Shown piece by piece: positions 1 to 64,000 of a DNA stretch of 64,000 nucleotides (positions within the stretch are counted from its first letter, which is position 1; the number at the start of each line of letters is the position of its first letter). The position numbers and the translations under genes are program-made. Under the pieces are notes generated by a model, which was not told the origin of the DNA, made no database searches, and was given only the letters and a program-made list of their open reading frames with translations. This stretch comes from a virus. Taxonomy: Duplodnaviria > Caudoviricetes. The stretch lies in the IMG/VR virus record IMGVR_UViG_3300011531_000019, positions 3,421-67,420 of that record; one strand, given 5' to 3'.

Positions 1-1242
1 ATGATGAGCGGCGTACGACCGATACTGATTCTCGGTGCGCCGCCGCAGCATGGTAAATCGGATATCGTTTCGCGTTACCTGCCAGCGTATTTCTTCGGAA
101 AATATCCTGAAATGCGCGTGGGCGCTTTGTCGTACTCCGCTGACCTTGCCGGGGACATGAACGCCGATGTTCAGCGCATTATGTCCACGCCGGAATACCG
201 CAACATATTTCCGGGTGCCTGGTTGGGAAATAAGCCGGCTGATGGTGTGGCCGTAAAGCGTAACACTGACGAATTCGGTATAGCCAACCATAAGGGAACG
301 TATGTCTGTGCGGGCGTAGGCGGCCCGTTAACAGGTAAGAAAATCGATCTCGGTATCATCGATGACCCGATAAAAAACGCCAAAGAAGCACTCAGCCCGA
401 CGACCAAAAAATCTATCTGGAACTGGTACGTTTCCACGTTTAAAACGCGTCTGTCGAAAAACAGCGGCGAAATCATCATGGCGACCCGCTGGGCGACGGA
501 TGACTTATCCGGGCGTGTAGTGGAAATCACGCCACGCGCTAAGGTGCTGGCGTTCCCTGCAATCAACGAGCAGGGTGAAGCGCTGGTGCCAGAGCTGCAC
601 CCAAAAGAAAAACTGCTCGAAACAAAAACCATTCTAGGGGATTACTTCTGGTCTGCGATGTATCAGCAGTCACCAAAACAGGCCGGCGGCTCAATCTTCA
701 AAGACGAGTGGATCAAGTATTACCTCCCGAAAGACTTGCCGACCAACTTCGATATTGTCGTCCATAGCTGGGATATGACCTTCAAAGACAGCGAGGGCAC
801 CGACTACGTTGTCGGGCAGGTATGGGGTAAAAAAGGCGCCAATGCTTATCTGCTTCACCAGGTGCGCGCGCGCATGAGCTTTACCGCAACACTCAAAGCC
901 GTTAAACGCATGGCCGACGAATACCCCAAAGGCCTGCGCAAGCTGGTGGAGGACAAAGCCAACGGACCGGCGGTTATTGATTCGCTGAAAAGCACCGTTG
1001 CGGGGCTTGTTCCTGTTGAACCGGACGGCAGCAAAGTTGCCCGTGCGCATGCGATCACCGCTGTATGGGAAGCGGGTAACGTTTTCCTTCCCCATAAAGA
1101 CATCGCACCGTGGATCACCGAGACGGTCGAGGAAATTACCACGTTCCCTGTCGGCGCGAACGATGACGTTGTCGATGCAATGACGCAGGGGCTACGCGAT
1201 TTGTATCAGAGAAAAACACTCAGCCCACTGGACATCATGTAA
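1..1242 (+). CDS. terL: Terminase large subunit (N-terminus probably outside the window)
   Basis: Walker A APPQHGKS, Walker B GIIDDP, C-terminal RNase H-like nuclease (SWDMTF, NDDVVDAMTQ). Confidence 0.93.
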   Translation: MMSGVRPILILGAPPQHGKSDIVSRYLPAYFFGKYPEMRVGALSYSADLAGDMNADVQRIMSTPEYRNIFPGAWLGNKPADGVAVKRNTDEFGIANHKGTYVCAGVGGPLTGKKIDLGIIDDPIKNAKEALSPTTKKSIWNWYVSTFKTRLSKNSGEIIMATRWATDDLSGRVVEITPRAKVLAFPAINEQGEALVPELHPKEKLLETKTILGDYFWSAMYQQSPKQAGGSIFKDEWIKYYLPKDLPTNFDIVVHSWDMTFKDSEGTDYVVGQVWGKKGANAYLLHQVRARMSFTATLKAVKRMADEYPKGLRKLVEDKANGPAVIDSLKSTVAGLVPVEPDGSKVARAHAITAVWEAGNVFLPHKDIAPWITETVEEITTFPVGANDDVVDAMTQGLRDLYQRKTLSPLDIM

Positions 1243-2585
1243 TGACGAAAAAAAATATCGTTGGTCGTCTGAATGATGGCCTGGTCAGCTTAATGACTTC
1301 GCTCGGCGAGAAGATTGGCGCGGTGCGGTACAGCAGCAGTAAGCGCGACATACCGGATAGAGAACTACTAGCGATGTATAAACAATCGTGGGTAGTGAAA
1401 AAGTACATCAACAAAACAGCGGATGACATGCTCAAACTGCCCCGCAAGTTTTCGGGCGACGTTGATAGCTCAATAACTCAACGCATTGCTGATGCTGAGA
1501 AAGAGCTGAAACTGAATGCCGTCTTTCACAGCGCACTGGGGTGGGCATCCCTGCTGGGTGATTCGTTAATCGTGGCTATCACTGATTGTGCTGACGAGCA
1601 GATCGCCTCTCCCCTCAATTTGCAAAACGAAGATATCGTTAAGTTCCTGGTGTTTCGTAAGGGGGAGTACACGCCGGACAGCAACATCATTAGTGATATT
1701 CGCTCAGATAATTTTGGTGAACCGCTGACCTATCAACTGGATGTTGGTTCAAAGCAGCTTAAGTTTCATCATTCCCGTTGCTGCCGGACAAAGCTTGGCA
1801 AGCATAGCCTTAAGGATCGCGTGAAGTTCGGCACGTCAGACCTGCAGGCTCCTTATGAGCACATCAAAACCTTCGACACTGCAATTCTGAGCACCGGCGA
1901 CACCATCCAGGAGGCTAACGTTGACGTGTTGTTTATACCGGGAATGAATGACCAGATTGCAGGCGGTCAGGAAAGCCAGGTACGCGAGTACGCCAGGGTG
2001 ATGAAGGAAACTAAATCCTCTACCGGGCTGCTGCTGATTGATGCTGGCGACGGGCAGACGCAAGGGCGCTATGAGCAGAAGAACGCGCAATTCACTGGCT
2101 TGTCGGACGTTATCAGCAAAATGGCGATTGTGCTGGCCGGGGCGCTGGACAGGCCAATAACGATCCTGTTCGGTCAGGCGGCCAGTGGATTCAGTAGTGG
2201 CGAAGAAGACAACAAAGCTTACTACGAAACGATTAACGGGCTTCAGGAGTCCCGCCTGCGGCCAATGCAGGAGTTCACCGACAAGTTCATTCTGGACAAG
2301 CTTTCTGTGACTCAAGCCCTCGCGTATGAATATCCCACGATAGACAGCATAAATGAGACGGAAGAGGCGACGCGGTTCAGCCAGTACGCAACGGGGTTCA
2401 ATACGCTGGTGACGTCGGCAATCGTGACGGAAGAAGTCGCAATCAGAGAGATGATTAACCGAGGCGTGCTGAAGACGGTCACCGAAGAAGAAATTAAGGG
2501 GATCGTCAGCACTGGCGGTGATTCTGGTTCATGGGGTGCTTATGGAACTAAAACTGCTGCTGGAGCGCCAGCAGGGGCGGCGTAA
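1242..2585 (+). CDS. Portal protein (DUF1073-like)
   Basis: 447 aa directly after terminase; P..LFGQ..SGF.SGE.D...YY..I...QE motif typical of this portal family. Confidence 0.85.
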   Translation: MTKKNIVGRLNDGLVSLMTSLGEKIGAVRYSSSKRDIPDRELLAMYKQSWVVKKYINKTADDMLKLPRKFSGDVDSSITQRIADAEKELKLNAVFHSALGWASLLGDSLIVAITDCADEQIASPLNLQNEDIVKFLVFRKGEYTPDSNIISDIRSDNFGEPLTYQLDVGSKQLKFHHSRCCRTKLGKHSLKDRVKFGTSDLQAPYEHIKTFDTAILSTGDTIQEANVDVLFIPGMNDQIAGGQESQVREYARVMKETKSSTGLLLIDAGDGQTQGRYEQKNAQFTGLSDVISKMAIVLAGALDRPITILFGQAASGFSSGEEDNKAYYETINGLQESRLRPMQEFTDKFILDKLSVTQALAYEYPTIDSINETEEATRFSQYATGFNTLVTSAIVTEEVAIREMINRGVLKTVTEEEIKGIVSTGGDSGSWGAYGTKTAAGAPAGAA

Positions 2586-3393
2586 GCCTCGCCGCCGGAG
2601 GATGCGCCCCCCAACACCGAGTAAGCGCGCTGAGGTCTGGTACCGGGATCGGCTTACAGAGTTCATTGACGGAATGGTTCAGGCCTACATTGAAGAGCTG
2701 GACAAGCCTACCCTTACTGATGCACCTGATACCACTCCGCTGTCTGTTACGGCGCGACTTGCCGCTGTCATGCAGCGCCTGGCGAGCATTTCCATCAAAG
2801 AAGTCGCCGCCAGGCTCTCTGCCGGGTTCGTCGCGCGCGCGAACTTTCAGAACAAAGAACAGACGCAGCGCACTTTCTTCCAGGCTTTTGGAATCGACCT
2901 TACCGGCTTGCTCGGCGATGGAGCGATAAAGCCGGAAATGGAAAAGGCGGTAAGTGACAACGTTGATCTGATCACCTCCATCCATACCGATTTTATCCAC
3001 GATATCGGCGAAGCGGTTTTCGCCAATATGAAGGACGGCGGCCGCCATGAAAACCTGATCGACATAATCATAGAGCGCGGAGGAGTTACCCGAAGCCGTG
3101 CGAAATTCATCGCGCGCGACCAGACATCAAAACTTAACGCTGACTTCACAGAAGCCCGGAACGTTGCACTGGGACTTGATATTTACGAGTGGGGCGGCAC
3201 AGGGGATGAGCGTGAAAGGGACAGCCATTTAGTGCTTAACGGCATGCTCTGTAAATACTCCGACCCGACAGTCTATTCAGACGACGGCGGCAAGACCTGG
3301 AAGAAGCGAACAACCATCGGGGCATTTATCGGCAAACCTGGTGAGGATTACCAGTGCCGGTGCCTCGCTCTCCCTTACGTCTCATGGGATTAA
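2542..3393 (+). CDS. Minor head morphogenesis protein (SPP1 gp7/Mu gpF-like)
   Basis: FIARDQTSK, W...D...R..H and PGEDYQCRC motifs; start taken at the ATG of MELKLL. Confidence 0.88.
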   Translation: MELKLLLERQQGRRKPRRRRMRPPTPSKRAEVWYRDRLTEFIDGMVQAYIEELDKPTLTDAPDTTPLSVTARLAAVMQRLASISIKEVAARLSAGFVARANFQNKEQTQRTFFQAFGIDLTGLLGDGAIKPEMEKAVSDNVDLITSIHTDFIHDIGEAVFANMKDGGRHENLIDIIIERGGVTRSRAKFIARDQTSKLNADFTEARNVALGLDIYEWGGTGDERERDSHLVLNGMLCKYSDPTVYSDDGGKTWKKRTTIGAFIGKPGEDYQCRCLALPYVSWD

Positions 3394-3396
3394 TTT

Positions 3397-4545
3397 ATGA
3401 AGTGGAAACGAACACCGCAGGGGTACGTGATTACCACTGCGACGATAACCCGTGCCGGGCCGATTGAGTATTACGGCCACGAACTCGGGTTAACCGGCAG
3501 CGATGCCAACAAAAAAATCACCGTTATCCGCACCCTCGACGAACTGTCAAAACCCGAAACACTCGCTTCCTTCAACGGCCTCCCGTTCACCATTACTCAC
3601 CCCGATGACGGGGAGGTGACCGCTGCAGACCATAAAGACAAGGCATCTGGTCACATTGCTAACACACGCATCGAAGGTGGTGAGGTGGTTTGCGACGTTT
3701 ATCTGACTGATGCCGCAGCAATCGAGACGCTCGAGGAGACGGGGATACGTGAGGTTTCAGTGGGGTATGAGCCTGCGGAGCTGGTGGAGCGTGGCGGGAA
3801 GTTTTACCACATTAACATTCGCGGCAATCACGTCGCGGGCGTGGCAGAGGGGCGTTACGGGCCTCAGTGTAAGTTAAACGACAAAAAAGGTAAGCCAATG
3901 TTCAAAACATTAACTGATGCCCTGCGTTTCCTGAAGGGCAAAAAACTCAAGGATGCGGAAGGCGCCGCGCTAACTCCTGATGAACTGGTCGGAATGATCG
4001 CCGCACTGGAAAAAGCTCTGGAGGATTTGAGTGTCCAGGGAACAGAAGAAGCGACGGCGCAGGCTCAGGAAGTGCTGGCGCAACTCGCAGACCTCAAGAA
4101 ACAACTGGAAGGCATGACCGGGGCGCCGGTGACCACAGATGAAGATCCCGGTACTGCTGGTGGCGATGACAAGGACACGAAAATCGCTGCGCTTGAAACC
4201 GAAAACGCCGATCTAAAAGCGAAGATTAAGGCGCTGGAAGACGAGCTTGAACAACTGAAATCTGGCAATGAAGCCAGCACTACGCTTGCTGACGCAAAAG
4301 CCCGATTCCCGAAAGTTAATTTCAACGATGCCAAATCAGCGCGTGACGTTCGCGCCGCTGTTCTGGTGAGCACTAAGGCATTTAACGATGCCCAGGTCAA
4401 AACAATGACCGATAGCGAAGTACGTGCGGCTTACGCAGCCATTCAGGCGACCTCTAAGCCGCGTAGTGAAATCGGTGCTCACCTGCTCAATGACTCCTCG
4501 AAACAAAGCACCAAAACCGCAACTCAACGCCTTGGGGGTAAATAA
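3397..4545 (+). CDS. DUF2213-type prohead protease/scaffold protein
   Basis: EVSVGY and GNHVA.V..GR.G motifs, then an acidic coiled-coil scaffold-like region. Confidence 0.82.
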   Translation: MKWKRTPQGYVITTATITRAGPIEYYGHELGLTGSDANKKITVIRTLDELSKPETLASFNGLPFTITHPDDGEVTAADHKDKASGHIANTRIEGGEVVCDVYLTDAAAIETLEETGIREVSVGYEPAELVERGGKFYHINIRGNHVAGVAEGRYGPQCKLNDKKGKPMFKTLTDALRFLKGKKLKDAEGAALTPDELVGMIAALEKALEDLSVQGTEEATAQAQEVLAQLADLKKQLEGMTGAPVTTDEDPGTAGGDDKDTKIAALETENADLKAKIKALEDELEQLKSGNEASTTLADAKARFPKVNFNDAKSARDVRAAVLVSTKAFNDAQVKTMTDSEVRAAYAAIQATSKPRSEIGAHLLNDSSKQSTKTATQRLGGK

Positions 4546-4547
4546 TC

Positions 4548-5027
4548 ATGGCATTTGGATTCACTGACTGGGACGGTGCCAGCGGCACCATTAAACCGGG
4601 TTCCATCAAACGCGCATCCAGCTCCAACGATAAGGTCTGGGGCGAAGAGAACCGCACCGAAATCGCGCTGCCATACGGCACGTTTGTCGCCGTCAATCCT
4701 GAGGGTGGCGTGATGCCACTGGCGGCAGGGACACGTATCCACGGGATTGTGGTTCGTGACATTTATGGCGACGCCGCACCGCACAACAAGCAGGTAAACG
4801 TCGGACATTTTTCCCATGGTGATTGCGTGGGCGCGCTTACGGTTGAAGACGCTGATTTTGCCCGCGGCGACACGGCGTACATCGTTGCAACCGGGGCGGA
4901 TGCCGGAAAGGTCACCAATGAGGCGGCTGGCAATATCGATCTGGGTTACTGGGTTGAAGACGTGAGCACAGGCAACAACTGCGTTGCTATCACCCTGGGT
5001 TACGTACAACAAACGGCGGGAGTATAA
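4548..5027 (+). CDS. Head decoration/cement protein
   Basis: 159 aa beta-rich protein between scaffold and capsid genes. Confidence 0.65.
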   Translation: MAFGFTDWDGASGTIKPGSIKRASSSNDKVWGEENRTEIALPYGTFVAVNPEGGVMPLAAGTRIHGIVVRDIYGDAAPHNKQVNVGHFSHGDCVGALTVEDADFARGDTAYIVATGADAGKVTNEAAGNIDLGYWVEDVSTGNNCVAITLGYVQQTAGV

Positions 5028-5030
5028 CCA

Positions 5031-6002
5031 ATGCCAATGGAAGCCGCAGAATTTGAAGAAGTGCTGCAGGAAGCGCTGACTGAGCGTGATATGCAGCTGC
5101 AGGAAAAAGAGCTGCCGGAAATCAATATCGGTGAGGCCATTCCGGTGAAAGAGGGCCTGGATTTCTCGCTGGAATATGTTGATTTCGGCGTGTCCGAAGT
5201 GGTCGGTTCGGTTAAAGACGGCATTATCGGCAATAAAACCAACAGTCTGAAAACCATCGACAGCGAAATCGAATGGCTGAAAGCACCTGTTGGCCAGTGG
5301 GCTAAAGCAGCCACCTGGACACAGCAGGAGCTGGAAAAGATTGCCCGCCTGAATATCAGTTTGCAGTCCAAAAAGCAGGACGACCTTTATGCCAACGCCC
5401 TGGCCACCATTCAGTATGCAGGTTATGTCGGTCACCAGGGGGTAAAAGGTCAGGAAGGGCTGTTGACGGGCAAGAACGTCCAGTTAATTACTGATACCAG
5501 CAACAAAACCATTGCGGACATGAGCTCTGACGAGTTCGTTAAGCTGGTCCTGGATGCCTATAATGTCGCCTGGCGCAAATCCAGCTACCGCATTCAGCCA
5601 ACGAATATCGCTATGGATGCCAGCGATTTTATGCTCACCATGCAGAAGTTTGACCCGAACCCCATCATTGTCGGCACTGACATGCTGCCGATTGCGGCGA
5701 TGGATCGCATCATGGCAGCGCTGCGCAAAGCCTCCGGCAACGAGTCCTTTAACATCTCGTTCGTCAAAGTGCCAAGCAATTACGCAGTCGGCATTAAGGC
5801 AGGTAAAACGCGGATGGCGGTATACACCTACGAATCGGATTACGTGGAAATGGAAGTTCACATGCCGGAACTACTTGCCGTACGGCAGCGCGATCTGCTG
5901 ACCTATGAGTGCGGATATCGCTCAGCCTTTGGTGGCGCTATGTGGAAACAGCCGCAGTCCGCTGTTTATGTCGATTACAAATCCTCACCGGCACCGCAGT
6001 AA
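5031..6002 (+). CDS. Major capsid protein (DUF2184-like)
   Basis: 323 aa, position in head module, G....G..GLL motif, HK97-like size. Confidence 0.8.
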   Translation: MPMEAAEFEEVLQEALTERDMQLQEKELPEINIGEAIPVKEGLDFSLEYVDFGVSEVVGSVKDGIIGNKTNSLKTIDSEIEWLKAPVGQWAKAATWTQQELEKIARLNISLQSKKQDDLYANALATIQYAGYVGHQGVKGQEGLLTGKNVQLITDTSNKTIADMSSDEFVKLVLDAYNVAWRKSSYRIQPTNIAMDASDFMLTMQKFDPNPIIVGTDMLPIAAMDRIMAALRKASGNESFNISFVKVPSNYAVGIKAGKTRMAVYTYESDYVEMEVHMPELLAVRQRDLLTYECGYRSAFGGAMWKQPQSAVYVDYKSSPAPQ

Positions 6003-6016
6003 TCAAAGGGGGTAGC

Positions 6017-6379
6017 ATGGAATTCAAAACACGTTACCCCGAATTTGCCAGCACCTCACCTGAACGCATCTCAGGCGCGCTACAGGATGCAGAAAACCAG
6101 ATGAGCCGCAAAGTATGGAACAAGCTCTATGAGCAAGGGCTTCATGCTTTAGCGGCGCATTTGCTGTACACCTCCGGTGCGCTTAGCCCGTCAGGAAGTC
6201 ATCATGGTAAGCCCACCCAGGCAATCTTAAACCGCGCTGTCGCAGGTGTGTCGGTGGGCTACTCTGCGCCGGACGCAGGTCTGGGCACAAACCATGGCGG
6301 CTTCGGATCCAGCAGTTACGGCCAGGAGTATTTACGGCTGCGTAAGCTGGTGGGCGTGCATGTGCTGGCTATTCGGTAA
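6017..6379 (+). CDS. Head-tail adaptor (DUF4054-like)
   Basis: F..RYPEF N-terminus, LAAHLL, S.YGQEY..L C-terminus; start at ATG 6017 after a GGGGG RBS. Confidence 0.78.
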   Translation: MEFKTRYPEFASTSPERISGALQDAENQMSRKVWNKLYEQGLHALAAHLLYTSGALSPSGSHHGKPTQAILNRAVAGVSVGYSAPDAGLGTNHGGFGSSSYGQEYLRLRKLVGVHVLAIR

Positions 6380-6398
6380 TGAACGGGAGTGATTTTTT

Positions 6399-6971
6399 AT
6401 GACTCCTGAAGAAACGCTAAAAATCACCACTGAATACCTGAAGAACCTGGAAGCGATGAAAACGCATTACGTCGCCGTAGGGTTGCCGGCTGGCAAGGTG
6501 GGAAACAAAACCAATGACGATGGGACATCAATAATCGAGATTGGGGCGGCGCACGAATTCGGCGCTGAAATCGATCACCCTGGTGGTACCGGGTATATGG
6601 CAACCGGTGGAAAAGCTACTTTTACCCGTAATACGTTCATGGGGCCAGTTAGCGGCTTTACAGCAGCTCACAAGATAACCATTCCCGAACGTTCCTTTCT
6701 TCGCGCTCCCTTCACCCTCAAAAAGTCGGAAATTAACCGGGCAATCGAAAAGGCATGTGAAGCCGTAGGTTCCGGGCGAATGGATGCTGACACCGCTTTA
6801 AATTTGATAGGCGCGACGGCGCGAAATATCAGCGTGAAGGCCTTTGAGACCGCCGGGTATGGCACGTGGCCAGATATCACTGCTGCAACTAAAAAGGCAA
6901 AAGGATCGTCTGCGCCGTTAATCGATACAGGCGCCCTGCGCGGTGCCATAACGTGGGAGGTTCGTAAGTGA
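6399..6971 (+). CDS. Neck/tail-completion protein
   Basis: HEFG, IPERSFLR and PLIDTG.LR..IT motifs. Confidence 0.72.
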   Translation: MTPEETLKITTEYLKNLEAMKTHYVAVGLPAGKVGNKTNDDGTSIIEIGAAHEFGAEIDHPGGTGYMATGGKATFTRNTFMGPVSGFTAAHKITIPERSFLRAPFTLKKSEINRAIEKACEAVGSGRMDADTALNLIGATARNISVKAFETAGYGTWPDITAATKKAKGSSAPLIDTGALRGAITWEVRK

Positions 6972-7324
6972 GCGATTTATCAGACCTTGATATGAGCGAC
7001 GCGCTAATCGGCTGGGAGCGGCCCGTAAAACTCAAAACCAGAACTGAAATCACCATTGATTTTGAACCGACGGTAATCGTCACTAGCAAGGACATTCTCG
7101 CGGTGGTGCAGAGCGCCAACAAAGAAAACCTGACGATGGATAGCCTGGACTGGTCGAAAGAGTATTTGCTTATCCACGCACGGCTGAAAATCGAAACAGG
7201 CCAGTACATCGAAAAAGATGGACGGGACTATAAAGTCGTCTCGCCAGCGGATTATATGGACTACGGCTTTTGCGCTGTTATTGCCGAGGAAACAAAACTT
7301 CCGCTACTGGTTCCAGCGCCATGA
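6968..7324 (+). CDS. Head-closure/neck protein
   Basis: 118 aa, overlapping start/stop codons within the neck module. Confidence 0.6.
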   Translation: MSDLSDLDMSDALIGWERPVKLKTRTEITIDFEPTVIVTSKDILAVVQSANKENLTMDSLDWSKEYLLIHARLKIETGQYIEKDGRDYKVVSPADYMDYGFCAVIAEETKLPLLVPAP

Positions 7325-7809
7325 TCCAGCCGCATCTTAAGGCTGTGGCGCGCTTTGTGCGCGATCTCCTGGGTTATGACGAGCAGCTTATTAAATTCGA
7401 CCGCAGGAACATTCAGGCCTCCGATTTCTCTACCAGCTACATCGTTGTTAATGGCTCGCTCCCCCAGTCGGTTCTGGCGCGCGGACAACGATTCAACGGT
7501 GCAACGGAAGTGATGACATACACCGCCTCGGTGAGTCATTCGATTGTGCTCGAGTTCTGGGGGGACAATGCCGGGGCCAACGCAGAAGCCTTTCTGATGT
7601 TGAGTGAGAGCCAGCGCGCTAACGAACTACGGCGCACGCATACCCTGACTATCATGGCCGTTTCAAATATCACCGATGTCGGGCAACTACTCGGCCAGTC
7701 CCACGGCAACCGCATTCACCTCAGCTTCAACGTTCAGTATGCGCCGGCGCACGACGTACAGACTCTGCGTATCGACACGCCGGAATTTCAATTTTTAGAG
7801 GATAAGTAA
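7321..7809 (+). CDS. Tail terminator/neck protein
   Basis: Immediately precedes sheath; ATG at 7321 overlaps the previous stop. Confidence 0.55.
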   Translation: MIQPHLKAVARFVRDLLGYDEQLIKFDRRNIQASDFSTSYIVVNGSLPQSVLARGQRFNGATEVMTYTASVSHSIVLEFWGDNAGANAEAFLMLSESQRANELRRTHTLTIMAVSNITDVGQLLGQSHGNRIHLSFNVQYAPAHDVQTLRIDTPEFQFLEDK

Positions 7810-9312
7810 ATGCCTGCTTCAATCAACAACGTCATTAACGTGACTCTTCTGGAAGAAGGACGGGCGGCCGCGCGCGATAACATCAACGTCTGCGCCATTA
7901 TGACCAGCCAGCCAGGGGTACTCAGCTCCGCCGAACGCTGGCGCTCCTATAAATCGCCGTCAGCGGTAGAGCAGGACTGGGGGGCGTCTTCAGTAACTGC
8001 GGCTTTTGCAAACGCATTTTTTGGAACAAGCCCAAACCCGGTATCAGCAGGTGGTACGCTGATAATTGGCTACTGGAATGCAGCGGGCGACACGTTGCCA
8101 GCTACCGCCGGTAATCTGCGTGGCGCTGAAATATCGCAGGCCGCGATCCTTTCAGCATTACGCGGGCATGACGACTGGTCGTTCACCATCGAAATAGATG
8201 GCGTAGAGCTTGATGTGACAGGGATTGATGGCACGTCCGCGGCGACACTATCCGATGTTATTTCTCAGGTTCAGGCGTCTATCACCCCTACCATTGCCTC
8301 GGTGGTATTTGATGGTGCCCGTATCACTATTACCAGTAAAACGACGGGCGCAGGATCATCAGTAGGCTTCCCGGTTGCCGCTTCAGAAGGTACGTTCATT
8401 GGCGATTTGCTGGCGATTGCCTCCGGATCTGGCGCAGTGAAAAATGACGGCGCCGCTCCCGTGCCAGTTCCACCGGAAACACAGCTTGAAGCCGTCAGCC
8501 GTCTTAAGGCGCTGGTAAATGTTAAAGGGATTGCTTTCATCGACAAAATTATCGATGCGCAGGTGCCGTTAATCGCCTCCTGGGCTAAAGCGAATGCAGT
8601 GATCGTCTATGAGACGTTTACCGGTGCCGCAGCTCTGGAGGTTGACCCGACTAACCCAGCGTGGGCGATAACACTCGCCAGCCAGAGCAATTTCCGCATG
8701 CTCTACAGCAAGGCTGGTAACCGGAAATTCGGCGTCAGTTATATGGCGCGTACGCACACCGTTAATTTTAATGGCGAACGCACGGCCATCACGCTGCATC
8801 TGAAAACGATGAATGTCCCGGCTGAGGATTACAGTCAGACGGAAATCGACAAGGCAAAACGCGTGGGCCTGGACATTTACACCACGATCAAAGATGTCCC
8901 GTGCGTTCTGACCAGCGGCGCGAATGATTTTGTGGATAACGTTTATAACCTCATGGCCTATGTGGACGCGGTGCAGACCGACTCTTTCAATCTGCTGAAA
9001 ACCACGCCAACCAAGGTGCCGCAGACCTACTACGGTGTTGACCAGCTTGAAGATTGCGCGGAGAAAACCACTCGCGGGTTTGTGCGTGCCGGCGTCTTTA
9101 ATCCCGGCACCTGGACGCTTCCGGATTTCTTCGGTGATCGCGATATGTTCCTGCGCAATATCGAACAGAACGGATTTTACGTCCTGGCCGGTGACCTGAA
9201 AGACCAGTCAACCGCAGACCGCCAGGAGCGTAAGTCACCGGTGCTGCAAATCGCTGTTAAGAATGCCGGCGCCGTGCACAGCGAAGACATCATTATTAAT
9301 TTCAACAAGTAA
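7810..9312 (+). CDS. Tail sheath protein (DUF3383-like)
   Basis: 500 aa; FFG.SP.P...GG.L.IG.W N-terminal motif; C-terminal QS.ADR..RKSP...IAVK..GAVH. Confidence 0.85.
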   Translation: MPASINNVINVTLLEEGRAAARDNINVCAIMTSQPGVLSSAERWRSYKSPSAVEQDWGASSVTAAFANAFFGTSPNPVSAGGTLIIGYWNAAGDTLPATAGNLRGAEISQAAILSALRGHDDWSFTIEIDGVELDVTGIDGTSAATLSDVISQVQASITPTIASVVFDGARITITSKTTGAGSSVGFPVAASEGTFIGDLLAIASGSGAVKNDGAAPVPVPPETQLEAVSRLKALVNVKGIAFIDKIIDAQVPLIASWAKANAVIVYETFTGAAALEVDPTNPAWAITLASQSNFRMLYSKAGNRKFGVSYMARTHTVNFNGERTAITLHLKTMNVPAEDYSQTEIDKAKRVGLDIYTTIKDVPCVLTSGANDFVDNVYNLMAYVDAVQTDSFNLLKTTPTKVPQTYYGVDQLEDCAEKTTRGFVRAGVFNPGTWTLPDFFGDRDMFLRNIEQNGFYVLAGDLKDQSTADRQERKSPVLQIAVKNAGAVHSEDIIINFNK

Positions 9313-9322
9313 GGAGCGGTAA

Positions 9323-9754
9323 ATGTCTCAGATTGTTATCAGCGCAGATACCGCCACTATCGTGCTTAACGGGCGAATCATTACGGATATCGCGGCGGGG
9401 GATTACGTCACGCTGACGCCATCAAATGCGTTAACCAGCCGCGCCAACAGTGCCCAGAATGGTGTGACCATTTCCCGGCGCGTGGATGCGGGCGTGCATG
9501 TGATGGTGATACGCGTCCAGAAGTTTTCGAACGATGATGTGTGGCTTAACCAGCAGCGTAACGCGGCTATTCCGGTAATTATCAACGGTTCTATTAAAGA
9601 GTCGTTTGTGCGGGATGGTGCAGCGCTGAAGGAAACCTACGATCTACAGGCTGGCTCTTTCACTACTCAGCCGACCCAGACCAAAAACAACCAGGACGCT
9701 AACGCACTCATGGAATACACCATTGAGTATCGCAACGTCGTGCGTAACGTATAG
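9323..9754 (+). CDS. Tail tube protein (DUF3277-like)
   Basis: 143 aa directly after sheath. Confidence 0.7.
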   Translation: MSQIVISADTATIVLNGRIITDIAAGDYVTLTPSNALTSRANSAQNGVTISRRVDAGVHVMVIRVQKFSNDDVWLNQQRNAAIPVIINGSIKESFVRDGAALKETYDLQAGSFTTQPTQTKNNQDANALMEYTIEYRNVVRNV

Positions 9755-9762
9755 GGACAATC

Positions 9763-10191
9763 ATGGCTAAAGAACAGCAGAATAAAGAGCAACAGGAAAA
9801 AGCGCTTGCGATGATCAAGGCCGTATACGACGACGGCTTTGCAGAAATTAACGGCAACCGCTACGACTTCGCTGCAATGACACATAAAAAACGCCGTAAA
9901 GTTTTCGCGTTTTTTACCAGCATTGCAGGTGAGCTTACACATCAGTCCATGGCGTTTCTGGACACCGATCGTTTTGATGAAATTGAACGCCTGATGTTTG
10001 ACTACGTGTTGTATGACGGGGTGCAGTTGTCAAAGCAGCCGGAACACTTCGAATCTTTCCCGGGTGATTACATCATGCTAATCACAACCGCGCTTCAGGT
10101 TATCAGCCTGCCTTTTATGGGCGGGAGCAATATGAACTCACGTTCAGAAGCTCCAGACGTTCAGAAATATACGTTAAATCATCGAACATAA
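9763..10191 (+). CDS. Tail assembly chaperone
   Basis: Position between tube and tape measure genes. Confidence 0.7.
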   Translation: MAKEQQNKEQQEKALAMIKAVYDDGFAEINGNRYDFAAMTHKKRRKVFAFFTSIAGELTHQSMAFLDTDRFDEIERLMFDYVLYDGVQLSKQPEHFESFPGDYIMLITTALQVISLPFMGGSNMNSRSEAPDVQKYTLNHRT

Positions 10192-10199
10192 GTGACGAC

Positions 10200-10358
10200 A
10201 TGAGTATGTATCTGGCGCTCTCAAAGGCCGGATACGGTCCCTATCATGAACTTGTCAAATTAGACACACCAGAGCTGTTTGACATGCTTGAGTTCGAGAA
10301 TATCAGCGCGGATATCCAGCATCACGAAGCGGAGAAGGCCCGTAATGGCAATAGTTAA
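10200..10358 (+). CDS. Second tail chaperone ORF (MSMYLALSKAGYG...), probably the -1 frame extension of 9763..10191; not in the ORF track
   Basis: Translated by hand: the -1 frame is open from 10068 to TAA at 10356-10358. Confidence 0.6.
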   Translation: MSMYLALSKAGYGPYHELVKLDTPELFDMLEFENISADIQHHEAEKARNGNS

Positions 10359-12150
10359 CGAGCTTATTACCAAATTCGGTTTCATCGGTAATCTGGCACC
10401 ACAGGAAACCTTCAACGCCAACCTGAAAGCCTCTATTGGTTTACTCGCCGCGATGGGGGCTGCGATTGCGGGTTCTGCCGCAGGGATTGCGGGCTGGGTA
10501 GCCTCTGTAAGTGACACTGTGGATCCGATGGTTCAGTTCAGTCGAGAAACGGGTGTGGCTATAGAAACCATCCAGACCCTGGGTTATGCCGCATCTGTTA
10601 ACGGTTCAAGCGTTGACGCGCTGCAGACTTCACTGGCTGAAATGACCAAGCGCGTTGGAGAGTTTGTCTCTACAGGGGAAGGGGAAGCAAAGGACGTCGC
10701 CGGGCGCCTTGGTCTTAAGTTCAGGGATTTGAACGGCCATGTAAAATCATCCGACGTAATATTTCGGGAGCTGGCTGACAAGCTACACGGTATGAGCCAG
10801 GCAGAAAAATTTTCCGTTCTGGACAAGATGGGTATCGACCGCTCTATGGTGCAGTTGTTATCCATGACGGGCGAGGAAATATCTTCATTGCAGAGCCAGG
10901 CCGAGGCGCTGGGTATTGTTACACAGGAACAGGCCGATCAGTTTGCCGCCTATAACGATTCGCTGACCACGCTGGGGAAAGGTTTTGAGGGTATCAAATT
11001 TCAGGTAGCCGTTGGATTCGTGCCGGTGTTGAAAGAGCTGGTAGACGGATTTACGAACTTCCTCATTGTTAATAAAGATCTCATCAAAGACGGACTCTCG
11101 CATCTTGGGGAAATTATATTTTCAGTAATGGGGATGATCCGTCGCCTTATGCCAATCGTCGCCGTGGCCACAGCCGGGTTTATTGCTTGGAAAATTGCGG
11201 CGATTGGGCTCCGAACTGTGCTTGCCACTATATTCTCGCCCGTAGTCCTGATTACCGCGGCTATTGTGGCAATCATTCTCGTTATTGACGATCTGTTGAC
11301 AGCCATGGAGGACGGGCAGAGTGTCATTGCGGATTTCTTTATGGATAACTGGGGTATCGATATTGTCCCGGCTCTGAAGGCCGCAAAAGCCGCTCTGATG
11401 GCGTTTATCGATTACGCCATCAACGTCTTTAAACCGCTGGCTGATGCGATCGCTTCCATGTTCAAGATGGTGTGGCATCTCATTACAGGCGCATTTACCG
11501 GCGATTTTCAGGATGCGATGAATGATGCGCAGAATGTGTTTGATTCGCTTATCGCGTTTATCACCGGCGCCTTCGGCGTCGTTGGCGACGCGATTAAATA
11601 CGTTTTCGGTGATGCCGGAGCGTTCATTGTTAACGTGTTCACAACCGCCATTGAAAACACAAAGCTAATGTTCTCCGCGCTCTGGAAACTGGTAACCGGC
11701 GACTTCAAAGGTGCATGGGGCGATGTCGTAAAAATATTTGATAACAGCGTCCAGTTAATGAAAAAACCGTTTGTTGCATTCATCGACTGGGCCAAAAACC
11801 TCTTTGCCGGTCTGGGTAAGTACATCGGAGATGTCATCAGCAATGCCGCGTCAAATGCATGGACTGCAACAAAGTCGTTCTTTGGTTTCAGCGAGGAAGA
11901 GCAGCCAACGGGGCCATCAGGCGGCGGTGTTGGTGGCATGGGGGCGAACGGTATTCCGTATGGCATGCCTGGCGTAAATGATGCGCTCAGTCTCACGGGA
12001 AATGCGGGTGCATCTAGCAACTCTTACAGCTTCAGTCAACAAAATTACATTACAGCGCCTGATGCCGTGGCGGCTGGTGACGCAGTGGTAGACCGGAGCC
12101 AGCAGCAGCAACGTGAAGCACAGCGTCACTATATGAGAGGTGGCAGGTAA
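10345..12150 (+). CDS. Tape measure protein
   Basis: About 601 aa, Ala/Gly-rich helices with periodic aromatic residues; ATG 10345 (MAIVNELITKFGF). Confidence 0.88.
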   Translation: MAIVNELITKFGFIGNLAPQETFNANLKASIGLLAAMGAAIAGSAAGIAGWVASVSDTVDPMVQFSRETGVAIETIQTLGYAASVNGSSVDALQTSLAEMTKRVGEFVSTGEGEAKDVAGRLGLKFRDLNGHVKSSDVIFRELADKLHGMSQAEKFSVLDKMGIDRSMVQLLSMTGEEISSLQSQAEALGIVTQEQADQFAAYNDSLTTLGKGFEGIKFQVAVGFVPVLKELVDGFTNFLIVNKDLIKDGLSHLGEIIFSVMGMIRRLMPIVAVATAGFIAWKIAAIGLRTVLATIFSPVVLITAAIVAIILVIDDLLTAMEDGQSVIADFFMDNWGIDIVPALKAAKAALMAFIDYAINVFKPLADAIASMFKMVWHLITGAFTGDFQDAMNDAQNVFDSLIAFITGAFGVVGDAIKYVFGDAGAFIVNVFTTAIENTKLMFSALWKLVTGDFKGAWGDVVKIFDNSVQLMKKPFVAFIDWAKNLFAGLGKYIGDVISNAASNAWTATKSFFGFSEEEQPTGPSGGGVGGMGANGIPYGMPGVNDALSLTGNAGASSNSYSFSQQNYITAPDAVAAGDAVVDRSQQQQREAQRHYMRGGR

Positions 12151-12944
12151 TGGGGATCCTTGACGGTTTTACGCAGGCGCAGGCTTCCGGGAAAGATACG
12201 GTAACGAAGGTGGGGATCGGCGGGTTCGCACTATTTGCCCGTGTCAATGATGGCACAGAATACCCATCTCAGGTTCCGGTAGACGTGCTGGAGGATGGCA
12301 GTAACGCCGCTGACGACATTATCAACGGCCCGATTGTCATCACCATCAACGGCGTTGTGGCGGATGTTTATGTCGATGCAAAGCCCGGATCCGCATTTAG
12401 CCTCCTGCCAGACTATTCGAAATACGGCGAAGTGCTGGAGTACATACCCGCAAAAACTCAGCAGCAGTTGCAGCGAATGAACGAGATCGCCGATCGCGCA
12501 GAGCAGAAAATACTTGAAGCAAAGCGCCTGGTGGATAAAGGCGCTGAGCTTTTTGGACTGGTGGGTAATCCAGTGCAGGGCGGGGCGAAAGGCATTCGTG
12601 AGCAGTTTCTGGATTTTATCGAGGCTGTTTATTACGGCAAGCAACTAATATCCGTAGAAGTGGATTATCGCACCCATGAAAATATGGCGTTAAGCGGTCT
12701 GACCATCAGCACCGATAATCAGACTCTGGAAACAAAGTTTGAAGCCAGATTCACAAAAATAAACTTTACCCAGCTGACCACCACGCCCATTGAGCAACAC
12801 TTTAAATCGCCCTCTCCCGCCGCCAAATCTAAAACGGCGGGCGTGGCGAATAAGGGCGCGCAGACCCCGGAAGATAATTCAAAATCCGGCCAGTCAAAAT
12901 CTGTAGCTTACTCCTTTAAAGATGCAATCTTTGGTAAAAACTGA
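12150..12944 (+). CDS. Baseplate/tube-initiator protein
   Basis: Directly follows TMP with 1-nt overlap. Confidence 0.55.
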   Translation: MGILDGFTQAQASGKDTVTKVGIGGFALFARVNDGTEYPSQVPVDVLEDGSNAADDIINGPIVITINGVVADVYVDAKPGSAFSLLPDYSKYGEVLEYIPAKTQQQLQRMNEIADRAEQKILEAKRLVDKGAELFGLVGNPVQGGAKGIREQFLDFIEAVYYGKQLISVEVDYRTHENMALSGLTISTDNQTLETKFEARFTKINFTQLTTTPIEQHFKSPSPAAKSKTAGVANKGAQTPEDNSKSGQSKSVAYSFKDAIFGKN

Positions 12945-13279
12945 TGAATCGAATAGAGAACGTTACAGATGAACCCATTCAGCGGCATGCCCTTATTTTT
13001 GATCGTGGAGAGGCTGTGATTACTCTTCGTCACCTACCCACGGTTGAAATGTGGAAAATGCGCGTGGAGTACAACGGCGATCACATCGACGGCGTAAAAC
13101 TGTCGCTGGGTACACTACATTTTCGGCACAAAAACTGGCCGTTCGATATTGCGTTGCTTTGCACTGATAACTCCGGTGTTGACCCATATCGTGCTGATGA
13201 CTTCGCCAGTGGTCGCATTGAAATGTACCTGGTCACACCGGAAGAAATGACTGAGATACGCGGGGGAGATGTGTCGTAA
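12944..13279 (+). CDS. Small baseplate protein
   Basis: 111 aa, coupled to both neighbours. Confidence 0.55.
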   Translation: MNRIENVTDEPIQRHALIFDRGEAVITLRHLPTVEMWKMRVEYNGDHIDGVKLSLGTLHFRHKNWPFDIALLCTDNSGVDPYRADDFASGRIEMYLVTPEEMTEIRGGDVS

Positions 13280-14223
13280 TGGAAACCTTTTATCGTGACT
13301 ATCGGCTGACTGTGGGAATTGGCAACCAGGCCGTGATAATTCAGCCACCAATCACTTTGTCATTCAAGGCGCTCGAATCGGTCAACAAAAAGTCCCTGGG
13401 TAAGCTGAGCGTGTCCGTCAACGGGTTAAAGCCTTCTACGCGTCTGCAACTGGTCAAGGCTGAGGACGAAGATAAGTATATTCCGGTAAGGCTGGAGGTC
13501 GGTTATAACGGCAGGTTACGACAGGTATTTCAGGGATCGGTTAAAAGCGGCGCAGTAAAGCGCGAAGGGGCGATCCATGTCGTTAGCCTGGAATGTGAGG
13601 ATGGTGGACACGATTATATCAATGCCTTCACATCGCGCACGGTACGCGGGAAAGATCAGGTCGTCGACTCCGTTCTTCAGGACATGCCCAACACGAAAAA
13701 AGGTTCGGTGACGAAGCAGCAGGAGCTTATCAGGCCGAAGGTTCTGGTGGGTAGCTCCAGTAAAATCATTAGTGACATGCTGGCACCGGATGAAGATTTT
13801 TTTATCAAAGATGAACGCCTCCATATCCTGAAAACCAATGAGGTAACTTCGGGGAATATCCCGGTCGTGAACGCACGTAGCGGCCTGCTAAATACGCCTC
13901 AGGCTACGAAGATTAGCGCGCAGGATGACGGCGGGAAAAAAGCCAAAAAGCCGACCAATGAGCCTGATACAGATCCTGCAGGCAAAAAAGACACTGACTC
14001 GAGCACTTTAGCCAAATCATCAAAAGGGCAGATTGTGTTCGACACAAAACTGAATCCAATGCTGGTAATCGGCGGTCTTTGTGCGGTTGAGAGTGTAACG
14101 AACCCCGCGTTAAACGGGGTTTATAAAATCTACCAGATTGAAACGAGCGGGCAGAATAACGGGGCGGCCTGGTATCAGAAGGTGGTATGCCAGCCAGCGG
14201 GGAATTACAAGGTGCTCAAGTGA
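13279..14223 (+). CDS. Baseplate hub protein
   Basis: 314 aa; LEVGY.G....VFQG motif typical of hub proteins. Confidence 0.65.
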   Translation: METFYRDYRLTVGIGNQAVIIQPPITLSFKALESVNKKSLGKLSVSVNGLKPSTRLQLVKAEDEDKYIPVRLEVGYNGRLRQVFQGSVKSGAVKREGAIHVVSLECEDGGHDYINAFTSRTVRGKDQVVDSVLQDMPNTKKGSVTKQQELIRPKVLVGSSSKIISDMLAPDEDFFIKDERLHILKTNEVTSGNIPVVNARSGLLNTPQATKISAQDDGGKKAKKPTNEPDTDPAGKKDTDSSTLAKSSKGQIVFDTKLNPMLVIGGLCAVESVTNPALNGVYKIYQIETSGQNNGAAWYQKVVCQPAGNYKVLK

Positions 14224-14592
14224 CTATTTCATATCAAGGCAAATGGTAGCGACATAATCACCACCAGCAGAAAGAAACGACTCGACAAAGTCTTGATCTG
14301 GCCAATCTTCTTTTTCCATCATTTGTTTTTGTTCCTTGATGAAGTCTCGCTTTATCTTTAAACACGATTTGTTTTCTTTTAGGCCATCACGAACCACCTC
14401 TCTCATTTGTTTTTCCATGGCTGGTAACTGAGACATGCCTTCATTTATTTTTTTCTGATTAGCATTAGTTGCCTGAAGCGCTTCAAGCATGGCGCTTTCA
14501 AACTTAGATTTTGCAACATCTGCATAAGGCCCGGCGGCTGCTGGGAAAGATGCCAGACAAATGCATGTGAGGATTATTTTTTTCATGTGCAT
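14224..14592 (-). CDS. Moron: secreted/periplasmic hypothetical protein
   Basis: MKKIILTCICLASFPAAA signal peptide; antisense within the late operon. Confidence 0.7.
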   Translation of the reverse strand: MHMKKIILTCICLASFPAAAGPYADVAKSKFESAMLEALQATNANQKKINEGMSQLPAMEKQMREVVRDGLKENKSCLKIKRDFIKEQKQMMEKEDWPDQDFVESFLSAGGDYVATICLDMK

Positions 14593-14650
14593 GCCATTAA
14601 CCTTCTTTCTTTTACAATTTGAGTAGGAGTTCAGGAGGCTAAGTTGATAT

Positions 14651-15184
14651 TTACTTATTAGTTTGACCTGAAGCTTCCTGTGTAATTTCTGGTTTATTAC
14701 CTACTGCGGAATGTTTTTGTGAAAGCCAGCCCAGAGCAATAACAATTACGACTATTAAAAATATTTTTTCGCCAGTAGATAACCTCACTTTTCCACCGGC
14801 GTCTTTGAAGGCCTTTTTTTCCTCTATGGAAAGTTTCCTAAACTGTTTGTTTGTTAAAACCAGCGTTAATGGTGGTGGTGTTGGCGTTTCATTCGGATCG
14901 TTGTCGAATTGCGTTGAGTTGGCAAAGAAACCAAGCCGCTCTGGGGTCTCCCCTGACTCACTATCACTGGGTTTAGATGAGGTCTCTTTTTGCCCGGGGA
15001 GTAGATTACCAGTCGTGTAAGACAATCCAGAGCCAGGGATTCCAGCCGTTGCCTTTACACCATTCTTTCCGATGTTTAGCGATGCTCCACGCTTACCGAC
15101 TGTGGCGCTGGTGATCCCGCTCTTCCCGATGTTGATGGAAATGCCTGGAGCAATTTTTATGCGTTTTCTGAACTTAAATCCCAT
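14651..15184 (-). CDS. Moron: DUF4236-domain membrane-anchored protein
   Basis: MGFKFRKRIKIAPG...N.GK.G...T.GIPGSGLSY N-terminus; one C-terminal hydrophobic helix (IFLIVVIVIALGWL). Confidence 0.8.
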   Translation of the reverse strand: MGFKFRKRIKIAPGISINIGKSGITSATVGKRGASLNIGKNGVKATAGIPGSGLSYTTGNLLPGQKETSSKPSDSESGETPERLGFFANSTQFDNDPNETPTPPPLTLVLTNKQFRKLSIEEKKAFKDAGGKVRLSTGEKIFLIVVIVIALGWLSQKHSAVGNKPEITQEASGQTNK

Positions 15185-15277
15185 GAGTGACTTTCCTTAT
15201 ATCTAAACGATGCCGTAGGTTCACTTGATAACGACCGTGTAGCGTTCAGCGATCTATTGGCATTGCAGGACATCATT

Positions 15278-15301
15278 AAACCTCGCTTCGGCGGGGGTTT
15301 T
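15278..15301 (+). terminator. Rho-independent terminator-like hairpin
   Basis: aaacctcgc-ttcg-gcgggggtttt. Confidence 0.6.
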
Positions 15302-15315
15302 CACAGGCGTAGCAC

Positions 15316-15933
15316 ATGACCGAAGAACTTCACGACACGATCAGTCTGGGCGTCGAATTCGCGCTGGCTGATGTGCACACCATTGTTGTCGCAAAAATCA
15401 CTGCTGTAAATAATAAAACTATAAGTTGTGTACCAGTTATTAACCGGGTTGTGAAAGGGGACAGCAAGCAACTGCCTGAGTTTATCGAAGTTCCCCCGGT
15501 TATCCTGCAAGGCGGCGGCAGCTATATTGCTGAGCCAGTTTCGACAGGTGATTACTGTCTCGTCCTTATTTCTGAGCGCTGCTATGACGCCTGGTATGCC
15601 GGTAGCGACTTTGTATCACCTCTTGAGATGCGCATGCACGACTACTCTGACGGGTTTGCGTTGTGCGGAGTAAACCCTCAGGCCCGGGCTATCAGCATCC
15701 CGACCATCCGTCGCATGATTCAGGGCGATTCTGACCACACAGGATCGATGTATCTCACCGGAGACCTGGAGCAGGCTGGGGGTAAAACAACGCTTGAAGA
15801 GTGTGAGGTGCTGGGCCAGATGAGGTATGGAACGCTTCAGACGGCTGGAAAGGATAGTGTGACGGGCTCATTCAGGAGCGCCGATGGAAAAACAATCACT
15901 GTAACTAACGGCATCATTACGGGGATCTCATGA
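15316..15933 (+). CDS. Baseplate spike (gp138/gpV-like OB-fold N-terminus)
   Basis: P....VPV..LQGG.....P...GD.CLV...ERC.D.W and R.HD.SD motifs. Confidence 0.8.
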   Translation: MTEELHDTISLGVEFALADVHTIVVAKITAVNNKTISCVPVINRVVKGDSKQLPEFIEVPPVILQGGGSYIAEPVSTGDYCLVLISERCYDAWYAGSDFVSPLEMRMHDYSDGFALCGVNPQARAISIPTIRRMIQGDSDHTGSMYLTGDLEQAGGKTTLEECEVLGQMRYGTLQTAGKDSVTGSFRSADGKTITVTNGIITGIS

Positions 15934-16310
15934 TTGTTTCAGCACTGGATAATAATGATGACTGGGGATTTGGTCGCGGGCGGGCGAATTATATTACCGG
16001 CGGTGCGGCCATTGCACAAAAAGTGAAGTGTCGGGTGCGGTCTTTTAAAAACGATAACCCTTTAAATATGGATGACAACATCGACTGGCTATATCTGCTA
16101 TCGGAGAAAAACACCGAGCAGGAAATACTGCGCGAAATCGAACGCGTAACGCTGGCAACGGATGGGGTTATGCGAATTATTCATTTATCGATGCTGGTTA
16201 ATAAAAAAACACGTGAGCAGCATATAGAAATGCGTATTGAAACCGTCTTTGATAATCAGTCGATCACCATCCCGATAAACGGAGCACTAAAAGATGGCAC
16301 TACAGTTTGA
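15930..16310 (+). CDS. Baseplate wedge protein (gp25/W-like)
   Basis: LD...DW.FG.G and Q.VK.R motifs; position. Confidence 0.7.
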   Translation: MIVSALDNNDDWGFGRGRANYITGGAAIAQKVKCRVRSFKNDNPLNMDDNIDWLYLLSEKNTEQEILREIERVTLATDGVMRIIHLSMLVNKKTREQHIEMRIETVFDNQSITIPINGALKDGTTV

Positions 16311-17475
16311 TAATAACGGGCTGGAGATTGATACATTCAGGGATGTGTTCCAGTCGCTGAGCGATGCCTATAAGGTTGTTTACGGTCAGGACATTGACTT
16401 AGACCAGGATTCTCCGGATGGTCAGCGCGTCGCTATTGAGGCTCAGGCCAGAACAGACATCGAAGCCGCTCTGCAATGGCTTTATTCGCAGATGGACCCA
16501 GATTTTAATACCGGGGATATGCAGCAGGTTATTGCAAAACTGCATGGTCTTTACCTGCGTCCCGGTTCGCGCTCTCAACGGGATCTGAAAGTGACAACGG
16601 ACAGACCCGTTCTTTTATACAGCGGCTACCGAGTACGCGATCAGGCCAACCAGGTATGGTTTGTCGGTAAAGACGTAACAGTGCCTGCAGGGACATCAAC
16701 AGTGACGTTCTTTGCCCAAAACTTTGGGAAGGTGACCGGGCTGGTTAGTGATACGTTTACTCAACTGACTCCTGAACTGGGCATTATAAACATCATCTCC
16801 GATATTGAAGTGGTTGTCGGCAGGGATGAAGAAACACCGGAACAATTTCGCCAGCGCCGGAATCGCTCTCTTGAGAATCCGGCAACGGGTAGCACCGGCG
16901 CGATATTCGCGAAGGTCGCGCAACTGGCAGGAGTAACCGATCTCAACATTGGAGAGAACGATACAAAGACTGATGACGCGACAACAGGCATTCCAGCTAA
17001 CTCAATATGGCTTGTGGTAGAGGGTGGGGCGGTATCAGAAATTGTCGAGATCATGGTAAAGCAGAAAGGAGGAGGTACGGGAACAAAGGGGGGCGTAACC
17101 GGGCGTTACGTTGAGACCGTCGTCCGACCCGATGGCTCGACCATGCTGATAGCCCATGACCTCCGGTTTGATCGCCCGGTCTATAAGCCTCTGCATATCC
17201 GACTGACCGCTAAACGAAAGGTCACCAGCGACCCTGTCGATACTGACACTCTGAAAGCAGTACTGGCAAAGCGTGTAATGCACATTGGTGAAAGTGTCGA
17301 TGCCAATGAATTTTATGAGAATGGTTACAGCGTTGGTCGGGTTAATTTCGTGTTGACTAACCTACAGATAAGTGAAGATGGTGTGAGCTTCACTGATGGC
17401 GAACTTTCCCCTGGTTTTCAGGGAAAGTTTACGCTTGATGTAATGAATATCGCCATCAACGAGGTGATCCCGTGA
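16294..17475 (+). CDS. Baseplate J-like protein
   Basis: SPDGQ and GRDEET.EQFR.R motifs; 393 aa. Confidence 0.85.
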   Translation: MALQFDNNGLEIDTFRDVFQSLSDAYKVVYGQDIDLDQDSPDGQRVAIEAQARTDIEAALQWLYSQMDPDFNTGDMQQVIAKLHGLYLRPGSRSQRDLKVTTDRPVLLYSGYRVRDQANQVWFVGKDVTVPAGTSTVTFFAQNFGKVTGLVSDTFTQLTPELGIINIISDIEVVVGRDEETPEQFRQRRNRSLENPATGSTGAIFAKVAQLAGVTDLNIGENDTKTDDATTGIPANSIWLVVEGGAVSEIVEIMVKQKGGGTGTKGGVTGRYVETVVRPDGSTMLIAHDLRFDRPVYKPLHIRLTAKRKVTSDPVDTDTLKAVLAKRVMHIGESVDANEFYENGYSVGRVNFVLTNLQISEDGVSFTDGELSPGFQGKFTLDVMNIAINEVIP

Positions 17476-18194
17476 ATGACGATATCGTTAACCGCTACAC
17501 ACTGATGCTCATTAAGCAGTACTGGGAGAAGCCCAAAGCAAAGGCCGAAATAAAGGCCATGCTGGCACAGTGGCAGATCATTGCTGACTTTATACGAAAC
17601 CCGTCTAATTTTGACCTTGACAGCGTTACAGGCTACCGACTCGACGTAATAGGTCGCATTGTTGGATTACCCCGCAGCGTTCCTGAGGCACTGGCTAAAG
17701 TTTTTTTTGGATTTCAGGGCCACACAAATTCAGCGGGCTTCGCCAGTAAATCAAACCCAGGATACTCTGGCGCGCCGTTCTACAGCAAATTCGCACCTGC
17801 CTACGGACCTTATCAGCTTGGCGATAATGAATACCGACGGTTTCTGAGAGTGAAAATAGCAAGGAACGCAGCTGCAGCGACCATCGCGTCTGAAGACCGC
17901 GTCAGTCTGCAGGATGTTATCCAGGCAGCGTTTAACGGCAGGGCGTATGTTACAGACCGTCAGGATATGACGCTCACTCTTAACGTTTCTCCCCTGGTAT
18001 CTGTGGACGAGCTGCGGCTAATTGTCAGGCTCGGTCTGCTACCTAAGCCGGCAGGTGTCCGCTACGATTATTTTTATCAGGTGACTCCTGGTCTGACATT
18101 CGGTTTCTCGCGAAACCCTTCGGCCAGAGGATTCGCCAGCAAGTTTAATACCGCCTACCAGGGCGGTTTTTTTTCGAGGAAAATCCATGTCTAA
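17472..18194 (+). CDS. Baseplate wedge protein (DUF2612-like)
   Basis: FDLD...G..LD.IGRIVG.PR and L.D..YR..LR.KI motifs. Confidence 0.8.
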   Translation: MNDDIVNRYTLMLIKQYWEKPKAKAEIKAMLAQWQIIADFIRNPSNFDLDSVTGYRLDVIGRIVGLPRSVPEALAKVFFGFQGHTNSAGFASKSNPGYSGAPFYSKFAPAYGPYQLGDNEYRRFLRVKIARNAAAATIASEDRVSLQDVIQAAFNGRAYVTDRQDMTLTLNVSPLVSVDELRLIVRLGLLPKPAGVRYDYFYQVTPGLTFGFSRNPSARGFASKFNTAYQGGFFSRKIHV

Positions 18195-19035
18195 GATTGC
18201 ACGATATCAGGGAAATGTTCGGGCTTTTGCCTCTGATGCACAGGGAATGGAAAGAACCGTGTTTGGTGGAACAAATCAGGCGGATGACCTGACCTCGCAG
18301 ATCACGGCATCTTTCCTTCGCGGATGGGGCATTGTTGGCGCTTCTGAACACCCCTCGCTTGAGGACTTCAATGCGGCAATGTATGCAATGAGTCAGTTCA
18401 TTGCGTATCAGCACCAAATGGGGGTTCCAGAGTGGCATGCAGAACAGGAATATCATATCGGTTCGATCTGCACACATAACGGTGAATCTTATCAGTCCTT
18501 ACAAAATGCAAATATTGGTAGCCAGCCGCCATCAGCAAAATGGACTCCTGTATTAACGTCAAAAAACGGTCTCGCAAACCTTGGTTTGGGAGAAGGCTCA
18601 GCGTTACCCGTTGGTGTACCTGTTCCGTGGCCTTTAGCCACTCCACCAACAGGATGGCTGAAATGCAACGGTTCACCGTTCAATCCGTCAAGTTACCCTG
18701 CGCTTGCCGCTGTGTTCCCTTCTGGTGTGCTTCCAGACCTGCGCGGTGAATTTATTCGCGGTTGGGATGATGGACGCGGGGTTGATGGGGGAAGAAATAT
18801 CATGTCCTCTCAGAGTGACACATTACAAGACCACGGCCATAAGTCGATAAGGTTGCGATCTGTTGGCGCAAACGGGGGAAATATTCCAGTTCCCGATGGC
18901 GGCGCTGATTTCACTGGAGATGCTGACTTAATCAATGCGATTTCAGACCATGCATTTAGTGGTGGTGCTCCAAGAGTATCGGGAGAAACACGCCCCCGTA
19001 ACATCGCATTTAACTACATTGTAAGGGCAGCATAA
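18187..19035 (+). CDS. Short tail fibre with tail-collar domain
   Basis: LPVGVPVPWP..TPPTGWLKCNG, PDLRGEFIRGWD and ETRPRNIAFNYIVRAA motifs. Confidence 0.9.
   Translation: MSKIARYQGNVRAFASDAQGMERTVFGGTNQADDLTSQITASFLRGWGIVGASEHPSLEDFNAAMYAMSQFIAYQHQMGVPEWHAEQEYHIGSICTHNGESYQSLQNANIGSQPPSAKWTPVLTSKNGLANLGLGEGSALPVGVPVPWPLATPPTGWLKCNGSPFNPSSYPALAAVFPSGVLPDLRGEFIRGWDDGRGVDGGRNIMSSQSDTLQDHGHKSIRLRSVGANGGNIPVPDGGADFTGDADLINAISDHAFSGGAPRVSGETRPRNIAFNYIVRAA
18569..18594. other. Hin/Gin/Pin-family invertase crossover-like site inside the fibre gene
   Basis: Reverse complement TTCTCCCAAACCAAGGTTTGCGAGAC has the AAACC-AA-GGTTT core of pix/hix sites (comparison from memory). Confidence 0.6.
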
Positions 19036-19643
19036 TGAGCGACAAAGAAATCACCTTAGATGAAAAAGGATTCGCCACGGAGTCTGGATTTATCACCGTT
19101 TACAGCTATGACGGAGAAACTCGGGAGTTTATTTCCGCATCGTTAGAATATCTACCTGTTGGCGTTGGAGTTCCAGGCAATTCATGCGTGGATGCACCAA
19201 TCAGCAAAAAGGACGGCTTTGCTGTCTGCCGGACGGCTGATTTGACCGGTTGGGAATACGTTGCAGACCATCGCGGCGAAACCGTTTACAGCACGGCTAC
19301 TGGCAAACCTGTGACTATTTCACGGTTGGGAGAATACCCGGAAGGAACCACCACTATCGCCCCATTAACGCCATACGATAAATGGGATGGTGAGAAATGG
19401 GTGACGGATACCGAGGCACAATATAGCGCCGCAGTAGAATCGGCAGAAGCACAGCGCCAGTCACTGATTGATGCAGCAATGGCTTCCATCAGTCTGGTTC
19501 AGCTGAAATTGCAGGCCGGGCGTAAACTGACGGAGGCAGAAACAACACGGCTTAACGCTGTGCTGGATTACATTGACGCGGTAACGGCAACAGATACCAG
19601 CACCGCGCCGGATGTCATCTGGCCTGAACTGCCGGAGGCGTAG
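19035..19643 (+). CDS. tfa: Tail fibre assembly chaperone (Tfa-like)
   Basis: W.YVADHRGETVY, P.TPYDKWDG.KW and WPELP motifs. Confidence 0.9.
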   Translation: MSDKEITLDEKGFATESGFITVYSYDGETREFISASLEYLPVGVGVPGNSCVDAPISKKDGFAVCRTADLTGWEYVADHRGETVYSTATGKPVTISRLGEYPEGTTTIAPLTPYDKWDGEKWVTDTEAQYSAAVESAEAQRQSLIDAAMASISLVQLKLQAGRKLTEAETTRLNAVLDYIDAVTATDTSTAPDVIWPELPEA

Positions 19644-19681
19644 GACATTCAATATCTGGCACACAGGACAAAACTGAGACA

Positions 19682-19715
19682 CACAAGGCTTTGCACTGTA
19701 TTGCAAGGCTTTGTG
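19682..19715 (+). terminator. Hairpin after tfa
   Basis: cacaaggctttgca-ctgtat-tgcaaggctttgtg imperfect inverted repeat. Confidence 0.45.
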
Positions 19716-19877
19716 CTCTCCTGTGGATGTGTGTCTACATATTTGAAGATTGTTGTGCCGTATTTGTGACATACGCATGACAACATCATGCATCAACTTT
19801 CTGTTTGTGCCATCAACTATAGCTTAGTGAATGCGGTTAATGCTTGCTAAAACAGATAGTTATGATTGGTGCTACAG

Positions 19878-19923
19878 ATTCGTAATGCGAAGGTCGGAGG
19901 TTCGACTCCTCTTATCGGCACCA
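19878..19923 (+). repeat. thrW: 3' half of tRNA-Thr(CGU), variant copy; prophage attR / left boundary of island 2
   Basis: attcgtaatgcgaaggtcggaggttcgactcctcttatcggcacca; no 5' half upstream; 2 differences from the copy ending at 46561. Confidence 0.9.
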
Positions 19924-19977
19924 TAAAATCAAAAGGTTACGTAAAATCCTATCATTTCTCCACCAAAGAATATTTTG

Positions 19978-19999
19978 ATGTAACTGCTGGTGTAAGTAA
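19978..19999 (+). repeat. Probable integrase arm-type site (copy 1)
   Basis: atgtaactgctggtgtaagtaa, 21/22 identical to 46367-46388. Confidence 0.7.
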
Positions 20000-20216
20000 T
20001 TTCCATCAACGAAGATCAATCCTACATACCGACCAAAAAGGCCGGATAGGACTTCGCTCGCTATACAGCCAATGTCTGCTAATTTAGTTGTCCCTTTCTA
20101 CACCACTCCTAAATTCAATGCGTTGGCAATGTGTTCAATAAAGCTCGAACAAATTAGCTCATTATGTCGGTTAATACTTCAGCTTCTGTTTGCATGATGG
20201 TTTATCCGTAAAAAGT

Positions 20217-20249
20217 TAACGCGCCTGCCGGGTGATGGCAGGCGCGTTA
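20217..20249 (-). terminator. Terminator hairpin downstream of ykfI
   Basis: taacgcgcctgcc-7 nt-ggcaggcgcgtta perfect 13-bp stem; T-run follows on the minus strand. Confidence 0.65.
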
Positions 20250-20310
20250 CGCAATATGTAAACAAGGAAGGTAGATCAGAAATGTAAATCGGGAATGCTG
20301 TTCGCAATGT

Positions 20311-20652
20311 TCATCGTACTTCGCTGTTACGGCTTTGCTTCAACAAGCCAGTTGCCTGCCGCGCCCGTAAAATATCTACCCCCCGAAGATAAGGGGATTG
20401 TTCCTGCCAGCTAAATCCCTTCCTGTCGTTACGCACCAGTCCGTATTTTTCCACCAGAAAGTTCACGGCATCAGCCAGCGTGATGCCGGCATCGATATGT
20501 TCCTGTATAACACGTTCCTCACTGAATGGTGTGTCGTTGAGGGTGAGACCATAGTGCTGTTCAAGCAGGTGTGTCAGTAGCATTTGCCAGACTACCTCGG
20601 GTGACAGGCAGGGCTTTACCGCCCGCGAAGTTGCTGCAGGTTGAGATTTCAT
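20311..20652 (-). CDS. ykfI: CbtA/YkfI-family type IV toxin
   Basis: [21 protein letters not shown] and [17 protein letters not shown]; start at MKSQPAA. Confidence 0.93.
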
Positions 20653-20672
20653 TTTTGCTCTCGTGAAATTAG

Positions 20673-20990
20673 TTAGCGTTGAGTGGGATAAATGGCGATG
20701 TATACGTAGCCGCAACTGCCAAGGGTGTCGGCTTCGCAGGTAAAACTATTGTGGTACAGGGTAATGCAGTGGGCATAAAGGGGATTCAGTTCACCGGTAG
20801 TCAGCATTAATTCCATCTGGCTGATAAAGTGCGGGAAAGTTTCATCCAGCTTCCGGCATTCGGGGTCACTGAACTTTCCGGTGATGCTGGCCCGGTCAGC
20901 CAGATAATGCAGCCGGTTGCCCTTCTGTACCAGGCGGGCTCCCAGGCGTGGCGTGATATGCCGCTGCAGGCCCCATGTGGTGTTGCTCAT
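20673..20990 (-). CDS. yafW: CbeA/YafW-family antitoxin
   Basis: [26 protein letters not shown] and [16 protein letters not shown]. Confidence 0.93.
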
Positions 20991-21008
20991 TTATAACCTC
21001 CTTTATTG

Positions 21009-21230
21009 TCAGTTCAGGGTGATACTCATCAGGCAGGCGTAAGGCCCGTTGCGGTACTGGCGGCGTTCGGCGTATACCGCCAGGACTCCTGTGATATCCG
21101 GAACGTCCCTGCCGATGTAATGACAGACGCTACCGTGCCACTGATATCTGCCGGTGCAGTAGCGAAAAATTCGGGACTCAGGATGCTGGCGGTAAATAGT
21201 CATCGCCCGGCGTTTACTGATAATTTTCAT
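21009..21230 (-). CDS. DUF987 family (YeeT/YkfH-like)
   Basis: MKIISKRRAM.IYRQHP.SR.FR.CTG.Y.W.GS.CHY. Confidence 0.85.
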   Translation of the reverse strand: MKIISKRRAMTIYRQHPESRIFRYCTGRYQWHGSVCHYIGRDVPDITGVLAVYAERRQYRNGPYACLMSITLN

Positions 21231-21238
21231 GTCATACC

Positions 21239-21715
21239 TCACAGCAGACCGTGTTCTGCGAACGAATAGATTTGCCTGCCGCCGACAATCAGATGGTCAG
21301 GGACACGAATATCCACCAGCTGAAGTACCTGCACCAGTCGCTGCGTGAGGGTTTTGTCAGCCTGGCTGGGTGTCGTCTCACCAGAAGGATGGTTATGCGC
21401 GAGTATCACCGCCGCCGCGTTGAAGTACAGGGCACGTTTGACCACCTCCCGGGGATAGACTTCAGTGCGGTTAATCGTGCCGGTGAAGAGCGTTTCATGG
21501 GCGATAAGCTGGTTCTGATTGTCCAGATACAGCACCCGGAACTCTTCCCGCTCAAGTGCGGCCATATGCAGCCGCAGCCATTCACGTACGGCGTGGGTGG
21601 AGGTGAAGGCTACCCCGGGCTCATGCAGGTGACGGTCCAGAGCCCTGAGTGCCCGCTGGATGAGACGCCGGTCCTGTGGCGTTATCTCGCCGGGTAAAAA
21701 GGAGAGCTGTTTCAT
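21239..21715 (-). CDS. radC: RadC/JAB-domain protein (YkfG/YeeS-like)
   Basis: EVYPREV, AHNHPSG and PSQAD JAB motif. Confidence 0.92.
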   Translation of the reverse strand: MKQLSFLPGEITPQDRRLIQRALRALDRHLHEPGVAFTSTHAVREWLRLHMAALEREEFRVLYLDNQNQLIAHETLFTGTINRTEVYPREVVKRALYFNAAAVILAHNHPSGETTPSQADKTLTQRLVQVLQLVDIRVPDHLIVGGRQIYSFAEHGLL

Positions 21716-21730
21716 TCGTTGTTCCTCCGG

Positions 21731-22189
21731 TCAGTCGATGATGCACAGAATGGCGTGAGCTTCAGGATGCTGCAGGGCATAGCCCCGCAGGCGATAATAG
21801 TGCTCCGTCATGGCATCGCATTCGGTGCGACAGGCGTGATGGCTGTATTCAATCAGGCAGACCGCGATACCTGCGGCTTCTGCACTCATATCCGCATCAT
21901 TGCCGTTCATGCTGTTGAACAAACGCCATTTATCGTCATTGTCAGCATCTGGGGCCATAAACGCGCCGCCATTGCTGAGGGTGTAAAAGGACCAGATACC
22001 ACCGCTGTACTCATCACAGAAGCGGTCCATCCAGGCGAAAATACGCGGCTCCAGGCTTATCCACTGCGGGATAGAACCAAAGTACTGCGGCCAGAAGCGG
22101 ATACGCTGTTCGTCGGGTACCTGCGCTACGGTCAGTTCAAATTCGGACTCGTTAGCAGATGCGAGATTATTTTGTGTCGCTGTTGTCAT
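21731..22189 (-). CDS. klcA: KlcA/ArdB antirestriction protein
   Basis: Y.GG.W.FY.LSNGGAFMAP and MS.EAAGI.VCL..YSH motifs. Confidence 0.88.
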   Translation of the reverse strand: MTTATQNNLASANESEFELTVAQVPDEQRIRFWPQYFGSIPQWISLEPRIFAWMDRFCDEYSGGIWSFYTLSNGGAFMAPDADNDDKWRLFNSMNGNDADMSAEAAGIAVCLIEYSHHACRTECDAMTEHYYRLRGYALQHPEAHAILCIID

Positions 22190-22447
22190 GTAAATGTCTC
22201 CGTCAATAAAAAACGCCAGCGGCGAGGTCTGGCGTATGGGGGTATAAAGCGTATTCGGGAAGGTAAAATGTCGCGGGTAAATGCTTCGGGGTCAGCGGGT
22301 GGAGGTGACCGCACCAAAGCGGTTGGCTAATCTGGTCATAACTAATTCCTTCGGGCATAAAAACAAAAGGCCATGCGTCCAGAAGGAGGCATGGCTTGAT
22401 TAATTGGATAGGTTAATTAAAGATAACAGCTAAAAGAAACAGCCTGC

Positions 22448-22795
22448 TCAGCGACCGGCATAAAGTATTTCAGCTCCCGCTACACCACCATCAATATTTA
22501 CCAGAACATGAATACGCTGATATGCACCGTTGGTCGGGTCCATAACACTGAACTCCAGTACATGGAGTGTATTTCCCGGAATAATCGGGTCTTTGATATC
22601 CGCTAACAACTTCGGTGATTCCCAGTTGGCTTCATGAGCCGCTCCTTCACCCAGCATAACGTCGTACATTTTCTCAGCCGTTGCCAGAGCGGCCTGATGG
22701 TCATTCTGATTGATAGCGGCACAGGTAACTCCAGATGTGGCAAGACCAGCAGTTAACAACAGGCTCGCCAGAATGTTACGTATTTTAAATAGCAT
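22448..22795 (-). CDS. Secreted hypothetical protein
   Basis: Signal-peptide-like N-terminus; co-oriented in the operon. Confidence 0.65.
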   Translation of the reverse strand: MLFKIRNILASLLLTAGLATSGVTCAAINQNDHQAALATAEKMYDVMLGEGAAHEANWESPKLLADIKDPIIPGNTLHVLEFSVMDPTNGAYQRIHVLVNIDGGVAGAEILYAGR

Positions 22796-22807
22796 GGTTT
22801 ATCTCTC

Positions 22808-23350
22808 TCAGTACGCTGGTTTGCTTTTCTTCCGCCATTGACCGTCTTGCCCCTGTTCATAACCCATTTTTTCCATGTCCCGCTTATAGGCTGCTTGGGG
22901 GTCAAAAGCGGGTGCACTCTGATTAATAATGGCTGCGCATACACGGGAAAAATCAGCGGTGTTGAACGTGAAAGCTGAACCAAAGGTATTGATGGTGACC
23001 TTTTTATTAGCCTTAAGTGTACTGATGATGCTCTGAATGTCCCGCGTTGCCGCTGTGGTCTGCACGGCCTGATATTGCGACTGGCTGTTACACATCACAC
23101 TTGACGGATAAACTGTGTCGTTAACCCCAAAATTACTACCGGTGAGCTCAAAAGCCCCCCGTCCGTTGCACTGTGGTTTATTTTCAATCATACCGATGGT
23201 AGAGGGTCTGATACGAAGTAACATCTGACCATTATCACTGTTCGACTGGCAGAATGTTCCGTTCACCGTCCAGGCAGCGGAAGCATGAAAGGTTGTCAGC
23301 CCCAGAATAGCCGCAAGCAGTGAGTTTCTGAACAGGTTTAAGTTTTTCAT
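22808..23350 (-). CDS. Secreted hypothetical protein (Cys-containing)
   Basis: Signal peptide ending ASA-A; four Cys. Confidence 0.7.
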   Translation of the reverse strand: MKNLNLFRNSLLAAILGLTTFHASAAWTVNGTFCQSNSDNGQMLLRIRPSTIGMIENKPQCNGRGAFELTGSNFGVNDTVYPSSVMCNSQSQYQAVQTTAATRDIQSIISTLKANKKVTINTFGSAFTFNTADFSRVCAAIINQSAPAFDPQAAYKRDMEKMGYEQGQDGQWRKKSKPAY

Positions 23351-23411
23351 TGTGTATCTCCATTACATAGGAAAGTCCCGGATTTGCCTTAGATGGCAGT
23401 ACCGGGAGAGG

Positions 23412-24101
23412 TTAAAAACGAAAGGAATTCACGATGTCGTTGATAAGAGGGAAATGCGGCAGTGCGGCGATAAAGCCCTCACCAGCAGTCAGGTAAGAAA
23501 TATCTTCGCGACGTTTAAAGCGCCCCTCATCAAGCGTAACAGCGCCAATACTGGTCAGAGCAAACACAAGGATTTTTCCCGACTGACACACCACCAGATA
23601 CCATTCCTCCACATAGTGAATAAGACGGTAAGGCTCCAATGCTTCATGACGCTGCCCTTCAACCAACACAGTGACTTGTCGTTTCTGGCTGATAGCCTGC
23701 ACAAGGCGGGAAAAGAACTCGGGTAATGCGACATGGGATTTCAGGGGGGCATGCCAGATCAGACAAGGTGAAGTTCCGGACTCGTTCATTAGCAGGTTCA
23801 TTAGTTGCCTGTCTTGCACCGGGATTATCCGCGCAATCCCTGTAGTACGGATAAACGAGAATGCGCCCGATGAATGATCGGGTGGTTGGCAATCATTCAA
23901 ACGGTATCGTCCATTTTCATCCAGAATATCCAGATGGATTAGCCTCTGATTGAAGTCACGTTGTAGAGTGCGTTCAGAGACACCAAATTCATCCACCAGA
24001 GATTTGAGTGAGAGTGTTTCTCCAGCAAGCAGGCGGCTAATAATGACCGATAATCTGATCGCCAGTCGGTCGTAACGTGAGTCTTGCTCGTTGACGGACA
24101 T
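23412..24101 (-). CDS. HTH-WYL transcriptional regulator (YfjR-like)
   Basis: N-terminal wHTH (EFGVSERTLQRDF); LEPYRL.....WYLV. Confidence 0.88.
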   Translation of the reverse strand: MSVNEQDSRYDRLAIRLSVIISRLLAGETLSLKSLVDEFGVSERTLQRDFNQRLIHLDILDENGRYRLNDCQPPDHSSGAFSFIRTTGIARIIPVQDRQLMNLLMNESGTSPCLIWHAPLKSHVALPEFFSRLVQAISQKRQVTVLVEGQRHEALEPYRLIHYVEEWYLVVCQSGKILVFALTSIGAVTLDEGRFKRREDISYLTAGEGFIAALPHFPLINDIVNSFRF

Positions 24102-24158
24102 ATGGCCTCTCAGGGCAACAAAAATGTTTCTATTTCATGCGGTTATTATGCAGCACAG

Positions 24159-24178
24159 GCCGGACACGTTATGTCGGC
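24159..24178. promoter_or_regulatory. Candidate WYL operator (GACA-N5-TGTC)
   Basis: gccgGACAcgttaTGTCggc, about 60 bp upstream of the WYL start. Confidence 0.4.
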
Positions 24179-24293
24179 AAAGATAGGTAAAATAATGAAA
24201 TCTGAAAAAATAGTGCGGCACGATAACGTATTGTTAAGAAAGGTTTTGTCTGATAAACATTCATCATAGCGACACAACCTGACGGATGTGGTT

Positions 24294-25184
24294 TTAGCCA
24301 AACAATCTGTCCCACAGACCCGTAGCCAGTTGTACCAGTTTCTCGCGTAAACGCAGCAGCAATGCACCCCAGCGCGAAGGAAGCGAGTTCGGGTCTATCA
24401 CAGAATCGAAGGCAGCCCCTGCCATTTCACCAAAGCGCTGGCGTACAGCGTAGTCACTTTCAGCGCTTTGATGTTCAAGTTTCAACTGACGATAAACAGC
24501 ACTACTGGCTTGGAGCGGTAATGCATGCACCATCAGCTCCACCAGAAAGGGCAGGTTGTAACCAGTGTGTGCGGAAACAGCCATTATCGGGAAAGAGGAC
24601 GGCAACTGACCGGAAACCAGCGCACTGACTGCAGCAAGCGAAAGGCGTTGTTCCGTTGAAGGAGAATCCTGAGCTAGGTGTTCAGGCAGGGGGGGGACGC
24701 GATCGGCTTGGGTTATCACAAACAGAAAACGTGAAGGATCGGCACCACAAGCTAACAGCGCCCTGTGAGTCACGATATCTGTTGCTCGGGCACGATCGTC
24801 GGCACGCAACACCCAGATAATCAAATCCAGCTCAGCCAGCAAATTCTGATATAGCGCGAGGTATTTTTCGTCGTACTCCGGTGTCTCGCCCACGCCAGGC
24901 AAGTCAACCAGCGTCATACAACGTCCACCCACGGTCAGAACCAGCCGCTGGGGTTCGCGCGTACAGGCCGTTAAATCACTGGTGAGGCAGACGGTCTGCT
25001 GGAAAAGCGCATTACATAATGAACTCTTGCCCGCACCACTTTTGCCCATAATGCCAATCACGGGTTCGTAATTAATTGCCTTTTGCAGGCGGGAAAGAAT
25101 GCGTTCGGTAGCCTGCTGCGGTAAGAGATTCAGGCAAGTATGTAGCACATCATGGGGATCCTGCGATTCGTGTATTTGAGACAT
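24294..25184 (-). CDS. YeeP/YkfA/YfjP-family GTPase
   Basis: GKSGAGKSS (G1), DLPG (G3), TQAD (G4-like). Confidence 0.88.
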   Translation of the reverse strand: MSQIHESQDPHDVLHTCLNLLPQQATERILSRLQKAINYEPVIGIMGKSGAGKSSLCNALFQQTVCLTSDLTACTREPQRLVLTVGGRCMTLVDLPGVGETPEYDEKYLALYQNLLAELDLIIWVLRADDRARATDIVTHRALLACGADPSRFLFVITQADRVPPLPEHLAQDSPSTEQRLSLAAVSALVSGQLPSSFPIMAVSAHTGYNLPFLVELMVHALPLQASSAVYRQLKLEHQSAESDYAVRQRFGEMAGAAFDSVIDPNSLPSRWGALLLRLREKLVQLATGLWDRLFG

Positions 25185-25456
25185 AGATTACTCCTGTGAA
25201 AAGGCACATCGGAAGATGGCTAACTGGCTGTACATAGGGGTAATATGGTCGTGAAAATATCTGGAATGATTGAGGTGTAGGGAAAGCGAATGTCAACCAC
25301 GCTTAGTGGTGTATTACTGCAGGCAACTCAGTCTTAAGGGCTTGAAAAAGTTACGTGGCATGGCCTTTGCTGCGTATAAAAATGGGTCAGTTTAGATAAC
25401 ATACTGCTTGCCTTCGGTCAAAGTGGTTAAGGGAAAATATAATAAGGGAAATCTGG

Positions 25457-27364
25457 ATGATCAGAAGGTTCAGGTTAGAGCAGAAGTCTCATTATGAGCG
25501 TCTGGTAATTGCTCAGCGATTAACGGATATGTTGGATCGGTTTTTGGGCGGCAGGCTGGCACCGCTTGCAATTGGTGCTGAAATGGGTGGCATTGAGGAA
25601 TGGGACGATGTGGTAATTTTCCACACTAAAGACTTCTTTGAACACTTACAAATTAAGCGGCAGACGACTGATTTCTGCTCTAAGAACCCGGATAAATCAA
25701 AGCATCAAGGCAGACAATCGAAAGAACAACCTGGAGGTTCTGAACCCGCGGATTCGGTTTTAGATTCAGCATTTGCCAGCCTCGCTAAGCACGCTAATTT
25801 AGGCGCTTTCAACGCTACCCCTGAGCGCCGTTTTCAGCTTACCCTCGTTGGTGCTCACCTGAAAATCAAAAAAGACCTAACCGTCGATCATCTAGATGCT
25901 CTGTGCAAATTGTGCCGTCAAGATGGGCTGGATTTGAGAGAACTTGCTAATCGTGAGGATGGTCCAACTGAGCGGTGCTACCTTTGGCTCACGACGTGGT
26001 GTGGGTTTAAAGATTGGGAACAAATCAGAAATACTCTCCGTCGAGTGACCATAATTTGCGTAGGTAATGATGCAACTTTGGAACAACGTTGCATTGAATC
26101 CCTTGGCCGGCATTTTACCGATCCGAAGCGGGCACTTGAGCGCTTGTTAACATATATCGTTGGAGAGGCATCTGACGTATCTGCTTTGGGTTGCTATGCA
26201 GTAGTCAGGGAACTCAAAGACGAGTTACGTCCAGATTTCGAAACCTGGACTCAGTATATGTTAAGTGAGCAAATACATCCTGCTGGAACGCCATGGTTGT
26301 TTTCAGGAACCCATGATCTTGGTGAGATAGCCTCTCAACCAGCACAGGGGGTTGTGAAGCATATGTGGCGAGATGAGCCTGGAAGTAGGAAGCTCAGGAT
26401 ATTTGCCCCATACACACCACTGACAGTAGCTAATCTCACTTTACCAGCTGCCATATTACGCATGGCTTTACACCTACCAAATGGTAGCCAAAGTCTGATG
26501 TTAAACGCACCAGTATGGCGTACGAATGTCGGCCACGAAGTAGGGTATACTCTCGGATGCGCAGAGAGTGACCTTGACAATCTCCCATGGCTTGAAAACC
26601 CAGAGCGACTTACTTGTTTAGAGTCTCAGGAGTTCAAAACGCAAGGTGCAATGCGAGGGGAAGCTAGCGCCCTTGCAAGCGCGATGGATGATTTGGTCTG
26701 GCAACGACTTATTCAAGGTGTCTCGGGGAAGCTAACTGCTATAGCAGATCCGGAACTCGCTGAAGCCATGGAAGTGGTTTGGTTGGAATGGATCGATGAT
26801 TTTTCCTTGACTCCAGAAAGCCGTCGGAAATTTATGGAGCAACTTCTGTACCCTGAGACTGAAGGGAAAAATGCAACTCATGCGCTTCGCCTTGGCCCTC
26901 GTACTTTGGAATTGCTAGTTACTGCAGTAGAAACCCTTTTGCTGGTTGCTGTTGGGATCGGTGGAAATGGCACCAGTTGGAAATATTTTCCTGACTATGG
27001 GCAAGTATTGAGTATCGCGCTCAAATACTGGTCAGGCCCTGCTGGCTGCTCGCCAGAAGTACGCGAGTTATCTGATGACCCATTGATGACTGTCATCGGG
27101 CCGTCTCCTTCCCCGATAGTAATCTTATCAGGTGTAAGTAATTCCCCCTCGGATCTCTTGAATATAGGGATGGCTGACGATGCTGAGTCAGCTACCAGCA
27201 TGGCTGCTGAGCCTCAGCCACACTTGCTAGTTACTCGTTCAGGAGTATTTAATCATCTTCGCAGGGGGACTTTGTCCTCCGTGCGGAAATATTTTGCTAA
27301 GCAGTGGCAAGATCGATTGCTCGCTCGCGAGTCAGCAATCGAACAACACGTGAAAGGAATCTAA
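25457..27364 (+). CDS. ABC-three-component/Lamassu-like effector with N-terminal PD-(D/E)xK (Cap4-like) nuclease
   Basis: WDDVVI...EHLQIKRQ catalytic-like motif; first gene of a coupled three-gene operon ending in an SMC-like ATPase. Confidence 0.65.
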   Translation: MIRRFRLEQKSHYERLVIAQRLTDMLDRFLGGRLAPLAIGAEMGGIEEWDDVVIFHTKDFFEHLQIKRQTTDFCSKNPDKSKHQGRQSKEQPGGSEPADSVLDSAFASLAKHANLGAFNATPERRFQLTLVGAHLKIKKDLTVDHLDALCKLCRQDGLDLRELANREDGPTERCYLWLTTWCGFKDWEQIRNTLRRVTIICVGNDATLEQRCIESLGRHFTDPKRALERLLTYIVGEASDVSALGCYAVVRELKDELRPDFETWTQYMLSEQIHPAGTPWLFSGTHDLGEIASQPAQGVVKHMWRDEPGSRKLRIFAPYTPLTVANLTLPAAILRMALHLPNGSQSLMLNAPVWRTNVGHEVGYTLGCAESDLDNLPWLENPERLTCLESQEFKTQGAMRGEASALASAMDDLVWQRLIQGVSGKLTAIADPELAEAMEVVWLEWIDDFSLTPESRRKFMEQLLYPETEGKNATHALRLGPRTLELLVTAVETLLLVAVGIGGNGTSWKYFPDYGQVLSIALKYWSGPAGCSPEVRELSDDPLMTVIGPSPSPIVILSGVSNSPSDLLNIGMADDAESATSMAAEPQPHLLVTRSGVFNHLRRGTLSSVRKYFAKQWQDRLLARESAIEQHVKGI

Positions 27365-27365
27365 T

Positions 27366-27965
27366 ATGCCAACAATCCCAGAAATGGTTGATGCTATCGC
27401 TAGGCGTGCTGAAGGCCGTTATGAAGTTTCATTACCTGAAACCCTTGAGTTACAGTCTTCGTCAGTTGGATTCGATTCCACGACAGTGCAGTTGAGAAGG
27501 CTTAATCAAGAAGGCGCAGGCTGGCGGACTGTGTTGATCACCGCCCTTGATTTTGATTTGACAGCAATCCAGGGGGCATTTCGTTGGGCGGCAGATGTCC
27601 GAGATATCCTGATTGAGCCACAAACAGCTGATCTCTATATGTTCATGCTCATAGATGGTATTCCGTCTGAAGACGCAGCCCGCCTCGAGACAGATGATCG
27701 TTTCTGTAGAAAGATAGTGGTCAGAGATCAAGAAAGCGTCGACGATTTTTTGAATCGCAGTTTCCTGGCTTCCCTCTCCCCTATTGGTAGCACTGATAAT
27801 ATCAGTGACCCATTACTGGCATCTCTGAGCTCGCTAGGGCTTGCTCATGAGTGGGTGGTACCACATCTTGATGCATGGCGAGAATTACTGCTGTCTGGAA
27901 AATCGGGTGGCGACATCGCTGATGCATTGGAAGAAACTGCGTTTGGTGCCGAGGATCCTCAATGA
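27366..27965 (+). CDS. ABC-3C middle component (LmuC-like position)
   Basis: 199 aa acidic protein between effector and ATPase; ADLYMF and D.RFCRKIV motifs. Confidence 0.55.
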   Translation: MPTIPEMVDAIARRAEGRYEVSLPETLELQSSSVGFDSTTVQLRRLNQEGAGWRTVLITALDFDLTAIQGAFRWAADVRDILIEPQTADLYMFMLIDGIPSEDAARLETDDRFCRKIVVRDQESVDDFLNRSFLASLSPIGSTDNISDPLLASLSSLGLAHEWVVPHLDAWRELLLSGKSGGDIADALEETAFGAEDPQ

Positions 27966-30952
27966 AAGAGCTGAAGTCTATTACGCTTTCAAATATCCGC
28001 AGGTTTGGCACAGACACTACGATCGCGCTTAGCCGTGGTGCAACAATACTGTTGGCCCCTAACGGTACTGGAAAGACTGCATTTTTCGAGGCTATCGAAT
28101 TCGGCCTAACAGGTAAGATTTCTCGACTAGGTGAGAATCTTTCACCGATAATCCGGGATACTCAAACTGTAGCCCGAGTAAGCCTAAATTTTGGTGATGT
28201 GCAGGTCTCGGCTCAGGTGAACAACATTGGTGAGGTTGTAAGAACGGGCGATCTCAGCCCACTTTTTCCCGGTACAAACCCTGATGATATTCCGTTTTTA
28301 TTGAGACTAACCCACCTTCTTGATCAGCGGGAGGGTGAATGGCTGGTAAAGGCCGACGCTAAAGTAGCTGGCTCTCAGTTGGCGCGTTTGCCGATTGGTA
28401 AGGATGGTACCCAAGTTAGCTCAGCTCTTGGCAGCATCCGACGCGCACTGGGTGAGCAACTAAAGCAAGCTAGGAGTGAACTTGCCAAACTAGAAGCCGA
28501 ATTTGGTGAATGGCAAAGTTTGCTCCTTGATAGAAATTTGGCCGTATCTCAGTCTCAAGGAGCACTTCGTAGTAAAGAAAACATTGCTGAATCGATTTCT
28601 GACATAGCTCGCCAGGCACAAAACCTCGATCAATTACCGGCAGGTTTGTTGGTACAGCCATTGGGCCAGGATGCTCTGAATACCGTACACAATTCGTTGG
28701 AACAATTGGTACAAGGCAAGCTAGAGCGACTTCGTGACCAGGTCTCAAAGTTAATTGAGGTTGATGGGCTTATTGGTCGGTTTGTAACTGAGCAAGCACG
28801 TTCAGAGCGACTTGGTAACGAATTCATCACGGTGGCACAGGAACTTGCAGAGAAGAAGAAAGAACGTGCTCAATTCACTGCAAATCAAGAGCGAATTCAG
28901 CAGGAGCTGGTCGCCGCAGAAAGTGAGCGTGATGCGTTCGTTCTACAACTTAATCGACTCGTGAGTGAGTTGCAAGCCAAAGCCGCAGTCGAGCAATATA
29001 AGCAGGAGTTAGAGGCTGCAGATAAGGTTCTAACAACTGCACAAACTCTTACTTCTACTCTGCGCAGCGAAATTGAGAACAACGAACAGCTTAATGCTCA
29101 ACATAGCCTGATCAATAATCAACGCAAAGCGCTGTTACAAGTAGATGCAGACCTTATTCTTGCTAATCAACAAGTAGAGAACTGGGAGCTCACCCTTAAG
29201 CGTTTCGCTGCGATAACCGTTTCAATTAACGAAGAGAAGGTTACGGAGCAGCATCTTCAAAAGCAGTATCAAAATTTGATCTTATCGAGAAATGTTGCAG
29301 AGACAGAGGAAGTTACAGCTAAGAGTCAGCATGAAAGTTTGGCCTCAGCTGCTGATTCGATCCGTCAGGCGGTAGCCTCAATTGCAGTCCACCTCCCTAT
29401 TGATCGTGGTAACTGCCCTGTATGCGGCACGGAGCATGGGGCTGCAACTCTTCATGAACGTATAAGCATTGCGTTGGAAGCTATTGACCCAAATGTTGTT
29501 GATGCAGAGCGTCGAGTCAAGAAAGCTGCTGATGTTTTGCGTGAAATTACAGAGGCTGTAACTCGTGCCGAAGTGGAGTTGAAGGTTTGCAAAGAGAGGA
29601 TTATTGAGCTGAACATTCAGCTGTCCAGTCTGACTGCTGATATCAATGATTTCAGAAGCAATTCACTGCTAAATGGAGATACTGTTCCTCTAGCAAAAGA
29701 GTCAATTCGGCGTCGCGGGGAAGCAAATGCTTTAGCTAAACACCAACTTGATGAGAAGCAGCACAATCTTCCTGTTCTACCGTCCCTTGAAACAATTGAA
29801 CAGACTAAAAGTACCCATGACTCGGCGGTACGTGCTCTGAATTTAGCTCGACAGGGTCGATTAGATGCACGAAGCAAGCTTGAGCAGGCCACTGCTACGT
29901 TGACTGCATTCACCGCTGATGCGCCACCATCGAAAACGCTTGAAGAATTATCTTTATTGCAAAAACATAACGCCAATCAACTCACTGAGTTGGCTATCAA
30001 AGCGGGTGCCGGACAATCTGCTTTAGAACGGCAGCAAGCTCAGTTGACCGAGGTGATGAATAAGGAAGCTGAGATACAAAAACAGTTATCTGATGTCCAA
30101 TCTCAGCTTGCTACGATTCGAGCCACATGGCGTCAGTTTTCGTTCTCTGGTGACCCAAGTGTGGAAGTTGCGAACAGTCATGAGGCTCAATTACAGTCAG
30201 CTATTAACGAGTTTACTCTACATTTAGAAAAACTGCAGACTATCAAGATCGAGATTGGTGCCTGGAGCAAATTGGAGCAGGCACGTCTAACTCAGGGAAT
30301 ATTAGATCGTCGTCGTGGTCAGTTGTCGGAAGATGATTTCTCTGCTGATCTTCGCCAACGAGTGGTGAAAAAGCAGTTGAGCCAAAGACGTTTATCTCTG
30401 TTATCTGATGCAATGGACACGCTTAGCCAGCACCTTTCATCTGAAATCGCGAATGTTCAGAAGCACGTGCTTGCTGTGGTCCCACGCTGGCAAGCGCTCC
30501 TTATGAGAGTCGTTCGGGAACAGCGCTTTACCGGAACAAATTTGGATTTTCGTAGCCTTTATCGAAAAGAGCGTGCTGAGGTATCGGTGCCGCTTCATGG
30601 TGAGCAAGTGCAGGTGCCATTTATAGCCAGCGAGGCGCAACTGACCGATTTACAACTAACTTTCTTACTGGCAATGGCGCTGGAACATCAGTGGTCTTCC
30701 TGGCGAGGTTTACTGCTTGATGATCCAACCCAGCATCATGACTTGGTACATGCTTCGTCAGTATTCGATGTGCTCAGGGATTATATTGTTGATCATGGTT
30801 ACCAAATCGTGATTGCAACCCACGATTCACTCCAAGCCCGTTACTTTATGCGCAAGCTTCAAAATGATGGGATAGAGGCGCGTATATGGTCACTTGCTCC
30901 AACCCCTGATGGTGTTACAGCCTCAGAAAGTGCGTGGCCTGCTAAAGTATAG
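27962..30952 (+). CDS. Rad50/SbcC-like ABC ATPase (LmuB-like)
   Basis: Walker A APNGTGKT, long coiled coils with CPVCG zinc hook, signature ASEAQ, Walker B LLLDDP, H-loop ATHD. Confidence 0.85.
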   Translation: MKELKSITLSNIRRFGTDTTIALSRGATILLAPNGTGKTAFFEAIEFGLTGKISRLGENLSPIIRDTQTVARVSLNFGDVQVSAQVNNIGEVVRTGDLSPLFPGTNPDDIPFLLRLTHLLDQREGEWLVKADAKVAGSQLARLPIGKDGTQVSSALGSIRRALGEQLKQARSELAKLEAEFGEWQSLLLDRNLAVSQSQGALRSKENIAESISDIARQAQNLDQLPAGLLVQPLGQDALNTVHNSLEQLVQGKLERLRDQVSKLIEVDGLIGRFVTEQARSERLGNEFITVAQELAEKKKERAQFTANQERIQQELVAAESERDAFVLQLNRLVSELQAKAAVEQYKQELEAADKVLTTAQTLTSTLRSEIENNEQLNAQHSLINNQRKALLQVDADLILANQQVENWELTLKRFAAITVSINEEKVTEQHLQKQYQNLILSRNVAETEEVTAKSQHESLASAADSIRQAVASIAVHLPIDRGNCPVCGTEHGAATLHERISIALEAIDPNVVDAERRVKKAADVLREITEAVTRAEVELKVCKERIIELNIQLSSLTADINDFRSNSLLNGDTVPLAKESIRRRGEANALAKHQLDEKQHNLPVLPSLETIEQTKSTHDSAVRALNLARQGRLDARSKLEQATATLTAFTADAPPSKTLEELSLLQKHNANQLTELAIKAGAGQSALERQQAQLTEVMNKEAEIQKQLSDVQSQLATIRATWRQFSFSGDPSVEVANSHEAQLQSAINEFTLHLEKLQTIKIEIGAWSKLEQARLTQGILDRRRGQLSEDDFSADLRQRVVKKQLSQRRLSLLSDAMDTLSQHLSSEIANVQKHVLAVVPRWQALLMRVVREQRFTGTNLDFRSLYRKERAEVSVPLHGEQVQVPFIASEAQLTDLQLTFLLAMALEHQWSSWRGLLLDDPTQHHDLVHASSVFDVLRDYIVDHGYQIVIATHDSLQARYFMRKLQNDGIEARIWSLAPTPDGVTASESAWPAKV

Positions 30953-31304
30953 AATACCACCGAAAGTCATTCTTAGCTGGCTCTCGAATTCTCTTGAGCC
31001 AGTCGCGTTCTGGATGTGCAGAGTGATCACTAATTACATTGGATCAGTTCTTACTCCTAGTGTCGTACTCCATGCCACTTCGTCCGTAAGTGCTGTATTT
31101 GAACTTCACCTGCGGAACGCCAAATTTGCCGATCTTTGGTGGTTCAGGATGCAGCGCAAGGTGCTTTTTTCTTACATGGTGGGCTGCGTAGCTATCTCAT
31201 GCAACAACAACTCAGTGTTTGTCGCGATGATTTTGTATCGGAATTTAAGATTTGAGGCTGGTTAGGTATGCTGAAACACTGACTTTTCGACAAGGAACGC
31301 CATC

Positions 31305-32087
31305 GTGATGATTTTCAATTGCTCAGTCGCTGCCGCTGAGCACCTGTACGGAAAATACAAAAAGGGTCATGACGAAGGTTTCTTTGAACCGGCTTCATCC
31401 GCACAGCAAACCATTATAGAGCGGCAGGAGGCACTAAGTTCTCAGGGCGTGACCCAGTGGGTTGTACATGCTGTAAAAGTCGGGCGAGCTGTCTGCCTGA
31501 TTGCAATTGAATTCGATACACGCTGGGTGCATGTGATCCATCAGGTTCGAAAAGGTGATATGAATGGTTTTGTCGAACGGCTCAATGGCCGATTAATCAA
31601 TGGAATTGAATGGCTGGGAACTGACTTTTCACTGTTCACGACAGAACAGATGGAAGTAGCGATTGAGCGTTACTGCACCCTGCACCGGGAACTTCGCTTT
31701 TATCAGCAGACTGATCGCAGTGCGATCACCCACATCAATCAGGTCTGCGCAATCTACAAGAATGTCTATCATGACATTGGCACTTTCCCAGCGGATGAGG
31801 AAATTGCCCTTGAGTTTGATCTTCGTTTGAACCACGACTGGCGTTGCCGTAAAGGAGAGCCCTTTGACCTCCGGGTTGATGAAAAGATGCTCGTTCACTG
31901 GATGGTGCGGTATGTCGGAAAGACACATCATGACGCTGAGAAATCTGTGGCGATTATCCGTGAGGCTAAACGTGCTATGTCAGTGAATAGAATGGATTTT
32001 GAGATCGCGGAACAACTGCTGTCTGATGCGAGGGGGCACGGCAGCAACATCCTGGATATGGCTGAATTCAGAAAGGCCAAAAAGTAA
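31305..32087 (+). CDS. Hypothetical protein, possibly DUF6933-like
   Basis: 260-aa ORF; MIFNCS..A and W.VH....GR..CLIA.E..TR resemble DUF6933 (from memory). Confidence 0.5.
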   Translation: MMIFNCSVAAAEHLYGKYKKGHDEGFFEPASSAQQTIIERQEALSSQGVTQWVVHAVKVGRAVCLIAIEFDTRWVHVIHQVRKGDMNGFVERLNGRLINGIEWLGTDFSLFTTEQMEVAIERYCTLHRELRFYQQTDRSAITHINQVCAIYKNVYHDIGTFPADEEIALEFDLRLNHDWRCRKGEPFDLRVDEKMLVHWMVRYVGKTHHDAEKSVAIIREAKRAMSVNRMDFEIAEQLLSDARGHGSNILDMAEFRKAKK

Positions 32088-32258
32088 TTGAAGTCTGACA
32101 CTGCAGACCGCAGTGCAAAGCAGGCTCCGCCAGCAGGAGCATCATCAGTGAAGCACTACCGCTTATTAACGGGTATTCACCTGCAACCGTTGTATTCATT
32201 TGCTCCGGGTACAAGTGGTGTTGAGGGGGGAATGGTGCTCCCCTCCCGGTCGGAACGG

Positions 32259-35200
32259 TCAGAGATGACCGCCAATGCCTTTGAACTTATCGATAAAGGC
32301 GACGATTTTCTGGAAAACGTTCTGCTTTTTCATTTTGTATTGTGGATTAAGAGGGCTGAGTTTTGGCAGGGTCTCATTAAGCTCTGTGCCGTTTTCTGTC
32401 GCATACTCACGCTTCAGCGAAGTACGGATATAACGTCTCGCCGCCGCTTCGTTCAGGTTCTCTTCCTTTATCAATGCGTCTGCTTCGCGCCGTTGTTCAC
32501 GCTGCGCAAAGGTAAAGAATGCATCGATAATCCCGGCCTTGTCAGGCAACTTATCAAGATTCGTTTGCTGAATGAAGTCAACAACCAGCCCTTCCTTGGC
32601 GCGGTTACCGAGACTTGAACGTATCAGGCGTCTGACTTCTTCAGTCAGTCCCGCTTTGTTCCTGTTCTGTTTGTTATGCTCGAAAATTAGCCCGAGAATG
32701 TAGTCCAGATTAATTTCCTGTGACTTAAGCAGGTCAATCTCAAACACCACATCGTCCCAGTCGGTGGTCGATTTGTCCTTGTCTCCAGCGGCTTTCTCTT
32801 TGCGCTGCCAGTCGCGGATGTCATTATACACCGAGCGATAATCCTGTACCTTGCGCTCTGGCGGTAGCCGAATGGTCTGGAGTTCAGCCAGCTTTTCGTC
32901 ATCCAGATAATGCTCGGCTTTGAAGGTTTCAATTGCTACCGGGTCACTGGTGTTAACGCTCTGCAAGGCTTTCAGTGTGGCGAATTCATCGTAGTTTTGC
33001 AGGATGTTTTCTGCCCGCAGATATTCCCCAAACAGCTTCACAAAGGCCTTTTTCTCGCTCTCGCTCTCAATCTCTGTCGGGTCAGGGAAGCGGTGCTCAA
33101 GTGCGGTGACGATCTCCATAAAGCCCCGCTTAGCCTCACCAGTGACGATATCGTTAAAGCCCTCCATGTACTCTTTGTAGCTCTTTTCCAGCACCACATT
33201 TTTGGTGTTCTTGTCACCAAACAGAGTGATGGCATCCACCGTCGCCCGTTCTAGGTTGCGGAAGGTAACAATGTTGCCGAACGTTTTGGTGGCATCGTAA
33301 ATACGGTTGGTGCGGGAGAATGCCTGCAGCAGACCGTGGTAATGCAGGTTTTTGTCCACAAACAGGGTGTTCAGTGTCGGGGCATCAAAGCCGGTTAAGA
33401 ACATCCCCACGACAATCAACAGGTCAATGTCCTGGTTTTTCATCCGCTGGGCTAAATCACGATAGTAGTTCTGGAAACCGTTGCTGTCGGTGCTGAAGTT
33501 GGTTTTGAAGTGATTGTTGTAGTCATCAATAGCCGCATCCAGAAACTCTTTGGCGCTGCTGTTCATTGCGCTGACATCGAAACTTTCATCAATGATGTCG
33601 CCAACGGCACTTTGTTCTTCATTGGCTGCAAAGGAGTAGATGGTCGCCACCCTAAGCGGTTTATACGTCGCTGAAGCTGCTGACGCTTCCTGCTGTAGCA
33701 GCTTAAAGGTTTCATAATAGGCTTTGGCGGCATCAACGCTGCTCACGGCGAACATGGCGTTAAAGCCCCTTGAACCGGGGAAGGAGCGGTGTGTTTTCTG
33801 GCGGAAATGCGCAAGGATATAACGGCTGATTTCTTTGGTACGACGCGGATGCAGAAAGGCCTGCTGGTTCTCTGCCGCGCTGAGTTTCCTCTCGTCGGTT
33901 TCCTCTTCCAGTGCTTTGAACTGTGGGCGGACATCGTTGTAGTCCACCTTGAACTTCAGCACCTTCTCATCCCGAATCGCATCGGTTATCACATAGGAAT
34001 GCAGCTCGCGGCCAAACACGCTGGCGGTGGTCTCAGCCCCTAAAGCGTTCTGCGGGAAAATCGGCGTGCCGGTGAAGCCGAATTGGTAGAAGCGGGTGAA
34101 TTTCTTTTTCAGGTTCTTCTGAGCCTCACCAAACTGACTGCGGTGGCACTCATCAAAGATAAATACGACCTGCTGACGATAGACCGGTAAGTCGGCTTCT
34201 CCCTTCATCAGGTTGTTAAGCTTCTGGATGGTGGTGACGATGATTTTGTTATCGTCCTTATCCAGATTGCGCTTCAGCCCGGCGGTGTTATCTGAGCCAT
34301 TGACGCTCTCGGGTGAAAAACGCTGGTACTCTTTCATGGTCTGATAATCGAGGTCTTTGCGGTCAACCACGAAGAAGACCTTGTCAATGAAGTCCAGTTC
34401 AGTAGCAAGTCGGGCGGCTTTAAAGCTGGTGAGCGTTTTGCCCGAGCCAGTGGTGTGCCAGATATAGCCGCCGCCCTCAGGCTTTGACCAGTGCTTCGCT
34501 TTAAAGGAACTGTTGATTTTCCACATAATGCGCTCGGTGGCAGCAATCTGATACGGGCGCATCACCAGCAGCGCCTGACTGCTGTCAAACACGCTGTAGT
34601 TGAACAGCACGTTAAGCAGGGTATGCTTTTGGAAAAAGGTAGCGGTAAAGTCCTTCAGGTCTTTAATCAGGGTGTTATCGGACTTCGCCCAGTTCATGGT
34701 GAAGTCGAAGCTGTTCTTATCGCGCTTCGTGGTGTTGGCAAAGTAACGGGTGTCGGTGCCGTTCGATATCACAAACAGCTGCAGGTATTTGAAGAGCGAG
34801 TTATCGCTGTTGAAACTCTCTTTGCTGTAGCGGTGAATCTGGTTGAACGCTTCCCGAATCGCCATGCCGCGCTTTTTCAGCTCAATCTGAACCAGCGGCA
34901 GTCCATTAACCAGAAGGGTGACATCATAGCGGTTGGCATGCGAGCCGGTCTGCTCAAACTGCTGGATGACTTGTACCTTGTTACGCACCAGATTCTTCTT
35001 GTCAATCAGGTAGATGTTTTCAAGCTGGCCGTTATCGAAGGTAAAGTCGCAGATGTGGTCAATATGGATTTTGCGGGTCTTGTCGAGAATGCTGTCACTC
35101 GGGCTGTCCAGATAGCTTTCACAGAACCGTCGCCATTCACTGTCGCTAAACACCACGCCATTGAGCGTCTGGAGTTGTGTCCTTACATTCGCCAGCATTG

Positions 35201-35375
35201 CCTGCTGCGAGGTTATTGAGACAAAGTCATACCCCTGATTACGCAGGTCCTGAATCAGTTCTCGCTCCAGGTCTGATTCGCTCTGGTAGCTTTCGCCAGA
35301 ACCCTGGGTTTTCGTGAACTTATCGAGAACGATAAAGTTGTTGGATTCAGCAATGGTGTGGGTCTGTTGAGTCAT
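32259..35375 (-). CDS. hsdR: Type I restriction subunit R (EcoR124I/type IC family)
   Basis: RYDV...[12 protein letters not shown] nuclease motif, [22 protein letters not shown] helicase motifs; start [11 protein letters not shown]. Confidence 0.96.
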
Positions 35376-35497
35376 AGCGCATCCTTTGTGCCGGTAGGAC
35401 AATAACCGGCAGAGGAAGGTACAGAACTACCGGTAAGTAAACATGTCTGTGTATAACCCGACCAGCAGATGCCGGTCGGGAGGCCGTCTCATTTTCG

Positions 35498-36769
35498 TCA
35501 GTGAGACGCTGCATCAGGCTTCGGGAAGCTGAACAGCAAATCCCGGTAGTATTCGTACTGCTTCTGACGTAGCTCGATTTCGCGGGGCAGGCCCTCGGTG
35601 ATGGAGCTGGTCAGGGTGTCGAATTTGTCCAGAATGGCAACGATGCGGGCTTGCTCTTCCTGGGAAGGAACTGGAATTAAAATCCTGGCAAGGCTATCTG
35701 CATTGACACGCCGAACCTTTGCTCCTGTGATGTACTGTCTCTTCTGTTCCTGGAATCGCTCAGTCTGAAAGAAATATGACACGTATTTAGGATTCAGGTG
35801 ATGCTTATAGATACAGGCGTCGCTGCTAACAGCAATCTCGCCGCTCCCCACCCACGCAACTGCTTTACAAACATCCTCATCATTTTCACTAGTTGTTGCT
35901 ATAACTAAATTTCCAGGCTGAGCCTTCCTGCATTTTGTCGCAAGTACCTCAGATATATAAGTCTTTGTCTTATCTGCGTATGTCCCGTAATGCGTAAAGA
36001 TTTGACCATAGTGAATGCACCCAGCACCTGTTTCAATGAAATCTTTTTTCTGGAAGCTACCACCACGGATGAATACCCCTACTCCTTCTTGCCCCATCGG
36101 TAGATGCTCAACCTCGCCATCTTCAAAGCTCAGCAACTGGTCGCGATAGTAGTTGTACTGCTTCTTGCGCATGGTAAGCTCTGCGGTAAGCTCTGCGGTA
36201 AGCTCTGCGGTAAGGGCGGTAAAGCTATCCAGAATCCGGACGATTTCAGACTGGATGGCAAGAGACTTTTCCGGATTGTTTGAGCAAGGAATTGGGATTT
36301 TAATTTTAGCTAAATCGCTACTGGAAACCCGACGGACTTTAGCTCCGGTAATATATTTCATTTTCTGCGTTTGAAATATTTCGGACTGGAAAAAGTGGGC
36401 GAGATATTTAACATTTTGCTCATGGCGAAACAACATCATATCTCCGGAAATAGCAGCTTTATCACCAAGCCAAGCTAAAGGTTTTACGACATCCGCGTCG
36501 TTTTCTGATGTTGTTGCTAGCAATAAGTCATTTTTCTGAGCTTTTCTCAACTTATTGGCTAGCTCTGGCGACACGTAATTAAATGTTTTATCAGCTGATA
36601 ACCCATACCTTGTATAAATCTGGCCATAATGTATTGCTGGAAACCCACTTTCAACGAAATCTTTTTTCTGTAGTCCATTGCCACGTATGAAATTGCCAAT
36701 ATCTCCCAGCGACATCCATTCAACATCAACCCCATCCAGCAGTTTTTCCAGAAGGTTCAACCCGCTCAT
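35498..36769 (-). CDS. hsdS: Type I specificity subunit S, type IC, TAEL x3 spacer
   Basis: Two TRDs, central [26 protein letters not shown] and C-terminal [12 protein letters not shown] conserved regions. Confidence 0.95.
36173..36214. repeat. 12-bp tandem repeat (ggtaagctctgc x3 plus partial) encoding TAEL
   Basis: Read directly from sequence. Confidence 0.95.
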
Positions 36770-38322
36770 GCCTGCGCCTCGCTTCCTTCAATTTCTGCCA
36801 CAATTGCATCAATGTCTTTGCGTAACTGGTCGATTTTGCTGACGGTAGTTTTCAGTTCGGCATTCAGTTCAGTGATATTGACGGTTTCGCGGAGGTCTTT
36901 AGCTTCCACATAGCTGCTGACCGACAGGTTGTAGTTATTTGCGGAAACCGTCTCAAGCGGCACTGATTTCGCCAGATGGTCGGTATCAGCCTTGCTGTCG
37001 AACACCTGCATAATCTGCTTGATATGGGCATCGGTCAGGACGTTGTTATTGGTTTCTTTCTTAAACAGACCGCTGGCATCGATGAACTGCACGCGAGTAT
37101 CAGCTTTGTGCTTTGACAGTACCAAGATGTTAACGGCGATGGTGGTCCCGAAGAACAGGTTTGGCGCAAGTGAAATCACTGCTTCAACGTAATTGTTATC
37201 AACCAGATACTGACGGATCTTCTGCTCAGCTCCACCACGGTAGAAGATTCCCGGGAAGCAGACAATAGCTGCACGACCTTTGGCTGACAGGTAATTCAGA
37301 GCATGCATCACAAACGCAAAGTCGGCTTTGGATTTCGGTGCGAGTACGCCTGCCGGGGCAAAGCGCTCATCGTTAATCAGCGTCGGGTCATCAATGCCAA
37401 TCCACTTCACCGAGTAAGGTGGGTTAGAAACAATCGCATCGAACGGTTTCTCATCGCCGAAGTGCGGGTCAGTCAGGGTGTTGCCTAGCCTGATATCAAA
37501 TTTGTCGTAGTTGATGTTGTGCAGGAACATATTCATACGCGCCAGGTTGAACGTCGTATGGTTTATTTCCTGACCAAAGAAGCCTTCTTCGATGATGTGG
37601 TTATCAAAATGCTTTTTCGCCTGAAGCAACAGAGAGCCAGAGCCTGCAGCCGGGTCGTAGATTTTGTTGACGTGGGTCTGCCCGTGCATCGCCAGTTGCG
37701 CAATCAGTTTTGATACATGCTGTGGTGTGAAGAACTCCCCGCCTGACTTACCGGCATTCGCCGCATAATTGGAAATCAGGAATTCATAGGCATCGCCGAA
37801 CAGGTCAATCTGGTGTGAATCGAAATCACCCAGCTTTAAGCCTCCGACACCTTTCAGTACTGCGGCAAGCCGGGTGTTCTTATCCTTAACCGTATTGCCT
37901 AAGCGGTTGCTGGTGGTGTCAAAGTCGGCAAACAGACCTTTGATATCGGCTTCAGAAGGGTAACCGAAGGCCGAGCTTTCAATCGCCACAAAGATGCTGT
38001 TCAAATCGGCGTTAAGGCGATCGTTTGTATTCGCTTTCGCGGCGACATTGCAAAACAACTGGCTCGGGTAGATGAAGTAGCCTTTGGTCTTGATGGCATC
38101 GTCTTTGATATCGTCAGTAATGATACTGTCATCAAGTGCTGCGTAGTTGACGCTGTCATCACCGGCTTCGATGTAGCTGGAGAAATTCTCGCTGATGAAG
38201 CGATAGAAGAGTGCGCCAAGAACGTATTGCTTAAAGTCCCAGCCATCGACTGAGCCCCGGACATCGTTCGCAATGGCCCAGATTTGACGATGTAACTCAG
38301 CGCGCTGTTGAAGGCTTGTCAT
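36766..38322 (-). CDS. hsdM: Type I methyltransferase subunit M (type IC)
   Basis: [20 protein letters not shown]; EcoR124-like N-terminus ([18 protein letters not shown]). Confidence 0.96.
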
Positions 38323-38510
38323 GGTTGAATCCCTTACGGTTTATATTCACTGTTATTGCGGCGATTTTACCGCACTTTGAGCGTGTTTGGGGGATTTGAG
38401 CGAGGGCAGTGATGGTTATCGAGTTAGTCGCGACAAAGATCAATAAATTCATGGCGTAAGCAAGCCAAATACCCCCTGTTCAGACCAAGGGATGATATCT
38501 GACCTGGAGC

Positions 38511-39164
38511 TTAATTCAGAAGGTCGAAGAGGTTTGCTATATCGGCTTCCCTAGCCGTTCTAGCGACAAACAGCCCTAGGATATTGGCTTGAGGGAAATA
38601 TCGCAGCAGGAAACGTTTCATGGCCCTGAAATGACATCCAGCAGTAAGAACGTCATCAAAAACAATGATGTTCTGCTTAACGCCACGCATCAGCGCCTCA
38701 TCCAGACGATAGTTCTCCATGATCGCGTCAACGGTCGGGCGATTATTTGCGGCTTCATGTGACGCAACCGTTGAAGTCTCTTGCCAGACCAGCTCACGGA
38801 AATCCAGCGCCGGATTCAGTTCGTGGACTTTGCGTAAAACGGCGGTCATTCGATCGTCATAGGCTGCATCCGTTCTGCACTTTGAAGGCGGGACAGGAAC
38901 GAAAGTGTAGTTGGCGATCCCAGCACCAAAGCTGTTGTTGATCATCCGCGCAACGCCATCGATAGCTTGGCCCTTATAGTGATACTCGGGTCTGCCTCGC
39001 CTGTCGTTACCTTTCTTGAGGTTCATTATCAGCTGGTTGGTGGCACTGTGCGTAGCCCCACGTCTTGCGGTATACTCACCGAAGAAATAACACTGGTCTT
39101 CTTCTTCTAGGTGGTAGTGTTGCCCACGGACCAAGTCATCGATTTGGGTAAGGCGAAAGGTCAC
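38511..39164 (-). CDS. Phosphoribosyltransferase-fold protein, ShosT-like toxin
   Basis: VPVPPSK and IIVFDDVLTAG PRPP-binding loop; 4-nt overlap with the DprA gene; GTG start. Confidence 0.78.
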   Translation of the reverse strand: MTFRLTQIDDLVRGQHYHLEEEDQCYFFGEYTARRGATHSATNQLIMNLKKGNDRRGRPEYHYKGQAIDGVARMINNSFGAGIANYTFVPVPPSKCRTDAAYDDRMTAVLRKVHELNPALDFRELVWQETSTVASHEAANNRPTVDAIMENYRLDEALMRGVKQNIIVFDDVLTAGCHFRAMKRFLLRYFPQANILGLFVARTAREADIANLFDLLN

Positions 39165-40054
39165 AGCAAATTTCTCCTTACGTCCTCGTAATCTTTCACC
39201 CTGATACCACCCTGCGCTTCAAATCGGGCAGGCCAGGTTAACGCCGGATTCTGGAAGCAGGACTCAAGAATGAACAGCTTACGGCCCTGTGCGAGCGCTG
39301 CACGCGCTTGGGTTAGCGTACCCGAGGTTTCCGAGGCTTCGATGATGATCGTCGCTTCCGTCAGCGCAGACATGGTGACGTTACGCTCAGGGAAGAAGAT
39401 ACGATTGCTGCGGTAATCCTGGTCCAGATAGCGCTGGAATGGCACTTGGCTTATGAGCAGGTGGTTATCGCGGATCGTGTGCTGTAACTCGCTGTTCTGC
39501 TTCGGGTAGTTGTGTGACAGGGGCGTACCGATGACGGCAATGGTATTACCACCAAGTGCCAGAGCGGTCTGATGAGCCTGGGTATCCACGCCCTCTGCAA
39601 GCCCGGAAACGATAGTAAAGCCATCCTCGACCAGACATTTGACAAGCTTACGTGTGCGACGAATGCCTTCTTCAGATACTTTACGTGAGCCGACAACAGC
39701 GACAGAGCGCGTGTTAACCAAATCCCACCACCCCTGATAGTAGAGCACTTCAATCGGGTGTCGGGCATCACGCAGCTTCTGAGGATATTCGCCAGCGCCA
39801 TGGACACGAACGCCAATATCGCTGATGGCAAAACGGGACATGATGTCTTTGAGCTTGACCTTGAAGGCGTCTATTGTGCTCCCCGATACTAGGTCTGATG
39901 GGGTAGCTCCGGCGGGTGCCTGTCGAAACTTATCTGCAATGGTCTTGAACGTGGCACCTTTTTCGGTCCACAGAGCTTCATACGCCGCCATTTCCTCGAA
40001 AGGTGATATCGCGCGTTCAAAGGGATTCTGACTACCGAAATCAAGTTGTGACAT
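39161..40054 (-). CDS. DprA/Smf-like protein, ShosA-like antitoxin
   Basis: YP..LR......LYY.G, AVVGSR, VSGLA.GVD..AH, F.ERN..MS and SGTL.QA..AL..GR. Confidence 0.85.
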   Translation of the reverse strand: MSQLDFGSQNPFERAISPFEEMAAYEALWTEKGATFKTIADKFRQAPAGATPSDLVSGSTIDAFKVKLKDIMSRFAISDIGVRVHGAGEYPQKLRDARHPIEVLYYQGWWDLVNTRSVAVVGSRKVSEEGIRRTRKLVKCLVEDGFTIVSGLAEGVDTQAHQTALALGGNTIAVIGTPLSHNYPKQNSELQHTIRDNHLLISQVPFQRYLDQDYRSNRIFFPERNVTMSALTEATIIIEASETSGTLTQARAALAQGRKLFILESCFQNPALTWPARFEAQGGIRVKDYEDVRRNLL

Positions 40055-40256
40055 GTTTTCTCAGGTGACGTTGATAAACGTGAATAATAGACAGCTTTAA
40101 GTGTACATTCTTAACGCTGGGTGTAAACCAGCATGCGGCACAAAACACACATTCTGGCGGTGGAGTCGAGGAGAGCAGTCTCACGGCGAATAGATGTGAA
40201 AAGGCCACTCCGAAAGAAGCGGCCTTGATGATGGTACCCCCAGTACAGCAGGACAA

Positions 40257-41519
40257 TCAATCGGTTAGCTCGTATATGGAGATCATCGCTTCATCAGACG
40301 TGAAAAAGCCGGTTGGTTCTGGATGCTTAACCCCGTCACGGTAGACATAACTGACAAGCTCACCGCTGTACCAGGCAGAGTCAAGGACCGGTAGCGAGAA
40401 GAAGCGATTGTAAAAGGCCACCACGGAATCCTGACGTTCGATTTCAACGTTGAAGTAGCGGTACAGGTACTTTCGGATGAAGCGATACATTACCGCCTGA
40501 TAGTCATTTATTCCGCCAGATCGCCAACTTAACTTACCGTTAGCAGGATCGCCAAAGAATGCCCGTTCGATACGACACATACGGATCAGCAGTCTATCCC
40601 GTTCACCAGACAACACATCGTAGAATCCTAGTATCGCCAGCAGTTCAAGGTAGATTGGGAAATGAAAAGAAATCTCCTTCATCCTTTCCATGCTAAACAA
40701 CATTGATGCCGTCTCATATTGCTTAAACCGCCATAGCTCGTTGCGTAACAAGTTGAATAGCGGGAGTTCGTGTTGAATTCCCTTAAATTTAGGATCCCTT
40801 CTAGTGCTCCCATGAAAACGCTTGGGCCTTTCAAGCCCACTCAGCGCTTCTGTAACGGACTCCACGCCATAAAGGTCTATCAGGCCAGTAAGAAGGTTAT
40901 CACCCATCGGAATTAGCTCGCCGCGCGATAAAACGCCGCCGAACTTATGATCCTGGCAGGGGATTGCGGAATTGTTCTTACGATTTATGAACTTAGGAGC
41001 GATGAAGATGTTATCAGGGATATTAGCCCCACCTGCACCGACCGGATAGAGATGACAAAGTTCCAGTTCCAACAATGGGTTAGGTTTATACTTGCCGGAA
41101 TCCAGGAGGTCAATGGCATAACTACGCTGATACGACGCTTTGAGTACATAGAGTCTGAGCAACGCTGTGATATCGTCAGTACAGGTTACAGAGCCTAATT
41201 TCAACGGGCTACGATCGATCATACGCTGGATATGCTGCATGTATGACCAGTTCATGATCTCGCCGAGCTGCGAAACATCCAGTCTACGTTCAGATTCCCG
41301 GCGACATGCATCACTACAATACAGCTGATTCCTGGTACCGGCTAACGTGTTATTACAACTTTTATTTACACAGACCTGCTTAGCATGTTCTTCACGTTGA
41401 TTCTTACGTAACAGATATTCAGCGTAATGCTCGTTACAATAGCCTGCTAAGTAGGCCCTTCTGGTATCCCTAAAGTAACTAATCACTTTACCACATGGCT
41501 TAATCTTACACTTCTTCAT
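40257..41519 (-). CDS. Hypothetical protein with N-terminal Cys clusters and an HNH-like motif
   Basis: CKIKPC..YCNEH, CVNKSC..YCSDAC; CHLYPVGAGGAN..DN......INR. Confidence 0.6.
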   Translation of the reverse strand: MKKCKIKPCGKVISYFRDTRRAYLAGYCNEHYAEYLLRKNQREEHAKQVCVNKSCNNTLAGTRNQLYCSDACRRESERRLDVSQLGEIMNWSYMQHIQRMIDRSPLKLGSVTCTDDITALLRLYVLKASYQRSYAIDLLDSGKYKPNPLLELELCHLYPVGAGGANIPDNIFIAPKFINRKNNSAIPCQDHKFGGVLSRGELIPMGDNLLTGLIDLYGVESVTEALSGLERPKRFHGSTRRDPKFKGIQHELPLFNLLRNELWRFKQYETASMLFSMERMKEISFHFPIYLELLAILGFYDVLSGERDRLLIRMCRIERAFFGDPANGKLSWRSGGINDYQAVMYRFIRKYLYRYFNVEIERQDSVVAFYNRFFSLPVLDSAWYSGELVSYVYRDGVKHPEPTGFFTSDEAMISIYELTD

Positions 41520-42279
41520 GATATTAACTCAATATAGCTATCCCTGTAATGGAATGCTGATGTAGTGATGTCAGATAAGGTATGTATTAATTTGTTATAA
41601 TAAGATAGAGCAAGATCAATATAATGACGCCAGAACACCTAGGTAGCCATCTGTATTATTTCTTACCGATAAAGCCTCTATCTGTTGTCGTATTCCATTC
41701 TGTGCAACTTGATGCTGAAATAAGATTTCACCATCGATATTAAAGTTATTTTTGGGGAAAATCCAGTTGAGAATTCGGGCTTGGAGCAACCTGCAGTTGA
41801 TGGAGCAGCACATGGCATTTTTGAGGTTTTGTGCTTTTTCACGTGCTGGCTTTCTGATTAAATGCATTTAATTTGTTACATAATGTAAAATGCGAGCGCG
41901 GGTGTCAGAAGTCCTCATTGACTCTAAGACAGCGCTAATGGGGAGGATAATTGCGTTATTATTTTCGTGAATACGCGAAAGTGGCGATTTAAGCTATCAG
42001 ATTCTCCCGAATAGCCACTTTTAGGGAAAGCAAATCAGCGATGATCTTTTTTTAGTGGATCAGCCATCTGGATAGCTGATTCTGTACAGGGTTCAATGTT
42101 GCTATGTGGATGCATTCTGTTTCACTTTTATGCTGTCGACTGGCTTGCTATATTTGATTTTATAATAACGTAAATCACGATGGGGAGCTGGCAGGTTTAC
42201 GGCAAAAAAAACACCATGGCAGCGGTTTGCTGCGCATGGCGTTTGTCTCGTTATATTAGCATATCAGGATGTTAGCTGC

Positions 42280-43968
42280 TTAATAGCGGGCTTTTATATC
42301 GGATACGTCAATGTAGGGACCGGTGCTATCAGTATTGTTCGGACACTTTACAATTTGATCCCAATATCGGATAACAGCTGAATATTTTCCGTAATAGTTG
42401 AGGTCTTTTGCAGGCCATGTAACGTAGATTGTGCGGTCAAAAGGGTAAGAGGCTAGGACTAATTCTCCCTGGCTAATTAGCTGGTTTAAAAGTGGATATA
42501 AGATTTCAGGTTCGCGGGCAAAGCGAAGCCCGCGTTTAATCTCCTGCAGTGGAAAAGGCTCGACGTTGTGTTCCCGGATCCACTCATACAGTTTACGGGC
42601 ACGCTCTATAAACAGACATTTTTCTTTATTCTCATCAGAAAGTGGATAGTAGATACTGAATGCGTGGCCGAGAAGGAATTCCATCAACTGAAATGCTCGT
42701 TCCAGCTCGTCGATGTTGATATCACTGGTATCCTCATCCGCAAAGAACTTCTGGCTTGTAGCAATTCGCACCGCAATTTCAGGTGCTTTTAAGGCTATGT
42801 CGGCAATGCAAAAAAAACGGCCCCCAGGTTTCGTCTCAGCCTGCACTTCCTTCCACTTTGCATTGTAATGCAGCTTAGCTTCTTCAGTCAGATGGACAGT
42901 GATCTTCGGTGATTTATCATGCCCAAGAATACGGCCTTCCTGTTTACGCAGTAATGCGATGAACCTTTGATAATAATCCTCCAGTGTGGTGGAAGGATAT
43001 TCCTTTGGAATACCAGCGCCAGCAGTCTCAGGAACATCTTTGCTTTCATTATGAGCATAATAAATGAAGCGAGACATCAGGCCACTTGCCCGCACTGCAC
43101 CATATTTCTTTTCCAACAATTGCAAAAAAAGCCCCCATTGGATCATTATTAATGCACTCATGTTTGGCTTAATTAAATAAGTTTTTTTACCAATTCGCTG
43201 ACTATATATCTCACCACTAGCAGCTTTATTCAGCAATGGGATGAGTTTGAAGGACATATTGACAAGCTCTGCACCTTCCGTTGTTTCAAAGAAACCTTCA
43301 GGATATTCATTAAGCCCAATCACCGCTCCGTCCAGATCAAAGTTCTCGTACAGAAGGGGTGGCATAATTGGCTCAGCGGGTTTGCTCTTTATATGTTCAA
43401 CATATTCTGCTTCAGCTTTTTCCCGGACCTCCGGATCCCTGGCGTTCCTCCTTTTGTCCTTATCAAAATCTCTCTTTTTCACTTTCCAGAGTTCAATTTC
43501 AGCATCTTTATTAAGCTTCATCTTTTCAAATGCAGCTGAAAGCTCATCGATATATTCTCTGAATGGCCGCAGGAGTATCCTGCTAAGATGAGATTTACCT
43601 GCTCCTGAGTTCGCAATATACATTGAGTGAACAGTAACTGGTGTTGGCTCAGGCGTTTTTGGTAATTTCACCTGAATAAAGGGTTGCGCTGAAAATGCCA
43701 TAGCAGAAATCATAACACATGCTGTTGCGCCATAATCAAAGCCATGTTCGTTCTTAAGCTGATAGCAGACATTTTGCGCATGTTCGCATAATGCCTCTAA
43801 AGGGAACTCTCCCGCGAAAAAATCTTGCTCATCTGGCTTAAGCATTGTTTTTGCGGGTTTGTAAAGCAGTCGAGGATCGTCATCCCACGACCAAGGGCAG
43901 GCAGCATCTACATCTGTATATTCATGCACATATTCAAATTCATCACCAGGGTCAACTATACGTCCCAC
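42280..43968 (-). CDS. DUF3987/YfjI-family P-loop protein (replication-associated)
   Basis: FPLEAL, ANSGAGKS Walker A, SGL.SRF motif; follows the AlpA-like gene. Confidence 0.8.
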   Translation of the reverse strand: MGRIVDPGDEFEYVHEYTDVDAACPWSWDDDPRLLYKPAKTMLKPDEQDFFAGEFPLEALCEHAQNVCYQLKNEHGFDYGATACVMISAMAFSAQPFIQVKLPKTPEPTPVTVHSMYIANSGAGKSHLSRILLRPFREYIDELSAAFEKMKLNKDAEIELWKVKKRDFDKDKRRNARDPEVREKAEAEYVEHIKSKPAEPIMPPLLYENFDLDGAVIGLNEYPEGFFETTEGAELVNMSFKLIPLLNKAASGEIYSQRIGKKTYLIKPNMSALIMIQWGLFLQLLEKKYGAVRASGLMSRFIYYAHNESKDVPETAGAGIPKEYPSTTLEDYYQRFIALLRKQEGRILGHDKSPKITVHLTEEAKLHYNAKWKEVQAETKPGGRFFCIADIALKAPEIAVRIATSQKFFADEDTSDINIDELERAFQLMEFLLGHAFSIYYPLSDENKEKCLFIERARKLYEWIREHNVEPFPLQEIKRGLRFAREPEILYPLLNQLISQGELVLASYPFDRTIYVTWPAKDLNYYGKYSAVIRYWDQIVKCPNNTDSTGPYIDVSDIKARY

Positions 43969-44045
43969 GACCTCTCCTTATTCTCTATTTACTTTCGTTA
44001 CGTAGACGCAGATATATTGCGATACTGCGCATGGTGGTTGAATTA

Positions 44046-44441
44046 TCAAAATTCGTTAGTTAGATTTGCAAAATATGCGCTAACATCTTTTATGCGCCAT
44101 TTGTTCTTCCTCCTGATTTTGAATGGTCGGGGAAAATTCTGAGGTAACGTGTCATAGCAAACCCATTTAAGCAGTGTCTGGTTTTTCACTCCGAGCAATG
44201 AAGCCACTTCGGCAGTGCCAATAACACCCTGATCATCAATTACACGGTTTACATTGGCAGGATTATTCTGGTATCCAGTCTGAGTTGGGCGAAAAATAGC
44301 GTCACGCAAAGCTTTATCGTGCAATAAGCGCATGCGAAGCTCTTCTGTACTGATGCCCATCTGGTGGATGGTTTCAGCAAGAGCAGTCAGTTGTAGGTCT
44401 GCAACAGAGTGATATGTTTGGGGGAGGGTATAATGCTTCAC
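44046..44441 (-). CDS. AlpA/excisionase-like HTH protein
   Basis: EVASLLGV...TL.KW......FPRPFKI...N.W. Confidence 0.8.
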   Translation of the reverse strand: MKHYTLPQTYHSVADLQLTALAETIHQMGISTEELRMRLLHDKALRDAIFRPTQTGYQNNPANVNRVIDDQGVIGTAEVASLLGVKNQTLLKWVCYDTLPQNFPRPFKIRRKNKWRIKDVSAYFANLTNEF

Positions 44442-44905
44442 TATGCGTCCTCCTGGGAGGGACGATTAGCAAATTCAGCGTAAAAAGAGAATGTAGGTTT
44501 TAATCCAGTGCGAGGGAATACAGAGGGGGCAGGTTCGGGGTCACCGCCATCGGCGTTGTTAGAATTAGACGCAGCAGACTTTGCAGCAGATTTACTGCGA
44601 TGCGAGCGTGCAGAACGACGAGTCAGACATTTTGTTCTGACCATAGTTAGTGCTTTAACCTGGTACTGCCTTGCACTTGCACATTTGATTTTAGTTAAAA
44701 ACATCGTCACAGAAGCCATCGCTGCATCATAGAGCTTTTTAAACGAAGACATAGTTTCGATGTTTTCGCAGAAATCGACATTCGTGCACAGATTCTGCGA
44801 ATACTCAGCCGGTTCAATCATGCTTCCATGGCTGAGGGAATTCCGCTCTTCAAGCGACAATTCCACCAATTCTTCCGTTTCCTCAAACGGAATAGCGATA
44901 GACAT
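44441..44905 (-). CDS. Hypothetical island protein
   Basis: Coupled to the AlpA gene; basic tail ending in DGGDPEP as seen in island genes at this position. Confidence 0.55.
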   Translation of the reverse strand: MSIAIPFEETEELVELSLEERNSLSHGSMIEPAEYSQNLCTNVDFCENIETMSSFKKLYDAAMASVTMFLTKIKCASARQYQVKALTMVRTKCLTRRSARSHRSKSAAKSAASNSNNADGGDPEPAPSVFPRTGLKPTFSFYAEFANRPSQEDA

Positions 44906-45030
44906 ATTTTCCTCCTGCTTGGTTATAAGTTCGTCTTATAGTACGAAGATGTTTTCGACTAAAGTCAATAAAAAAATGAGGTTTATCATCTGCCGCAGGC
45001 GTACCGGTTATCCTCAAATGCACTAGGTGG

Positions 45031-46329
45031 CTAATTATCCGCCTGTTCCAATATCCAGTTCTCGATCTTCTCGTGCCACTTTCTTAGCAAATCGAGTGGG
45101 CGGCGGCGGTAGTGTTTCTCTGCGAGGGCGCTGGGTTTATGGCCTTGTATCTGTGCGACGATCCCTGTAGGTACTTCAACCCACTCAGCCAGAGTACCGA
45201 AACTGCGGCGAAGACCATGCACGCTAATGTGAGGTAATTCCGCTCGTGCTAAAGCTCGATTGTGTGCTGAACGAGGTTCAATAATTTTGCCGGTTTTGCT
45301 ATGGCTTCTGAAAACCCAGTTCTCTGTTCCTGTATCAGAGGTTGTGGCTTTCGCTAGTGTATTTAGTAAACCAGAAACATACGGGGTGAGGGGGATGATG
45401 CGTTCCCCTTCAATTTTGTCCTTAATTCGCATGCTTGACCATTTAAAATCTACATCGGCCCAGCGAAGTGATGCAATTTCTTCACGCCGTGCACCTGTTA
45501 GTAAAAGAACCTGAAGGTAGGCCGATGCAACTGGGTTATTGAGGGTACGCACGGCACTAAACCAGCTTTTTAGCTGTTCTTTTTGCAAGCAATCGCCTGC
45601 TTTACTCGCTGATATTGGAACCATTTTTCTTACGTTGTAATCTTGAGCAAGATCACCAGGGATTATTCCCTGATATTTTTTCTGGTAATTAGCCCATTTG
45701 ATGAATGCACGTAGCAAACGATAAGCATGAGCAGTCACGCTAGGTCTACTTAGTCTTTCAGTGCTCAGCCACGCGGCTATGTGATCTGGTGTTAATTCCG
45801 ACAGCAGTAGATCAAGCAAATAGGCTATTGGTCCAGGCGCGGTTGGTCCTTTGCCTCTTTTTTTGCTTTCCCCTCCACGACTGGACATGTTGATATGATC
45901 GGCAATGTATCGGGTTGAATATGGGCGTTTAGTTTTTGCACTGATACCTGTTCTCAATTCTTTAAGATAGTCTTCCCAGGCAGCTGAAAAAGTCACTTTC
46001 GTTTTACGCGATTTAGCTTGCAGCGATTCTGCTTCTGCGATTTTCTCAGCTTTAGCAATACGTGGATCTATCCCGGTATCGATCAACGTCTGCAACCGTC
46101 TTGCCTCGGTCCTCGCATCATCAATCCTCCAGTCGCTGATGTTGCCAATAGTCATGCGAAGGGTTTTTCCCGCATGTACGCTTTGGAACACAAAAGCTTT
46201 TGTTCCACTAGTCGCTCGACATGCCAATGTTGTTACGTCCGTATCCCAAAGGAAAACTTGGCTTTTCCCTTCAGGTAAAGTAAATCTTCGAATTCGTTCG
46301 AAGGTTAGTTTTTGTCTTGAAAACGCCAT
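45031..46329 (-). CDS. int: Tyrosine integrase of island 2
   Basis: Arm-binding N-domain; LLLTGARREE, HGLRRSF, GH.......HY catalytic residues; next to the att site. Confidence 0.95.
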   Translation of the reverse strand: MAFSRQKLTFERIRRFTLPEGKSQVFLWDTDVTTLACRATSGTKAFVFQSVHAGKTLRMTIGNISDWRIDDARTEARRLQTLIDTGIDPRIAKAEKIAEAESLQAKSRKTKVTFSAAWEDYLKELRTGISAKTKRPYSTRYIADHINMSSRGGESKKRGKGPTAPGPIAYLLDLLLSELTPDHIAAWLSTERLSRPSVTAHAYRLLRAFIKWANYQKKYQGIIPGDLAQDYNVRKMVPISASKAGDCLQKEQLKSWFSAVRTLNNPVASAYLQVLLLTGARREEIASLRWADVDFKWSSMRIKDKIEGERIIPLTPYVSGLLNTLAKATTSDTGTENWVFRSHSKTGKIIEPRSAHNRALARAELPHISVHGLRRSFGTLAEWVEVPTGIVAQIQGHKPSALAEKHYRRRPLDLLRKWHEKIENWILEQADN

Positions 46330-46366
46330 TTTTAGGGTTCCAATTGTGGATTACGGTTTTACAGTA

Positions 46367-46388
46367 ATGTAACGGCTGGTGTAAGTAA
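46367..46388 (+). repeat. Probable integrase arm-type site (copy 2)
   Basis: atgtaacggctggtgtaagtaa. Confidence 0.7.
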
Positions 46389-46512
46389 ATTGGAAGGATA
46401 TACATCAACACTCATCAATTTAAATCAATAGGTTTTTGTTTTAATTTTATGATTTTTAATGGTAAAGTAGTTTTTTGGGATGGTTGTTCAAACAGATAAA
46501 ATTAAAAAACTT

Positions 46513-46561
46513 CGCATTCGTAATGCGAAGGTCGTAGGTTCGACTCCTATTATCGGCACCA
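46513..46561 (+). repeat. thrW: 3' half of tRNA-Thr(CGU); attR of island 2 / attL of island 3
   Basis: cgcattcgtaatgcgaaggtcgtaggttcgactcctattatcggcacca; matches the E. coli thrW 3' half as recalled; no 5' half. Confidence 0.92.
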
Positions 46562-46674
46562 TTTCAAACTCTTCCCAAGTCTACCGTAATCAACTAAAAG
46601 CCCGTATACTGCGGTTTATGGCCCGTATTTTATCTCCTGTTATCAACTGGACTCAACCAAAATCAAGTCGCAGT

Positions 46675-46695
46675 TGGGGGCATAAGTGGGGGCAT
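46675..46695 (+). repeat. P4-family integrase arm-type direct repeat
   Basis: tgggggcat-aag-tgggggcat upstream of int. Confidence 0.65.
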
Positions 46696-46724
46696 TCTGT
46701 GTTCGGTCCAGGGAGATGCCCCCA

Positions 46725-47933
46725 ATGAAGCTTAATGCACGACAGGTAGATGCTGCTAAACCCAGAGAGAAAGCCTACAAGCTGGCAGATGGTGCTGGTT
46801 TGTATCTTGAGGTTGCTCCCTCTGGTTCCAGATACTGGCGGATGAAGTATCGCTTCAATGGAAAAGAGAAGCGTATGGCTTTTGGTGTCTATCCGGCCGT
46901 GTCCCTTGCACAAGCGAGGGCACTACGTGATCAAGCCAAGAAAAAGCTGGCCGAGGGCATCGATCCGTCTTTCGCTAAGAAAGAAGAAAAGCTGGTTCGC
47001 GATGTGCAGCTCAACAACACGTTTCAGGCTGTGGCGCTTGAATGGCACGGAACGAAGGTGAGCCGGTGGTCAGAAGGTTATGCCTCCGACATTATCGAAG
47101 CTTTCAATAAAGATATTTTCCCCTATATCGGCCAGCAGCCGGTGAATGAAATCAAACCGCTGGTTCTGCTGAATGTGCTGCGTCGAATGGAAAGTCGTGG
47201 CGCGACAGAGAAGGCCAAGAAGGTTCGCCAGCGTTGCAGTGAAGTCTTTCGTTACGCCATCGTTACCGGTCGTGCGGAATACAATCCTGCAGCGGATCTA
47301 ACCAGCGCAATGTCAGGGCATGAATCGAAGCATTATCCCTTCCTTACTGTTGAGGAGTTACCAGACTTCTTTAAAGCTCTCGCAGGCTACACAGGAAGCC
47401 CGTTAGTTGTTCTTGCCGCTCGTCTGCTGATCCTTACGGGAGTTCGTACTGGCGAGCTCCGAGGTGCTTTCTGGAGTGAATTTGATCTTGAGAAAGCGGT
47501 GTGGGAAATCCCTGCAGAGCGTATGAAGATGAAACGGCCTCACCTTGTCCCCCTCTCTACCCAAGCACTAGAGATCGTACAGCAGCTCAAAGTGATGTCT
47601 GGGCAATATCCTCTGGTGTTTCCTGGGAGGAATGATCCCCGCAAAACGATGAGCGAAGCGAGTATAAATCAGGTGTTCAAGCGGATTGGATATACGGGGA
47701 AGGTAACGGGGCATGGTTTCCGCCACACGATGAGTACGATTTTGCATGAGGAAGGGTTTAATACGGCATGGATTGAAACCCAGCTTGCGCATGTCGATAA
47801 GAATGCGATTCGCGGGACATACAACCATGCGTTGTATCTGGAAGGGCGAAGGGAGATGATGCAGTGGTATGCGGACCATATAAACGCTAATCAAAATTCA
47901 TGTATTTCTTTGCTGGTGAACGCTAGAAAGTAG
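46725..47933 (+). CDS. int: P4-like (IntS/IntA family) tyrosine integrase
   Basis: MKLNARQV..AKP.EK.YKL.DG.GLYL; TGVRTGEL, HGFRHT, QLAH, YNHA. Confidence 0.96.
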   Translation: MKLNARQVDAAKPREKAYKLADGAGLYLEVAPSGSRYWRMKYRFNGKEKRMAFGVYPAVSLAQARALRDQAKKKLAEGIDPSFAKKEEKLVRDVQLNNTFQAVALEWHGTKVSRWSEGYASDIIEAFNKDIFPYIGQQPVNEIKPLVLLNVLRRMESRGATEKAKKVRQRCSEVFRYAIVTGRAEYNPAADLTSAMSGHESKHYPFLTVEELPDFFKALAGYTGSPLVVLAARLLILTGVRTGELRGAFWSEFDLEKAVWEIPAERMKMKRPHLVPLSTQALEIVQQLKVMSGQYPLVFPGRNDPRKTMSEASINQVFKRIGYTGKVTGHGFRHTMSTILHEEGFNTAWIETQLAHVDKNAIRGTYNHALYLEGRREMMQWYADHINANQNSCISLLVNARK

Positions 47934-48174
47934 ATTTGACGTGATGATAGGATTGATTAGGAAAAAGACCTAAAACCGTATATTTTGATACTTAAGTTTA
48001 AACATTAGCCCTAGATCCGATTGCCCTTTGTTACCTACACTTCTATCTTTTTTAGGTTTTAGGGCTGAAAGGTTTGCGAATAAGTTTATAAATATCAATA
48101 ATTTACCTGATTATGTTGGTTCTTGGGTAGCCGTAACGCCTAGGGCGGTAGCGTACTTAAGGCGAGTATAAAAA

Positions 48175-49368
48175 ATGAACAGTAACTATATGCCATTCAC
48201 ACAACGAGATAGTCTCGGAAGATACTATACAAAAGAATCCATAAGTGCATTATTGGTTTCTCAGATGAAAGCTGAAAAAGTCAATAATATTATTGATTTA
48301 GCTTCTGGTGAGGGGAGCTTAACCTATGCCGCTTTAGACCGATGGAAGAATGCAGAAGCATATTCTTTGGATATAGAATCTCGGATGTCAAAAAAAGTAT
48401 GTGATAATCTTACTCATATCGTAACAGATGCCCTTGTTCATTCATTTCCTGAAATGCTTGCCCGACATCAAGGAAATTTTGATGTTGCAGTATGTAATCC
48501 TCCATTCACACTCCCTGAATGGAGGGATGATTATTTTAAAATCATTAGTGAGATTGGGGCAGATAAATATATATCTATCTCAAAATATGTCCCAGCAGAG
48601 ATAATATTTATATCTCAAGTCATCAGGTTTCTTAAAAAGGGCGGTGAGGCTGGGATAATTTTACCTGATGGTATATTTACAGCAAGAAAATTTATAGGTT
48701 TAAGACGATATTTATTGAATGAACATTCAATTACAAAAGTCATTGAATTACCTAGGAATATCTTCAAAAGGACAGAGGCTAAAACACATATTTTGATTTT
48801 TAATAAAAAAATTGTGCCTCATCAGAAAATACAATTACATTGTATAACTAAAGATGGGGAATTGTCACCTCCTGTTTTAATTAGAAAAGAAGATGCGATT
48901 GAGAGAATGGACTACTCTTATCATTATAATAAAAATGAAGAGTTTAGCACAATTGGAATGCTTAAAAATATTTCAATTTTTAGAGGTAGGTTTAATTCAA
49001 AGGAAATTACGGAACATGTTTTTCATACGACAAAGTTTAGTGGTGATGAAAAGTTTATTAAATTCCACTGCAACTCTGTAGAAGAATTGAAGCCATCAAA
49101 ATTAGATGTTATTGCTAAGCCTGGTGATATATTAATAGCAAGGGTTGGGCGAAATTTTCATAAAAAAATATTGTTTGTTGAGAGCGGGTATTCTTATATC
49201 AGTGACTGTATTTTTCTGATACGAGCCTCTGGTGAAGATCAGAAAAAACTATTTGATTTTCTTTGTTCTCAAGATGGGCAAGAGGAATTATCTCGAGCGA
49301 GTAGTGGTGTAGCCGCACAACATATTACAATGGATGCATTAAAAAAAATACATCTTGTAAGGATTTAA
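48175..49368 (+). CDS. Compact N6-adenine DNA methyltransferase with C-terminal TRD-like region
   Basis: LGRYYT, IIDLASGEGSL (motif I), NPPF (motif IV), GIILPDG; C-terminal AKPGDILIARVG as in TRDs. Confidence 0.85.
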   Translation: MNSNYMPFTQRDSLGRYYTKESISALLVSQMKAEKVNNIIDLASGEGSLTYAALDRWKNAEAYSLDIESRMSKKVCDNLTHIVTDALVHSFPEMLARHQGNFDVAVCNPPFTLPEWRDDYFKIISEIGADKYISISKYVPAEIIFISQVIRFLKKGGEAGIILPDGIFTARKFIGLRRYLLNEHSITKVIELPRNIFKRTEAKTHILIFNKKIVPHQKIQLHCITKDGELSPPVLIRKEDAIERMDYSYHYNKNEEFSTIGMLKNISIFRGRFNSKEITEHVFHTTKFSGDEKFIKFHCNSVEELKPSKLDVIAKPGDILIARVGRNFHKKILFVESGYSYISDCIFLIRASGEDQKKLFDFLCSQDGQEELSRASSGVAAQHITMDALKKIHLVRI

Positions 49369-49369
49369 C

Positions 49370-51076
49370 ATGACTGATGTGGAATTAGATAGTAAATTTC
49401 TTGTCGAGGAACGAGCTGATTATATTGATGAGGATACGATAAAAAATAATACTATCAGATCTGGAGAGTTTTTCAATATTATACATAATGCTCTTATATC
49501 CCCAGGAATCAAACTTATAGTTGGTCCTAGGGGATGTGGTAAAACACATTTGATGCGTTATGCTTGGGTTGAATGTAAAAATGATGATAACGCACCATTA
49601 CCACTCTATGTTTCCTTTAATAAATATTTTAAGTTAGAGCCACTTTTAAAAACTAAACCTAATGCAATTGATCTCTTTCATAAATGGGTATTAGCAAAGA
49701 TACTACTCTCTGCTTATGAAATTGCTTGCGATATTGAAGATTCTGAAGATCTTGATTTGTCAACGATACTCATAGCGGATAAAGAGTTCCTGATTAATTT
49801 AATCGTAAGGCTTGAGCAGGGTCTTTCGCCATCATTAGAACAAGAAAACATTGTTCAATTGATCAGTGTTTCTTCTGTCATATCCTCGTTGAGTTCACTA
49901 TGCGATTGGCTTGAACGTAAAAGAGTCATTATTTTATTAGACGATGCTGCAATAAGCTTAACTCCTGAATATCTTTACGAGTTTTTTGATATTGTACGTA
50001 GTCTAAAAACCTCAAAAATAGCTTTAAAGGCATCGGTTTATCCTGGAACAACCGAATATGGCCCAAGGTTTCATGTTGCTCATGATGCTGAAACAATTGA
50101 TGCTTGGATTTCGGTACAGCACCCTAATTATTCCTCAGTGATGGATGCTATAGCGCAGGCAAGGTTTCCTGGGTATGATGGCATTCCGGATGACTTGAAA
50201 GAGTTATTTAAATTTTCAGCATTTGGAATTCCACGTTCTTTTTTGATGATGTTAAGGGATTGTCAAACAACTTTAAGTCAGACAACTCAGCAAAAATTCA
50301 ATAAAATAATTGAAAAGTATGTTGAGCTTAGACTCAGCGAATACAGTTCACTAAAAGATAAGCTACCTCGATTGTTTGACATTGTTTCATTAGGTGAATC
50401 ACTTTTATTAAAAGTAGTCGAATTACTCAAGGAAAGTAACTCCCAATATAAAGAAGAGAAACAAGTCATAATCGGTATAGAGAAAAATGATAATGTTTAT
50501 TTTTCTCGACTCACTAAACTATTAATTGAAACAGGGCTTTTTTATAATCTTCCTGATATTTCTCATGGTGATGGGCGTACTTATGAAAGATATATACCTC
50601 ATTATGCTTTATTGATAAAGGAAAGAGTGTTTAACGAAGGAAGTAGAGGTTTTTCTCCCTCTCAGATTATTCAGAAAATACTAAGAAAGAATGCTAAGCA
50701 TCCTGTCAGAAGAAACATTTCATCATTATTCAATACTGAGCAACTTGCGAGGCTTAAACTAACTTTACCTCCATGCAATAACTGCAAGACTCCGCGATTG
50801 ACTGACAATCAAAAATTTTGCCACCATTGTGGGAACCAATTGATTGATGAGTCGGCCTATAATCAGTGCATGTCTATTCCACTTTCAAAAGTACCACATC
50901 TAACATCTTGGCAAATGCAAAAACTATCTGGGCTGGAAAAAGTAAAAACTATAGGAGATGTATTGTCTTTACAAGACCCAGGGAGTGAGTTAAGAAAAAT
51001 TCACAGAATAGGACCCAAAATTGCCAATAAAATTATGGACAAAGTGTTATTACATGTTGAAGAATTTTTGTCTTAA
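49370..51076 (+). CDS. AAA+/ORC-CDC6-like ATPase with C-terminal Zn ribbon and HhH-like tail
   Basis: GPRGCGKT, IILLDD, FGIPRSF; CNNC...FCHHCG; LRKIHRIGPKIANKI. Confidence 0.75.
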   Translation: MTDVELDSKFLVEERADYIDEDTIKNNTIRSGEFFNIIHNALISPGIKLIVGPRGCGKTHLMRYAWVECKNDDNAPLPLYVSFNKYFKLEPLLKTKPNAIDLFHKWVLAKILLSAYEIACDIEDSEDLDLSTILIADKEFLINLIVRLEQGLSPSLEQENIVQLISVSSVISSLSSLCDWLERKRVIILLDDAAISLTPEYLYEFFDIVRSLKTSKIALKASVYPGTTEYGPRFHVAHDAETIDAWISVQHPNYSSVMDAIAQARFPGYDGIPDDLKELFKFSAFGIPRSFLMMLRDCQTTLSQTTQQKFNKIIEKYVELRLSEYSSLKDKLPRLFDIVSLGESLLLKVVELLKESNSQYKEEKQVIIGIEKNDNVYFSRLTKLLIETGLFYNLPDISHGDGRTYERYIPHYALLIKERVFNEGSRGFSPSQIIQKILRKNAKHPVRRNISSLFNTEQLARLKLTLPPCNNCKTPRLTDNQKFCHHCGNQLIDESAYNQCMSIPLSKVPHLTSWQMQKLSGLEKVKTIGDVLSLQDPGSELRKIHRIGPKIANKIMDKVLLHVEEFLS

Positions 51077-51146
51077 TTTTGATGGCATTTACTTGTCAAT
51101 CGTGTCTTTCTTATCTGAAAAGTTTAATTTAAAAAGAGTCGGGAAA

Positions 51147-52139
51147 ATGGAACTAGAATCAAAAGAGGATTATGAAGAGACCACTCATCATAATGTGGCG
51201 TCCTCAGTTGTTACTGCAACTCATGATAACTTAGATGGAAGAGAGTTTTTTGAACTATGTAGTAATCCAGCTCTAGTTTTTTCGTTTGAGACACACAAAA
51301 AATTTAATGAGTTACCTGTTGATAGCAAGGAATCCCCGTTAGATCTTTTTATAGCTAATACAAAGCAACTTCACTTGTTAAGATCTGTTGATATTTCAAA
51401 CACATTAAGCCATCTGTTGTTATTAGGCTATGTGTCGGCAGCCGAAAGTTATTTGCGAGCTCTTATCAGGAATCTAATTAATCATGATGAATATATTCAG
51501 TCTATAGTTTGTGATAAGGCCGTTAGTTATGCAGCGGCACAACATCATAAAAAGGAGTTATTACCAGAAGCTTTACTTGAGGACTTTTCATTGGCAAGCC
51601 CTTATAATGTTTTTGAAACATTAAAGGACATTATTGGAATGAAAGGACAAAGACCAATCGAAATGATGAAATGCTCAAGCGAATTCATGAAAGTTTGTGA
51701 GTTAAGGCATTGTTGTGTTCATCGATTTGGTAAGTTGGGTTCGAAAAATGCAATCCGACTAGGATTGGCTGAACATATGAAGCACTTAGAAAAACCGATA
51801 ATACTCAATAATGATGATCTCGAGCAAATCGCATTTATTGTAGAGAATTTTATTAGAACTTTGAATAACACCGTTTTCAAATTTATAATTAATCGTACAG
51901 TTGAGAACAAAAATAAGGAAAAAGGAGGGGAAAGACTATATGATTCTGAATGGACATGGGTGTTTGAAAAAGATATAAGTCGATTCGAAAAGTATTATGC
52001 AATATTTAGTGCTAAAAACGATACCCTTCCCGGATTATCATTACAGGATTCATATCAACTTTTTGTTAATGCGTATAAGCCTAAACCTCCTGCAAGAAAA
52101 AATAAAAAAACTGTAAAAGTTAACGACCCTACTATCTGA
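51147..52139 (+). CDS. HEPN-domain protein (putative RNase)
   Basis: VSAAESYLR helix and R-x4-H motif RHCCVH; start taken at MELESK. Confidence 0.72.
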   Translation: MELESKEDYEETTHHNVASSVVTATHDNLDGREFFELCSNPALVFSFETHKKFNELPVDSKESPLDLFIANTKQLHLLRSVDISNTLSHLLLLGYVSAAESYLRALIRNLINHDEYIQSIVCDKAVSYAAAQHHKKELLPEALLEDFSLASPYNVFETLKDIIGMKGQRPIEMMKCSSEFMKVCELRHCCVHRFGKLGSKNAIRLGLAEHMKHLEKPIILNNDDLEQIAFIVENFIRTLNNTVFKFIINRTVENKNKEKGGERLYDSEWTWVFEKDISRFEKYYAIFSAKNDTLPGLSLQDSYQLFVNAYKPKPPARKNKKTVKVNDPTI

Positions 52140-52327
52140 AAATATTGGTGATTTTTACTTGAAATGGCAGGGTGTTATTTTTTTGATTGAACATGGCTAA
52201 TGTTAAATATCTAATTATTTGAAACTTCTAGCTATATTAATAAATGTAATGTGTGAATGATGATGGTGCTTGCTTTAACTATAGATTGTTATTCCATATG
52301 GAAATTATGTAGCATCGCAATTAATTT

Positions 52328-52579
52328 TTATTGATAGATTTCCGCAACCCCGTGCAGTCGGTTATTCCCCGTAGTCGACAGGATTTTGAATGATGTTGCT
52401 CCTTGCTCATCAGCCTTACGAGAGAGCGCATTCGATAAATCATCAAGCGTATAGGCATTACTGGCTGAGGCTACACCCATCTTTTCTTTCCCATCTGCGT
52501 GGTCAATTTCCTGAGCGGCAGATGCGGCATTCACTGCAGTAAATCTCATGACCAATGAAGTAATAAGTAGTGATTTCAT
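52328..52579 (-). CDS. DUF1471 (BhsA/McbA/YdgH-family) protein
   Basis: L..KADEQGATSF.I.S..G.N..HG.A.IY motif. Confidence 0.85.
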   Translation of the reverse strand: MKSLLITSLVMRFTAVNAASAAQEIDHADGKEKMGVASASNAYTLDDLSNALSRKADEQGATSFKILSTTGNNRLHGVAEIYQ

Positions 52580-52719
52580 ATCTAATACCTCTTTTAAAAT
52601 CTATGTTTGAAACTGGACTCGTATCAGGGAAACTATCCCCTCTGTACATTCAAATATACAGACCTAAGCTGTCATGAGACTGACCGCTATATAACAAAAT
52701 TGTCATGGTTGTAGATTAG

Positions 52720-53280
52720 TTAATTTTTTGAATACAAATTCAGCTCGTTAACAATGAACTCCGCTTCTTCCTTGAGAGGCATATTGTCTATGTCTAAAAC
52801 CCCATCATTTTTTTGTGGATCATCAGTCTGCAGGTCTGCAAACAGTGGGGTAAGATCCTGTGGTGCTTCACCTCGTTCAGCCACCAGCTCGAACGTTTTG
52901 TTTTTTGCCTCGTCGTTGGTCAGGGCACTGACCAGAACCTCTGCGATTTGCTCCCGGGATATCACACCATCTTCCGGTGTTCCCGCGTGGCGACGATCCC
53001 CCTGAAGCATAACGATCCTGTGTTCATCATCATTGTTGTAATCAAACCAGCCGGGCCTGACGATGGTATAGGGATGACCGCTGGCCCTGACCAGACACTC
53101 GGCACGTCTTTTCCAGTCATGAACCTCAGTGCGTTGATTCCAGATGCTGAGCCGTTTAGTCACACCAATCGTGGTCATCAGGCTGATACGAACAGGCGTA
53201 TCCTTGAAAATTCATAAAATATTACGTGCTACGCCGTAATCGATCGCTCTGGCACCAATATGACCCTGACCATCGGCACC
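52720..53280 (-). pseudogene. 5'-truncated NAD(P)-binding SDR/NmrA-like oxidoreductase with internal stop
   Basis: Frame reads GADGQGHIGARAIDYGVARNIL*IFKD..MTTIG..YTIVRPG; TGA at 53212-53214; Rossmann N-terminus missing. Confidence 0.8.
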
Positions 53281-53320
53281 ATTTCAAACTCTTTCCAAGT
53301 CTACCGAAATCAACTTAAAG
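53272..53320 (+). repeat. Second copy of att core plus arm (46/49 identical to 46552-46600)
   Basis: atcggcaccatttcaaactctttccaagtctaccgaaatcaacttaaag. Confidence 0.9.
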
Positions 53321-53513
53321 TCCATCTCTGTTGTGTTTTGTCATCTGTAATCGCGACGTACAATGCGCTTGCGTCAGGGAATTCCAGGACTCTAAACTGT
53401 CCGTAACACATGCCCGATAAAGAATTATGCTCTAACACATATGTTTTTTCGTATTTGTTAATTGATCTTATTCATTTAAGGCGTATCCTGACTTCAATAG
53501 AACAGGAGGCCTA

Positions 53514-53864
53514 ATGTCACTAACTTCCCTACATCTCTTCAAAAACCTCTCCGATGAAACCCGTCTAGGGATCGTACTGCTGCTCAGAGAGATGGGAGAG
53601 CTGTGCGTGTGCGATCTCTGTACAGCGCTGGATCAGTCGCAGCCCAAGATCTCCCGCCATCTGGCAATGCTCCGGGAAAGCGGTCTATTGCTGGATCGCA
53701 AGCAGGGGAAATGGGTTCATTATCGCTTATCCCCGCATATTCCATCCTGGGCTGCTCAGGTGATTGAGCAAGCCTGGTTAAGCCAACAGGACGACGTACA
53801 GGCCATCGCCCGTAAGCTGGCATCGGCAAACTGCTCTGGTAGCGGTAAGGCTGTTTGCATCTAA
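53514..53864 (+). CDS. arsR: Arsenite-responsive repressor
   Basis: ELCVCDL, SQPKISRHL. Confidence 0.97.
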   Translation: MSLTSLHLFKNLSDETRLGIVLLLREMGELCVCDLCTALDQSQPKISRHLAMLRESGLLLDRKQGKWVHYRLSPHIPSWAAQVIEQAWLSQQDDVQAIARKLASANCSGSGKAVCI

Positions 53865-53911
53865 AAAATTTGCCTGAACATATATGTTTTTCCAAATGTG
53901 AGGTATTCAGA

Positions 53912-54274
53912 ATGAAGACGTTAACGGTGTTTGACCCGGCAATGTGCTGCAGTACCGGCGTATGTGGCTCAGATGTCGATCAGGTTCTGGTTGATTTTTT
54001 TGCTGATGTGCAGTGGCTGAAAGGACGTGGTGTACAGGTTGAACGTTACAACCTGGCGCAGCAGCCCATGAGCTTTGTTCAGAATGAGAAAGCGAAAGCA
54101 TTCCTCGAAGCATCTGGAGCAGAAGGGCTTCCGTTACTGCTGTTGGACGGTGAAACGGTGATGGCAGGGCGATACCCAAAACGCGCTGAGTTGGCTCGCT
54201 GGTTCGGTATACCGCTGGAGAAGGTAGGTTTAGCTCCCACCAGCTGCTGTGGTGGTAATACTTCCTGTTGCTGA
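53912..54274 (+). CDS. arsD: Arsenite metallochaperone
   Basis: FDPAMCCSTGVCG; terminal CC pairs. Confidence 0.96.
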   Translation: MKTLTVFDPAMCCSTGVCGSDVDQVLVDFFADVQWLKGRGVQVERYNLAQQPMSFVQNEKAKAFLEASGAEGLPLLLLDGETVMAGRYPKRAELARWFGIPLEKVGLAPTSCCGGNTSCC

Positions 54275-54291
54275 GTATGTCAGGAGGACAT

Positions 54292-56043
54292 ATGAAATTC
54301 TTACAGAATATCCCGCCTTACCTGTTTTTTACCGGTAAGGGAGGTGTAGGAAAAACTTCTATTTCCTGCGCGACGGCAATCCGCCTTGCCGAACAGGGTA
54401 AGCGGGTTTTGCTTGTCAGTACCGATCCAGCCTCCAATGTCGGCCAGGTATTCGATCAGGCTATCGGTAACACCATTCGCCCTGTGGCAGCAGTTCCTGG
54501 ACTTTCCGCTCTGGAAATCGACCCGCAGGAAGCCGCCAAACAATACCGCTCCAGAATCGTTGATCCTATCAAAGGTCTTTTGCCTGATGACGTTGTTAAT
54601 AGTATCAGCGAGCAACTTTCAGGAGCCTGTACCACTGAGATTGCGGCGTTTGATGAGTTCACCGGCTTATTGACAGACGCTTCCCTGCTGACCCGCTTCG
54701 ATCACATCATTTTTGATACAGCGCCGACGGGCCACACGATTCGCCTTCTCCAGCTTCCCGGTGCCTGGAGTAGCTTCATTGAAAGTAATCCAGATGGTGC
54801 TTCCTGTCTTGGCCCAATGGCCGGGCTGGAAAAGCAGCGTGAGCAGTATGCTCATGCAGTAGAGGCGTTATCCGATCCTGAACGTACCCGCCTGGTTCTG
54901 GTTGCACGACTGCAAAAATCTACGCTGCAGGAAGTCGCCCGCACCCATGAAGAACTCGCCGCAATTGGCCTGAAAAACCAATACCTGGTGATTAATGGTG
55001 TGCTGCCTAAAGCCGAAGCTGAACATGACGCCCTGGCCGCTGCGATATGGCAACGTGAGCAGGAGGCACTGGCAAATCTTCCTCCCGGTTTATCTGGGCT
55101 ACCGACAGATACCCTATTACTACAGCCAGTCAATATGGTTGGTGTTTCAGCATTGAAGGGACTGCTGGATACCGGTTCTGAGGCATTACCGCTCCCGGTA
55201 ACGAACATCCAGTACACGCCTGAAAACTTATCGCTCTCTGGCCTGGTCAATGATATCGCTCGCAGTGAACACGGCCTGATTATGCTGATGGGCAAAGGTG
55301 GCGTAGGGAAAACCACAATGGCTGCTGCCATCGCCGTAAGGCTGGCAGACATGGGATTTGACGTGCATCTCACGACCTCTGATCCTGCTGCGCACCTGAG
55401 TACAACGCTCAATGGCAGCCTCAAGAATCTGCAGGTCAGCCGAATCAACCCTCACGATGAAACTGAACGCTATCGTCAGCATGTTCTTGAGACGAAAGGC
55501 AGGGCTCTGGATGAGGCTGGGAAACGGCTGCTCGAAGAGGATTTACGTTCTCCTTGCACAGAAGAGATTGCGGTGTTCCAGGCGTTCTCACGCGTAATCC
55601 GTGAAGCAGGCAAACGGTTTGTAGTCATGGATACGGCACCTACCGGACATACGCTATTACTGCTTGATGCTACCGGGGCTTATCACCGTGAGATTGCCAA
55701 GAAGATGGGGGATAAAGGTCATTTTACCACTCCGATGATGCAGCTTCAGGACCCGGAACGCACCAAAGTCCTGCTGGTCACTCTGCCTGAAACCACACCG
55801 GTACTGGAAGCGGCAAACCTGCAGGCTGACCTTGAAAGAGCGGGGATTCATCCGTGGGGCTGGATTATCAATAACAGCCTTTCCATTGCGGATACGCGTT
55901 CTCCGTTGCTTTGCCAGCGCGCTCGTCAGGAACTGCCTCAGATTGAGGCTGTTAAGAATCAGCACTCTAACCGTATAGCGCTTGTTCCGGTGCTGGCGTC
56001 AGAGCCCGCTGGTATTGAAAAGCTCAGAGAGTTGATGAGTTAA
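54292..56043 (+). CDS. arsA: Arsenical pump-driving ATPase
   Basis: Two GKGGVGKT and two DTAPTGH motifs. Confidence 0.97.
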
Positions 56044-56090
56044 TTTTGTTGCATATACAGGGCGGCAAAGTCGCCCTGTCAGGAGGTTTT

Positions 56091-57380
56091 ATGTTACTGG
56101 CAGGCGCTATTTTTGTCCTGACCATTGTTTTGGTTATCTGGCAACCAAAGGGATTAGGGATCGGCTGGAGTGCAATGCTGGGCGCGGGACTGGCTCTGAT
56201 ATCTGGCGTTGTGCATGTGGGCGATATTCCGGTGGTGTGGAATATCGTCTGGAACGCGACGGCGACCTTTATTGCCGTAATTATTATCAGCCTGCTGCTT
56301 GATGAGTCCGGCTTTTTCGAATGGGCAGCGCTGCACGTTTCCCGCTGGGGTAACGGTCGTGGACGTTTGCTCTTTACGTATATCGTTCTGCTCGGTGCGG
56401 CGGTGGCGGCACTGTTTGCCAACGATGGTGCGGCACTTATTCTGACGCCGATAGTCATCGCCATGCTGCTGGCATTAGGGTTCAGCAAAGGCACCACGCT
56501 GGCATTCGTCATGGCTGCCGGTTTTATTGCCGATACAGCCAGCCTGCCGCTTATCGTGTCGAACCTGGTGAATATAGTCTCGGCGGACTTCTTTGGACTG
56601 GGCTTCACTGAGTATGCGTCGGTAATGGTGCCGGTGGATATTGCCGCTATTATCGCCACGCTGGTGATGCTGCATCTGTTCTTCCGCAAAGATATTCCAC
56701 CGACTTACGACCTGGCTCTCCTGAAAGCACCGGCAAAGGCAATTAAAGATCTGGCAACCTTCAGGACCGGCTGGATAGTTTTAATTCTTCTGCTGGTTGG
56801 GTTCTTTGTCCTCGAGCCGCTCGGTATTCCCGTTAGCGCGATTGCGGCTGTTGGAGCTGTGATCCTGTTTGTAGTAGCTAAACGAGGCTACGCTATTAAC
56901 ACCGGTAAAGTACTGCGTGGGGCACCCTGGCAGATCGTCATCTTCTCATTGGGGATGTACCTGGTGGTCTACGGTCTACGCAACGCCGGGCTAACCGAAT
57001 ACCTTTCAGGTGTGCTGAACGTACTGGCGGATAAAGGACTCTGGGCCGCGACGCTGGGTACTGGCTTCCTGACGGCTTTCCTGTCTTCCATCATGAACAA
57101 CATGCCTACCGTGCTGGTTGGCGCTCTCTCTATTGATGGCAGTACTGCAACTGGCGTTATTAAAGAGGCGATGATCTACGCCAACGTGATTGGCTGCGAT
57201 CTGGGCCCGAAAATTACACCTATTGGTAGCCTGGCAACGCTGCTCTGGCTGCATGCACTTTCACAGAAGAATATGACCATCACCTGGGGATATTATTTCC
57301 GCACCGGGATCGTCATGACTCTGCCTGTGCTGTTTGTAACGCTGGCCGCGCTGGCGCTACGTCTCTCTTTCACTTTGTAA
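56091..57380 (+). CDS. arsB: Arsenite efflux permease
   Basis: [26 protein letters not shown]; [13 protein letters not shown]; multiple TM helices. Confidence 0.97.
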
Positions 57381-57392
57381 TGAGATACTGAT

Positions 57393-57818
57393 ATGAGCAA
57401 CATCACCATCTATCACAACCCGGCCTGCGGCACGTCGCGTAATACGCTGGAGATGATCCGCAACAGCGGTAATGAACCGACCGTTATTCATTACCTTGAA
57501 AATCCACCGTCACGCGATGAGTTGGTCAAACTTATCGCAGATATGGGGATTACAGTACGGGCGCTGCTGCGTAAAAATGTCGAGCCTTATGAAGAACTGG
57601 GGCTTGCCGAGGACAAGTTTACTGACGATCAGTTAATCGATTTTATGCTTCAGCATCCGATCCTGATTAACCGCCCGATTGTGGTGACACCGTTGGGAAC
57701 GCGCCTTTGCCGCCCTTCCGAAGTAGTACTGGATATTCTTCCGGATGCGCAAAAAGGCGCATTTGCTAAGGAAGACGGCGAGAAAGTTGTTGATGATGCA
57801 GGTAAACGACTGAAATAA
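57393..57818 (+). CDS. arsC: Glutaredoxin-dependent arsenate reductase
   Basis: HNPACGTSR, ILINRPIV, LCRPSE. Confidence 0.97.
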   Translation: MSNITIYHNPACGTSRNTLEMIRNSGNEPTVIHYLENPPSRDELVKLIADMGITVRALLRKNVEPYEELGLAEDKFTDDQLIDFMLQHPILINRPIVVTPLGTRLCRPSEVVLDILPDAQKGAFAKEDGEKVVDDAGKRLK

Positions 57819-57823
57819 AGATG

Positions 57824-57843
57824 AAGGGGGCAAATGCCCCCTT
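57824..57843 (+). terminator. Hairpin terminator after arsC
   Basis: aagggggca-aa-tgccccctt. Confidence 0.6.
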
Positions 57844-58007
57844 ATTTGTTAATTCTCCAAACTCTTCCGCAAGTCTGTTCGAACCAGTTCATTATGATGA
57901 TTACCATTGTTTTTTTGGATTTTACAATAGTATCATGGGGTTAATGGTATTTAAGTTTGCTTTGTCTGAAGCACCATATCACGATGGTAATGAATTTATA
58001 CCTTTCA

Positions 58008-60530
58008 TTATGCAACAGCAGATAATGAAACCGATGTATCAAGCTGATCGACCAATTCGCAGATTTGCGATTGTTCATAGCTCAGGACCGGTCGTTGCTT
58101 AACCACACTTACTACAAGTGGTTTAATCAGCATATTGGCCGTTGCTCGGTCTTGCTCTTTTGCGGCGAAGATAACCTCCAGGGTTTTTTGGTCAATTACT
58201 GTTGCCAGATTCGCGTTCAGGTTTTCAAGTTCGTGTTCTGTAAGCATGAAACTTGTTGCAAGCCATGTAACCTGTTCCTGGATGAGAGCCAGCACTTTTA
58301 CTCGGTCGTCTTCAACCAGTGCACCCGCTATTTTTTTGGAAATAGCTGTGGCAATCATACCGCCTAACAAGCCACCAGCTGCGCGTCCTGCTAAAGCACC
58401 GAAAGGACCTAATGGACTAAGCATCATTCCGCCAGCAATAGAACCAATTGCACCCCCAGCCACACCAGATGAAGTAACTGCCAGATTTTTTATAAACTGT
58501 GCCCCAGAAATACGACCTCGCACCATTTTGATCATATCCGGACCAGTGGTCACGGCGACCAGTGCGAAAGAGGTAACCAGTGTGCCACGCATCATCTTGT
58601 TAAGGGAGTTGAGATTGTTAGCTCCGACTCCCTGTTGAAGCGCATTACGAACTGTCGGGCTGGCAGCGGCAAAATCAATATTTTTAAGTAACCCCTGAAC
58701 GGCACTGATACGGTGTAATTGCTGTACCGTCACATAAACTGTCAGTGTGCGGGTAAATGTTTTACCTGCCTGTATTGCTGCCGTTTGCAACGCAGCCTTA
58801 CGATCGCCGGTATTGAGGTAGAAAATAGAAGCTGTCAGACCGAAGCTGATACCTCCAGCTGCGAGGCTGATGATAGATCCTTCCGCAATGTCGTAAGTGA
58901 TAGATTCGAACGTGCCAAACTTAGTAATGTTTTGTGCCTGGCTATAAGTCAGGTGTCCCTGACGTACAAGTTTTGTGGCTTCTGCAGGATCGGTAACGCC
59001 GGGGACTTTGCCATCGCGAATTTTGTTCTCCATCGTTTCAAGCGCTTTCGAATACTGGTCTTTCGGAACCTCTAACTGCATTGGGGTTCCGTTACTGTCA
59101 TAATAGCGATAATTACCGTTTTGTCCGTCAAAACCAGCACCGACGCTACGTGCAGCGGTTGCACAGTATTTGGTCTGAATCTCTGAACCGTTAACCAGCC
59201 TGTCTGCACCATTTTTCGCATTATCATCACCGAGAATATGTGCATCTTTTAGTTGGATTTTGTCAGTAAGATGATTTCCCCGTTCGGCTGCAAAACCATG
59301 TCCTTGTCCTCCCACTGCAAACATTTTTTCGTTAGTATTCCAGGCCTCCGGGAGTGTCATGAGGATCAGACCGTTTGTTGCTGCACTGGAAATAAATTCA
59401 GCCTGTGGTCGCTTGTGAATTTCAATGCAGAGTTTTTCCGTTTCCCGGCAAATATCAGAGCAATACCATTCCTGGCTCCCACCACCGCCCTGGTGTTTTG
59501 CGTTTTTAATCTCGCTCAAACCGCATGAAGTGCAGGTACAAAGCTCGTCGACATAGTGAAACGAGACAAATTTTCGACCATCCGAAAAAGAATAATAGTT
59601 CCCACCATCAAGATAACGGTTCAGGAGATCATCATTCGCAGCAGAGGGTAAATTCAGCCTATTACCAAAAAGGCTTCTTAGCTCATCTGATGAGTGTACT
59701 ATTTTACTGTTTAACTGCTCATTAAATTCAGCCATCTTTCTTTCATACCAGGCATCATTTAAAAGCCAGTTTTCACCAGCCAGATCCTGCTCTCGAGTAT
59801 CGCCCTGAAAAATATGCTGTGAGACCAACTTGAGATAGATAGTCTCTACGAATTCTGCTGAGAGGTTACTTCCTTCTTTTAGTTCCGTCAGCCAAAGTTT
59901 GTTATTGATCGCTTTTTGCTCATTTAACCCTGTATTGATGGCATTAGTTAACTTCTTGAGTTCCTGAATTTGGTTTGCCGCATAGAACTGTGTCAGTAAG
60001 GCTGCTATCCAGTATAGCAATCCTGTCCACCACATCAGTGAAGATGATATATTATATTGCCAGGCTATAAACGGTGTAGCCGCAGAGCAGGCCATCAAAA
60101 AGTAAGACGCATAAAAACAGCAATAATACTCTTTAAGTTTGGCATTGATATCGGCTGGTATAAGCCCGTTTTGTAGAATAGCCTTGGTTTGTACAGGTAC
60201 TGCAAGCAGGCCACTGGCAAATGCAGCGGTTAAAATAAACTTCATTGAATCAAATGAATAAGCTTCGTAGGCAATATGTTTACCATCAAGTCCCCACATA
60301 AAGCTAATCACCATTCCTGCTATGGCAAGAGGTACACCCAGCAGCCAACGTGAGTGAAGCGCATAGGTTACGCGCTCTACAATATAGCCCGCCAATAAAG
60401 GTGGGCCTGCAACAATCAATGCACCCAATCCTAATATCACACCTAGAATATTGAGAGATGCCTTAAACAACGCTTTTATAATAACAAAACCGATTACCAG
60501 TAAAATTAACGCACCAATTATCTGTAGCAT
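58008..60530 (-). CDS. yeeR: Long YeeR-family inner membrane protein (TM region, Cys cluster, D..QxK domain, Gly-rich helices)
   Basis: N-terminal ~500 aa closely match E. coli K-12 YeeR as recalled (MLQI.GALILL, SFMWGLDGKHIA, GGQGHGFAAERGNH, EIQTKYC). Confidence 0.75.
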   Translation of the reverse strand: MLQIIGALILLVIGFVIIKALFKASLNILGVILGLGALIVAGPPLLAGYIVERVTYALHSRWLLGVPLAIAGMVISFMWGLDGKHIAYEAYSFDSMKFILTAAFASGLLAVPVQTKAILQNGLIPADINAKLKEYYCCFYASYFLMACSAATPFIAWQYNISSSLMWWTGLLYWIAALLTQFYAANQIQELKKLTNAINTGLNEQKAINNKLWLTELKEGSNLSAEFVETIYLKLVSQHIFQGDTREQDLAGENWLLNDAWYERKMAEFNEQLNSKIVHSSDELRSLFGNRLNLPSAANDDLLNRYLDGGNYYSFSDGRKFVSFHYVDELCTCTSCGLSEIKNAKHQGGGGSQEWYCSDICRETEKLCIEIHKRPQAEFISSAATNGLILMTLPEAWNTNEKMFAVGGQGHGFAAERGNHLTDKIQLKDAHILGDDNAKNGADRLVNGSEIQTKYCATAARSVGAGFDGQNGNYRYYDSNGTPMQLEVPKDQYSKALETMENKIRDGKVPGVTDPAEATKLVRQGHLTYSQAQNITKFGTFESITYDIAEGSIISLAAGGISFGLTASIFYLNTGDRKAALQTAAIQAGKTFTRTLTVYVTVQQLHRISAVQGLLKNIDFAAASPTVRNALQQGVGANNLNSLNKMMRGTLVTSFALVAVTTGPDMIKMVRGRISGAQFIKNLAVTSSGVAGGAIGSIAGGMMLSPLGPFGALAGRAAGGLLGGMIATAISKKIAGALVEDDRVKVLALIQEQVTWLATSFMLTEHELENLNANLATVIDQKTLEVIFAAKEQDRATANMLIKPLVVSVVKQRPVLSYEQSQICELVDQLDTSVSLSAVA

Positions 60531-60566
60531 TGTGGTTTTATCCTTGCTGTAATTTTTATTCGAGTG

Positions 60567-62012
60567 CTACGCCATCATAAATGTGTCAAGATCATCCGCA
60601 TTTTTGATTATCTTCACCTCTTCAACACCGTGGGCCTGGGCAAGCGTGATGCTTGCTTCCAGCAACCGGCGATTGTTTTCCACGCTAAATGCAGCTGCGG
60701 TAAGCTCACCCAGCGCCGCGAACTCGTTCAAAATTCGGTTGAGTGCTTTCTGCTCAATCTCACTTAAGCGACATGTAAATTGCTCCATTTTTTTCGCCAG
60801 CAATTGGCGTGCTTTACTGTCCAGATTTTTAGCTACGGTAACCATAAACTTCCCTGAGATAGAACCAACCAATGCCCCCAAAACAGGCACAGGGATGATT
60901 GCCTGACCTGCGACAGACATTGCGCCAACGATGGCCGATTCCGCGCAGATGATAAGGCCAAGATCGGTAAATTCATCAGCATTAATCTCACCGCGCTGAT
61001 AGGAGAGAGCAAGATTGCTTACACCTTTAGCGGCAGTGACCAGCGCGCTGGCGAACGGTGCTCCCAGAGAGGCATAATTGGTCAGGGTATAAATTGCTCC
61101 GGCGGATACACCGCCAATAGCGGCACCTTTCAATGTATCTAAGCCGACATCCTGCCAGTCCTGTCTGTTGAAATCTCCACGAAATATATTTTTACCATCA
61201 CGGTATTTGCTATATATACCTGTTACAAGAGCAAAGGTTCCACCGAAAGCGGCTCCCATTGCGGTTGCACGCATGCCTTCACTTAGGGAGGGTTGGTGAT
61301 TGTCAATAATTTCTGCTTTTTTTGCCTCGTTCTGTTCCGCTAATTCCTGATCATGTTTATCAAGCGTTTCGTCAATTTTTCCCCACTGAACATCTTTGTA
61401 ATCAGAAACTCCAGAACGCACGATATCATTAAAGGATCTTCCCGTTGTACTTTCAATTTCTGCAACTTTATCCCTGATAGCCTGTATTGTTTTTTCGCTC
61501 AAGCCCTCCACCGGCTTCCCATCAATAACATTCTGAATCGTTTGCCAGGAGTCTTTGGGGATATGGTAAAAGGATTCTCCCTGGGTAAAATTGGGATAGG
61601 TTTCCATGTGCTGAAGGACATGGTTCAGGTTATTATTAACTCCGTTGATAAACTTTGACTGCACGTCAACGCCATCTATCATATAATCCGCCGGAGCGGT
61701 TCGACCCACTCCGTCAAACGTGGCGCTAAGATCAGAGGCATCCTGAACCCTTTCTTCTATTGCCTGGCGAGCATTGCGCACGCCAACTTCTACCTGCTCA
61801 GCAATTTCACCGTGTTTGGTGCTCATTGAGCCCAGGATGTTACCCGGTGACGCGATGAAATCACGCACCTTTTGCATTTGTTCGCCAGCCAACTCAAATG
61901 CACGCTCCTGCTGCGATAGTTTTAACAGTTCACTATCAATGCGGGTCTGATTAATGGCGTTAACCGCGCTGCCGATAAGCTGGTCGCCAACTGTATTATG
62001 GTTAATGCTCAT
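60567..62012 (-). CDS. Hypothetical protein: coiled coil, D..QxK nuclease-like domain, glycine-zipper helices
   Basis: HGEIAE..PADYMIDGVDVQSKF; GAAFGGTFALVTG, GAAIGGVSAG, GALVGSISG. Confidence 0.75.
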   Translation of the reverse strand: MSINHNTVGDQLIGSAVNAINQTRIDSELLKLSQQERAFELAGEQMQKVRDFIASPGNILGSMSTKHGEIAEQVEVGVRNARQAIEERVQDASDLSATFDGVGRTAPADYMIDGVDVQSKFINGVNNNLNHVLQHMETYPNFTQGESFYHIPKDSWQTIQNVIDGKPVEGLSEKTIQAIRDKVAEIESTTGRSFNDIVRSGVSDYKDVQWGKIDETLDKHDQELAEQNEAKKAEIIDNHQPSLSEGMRATAMGAAFGGTFALVTGIYSKYRDGKNIFRGDFNRQDWQDVGLDTLKGAAIGGVSAGAIYTLTNYASLGAPFASALVTAAKGVSNLALSYQRGEINADEFTDLGLIICAESAIVGAMSVAGQAIIPVPVLGALVGSISGKFMVTVAKNLDSKARQLLAKKMEQFTCRLSEIEQKALNRILNEFAALGELTAAAFSVENNRRLLEASITLAQAHGVEEVKIIKNADDLDTFMMA

Positions 62013-62857
62013 TACTGGATTTTCTTGTTGATCAGTTTTGATAATGCATTGATATGGTTAATCAATGCCCCTAATTGATCTTTCTGATGGGTATTAAACT
62101 GGCAATAGTCTTGAGGCGCAGCCTTTTCCAGCACATCAATAATGCTTTCAGTACCATGATAGTGCTCGGATGTGAGCATCTTGAGTTCTTGCGCACCACG
62201 TTCCATCACGCGAAGTTCGCTGGTTTTTGCGCGAACCTGGCGCTCTTCCTGTTGTGCCTCATCAATGATTTTACCGTTTTTGCGACGGGCTAGTAGGGTT
62301 CCGCCAGCGATGCCTACAGCACCAATTCCCCAGCCTATTGGACCCGCCAGAGCCAGTAGTGCGCTTCCTGCTGACATGCCACCGCCACCCGCAGCCAGTG
62401 CGCCGCCGCCGAGCCATGCCAGGGCTGCATTTGTTGCGGCAGCTCCGCTTAACGTAGCAATAGCGGTACCCGTGGATGCTGTACCAAAAGTTGTTGCGAC
62501 CGCCAGCGCAGCCGTAGGGGCAAATGCGGCGACCCCCGCCCCAACGGCAACCCCCGCAGCAGCCGTTCCTTTACCAATATGTGATGCGCGGTATTCTTCT
62601 TCCAGTTTTTCCACCACGTTATCAAATTCAGCGATTTCCGCTTTCAATTCGCTCCAGGATTTATCAAACTCTTTCGGTGTATTCGCCAGTCGATTAACAA
62701 AATTTTCACCACGGGCAATCAGATCCTTACTGCATTTCTGGCGTAACAGAAAGAGGGCAGTGATCTCATCCTGGGTGTCTTTAGCCTGTACTTCATAACG
62801 GTTAGTTGCACTTTTGAGACTGGCTAATGCTTCTTTTCTTTCTGAACCACGTAACAT
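62012..62857 (-). CDS. Hypothetical protein: coiled coils around a long Ala/Gly hydrophobic hairpin
   Basis: GTASTGTAIATLSGAAATNAALAWLGGGALAAGGGGMSAG; TAATG stop/start overlap with the next gene. Confidence 0.8.
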   Translation of the reverse strand: MLRGSERKEALASLKSATNRYEVQAKDTQDEITALFLLRQKCSKDLIARGENFVNRLANTPKEFDKSWSELKAEIAEFDNVVEKLEEEYRASHIGKGTAAAGVAVGAGVAAFAPTAALAVATTFGTASTGTAIATLSGAAATNAALAWLGGGALAAGGGGMSAGSALLALAGPIGWGIGAVGIAGGTLLARRKNGKIIDEAQQEERQVRAKTSELRVMERGAQELKMLTSEHYHGTESIIDVLEKAAPQDYCQFNTHQKDQLGALINHINALSKLINKKIQ

Positions 62858-62891
62858 TTTTTACTCCTGCTGTATGTTGTCAAAAATAATT

Positions 62892-63770
62892 TCACTGCAA
62901 TGGGTTTTTCATTTCTATTATCTGCTGGTTGAGCTTCTGATAAAAACGTTGTTGTAGACTAATCGGGGAAATAATAGTGAGGTTTGGTAACCAATAACGT
63001 AATAATGGAAATAGCTGGTTTTCGTGTGCCATTTTGGTTTGCACGATCAAGTCGCCATTAGGTTCCTGACGAATTAACTTTTGGGCAGGCAGAACATTTC
63101 GACGTTTAAAAAAATGGCTTACGTCGGCTGAAATTTTAAGGAGTACAATCTGCTTATCCAAAGAAAACCAGACATCATCTTCTTCAGCAAAGTATTGTGT
63201 GATATGGGGTTGTGGTGTGAAGTGCTCTGATTTAAATTTCAGCCAATGAATTTTGGTGAGCTGGAATCCTTTAACCTTTTCATTCTCTACCGCACCGAGA
63301 TACCAGACGCTCTTTATGTTAATAAGCTTATAAGGCGCGACGGTCCGATGTTTCCCTTTATAATGAAATTCACAAAGGCTATTTTCACGAATCGCTTTAT
63401 CGAACACACTATAGTTATTCTCAAGTACGCGTTTCGCTTCTGGATCTCCGGGCAGCGATCTGATGATCAGTGAAGTCATGTCAGGCTGGGAGAAGATTTT
63501 TTTTACAGGGAATAACTCTGCCATCCCCAGGGCATTGATGAGATTTTGTTGTTCTTTTAGAGCCTGAGGTTTAGCGTAAGCGGGAGCCAGCCTGTAAATA
63601 CCATCACCATCGGGGACGATTCTGTCGCCCAGACGATTAAGATCACGATACAAAGTACGCTCACTGATGTTGAATTCGTCCATCATCTTCTTACGTGATA
63701 CAAAACCGTACTGGTAAAGTTCTGCAATAATAGCGGTTATTCTTTGTACCATTACCTCATGCCCGCTCAT
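62892..63770 (-). CDS. HTH-WYL-WCX transcriptional regulator
   Basis: EFNISERTLYRDL; VAPYKL.....WYLGA; RGFQL.KI-like and W.PNL.IISP C-terminal motifs; AAGGAG RBS. Confidence 0.9.
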   Translation of the reverse strand: MSGHEVMVQRITAIIAELYQYGFVSRKKMMDEFNISERTLYRDLNRLGDRIVPDGDGIYRLAPAYAKPQALKEQQNLINALGMAELFPVKKIFSQPDMTSLIIRSLPGDPEAKRVLENNYSVFDKAIRENSLCEFHYKGKHRTVAPYKLINIKSVWYLGAVENEKVKGFQLTKIHWLKFKSEHFTPQPHITQYFAEEDDVWFSLDKQIVLLKISADVSHFFKRRNVLPAQKLIRQEPNGDLIVQTKMAHENQLFPLLRYWLPNLTIISPISLQQRFYQKLNQQIIEMKNPLQ

Positions 63771-63803
63771 GCGCGTTCTCCTTGTAATTTTTCCTTGAGA
63801 TTA

Positions 63804-63840
63804 CCAGTCGCTACTGACAGGGCATGTCAGTAGCGACTGG
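63804..63840. promoter_or_regulatory. Perfect 16-bp inverted repeat, candidate WYL operator
   Basis: ccagtcgctactgaca-gggca-tgtcagtagcgactgg, 34-70 bp upstream of the WYL start. Confidence 0.65.
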
Positions 63841-63924
63841 GGGATCATGTTTTCATATCGGCAAATTTCTCACATAACTTAAGGAGATTAAGTCGAAAAG
63901 TCAGTTAATGGCTTTTGCGGTCAA

Positions 63925-64000
63925 TGAATCGCCACGGGTTTAACAGACACCTCAGAGTCATTTAAGATGGCTTAAAGAGAGGTGCCCATGAGCGGTAAGC
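63925..64000 (+). mobile_element. Left end of an IS3-family insertion sequence (ISEhe3-like), orfA start at 63988
   Basis: TG-terminal tgaatcgccacggg...agaggtgcccATGAGCGGTAAG (MSGK..), recalled IS3-family left end; only 76 bp visible. Confidence 0.65.

Follow-up and report, generated by a model that had tools for sequence, protein, structure and literature searches.

Bacterial immunity has no older self-marking principle than site-specific DNA methylation, and the window (the whole stretch of 64,000 nucleotides analysed) raises the question of what a predicted DNA methyltransferase does in it beside a putative ATPase switch and a predicted RNase. The locus comprises three co-directional genes at positions 48175-52139, forming one cassette of ~4 kb: gene 1 (48175..49368, + strand, 397 aa), for a predicted gamma-class N6-adenine DNA methyltransferase; gene 2 (49370..51076, + strand, 568 aa), for an AAA+ ATPase of the predicted ORC/Cdc6-STAND type; and gene 3 (51147..52139, + strand, 330 aa from ATG 51147), for a HEPN-fold protein and predicted RNase. 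These are not chance open reading frames, since each has hundreds of homologues. The initial annotation had described an AT-rich trio with close spacing, and both observations were reproduced: the GC content is 0.30-0.37 over 48000-52500 versus 0.43-0.54 in the flanks, or 30-36% for the three genes against a 45-53% background, genes 1 and 2 are 1 bp apart, and ATG 51147 lies 70 bp beyond the gene 2 stop, preceded by a ribosome-binding-like site (GGGA/GAG). The alternative starts of gene 3 (ATG 51054 and TTG 51021) both overlap gene 2.

The genes lie within a 6.7 kb island that bears an integrase and is edged by a 52-nt direct repeat, found by repeat search, with the left copy at 46552..46603 (+ strand) and the right copy, 92% identical to the left one, at 53272..53323 (+ strand). 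The left copy opens with the last 10 nt of the tRNA-Thr 3' end, and no whole tRNA was found by ARAGORN in the window. The island encodes a tyrosine integrase of 415 aa (46686..47933, + strand; phrog_1 integrase, E 1e-79), whose counterpart in E. coli HS is annotated as a tyrosine-type recombinase/integrase, and in E. coli the equivalent locus reads proA / tRNA-Thr / integrase. Since the repeat pair encloses the integrase together with the three genes, the trio is the cargo of the island, its main one as had been proposed; in E. coli Z226-5 the same integrase is found with a different cargo, SIR2 among others, and the proA/tRNA-Thr hot spot is a site at which the cassette occurs as AT-rich integrase-island cargo.

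The trio is one self-contained, horizontally mobile unit. Among the 54 loci in species genomes found via gene 3, genes 1 and 2 were adjacent and co-directional in 52, the two exceptions being one locus without upstream sequence and one remnant. An independent search seeded with gene 2 gave 89 loci on viral and metagenome contigs, where gene 3 stood directly downstream of gene 2 in all 82 that had room for it, and gene 1 was present in 64 of the 66 with room on both sides, so that the co-occurrence across genomes expected by the initial annotation was found from both seeds. The stop of gene 2 frequently overlaps the start of gene 3, by 1-4 nt. There is no conserved fourth gene, the recurrence of any neighbour not exceeding 6 of 54 loci and the recurrent ones being integrases. 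The cassette is found in Alpha-, Beta- and Gammaproteobacteria, Myxococcota, Bacteroidota and Acidobacteriota, including 148 of 5426 complete E. coli genomes (2.7%), and is carried by integrase islands, IS-flanked segments and megaplasmids, on mobile backbones and at chromosomal sites that are unrelated to one another; a set of 50,697 phage genomes contained no copy.

The product of gene 1 contains, in order, the AdoMet motif I (DLASGEGS) and motif IV (NPPF) in a catalytic domain at approximately residues 10-230, and a C-terminal HsdS-like target-recognition domain (TRD) at approximately residues 245-395, as is characteristic of the gamma-class N6-adenine enzymes. The methyltransferase-with-TRD assignment made earlier agrees with the profiles PF02384 N6_Mtase of Pfam (81 bits, cut-off 20.4) and MTase_II PDLC03285 of PADLOC (754 bits, full length), and with the HsdS-like C-terminal part, to which the S-subunit-like NF047740 is matched at residues 244-395. 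NPP[YF] is kept in 108/108 trios and the AdoMet motif is likewise invariant; on its sequence, the gene 1 product looks like an active N6-adenine methyltransferase and carries a TRD of its own.

The product of gene 2 opens with an invariant EERAD motif and has an AAA+ core at ~47-250 (Walker A GPRGCGKT, Walker B DD191-192), followed in the secondary structure of the AF2 model (pLDDT 85.9) by a helical lid (254-360) and a winged helix (368-417), the order typical of ORC/Cdc6 and STAND ATPases, and then by a C4 zinc ribbon (469-487) and a helix-hairpin-helix (HhH) tail (494-567). The best Foldseek matches of the model were ORC4, Orc1/Cdc6, CED-4, Apaf-1, NLRs, Avs3, MalT and TnsC (E down to 2e-6), with the probability of 1.00 for ORC4, Orc1/Cdc6, CED-4, Apaf-1 and NLRs. 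Residues K58, D191 and D192 and the four zinc cysteines are invariant in 108 trios, and these, the model and the Foldseek matches uphold the earlier description of an AAA+ ATPase with a zinc ribbon and HhH. No nuclease domain was detected in gene 2 by Pfam, PADLOC, NCBIfam, the AF2 model or Foldseek, and no restriction endonuclease domain in the three proteins by Pfam, PADLOC, NCBIfam and fold search, as the initial annotation had noted. As modelled, gene 2 is an active-looking ATPase of the ORC/Cdc6-STAND type with three predicted DNA-binding modules and no nuclease.

For gene 3, the HEPN assignment is based on the fold comparison and motif positions, with no curated profile reaching threshold. 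The AF2 model (pLDDT 83.8) is a four-helix up-down bundle with an insert between helices 2 and 3 (residues 114-170), and in VIA-align 13 of the 14 top chains over residues 58-250 were HEPN or HEPN-like, including sacsin 3o10, 1ufb, 1wol, 2hsb, HepS 9oik, and HepT 7ae2 and 5yep, at Z 5.9-7.3, where a value of ~7 is middling and may be reached by helical bundles by chance. HEPN domains are defined by Rx4-6H at the C-terminal end of helix 3, with a polar N/D/H after the R, and by a conserved acidic residue in helix 2, typically in Ex3[KR] (PMC3710099). Correspondingly, R187-H188-C-C-V-H192 ends the helix 171-192 and E100-S-Y-L-R104 lies inside the helix 85-113, with the candidate active-site residues E100, R104, R187, H188 and H192 invariant in 108/108 trios; the RHCCVH motif picked out initially is the most conserved stretch of the family. 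The C-terminal tail (255-330) is fast-evolving, and the conserved residues of this extra region are W269, D276 and F287. Pfam gave no match, and no HEPN model at threshold, for gene 3 and 27 homologues, and PADLOC RTasHEPN was matched weakly (E 0.005). The nearest HEPN family is HEPN_RiboL-PSP (PF18735; Abi-type HEPN clades), against which distant gene-3 relatives scored 19-25 bits (best 25.3, over nearly the whole model), below the cut-off of 28.4, and the name of which is borne by one source's gene-3 homologue and by ESM Atlas neighbours; gene 3 differs from that family by having no Pfam match itself, by its extra C-terminal region and by its obligatory ATPase partner. Gene 3 is thus predicted to encode an active-looking HEPN domain, a candidate RNase.

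As anticipated, no named system was matched in PADLOC-DB 2.0.0, NCBIfam 20.0 and the literature searched, genes 2 and 3 being unrecognised by both collections, and the cassette is probably a phage-defence system outside the named immune systems. A clear member of the gene-2 family is listed in the DefensePredictor supplement as 'Predicted novel defense gene' with the log-odds of 11.9, a machine-learning prediction (PMC13092281). The classical R-M systems of types I-III were rejected, there being no nuclease, helicase, REase family, HsdR/Res partner or conserved fourth gene. The most likely reading, to which we assign a probability of about one half, is an R-M-like anti-phage module with the RNase as effector. 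Gene 1 would methylate the TRD-specified motif on the resident DNA as a self mark; the ATPase would load on DNA and, probably with the methyltransferase as specificity subunit, detect unmethylated sites on incoming DNA; its ATP-dependent oligomerisation, as in ORC and STAND switches, would gather the HEPN subunits into a dimeric active form; and the HEPN RNase would cut tRNA, rRNA or mRNA, with the translation stop leading to aborted infection or arrest before phage release. More tentatively, methylation may serve self/non-self discrimination with RNA cleavage as the sole output, the ORC/STAND-like ATPase reading unmethylated sites via the TRD and assembling the HEPN RNase, i.e., R-M without a DNase. 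If so, an ORC/STAND-type switch would couple site-specific methylation to RNA-degrading abortive infection, newly connecting epigenetic self-marking with this kind of defence in a widespread, minimal immune system. Such a compact three-gene system of ~4 kb would be easily cloned, and would be a tractable model both for how methylation-dependent systems without a nuclease, BREX among them, sense unmodified DNA and for how ATPases switch on HEPN RNases; it would also fill a catalogue gap, as 2.7% of complete E. coli genomes carry it, among them that of the well-studied strain HS, where it lies beside the BREX locus.

The evolutionary rates and the natural knock-outs bear on the separate parts of this module. 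The residues invariant in 108 trios indicate purifying selection on all three predicted activities. In close pairs, the identity is 66% for the TRD and 70% for the HEPN tail, versus 85-88% for the ATPase domains; the fast parts are where an arms race predicts them and point to a conflict with an outside partner. The initial annotation had taken the ATPase tail for the reader of DNA: the zinc ribbon and HhH are indeed present, while sequence specificity there is weakened by the slow evolution of the tail. Since the winged helix and the zinc-ribbon/HhH part evolve as slowly as the AAA+ core and do not track the TRD, specificity more likely resides in the methylase. The ATPase gene was broken in 5/5 decayed loci. 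In natural knock-outs, IS1 and IS3 insertions interrupt it and leave the methyltransferase and HEPN genes intact, which suggests that the ATPase is an activator of the HEPN protein and not a restraint on it. One metagenome contig (L130), with a broken methyltransferase gene and intact ATPase and HEPN genes, fits poorly with strict methyltransferase-dependent self-protection unless the contig is misassembled there or the break happened very recently. In a divergent relative on a Limimaricola plasmid, amid toxin-antitoxin genes (ParDE, HipA), the ATPase and HEPN genes stand with an unrelated 442-aa protein in place of the methylase, so the ATPase-HEPN pair may be independent of methylation.

In a guard arrangement of the PrrC-EcoprrI type, the methylase or a methylase-ATPase bait would silence the HEPN RNase, phage anti-restriction proteins would free it, and methylation of the host would be incidental or secondary. 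The precedent is PrrC: an R-M enzyme keeps this HEPN anticodon nuclease silent until a phage peptide releases it, and R-M genes are neighbours of many HEPN families (PMC3710099). The rapidly changing TRD and HEPN tail would suit surfaces touched by phage proteins, and the Limimaricola pair, with another partner and no methyltransferase, would also accord with it. However, the invariance of the methyltransferase motifs argues that methyl transfer itself is selected, beyond a bait surface; the tolerated ATPase knock-outs with intact HEPN imply that the silencing does not come from the ATPase at least; and the lone locus with a broken methyltransferase gene exists. The guard arrangement is judged unlikely. 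The cassette resembles PrrC-EcoprrI and RloC in linking an NTPase-regulated HEPN RNase genetically to DNA methylation, with translational shut-off as the expected result, but its ATPase is AAA+/ORC-like and unfused, whereas that of PrrC/RloC is a Rad50-like ABC ATPase fused to a C-terminal HEPN, and the partner is a solitary methylase that carries a TRD of its own, in place of a full type I R-M system including HsdR. Membership in PrrC/RloC is ruled out by the type and the separate encoding of the ATPase.

Distinctly improbable is a selfish addiction module, in which, by analogy with the post-segregational killing of type II R-M, loss of the cassette would dilute methylation and the ATPase-HEPN pair would kill, so that the island would be stabilised and defence would be at most a side effect. 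Its carriage by integrase islands, IS-flanked segments and megaplasmids, the ParDE and HipA surroundings of the Limimaricola relative and the decay that seems to start with the ATPase, not the methyltransferase, would agree with addiction. But addiction is compatible with defence, as the classical R-M systems do both, the fast TRD and HEPN tail speak for the outside-partner conflict, and the frequency of 2.7% in E. coli genomes means that there was no sweep.

A similarly low probability is given to BREX-like exclusion without cleavage, the ATPase and methylase blocking replication of unmethylated DNA and the HEPN protein being a back-up suicide effector or having a nucleic-acid target that is not cellular RNA. 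BREX joins BrxC, an ATPase of the ORC/Cdc6 clade, to an N6A methylase without any nuclease, HEPN has been proposed as a back-up effector in BREX-related systems (PMC12839542), and gene 2 has its three predicted DNA-binding modules. On the other side, HEPN is coupled to the ATPase in 82/82 loci, often translationally, with an invariant active site, and the cassette lacks any other effector, PglZ, helicase or fourth gene; with no primary effector in it, a back-up role for HEPN is unlikely. BREX type 1 is like the cassette in its ATPase clade, in the TRD-bearing N6A methylase as specificity factor and in having no restriction endonuclease, but has six genes against three; the cassette is without PglZ, BrxA, BrxB and BrxL, and its HEPN gene is obligatory. 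BREX membership was rejected, the PglX match being weak and partial (27.8-31.4 bits versus the cut-off of 500) and no PglZ or BrxC model being matched. The Hma or Type-1 BREX-related (BR) systems consist of a (HEPN-)DUF499 ATPase, an N6-adenine methyltransferase and a helicase-nuclease of the Swi2/Snf2 kind (PMC12839542; first noted in PMC3710099). They share the proposed R-M-like logic with the cassette, which, unlike them, has no helicase-nuclease or other DNase, encodes HEPN as a separate gene downstream of the ATPase instead of an N-terminal fusion, uses an HsdM/Eco57I-like gamma-class methylase with an HsdS-like TRD rather than the DUF1156 type, and has HEPN as the sole candidate effector instead of a back-up. 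Assignment to Hma/BR was excluded, as gene 2 has no DUF499, HmaC or BrxC match at E up to 0.1 (Pfam, PADLOC) and a helicase gene is missing.

A role outside immunity, in which the cassette would serve the island in epigenetics or replication and the ORC-like protein would be an initiator or regulator reading methylated DNA, would fit the closeness of the gene 2 fold to the replication initiators Orc1/Cdc6 and ORC4 and the match of part of its lid/winged-helix region to a phage 'transcriptional regulator' PHROG, but is very improbable given the unrelated mobile backbones and chromosomal sites of the trio, the HEPN protein with an intact active site always alongside, the absence from the 50,697 phage genomes and the loss of the cassette through IS insertion with the island retained.

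The MADS set (MAD1-8) was also rejected, MAD2 scoring 58.5 bits against the cut-off of 720 and mad8 reaching E 0.0037 on the P-loop alone. With PF24389 'ORC-CDC6-like' (PRTase-CE-linked) gene 2 shares the N-terminal R-A-[DE] motif and the Walker A region; its score of 39.3 bits (cut-off 27) against this 571-position model comes from an alignment limited to residues 40-69, in the Walker A region, and hhalign of the gene 2 family with the true full-length members gave the probability of 94% over 62 columns. Alignment is confined to the first 60-70 residues, and differences extend over the other ~500 residues, the HhH tail and zinc ribbon as well as the partner genes. In a sample of 31 loci, the genes closest to the cassette on either side were mostly integrases, transposases and housekeeping genes, with known defence genes in the minority, which counts against the defence reading. 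In favour of that reading, the cassette lies 1.7 kb from BREX in the same island of E. coli HS, and its neighbours elsewhere include AbiTii and GmrSD genes. In 4-5 loci it adjoins the PF24389-PRTase-CE system.

The cassette at window 48175-52139 is predicted to be a new variant among the methylation-linked, ATPase-driven defence systems, with an RNase as its notable sole predicted effector. It comprises three co-directional open reading frames of 397, 568 and 330-372 aa on the (+) strand, for a DNA methyltransferase (gene 1, 48175-49368), an ATPase (gene 2, 49370-51076) and a HEPN protein (gene 3, 51147-52139). Genes 1 and 2 are spaced by 1 bp. The start of gene 3 is either ATG 51147, found 70 bp beyond the end of the ATPase gene and behind a purine-rich ribosome-binding-like site, or a codon farther upstream that makes it overlap the ATPase gene; RefSeq takes an upstream codon in E. 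coli. The GC content is 0.30-0.37 over the cassette vs 0.43-0.54 on either flank, and a direct repeat of 52 nt, with copies 92% identical at 46552-46603 and 53272-53323, encloses the trio together with a tyrosine integrase gene (46686-47933). The description in the initial annotation of an AT-rich operon, being the main cargo of an island and having spacings of 1 bp and 70 bp, was accurate on every point checked. The scan for sigma-70 promoters returned 21 sites vs 20.3 expected and is uninformative in such AT-rich DNA, and no terminator-like site was found downstream of gene 3.

The three genes are inherited together. The scan of one genome per species seeded with gene 3 gave 54 loci from Alpha-, Beta- and Gammaproteobacteria, Myxococcota, Bacteroidota and Acidobacteriota, and genes 1 and 2 adjoin gene 3 in 52 of them, with the order MTase-ATPase-HEPN almost throughout and ATPase-HEPN-MTase in four loci. 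Independent seeding with gene 2 (9 IMG/VR and 80 metagenome loci) revealed gene 3 directly downstream in all 82 loci with room for it; of the 66 loci that extend far enough on both sides, 64 have gene 1, and the other two are cut off by the contig end or an IS element. An overlap of genes 2 and 3 by 1-4 nt is frequent. The co-occurrence anticipated from the window is thereby borne out. No fourth component recurs in the 54 loci, where the commonest neighbours are integrases (at most 6/54); likewise, the 118 nearest neighbours in 31 sampled loci comprise integrases and transposases, with no strong enrichment of known defence genes, an outcome of low weight as it has no control set. Across 108 intact trios, the MTase motif NPP[YF], the Walker A K58 and Walker B D191/D192 residues and four zinc-ribbon cysteines of the ATPase, as well as E100, R104, R187, H188 and H192 of the HEPN protein, are invariant, which argues for purifying selection on all three activities jointly.

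By its sequence, gene 1 is assigned to the gamma-class N6-adenine DNA methyltransferases, with 81 bits on PF02384, a full-length match of 754 bits to the REBASE-derived PADLOC MTase_II model PDLC03285, and the motifs I (DLASGEGS) and IV (NPPF); over the last 150 residues it looks like one target-recognition domain (TRD) of the HsdS type. In Foldseek, the structure model of gene 2 (pLDDT 85.9) is matched, at a probability of 1.00 and with E values as low as 2e-6, by ORC4, archaeal Orc1/Cdc6, CED-4, Apaf-1, plant NLRs, Avs3, MalT and TnsC. From the modelled secondary structure, Pfam and the invariant residues, the protein reads as a AAA+ core followed by a helical lid, winged helix, C4 zinc ribbon and helix-hairpin-helix tail, and a nuclease domain is absent. 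Its Pfam match to PF24389 ('ORC-CDC6-like') is confined to the Walker A stretch, and in the profile-profile comparison with full-length PF24389 proteins the N-terminal R-A-[DE] motif and the P-loop align and nothing else does. Ahead of the P-loop, residues 13-18 (window 49406-49423) form an invariant E-E-R-A-D-Y, which is modelled with low confidence, and the PF24389 ATPases linked to PRTase-CE have a comparable invariant R-A-E motif. Such an ATPase is part of a second three-gene set located beside the trio in 4-5 unrelated genomes (L004:11011-14001 with the third gene downstream, also the loci L009, L026, L030 and L033), which encodes a PRTase-CE protein (PF24390), the full-length PF24389 ORC-CDC6-like ATPase of ~650 aa and a ~305-aa protein without a Pfam family. 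The set seems to be a further, uncharacterised conflict system whose ATPase is a paralogue.

Gene 3 very probably encodes a HEPN protein, whose RNase activity would follow from its family. It has no match in Pfam, NCBIfam or PHROG, Pfam gave no HEPN match in 28 family members, Foldseek of the model against the PDB returned nothing at E <= 0.001, and the family profile matched no PDB sequence at E <= 10. Only the exhaustive VIA-align comparison of the model (pLDDT 83.8) with 48,161 PDB representatives surfaced HEPN chains, with the ranks 1-14 being almost all HEPN or HEPN-like (sacsin HEPN, TT1696, ST0689, AF0298, and the HepS and HepT toxins) and AbiA, LsoA, Csm6, RnlA and Csx1 at lower ranks; for a helical bundle, a Z of ~7 does not settle the matter. 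The motifs sit exactly where the HEPN placement was defined by Anantharaman et al. (PMC3710099): R187-x4-H192 at the C-terminal end of helix 3, with the polar H188 right after the arginine, and E100-x3-R104 within helix 2, with an insert between helices 2 and 3. Distant relatives match PF18735 (HEPN_RiboL-PSP) just under the threshold over nearly the whole model, and the protein-language-model neighbours are named HEPN_RiboL-PSP too. The double-HEPN reading was rejected, as the second Rx4H-like string RNLINH is unconserved (R108 is kept and the H113 position varies). In the metagenome protein P0041 (522 aa), the catalytic domain of the MTase lacks the TRD and runs straight into a HEPN domain within one polypeptide, perhaps because the TRD and the complete ATPase gene were deleted in frame. 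The HEPN protein of the cassette is the only candidate effector; nothing else in the cassette could damage phage or cell.

The initial interpretation of the trio as a defence system is supported by the domains and co-inheritance as far as sequence analysis goes, with the function itself being predicted. In the reading we favour, with a probability of about 0.5, the methylase would mark a TRD-specified motif on the host DNA, and unmethylated sites on incoming DNA would be detected by the ORC/STAND-like ATPase, for which the methylase probably serves as the specificity subunit. The ATPase would then oligomerise with ATP and, as an assembly, switch on the HEPN RNase, so that translation is shut down. 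Among the 108 trios, the domain-wise identity in close systems (ATPase 80-95% identical) is lowest in the fastest-diverging parts, the MTase TRD (66%) and the HEPN C-terminal tail (70%); it stays at 85-88% in the AAA+, lid, winged-helix and zinc-ribbon/HhH parts of the ATPase and at 85% in the HEPN core, and no ATPase module tracks the TRD divergence. The sequence specificity would therefore reside in the methylase, in keeping with BREX and type I/III restriction-modification, and DNA binding by the ATPase is probably sequence-independent. Wholesale TRD swapping between near-identical systems was also considered and rejected, the divergence being gradual with the lowest TRD identity of 50% at 80-95% ATPase identity.

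Decay of the cassette seems to start at the ATPase. In complete E. coli genomes the ATPase gene is split by IS1 and IS3 with the MTase and HEPN genes intact, a single E. coli genome has the HEPN gene truncated at its 3' end by IS903B, and the ATPase is broken in 5/5 decayed loci of other species. The HEPN protein without the ATPase is thus evidently tolerated, so that the ATPase would act as an activator or sensor and not as an antitoxin. The methylase alone is broken in a sole locus (L130:3948-4936, ~67 residues gone plus a frameshift), where the ATPase and HEPN genes look intact and, the locus being a metagenome contig, an assembly error is possible. This pattern, with the ATPase lost and the MTase broken just once, points weakly, as the events are few, towards a host-protecting role of methylation. 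The Limimaricola variabilis plasmid NZ_CP139695.1 (L150:4968-9079) carries a divergent ATPase (30% identity to that of the window) and HEPN protein (28%) with the HEPN active site kept, and an unrelated 442-aa protein without a Pfam match replaces the methylase. Because this relative keeps both proteins without the methylase, the ATPase-HEPN pair looks like the older core, and the methylase like a self-marking add-on of the cassette's clade. The genes of this plasmid adjoin the ParDE and HipA toxin-antitoxin genes.

Among the other explanations, a guard of the PrrC type, with the RNase freed by phage anti-restriction proteins, is unlikely: the invariant catalytic motif of the MTase speaks against a pure bait. 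A mainly selfish addiction module is somewhat less probable again, and the same low standing is held by a BREX-like non-nucleolytic exclusion with HEPN as a back-up, against which the strict and often translational ATPase-HEPN coupling speaks. A non-immune epigenetic or replication function of the trio is very improbable. The nearest described systems to the cassette are the Hma / type-1 'BREX-related' systems (PMC12839542), in which a methylase and a helicase-nuclease accompany a (HEPN-)DUF499 ATPase, followed by PrrC-EcoprrI and BREX; the logic is shared, yet the cassette fails the membership tests of each, as it has neither a DUF499/BrxC-type ATPase nor a helicase-nuclease, PglZ or ABC-HEPN fusion.

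As was expected, there is no full match to a named system, PADLOC-DB 2.0.0 recognising the methylase alone, with chance-level matches for genes 2 and 3; NCBIfam 20.0 (June 2026) has no model for either gene, and literature searches by the trio, domain combination and protein accession found no description of the trio. The supplementary table of DefensePredictor (PMC13092281) lists WP_111606142.1, a protein of 566 aa with all motifs of the gene-2 family, as a 'Predicted novel defense gene' (log-odds 11.9), and its file of named systems (DS-41, DS-28 etc.) holds no zinc-ribbon, HsdM-family or ORC-CDC6 protein. The gene-2 family has been flagged by machine learning, with no naming, experimental test or trio-level analysis found in the literature searched. 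On the Planktothrix agardhii plasmid p2 (L151:3357-10043), the gene for a remote homologue of the ATPase (27.5% identical over 300 aa) is clustered with those for a PAPS-reductase-family protein, a DEAD/DEAH helicase and a further ATP-binding protein; the locus may serve DNA-modification defence, of the phosphorothioate (Ssp-like) or another kind.

The left repeat copy starts with the 3' end of tRNA-Thr, and the equivalent E. coli site is the proA/tRNA-Thr hot spot, where the same integrase occurs with quite different cargo, such as a SIR2-family gene. In E. coli Z226-5 (L057:3313-11906) the same integrase family at this site is accompanied by three hypothetical genes (857, 490 and 240 aa) and a 1210-aa SIR2-family gene, which makes it a cargo-swapping hot spot. 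Relatives of gene 2 are absent from a collection of 50,697 phage genomes, and the cassette therefore belongs to an integrative island beside the prophage and is not phage-borne; the DNA-level search of a plasmid collection gave no relative either. The IMG/VR 'virus' label of the window reflects the adjacent prophage plus island. An 83-aa reading frame between the cassette and the right repeat (52328-52579, (-) strand) matches phrog_8068 and phrog_29776, both families of unknown function, and is not kept with the trio elsewhere. In E. coli HS (L001:14787-22308), IS1 and a gene fragment alone separate the cassette from BREX, with brxA beginning 1.7 kb downstream; the BREX of E. coli HS has been studied experimentally, and the published work used a strain that also has the cassette (PMC6326788).

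Follow-up and report, generated by a model that had tools for sequence, protein, structure and literature searches.

A WYL-headed locus carries the defence candidate PDC-M09, a relative of Dionysus DinC and DinA, next to a full-length YeeR-family gene

Dionysus is a validated anti-jumbo-phage system of Pseudomonas aeruginosa, composed of DinA, DinB and DinC (bioRxiv 10.1101/2025.09.30.679545). It conferred >10^6-fold protection against phiKZ-like phages and all three genes were needed. DinC was described as an alpha-pore-former that was predicted to bind the DinA C-terminus, and structural similarity to Hbl, Nhe and ClyA was reported. The system was reported to act on phage vesicles and phage-made membranes, not by DNA cleavage. 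The sole DinA mutation, H326A, caused a partial loss of protection and lies outside the E...D...QxK signature described below (all bioRxiv 10.1101/2025.09.30.679545). PDC-M09 is listed as a phage-defence candidate in the one publication that names it (Payne et al., bioRxiv 10.1101/2024.01.29.577857; PADLOC-DB v2). In that work, PDC systems were defined by their location within BREX, DISARM or type I restriction-modification systems. The yeeR gene of Escherichia coli K-12 has been called truncated in the literature (PMC6480617). PDC-M09 as a candidate and Dionysus itself were already known. The relationship between the two, as it emerges from sequence comparison, is reported here.

The window was the whole stretch of 64,000 nucleotides. 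Open reading frame calls gave four minus-strand genes in the order WYL, A, B and C (Table 1). WYL and A were separated by 34 bp, A and B overlapped by 1 nt (ATGA) and B and C were 36 bp apart, the same layout and spacing as in an earlier sequence-only reading of this DNA. Judging from its pattern, a GC-rich hairpin located where arsC and gene C converge probably ends the transcription unit. Other genes in the window included a Lamassu-like LmuB, a type I restriction-modification system, a type II methyltransferase and two integrases. None of A, B and C showed an evident N-terminal signal peptide, and no secretion genes were present nearby. The Gly/Ala-rich hydrophobic segments ascribed earlier to all three cargo proteins were located as uncharged segments in each of them.

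Table 1. Features of the locus, given as positions in the window.
Feature	Position	Strand	Description
WYL regulator gene	62892-63770	-	292 aa
A = PDC-M09A	62012-62857	-	281 aa; DinC-like helical-bundle protein
B = PDC-M09B	60567-62012	-	481 aa; DinA-like
C = full-length YeeR-family protein	58008-60530	-	840 aa
Inverted repeat	63804-63840	.	arms 63804-63819 and 63825-63840; probable WYL operator
Promoter-like site	62856-62883	-	pattern scan; in WYL/A gap
GC-rich hairpin, T tracts on both strands	57824-57843	.	pattern match only

Proteins A and B were matched almost end to end by the PADLOC models of PDC-M09. A aligned with PDC-M09A (PDLC04407) at 2.4e-120, with residues 1-280 against model positions 1-280 of 282, and B with PDC-M09B (PDLC04409) at 1.2e-211, with residues 2-480 against positions 2-479 of 480. 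The pair is thus the already catalogued candidate PDC-M09, and the proposal of a new system had to be dropped because A-B matches a described candidate related to DinC and DinA of Dionysus. A was similar to the DinC orthologue P0363 (BLASTP 6e-12, profile 1e-24), which was also matched by the PDC-M09A model at 3.2e-24. B was similar to the DinA orthologue P0362 (BLASTP 3e-7 over 348 aa with 22% identity, profile 2e-12), matched by the PDC-M09B model at 1.4e-16. On these alignments, A is a homologue of DinC and B a distant homologue of DinA; homology was assigned by BLASTP, profiles and PADLOC models, whereas the Dionysus authors' own family threshold is 200 bits on their HMM. Dionysus itself was represented by the Pseudomonadaceae locus L108, in which WYL is followed by proteins of 531, 214 and 342 aa. 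These agree in sequence with DioA/B/C as published (Table S1, bioRxiv 10.1101/2025.09.30.679545). With the DinB orthologue P0361 as tblastn query, nothing was detected in the window (best E 3.3) or in 80 PDC-M09 loci, and the 1-nt overlap leaves no room for a dinB gene between A and B.

In about 75 of 80 species genomes, distributed over Pseudomonadota, Cyanobacteria, Bacillota, Actinomycetota and Fusobacteria, A immediately preceded B. Beside the pair, no third gene recurred across the loci. A-B occurred alone, with the ATGA overlap, on IncFIB plasmids of clinical Klebsiella, and two natural fusions of A and B into a single reading frame were present, P0446 (876 aa) and P0470 (758 aa). The B family comprised 937 clusters at 50% identity. 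It is rather likely that A-B is a self-contained two-gene module. The pair was accompanied by a WYL gene almost only in Enterobacterales. The same four genes recurred in six E. coli genomes, with the E. coli copy in a tRNA-Thr island beside a SIR2 gene. All four were also kept in Enterobacter sp. R1, Cedecea and an Enterobacter MAG, with identities of 78-92% for WYL, 91-97% for A, 80-94% for B and 84-98% for C. Next to A-B, C was intact in 3 of the 80 loci and decayed in 2. The decayed copies were those of L005 and L009, and L007 had none, with A-B intact in all three. By organism, the decayed-or-absent cases were Yersinia, Serratia and E. soli, with C truncated or internally deleted beside intact A-B in Yersinia proxima and Serratia. 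The earlier view of the four genes as one conserved unit did not survive this comparison: synteny across phyla failed for the four genes together and held for A-B.

Protein A contained a single uncharged Gly/Ala-rich segment of 94 residues (97-190), with a length that suits about four membrane helices. This central segment was invariant across phyla. In the predicted model, A formed a four-helix bundle with long helices and a hydrophobic middle of low confidence. The PADLOC LeoBC model weakly matched the hydrophobic region of A (2.8e-5) and another A-like protein (1.6e-6). In B, an N-terminal conserved alpha/beta domain with the signature HGEIAE (E69/E72) ... D109 ... Q118-x-K120 was followed by a C-terminal Gly-zipper membrane domain, and uncharged Gly/Ala-rich segments were found at 249-268, 296-328 and 359-387. 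The B model was confident at about residues 20-240, with long helices, and contained a helix (67-86), strands (110-112 and 115-119), a helix (125-138) and a strand (148-151).

Protein C was 63% identical to K-12 YeeR over residues 1-509, which bears out the earlier placement of YeeR among the cargo; K-12 YeeR matched no further part of C. The domain PF27347 (YeeR_C) was assigned in precomputed data to the identical protein cluster P0241 and to nearly all C homologues, which carry the UniRef name 'Inner membrane protein YeeR'. C comprised a polytopic N-terminus (1-190), a Cys-rich putative zinc ribbon (C333, C336, C357, C361 and C368), a B/DinA-like conserved domain at about 400-500 with the signature HGFAAE ... 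D443 ... Q452-T-K454, and a Gly-zipper membrane region (547-739). Its uncharged Gly/Ala-rich segments were located at 551-575 and 682-715. Similarity to a DinA orthologue (BLASTP 0.002 over 340 aa) and a marginal match to PDC-M09B models (5e-5) accompany the common domain, and by this comparison C is a homologue of DinA and a paralogue of B/DinA. Full-length YeeR occurred as a solitary gene in Pseudomonas, Methylomonas and Aliarcobacter. The neighbours of solitary YeeR homologues were RES-Xre, HicAB plus TIR, and type I restriction-modification genes, as in defence islands. C is probably a separate single-gene module that was picked up downstream of A-B by this enterobacterial lineage. C may still be functionally linked to A-B, since in three lineages it is tightly spaced from the pair and has diverged to a similar degree.

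In the WYL protein, HTH_DeoR (5e-5, residues 10-47), WYL (5e-6, 123-174) and WCX (5e-5, 209-279) were each detected at or above the Pfam cut-off. PADLOC WYL models matched it at 5e-20 and 2e-19, and the E. coli copy bears the RefSeq name 'WYL domain-containing protein'. In a sequence search against solved WYL regulators, none was detectably similar. A WYL regulator likewise stands first in L108, the Dionysus locus, and in L110, a third A-like locus. What had been called a perfect 16-bp palindrome upstream proved to be an inverted repeat. Its 16-nt arms are indeed 100% complementary, but they are parted by a 5-nt spacer, and the repeat ends 33 nt before the WYL start. In loci of Enterobacter, Cedecea, Yersinia and Serratia, the core CTGACA-N5-TGTCAG was found 33-39 nt ahead of the WYL start. 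Where the outer arms differed between loci, the changes were compensated, as with G>A in one arm and C>T in the other in L003. The inverted repeat is the probable operator of the WYL regulator. The gap between WYL and A contained a promoter-like site (TTGACA, 16 nt, AAAAAT) with 10 of 12 positions matching; it is weak evidence because the scan gave no more sites than in shuffled sequence. This site is a possible separate promoter for A-B(-C).

With moderate confidence, the locus is read as a probable repressor-controlled, membrane-acting anti-phage module of WYL and PDC-M09, with a separate YeeR beside it. A regulator-headed, membrane-acting and probably anti-phage module had been proposed before, and in outline this agrees with the location in a defence island, with the entry in PADLOC and with the relationship to Dionysus. 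It is fairly probable that the WYL gene, the PDC-M09 pair and YeeR are three distinct neighbours on an integrative island. We infer a defence function, binding between A and B and an attack on membranes. By analogy with BrxR, CapW and DriD, the WYL regulator probably binds CTGACA-N5-TGTCAG in its own promoter and holds the downstream genes low until a signal arrives. A would be a cytoplasmic four-helix bundle with an extremely conserved Gly/Ala-rich insertion that may form about four membrane helices. B would be membrane-anchored, with its conserved cytoplasmic alpha/beta domain (E...D...QxK) and its Gly-zipper membrane domain. Most likely, the two act as a complex, with B sensing or processing a cue from the phage and A perturbing a membrane. 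This membrane could be the host inner membrane, as in abortive infection, or phage-made membranes, as described for Dionysus. YeeR, with its own N-terminal membrane domain and zinc ribbon, probably acts as an independent single-gene module.

A single four-gene system, in which A, B and C form one WYL-controlled multi-component pore complex comparable to Hbl, Nhe, AhlABC and SmhABC, would account for the common strand and tight spacing of all four genes, for their recurrence in six E. coli genomes, for their joint retention at broadly similar identities in three lineages and for the signature and Gly-zipper region common to B and C. However, about 72 of 75 A-B loci and the plasmid copies do without C, no third gene recurs across loci, C has decayed in Yersinia proxima and Serratia beside an intact pair, and full-length YeeR stands alone in other genera or follows flu in E. 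coli. Such a complex is quite unlikely, and the tripartite ClyA/Hbl-type pore of the sequence-only reading found no support, with family matches below threshold. The ClyA-superfamily model NF033928 (alpha-xenorhabdolysin subunit A) reached 21.6 bits with A against a cut-off of 125, the matches of A to XaxA (NCBIfam, E 1e-4) and to MakA and NheB (PDB, E about 0.2) were weak, and no Pfam toxin family was found in the locus proteins at E up to 0.1. These weak likenesses, together with that to the LeoBC model (3e-5), would also suit a non-immune role of A-B, either as a membrane-remodelling or envelope-stress module or as an exported alpha-pore-forming toxin pair like XaxAB/YaxAB that serves competition or virulence. 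The weak match of DUF3482 to 8 of 20 B homologues and the dynamin-family GTPases directly upstream of A-B in two alphaproteobacterial loci point the same way. A non-immune role is nevertheless very unlikely, given the lack of evident signal peptides and of nearby secretion genes, the XaxA score far below its cut-off, the patchy, mobile-element-borne occurrence beside restriction-modification, Lamassu and SIR2 genes, and the action of the closest tested relative, Dionysus, inside the cell against phage.

The signature shared by B and C bears on a further alternative, in which B, and separately YeeR, would be a membrane-tethered PD-(D/E)xK-type nuclease that cleaves phage or plasmid DNA on its entry at the inner membrane, with A as membrane partner or regulator and not as pore former. 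A helix-borne E, then D, then Q-x-K-[F/Y] was invariant in all 20 B sequences and all 20 YeeR sequences compared, and two DinA orthologues had it too. The nuclease-like motif that had been noticed in two proteins was therefore real as a pattern, and the order of elements in the predicted B model appears to be that of a restriction-endonuclease core. Yet neither a nuclease family nor a nuclease structure was recovered by Pfam, PDB sequence, profile and whole-model fold searches, the (D/E)xK motif has Q where an acidic residue is usual, and Dionysus was reported to act on phage vesicles, with H326A in DinA causing only partial loss. The nuclease alternative, which would include the nucleic-acid cleavage suggested earlier, is unlikely. 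We give very little weight to a broader idea that PDC-M09B, DinA and YeeR belong to a single superfamily of sensors or enzymes that are tethered to the membrane and share a restriction-endonuclease-like domain. Through this domain, phage nucleic acid would be detected or cut at the membrane and a Gly-zipper pore former of the DinC/A type would be activated, with a single A serving both B and YeeR here. If true, it would make YeeR an immune receptor.

Our favoured reading, a WYL-controlled PDC-M09 pair with a separate YeeR, concerns a widespread module, which ranges from Enterobacterales to cyanobacteria and Bacillota and is also carried by plasmids of clinical Klebsiella. It also concerns yeeR, a K-12 gene without assigned function that is now tied, together with PDC-M09, to the validated Dionysus system. 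This tie makes concrete and cheap experiments available and names candidate residues to mutate, and the intact copy with its regulator and clear operator is a convenient construct.

The regulator resembles BrxR, CapW and DriD in its HTH-WYL-WCX domain order, in its position at the head of a defence-type operon and in the inverted repeat in its own promoter. With the ClyA superfamily (ClyA, XaxAB/YaxAB, Hbl/Nhe, AhlABC/SmhABC and MakA), A shares a helical bundle with an inserted hydrophobic hairpin region, over which the weak XaxA, MakA and NheB matches lie. Likeness to LeoBC (LeoA/LeoBC, PADLOC 'Dynamins') is confined to compositionally biased Gly/Ala-rich membrane hairpins, and the locus lacks the GTPase. 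E. coli YeeR (b2001, CP4-44 cryptic prophage) lacks the C-terminal 330 residues, which contain the Gly-zipper membrane region of C. In E. coli islands yeeR follows flu, co-transcribed with irmA, whereas here C follows PDC-M09. The agreement with PDC-M09 covers both proteins, their adjacency and the A-then-B order; PDC-M09 is defined by two genes, whereas the pair here is preceded by WYL with a conserved operator and followed by YeeR. At the profile level, A corresponds to DinC, an alpha-helical 'pore-forming' protein with four membrane segments, and B to DinA, with a soluble 'MAEBL-like' domain and a membrane domain, and the WYL regulator stands at the head in L108 as it does here. However, A is about 60 residues shorter than DinC, and only over the hydrophobic core do the two match strongly. 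Jumbo phages in Pseudomonas are the specific targets of Dionysus. The TerB-like DinB, essential in Dionysus, has no counterpart here and the gene order is reversed, with A before B; the mechanism may therefore differ from that of Dionysus. If A-B defends without a TerB-like component, the pair would point to the parts of Dionysus that make up its minimal engine.

The locus consisted of four consecutive ORFs, encoding a WYL regulator followed by A, B and C, with a gap of 34 bp, a 1-nt overlap and a gap of 36 bp between them. The sequence-only reading had described four tightly spaced genes headed by the WYL gene, which was borne out by the ORF coordinates, the gaps and the HTH, WYL and WCX domains. 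Its interpretation as a regulated, membrane-acting and probably defensive module was retained in outline, but neither the proposed novelty nor the grouping of the four genes as a unit held. The core is the already catalogued PDC-M09 pair, a phage-defence candidate related to Dionysus, the anti-jumbo-phage system of Pseudomonas. PADLOC-DB models of PDC-M09 matched A with 2.4e-120 and B with 1.2e-211, nearly full length in both cases. Only A-B recurred across loci, and C, the YeeR protein, was a neighbour and paralogue. PDC systems comprise 145 candidates that were picked for their embedding in BREX, DISARM or type I restriction-modification loci (Payne et al., bioRxiv 10.1101/2024.01.29.577857). 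The sole mention of PDC-M09 found in the full-text literature treats it as a candidate. All members of the A family (more than 7,600 clusters at 90% identity) and of the B family (937 clusters at 50% identity, E <= 0.001) were annotated as hypothetical.

Features of the window and of the A-B-C/WYL locus
Feature	Position	Strand	Details
Myovirus-type prophage late genes	1-20000		Portal, head protease, tail sheath, tape measure, baseplate, tail fibre
Lamassu-like cluster	25457-30952		996-aa protein vs PADLOC LmuB 1.8e-74
Complete type I restriction-modification operon	32259-38322	minus	HsdR 1047 aa, HsdS 423 aa, HsdM 518 aa
DUF3987 primase/helicase-like gene	42280-43968		Left of integrases
Two tyrosine-integrase genes	45031-47933	opposite	Back to back, no tRNA gene between
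Type II N6-methyltransferase region	48175-52139		~34% G+C; PADLOC MTase_II 8e-228
ORFs taken to be an ars operon	53855-57818		Annotation (E. coli copies) supports arsC only
C	58008-60530	minus	840 aa
B	60567-62012	minus	481 aa
A	62012-62857	minus	281 aa
WYL gene	62892-63770	minus	292 aa; HTH, WYL, WCX domains
Inverted repeat	63804-63840		16-nt fully complementary arms, 5-nt spacer; 33 nt before WYL start codon

The window is part of a 67-kb IMG/VR record, which is filed as viral because of the myovirus-type late genes. The A-B-C/WYL locus was located about 36 kb beyond these genes. As it lies past the two integrases, it is probably part of an adjacent island rather than of the prophage. The back-to-back arrangement of the integrases suggests that two integrative elements abut. 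In the Lamassu-like cluster, the LmuB-like gene was preceded by ORFs of 635 aa and 199 aa, the former with a weak match to LmuA (8e-6). After the methyltransferase came a 568-aa protein, for which Pfam gave just a short, weak ORC/CDC6-like match over 30 residues (E 4.5e-10), and an unassigned 372-aa ORF; this region is possibly a defence module, whether of an unusual restriction type or of another kind.

A one-genome-per-species scan yielded 245 relatives of B, of which the best 80 loci were examined. In about 75 of the 80, A immediately preceded B, and the exceptions were mostly cut contigs. The loci spanned Pseudomonadota, Cyanobacteria, Bacillota, Actinomycetota and one Fusobacterium plasmid. 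No third gene common to the A-B loci emerged when all neighbours were clustered; the only further synteny was lineage-specific, namely vertical within Microcoleus. Among the 80 loci, a WYL gene was upstream of A-B only in Enterobacterales and, more distant, in Crenothrix. Upstream genes in other loci were heterogeneous, including an XRE-type HTH gene and a dynamin-family GTPase in 2 of 35 each. The two GTPases, each about 730 aa long (best Dynamin_N E 2.4e-11), were encoded in Magnetospirillum (L016:1677-3863) and Insolitispirillum (L033:4773-6965), in both cases on the same strand as A-B and 161 bp upstream of it. Together with a weak match of the LeoBC model to A, they point tentatively to a connection with dynamin-type defence. 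On Klebsiella IncFIB plasmids, A-B was unaccompanied. Homologues were found on 46 Klebsiella plasmid records, and on the Klebsiella michiganensis IncFIB plasmid NZ_CP056137.1 the pair was situated a few kb from a terBCDE tellurite-resistance cluster, a curious proximity given that Dionysus requires a TerB-like protein. In E. coli, the 6.2-kb region was rare, with at least 80% of it present in 6 of 5,426 complete genomes. The E. coli copies were inside a tRNA-Thr island and adjoined a SIR2 gene.

The element upstream of the WYL gene had been called a 16-bp palindrome; its arms are fully complementary, but they are set apart, making it a spaced inverted repeat. In Enterobacter, Cedecea, Yersinia and Serratia, the core CTGACA-N5-TGTCAG preceded the WYL start by 33-39 nt, and it was conserved although the WYL proteins were just 74-92% identical. 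Changes in the outer arms were compensated, and Crenothrix showed a weaker version of the repeat. This is good indirect evidence for a putative operator of a dimeric HTH protein. Pattern matching alone indicated a promoter-like TTGACA-16-AAAAAT in the gap between the WYL gene and A, and a hairpin with T tracts between gene C and the convergent arsC.

A residues 97-190 formed a charge-free stretch of 94 residues, rich in Gly and Ala and nearly invariant from Enterobacterales to cyanobacteria. In the AlphaFold model, long helices flanking this stretch were packed as a four-helix bundle, and the hydrophobic part had a pLDDT below 50. B was confidently modelled as an alpha/beta domain at residues ~20-240, followed by hydrophobic Gly-zipper helices. 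Invariant in this domain were K66, H67, G68, E69, E72, E75, R104, D109, Q118 and K120 as well as the motif HIPKD. Two natural fusions in a single ORF, P0446 (L117:175-2805) and P0470 (L118:4001-6277), combined an A-like N-terminal part with a full B, which argues that the A and B proteins act together. The A part of P0470 contained a degenerate hydrophobic insert; its neighbours were tested as A-like partners and none was A-like.

No significant PDB match was obtained in sequence or profile searches for A, B, C or WYL, and Pfam searches with 20 homologues of each protein returned weak membrane or Gly-zipper families only (DUF3482, SLATT_fungal, Romo1, C19orf12, DUF6861). The sequence-only reading had likened the proteins to alpha-pore-forming toxins. 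A could not be assigned to the ClyA superfamily: the XaxA model scored 21.6 bits at a cut-off of 125, MakA and NheB matched with E ~0.2, and structural matches were within noise. The alpha/beta domain of B might conceivably be a nuclease, in view of its invariant E...D...QxK signature and the succession of helices and strands in the model; no nuclease was recovered by any sequence, profile, Pfam or fold search.

Homologues of C were named 'Inner membrane protein YeeR' and carried PF27347 YeeR_C. YeeR of E. coli K-12 (510 aa) was 63% identical to C over residues 1-509 only and thus is without the C-terminal membrane region, in agreement with the statement that K-12 yeeR is truncated (PMC6480617). 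Four parts could be distinguished in C across 20 homologues. The polytopic N-terminus was poorly conserved, whereas the Cys cluster (C333, C336, C357, C361, C368) was invariant; the other two were a strongly conserved domain, which contained HGFAAE, D443, Q452-T-K454-Y and EVPKDQY, and the Gly-zipper segments. B is a distant paralogue of C. BLASTP of one directly against the other was not significant, and hhalign gave E 0.0016 with a probability of just 16%. The relationship is based instead on the PDC-M09B models, which matched the membrane region of C at 5e-5, on three motifs common to all members of the B and YeeR families in the same order, on a DinA orthologue matching both proteins and on a language-model search, in which B-resembling clusters carried YeeR_C. 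Intact C beside A-B was limited to three loci, those of Cedecea, of an Enterobacter MAG and of Enterobacter sp. R1, the last being identical to the window. Beside A-B, C was missing in E. soli and either shortened or internally deleted in Serratia and Yersinia proxima. Elsewhere full-length YeeR genes were solitary, with RES-Xre as neighbour in Pseudomonas, HicAB plus a TIR protein in Methylomonas and, in Aliarcobacter, a type I restriction-modification system carried by a mobile element. The 283-aa upstream gene in Aliarcobacter was tested as a partner and was not A-like. A lineage-specific functional link between C and A-B is possible where the three are together. Because C was intact in three A-B loci only, decayed or absent in others and solitary elsewhere, it is read as a separate single-gene module carried downstream of PDC-M09 by this lineage.

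Dionysus comprises DinA, with a soluble 'MAEBL-like' domain and a membrane domain, the TerB-like DinB, and DinC, which is alpha-pore-forming-toxin-like with four membrane segments. It protects P. aeruginosa more than 10^6-fold from phiKZ-type jumbo phages and requires all three genes. The host membrane is not permeabilised, DinA and DinC form foci at early phage infection vesicles, and a DinC-DinA complex is predicted (all bioRxiv 10.1101/2025.09.30.679545, whose Table S1 supplied the reference sequences). In 401 Pseudomonadaceae genomes, the A profile found 5 proper PDC-M09A matches and 14 weaker ones; nine of the latter were A-like proteins with E ~1e-17 to 1e-25. At one of these A-like loci (L108), a WYL regulator was followed by proteins of 531, 214 and 342 aa matching the published DioA, DioB and DioC. 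The DinC orthologue was matched by the A profile (1e-24), the PADLOC PDC-M09A model (3.2e-24) and A itself in BLASTP (6e-12, 59% identity across the hydrophobic core). The DinA orthologue was matched by the B profile (2e-12), the PDC-M09B model (1.4e-16) and, in BLASTP, by B (3e-7, 348 aa) and C (0.002, 340 aa). A third arrangement in Pseudomonadaceae (L110:4733-9027) comprised a WYL gene together with genes for two proteins, one A-like and of 366 aa (PDC-M09A model, 5.5e-22), the other PDC-M40B-like and of 544 aa (PDC-M40B, 9e-28), indicating that the A-type Gly-zipper module combines with different partners. A DinB-like gene was present neither in the window nor in the 80 PDC-M09 loci. Together with the DinA and DinC matches, this identifies PDC-M09 as a relative of Dionysus that lacks the TerB-like component and has the opposite gene order.
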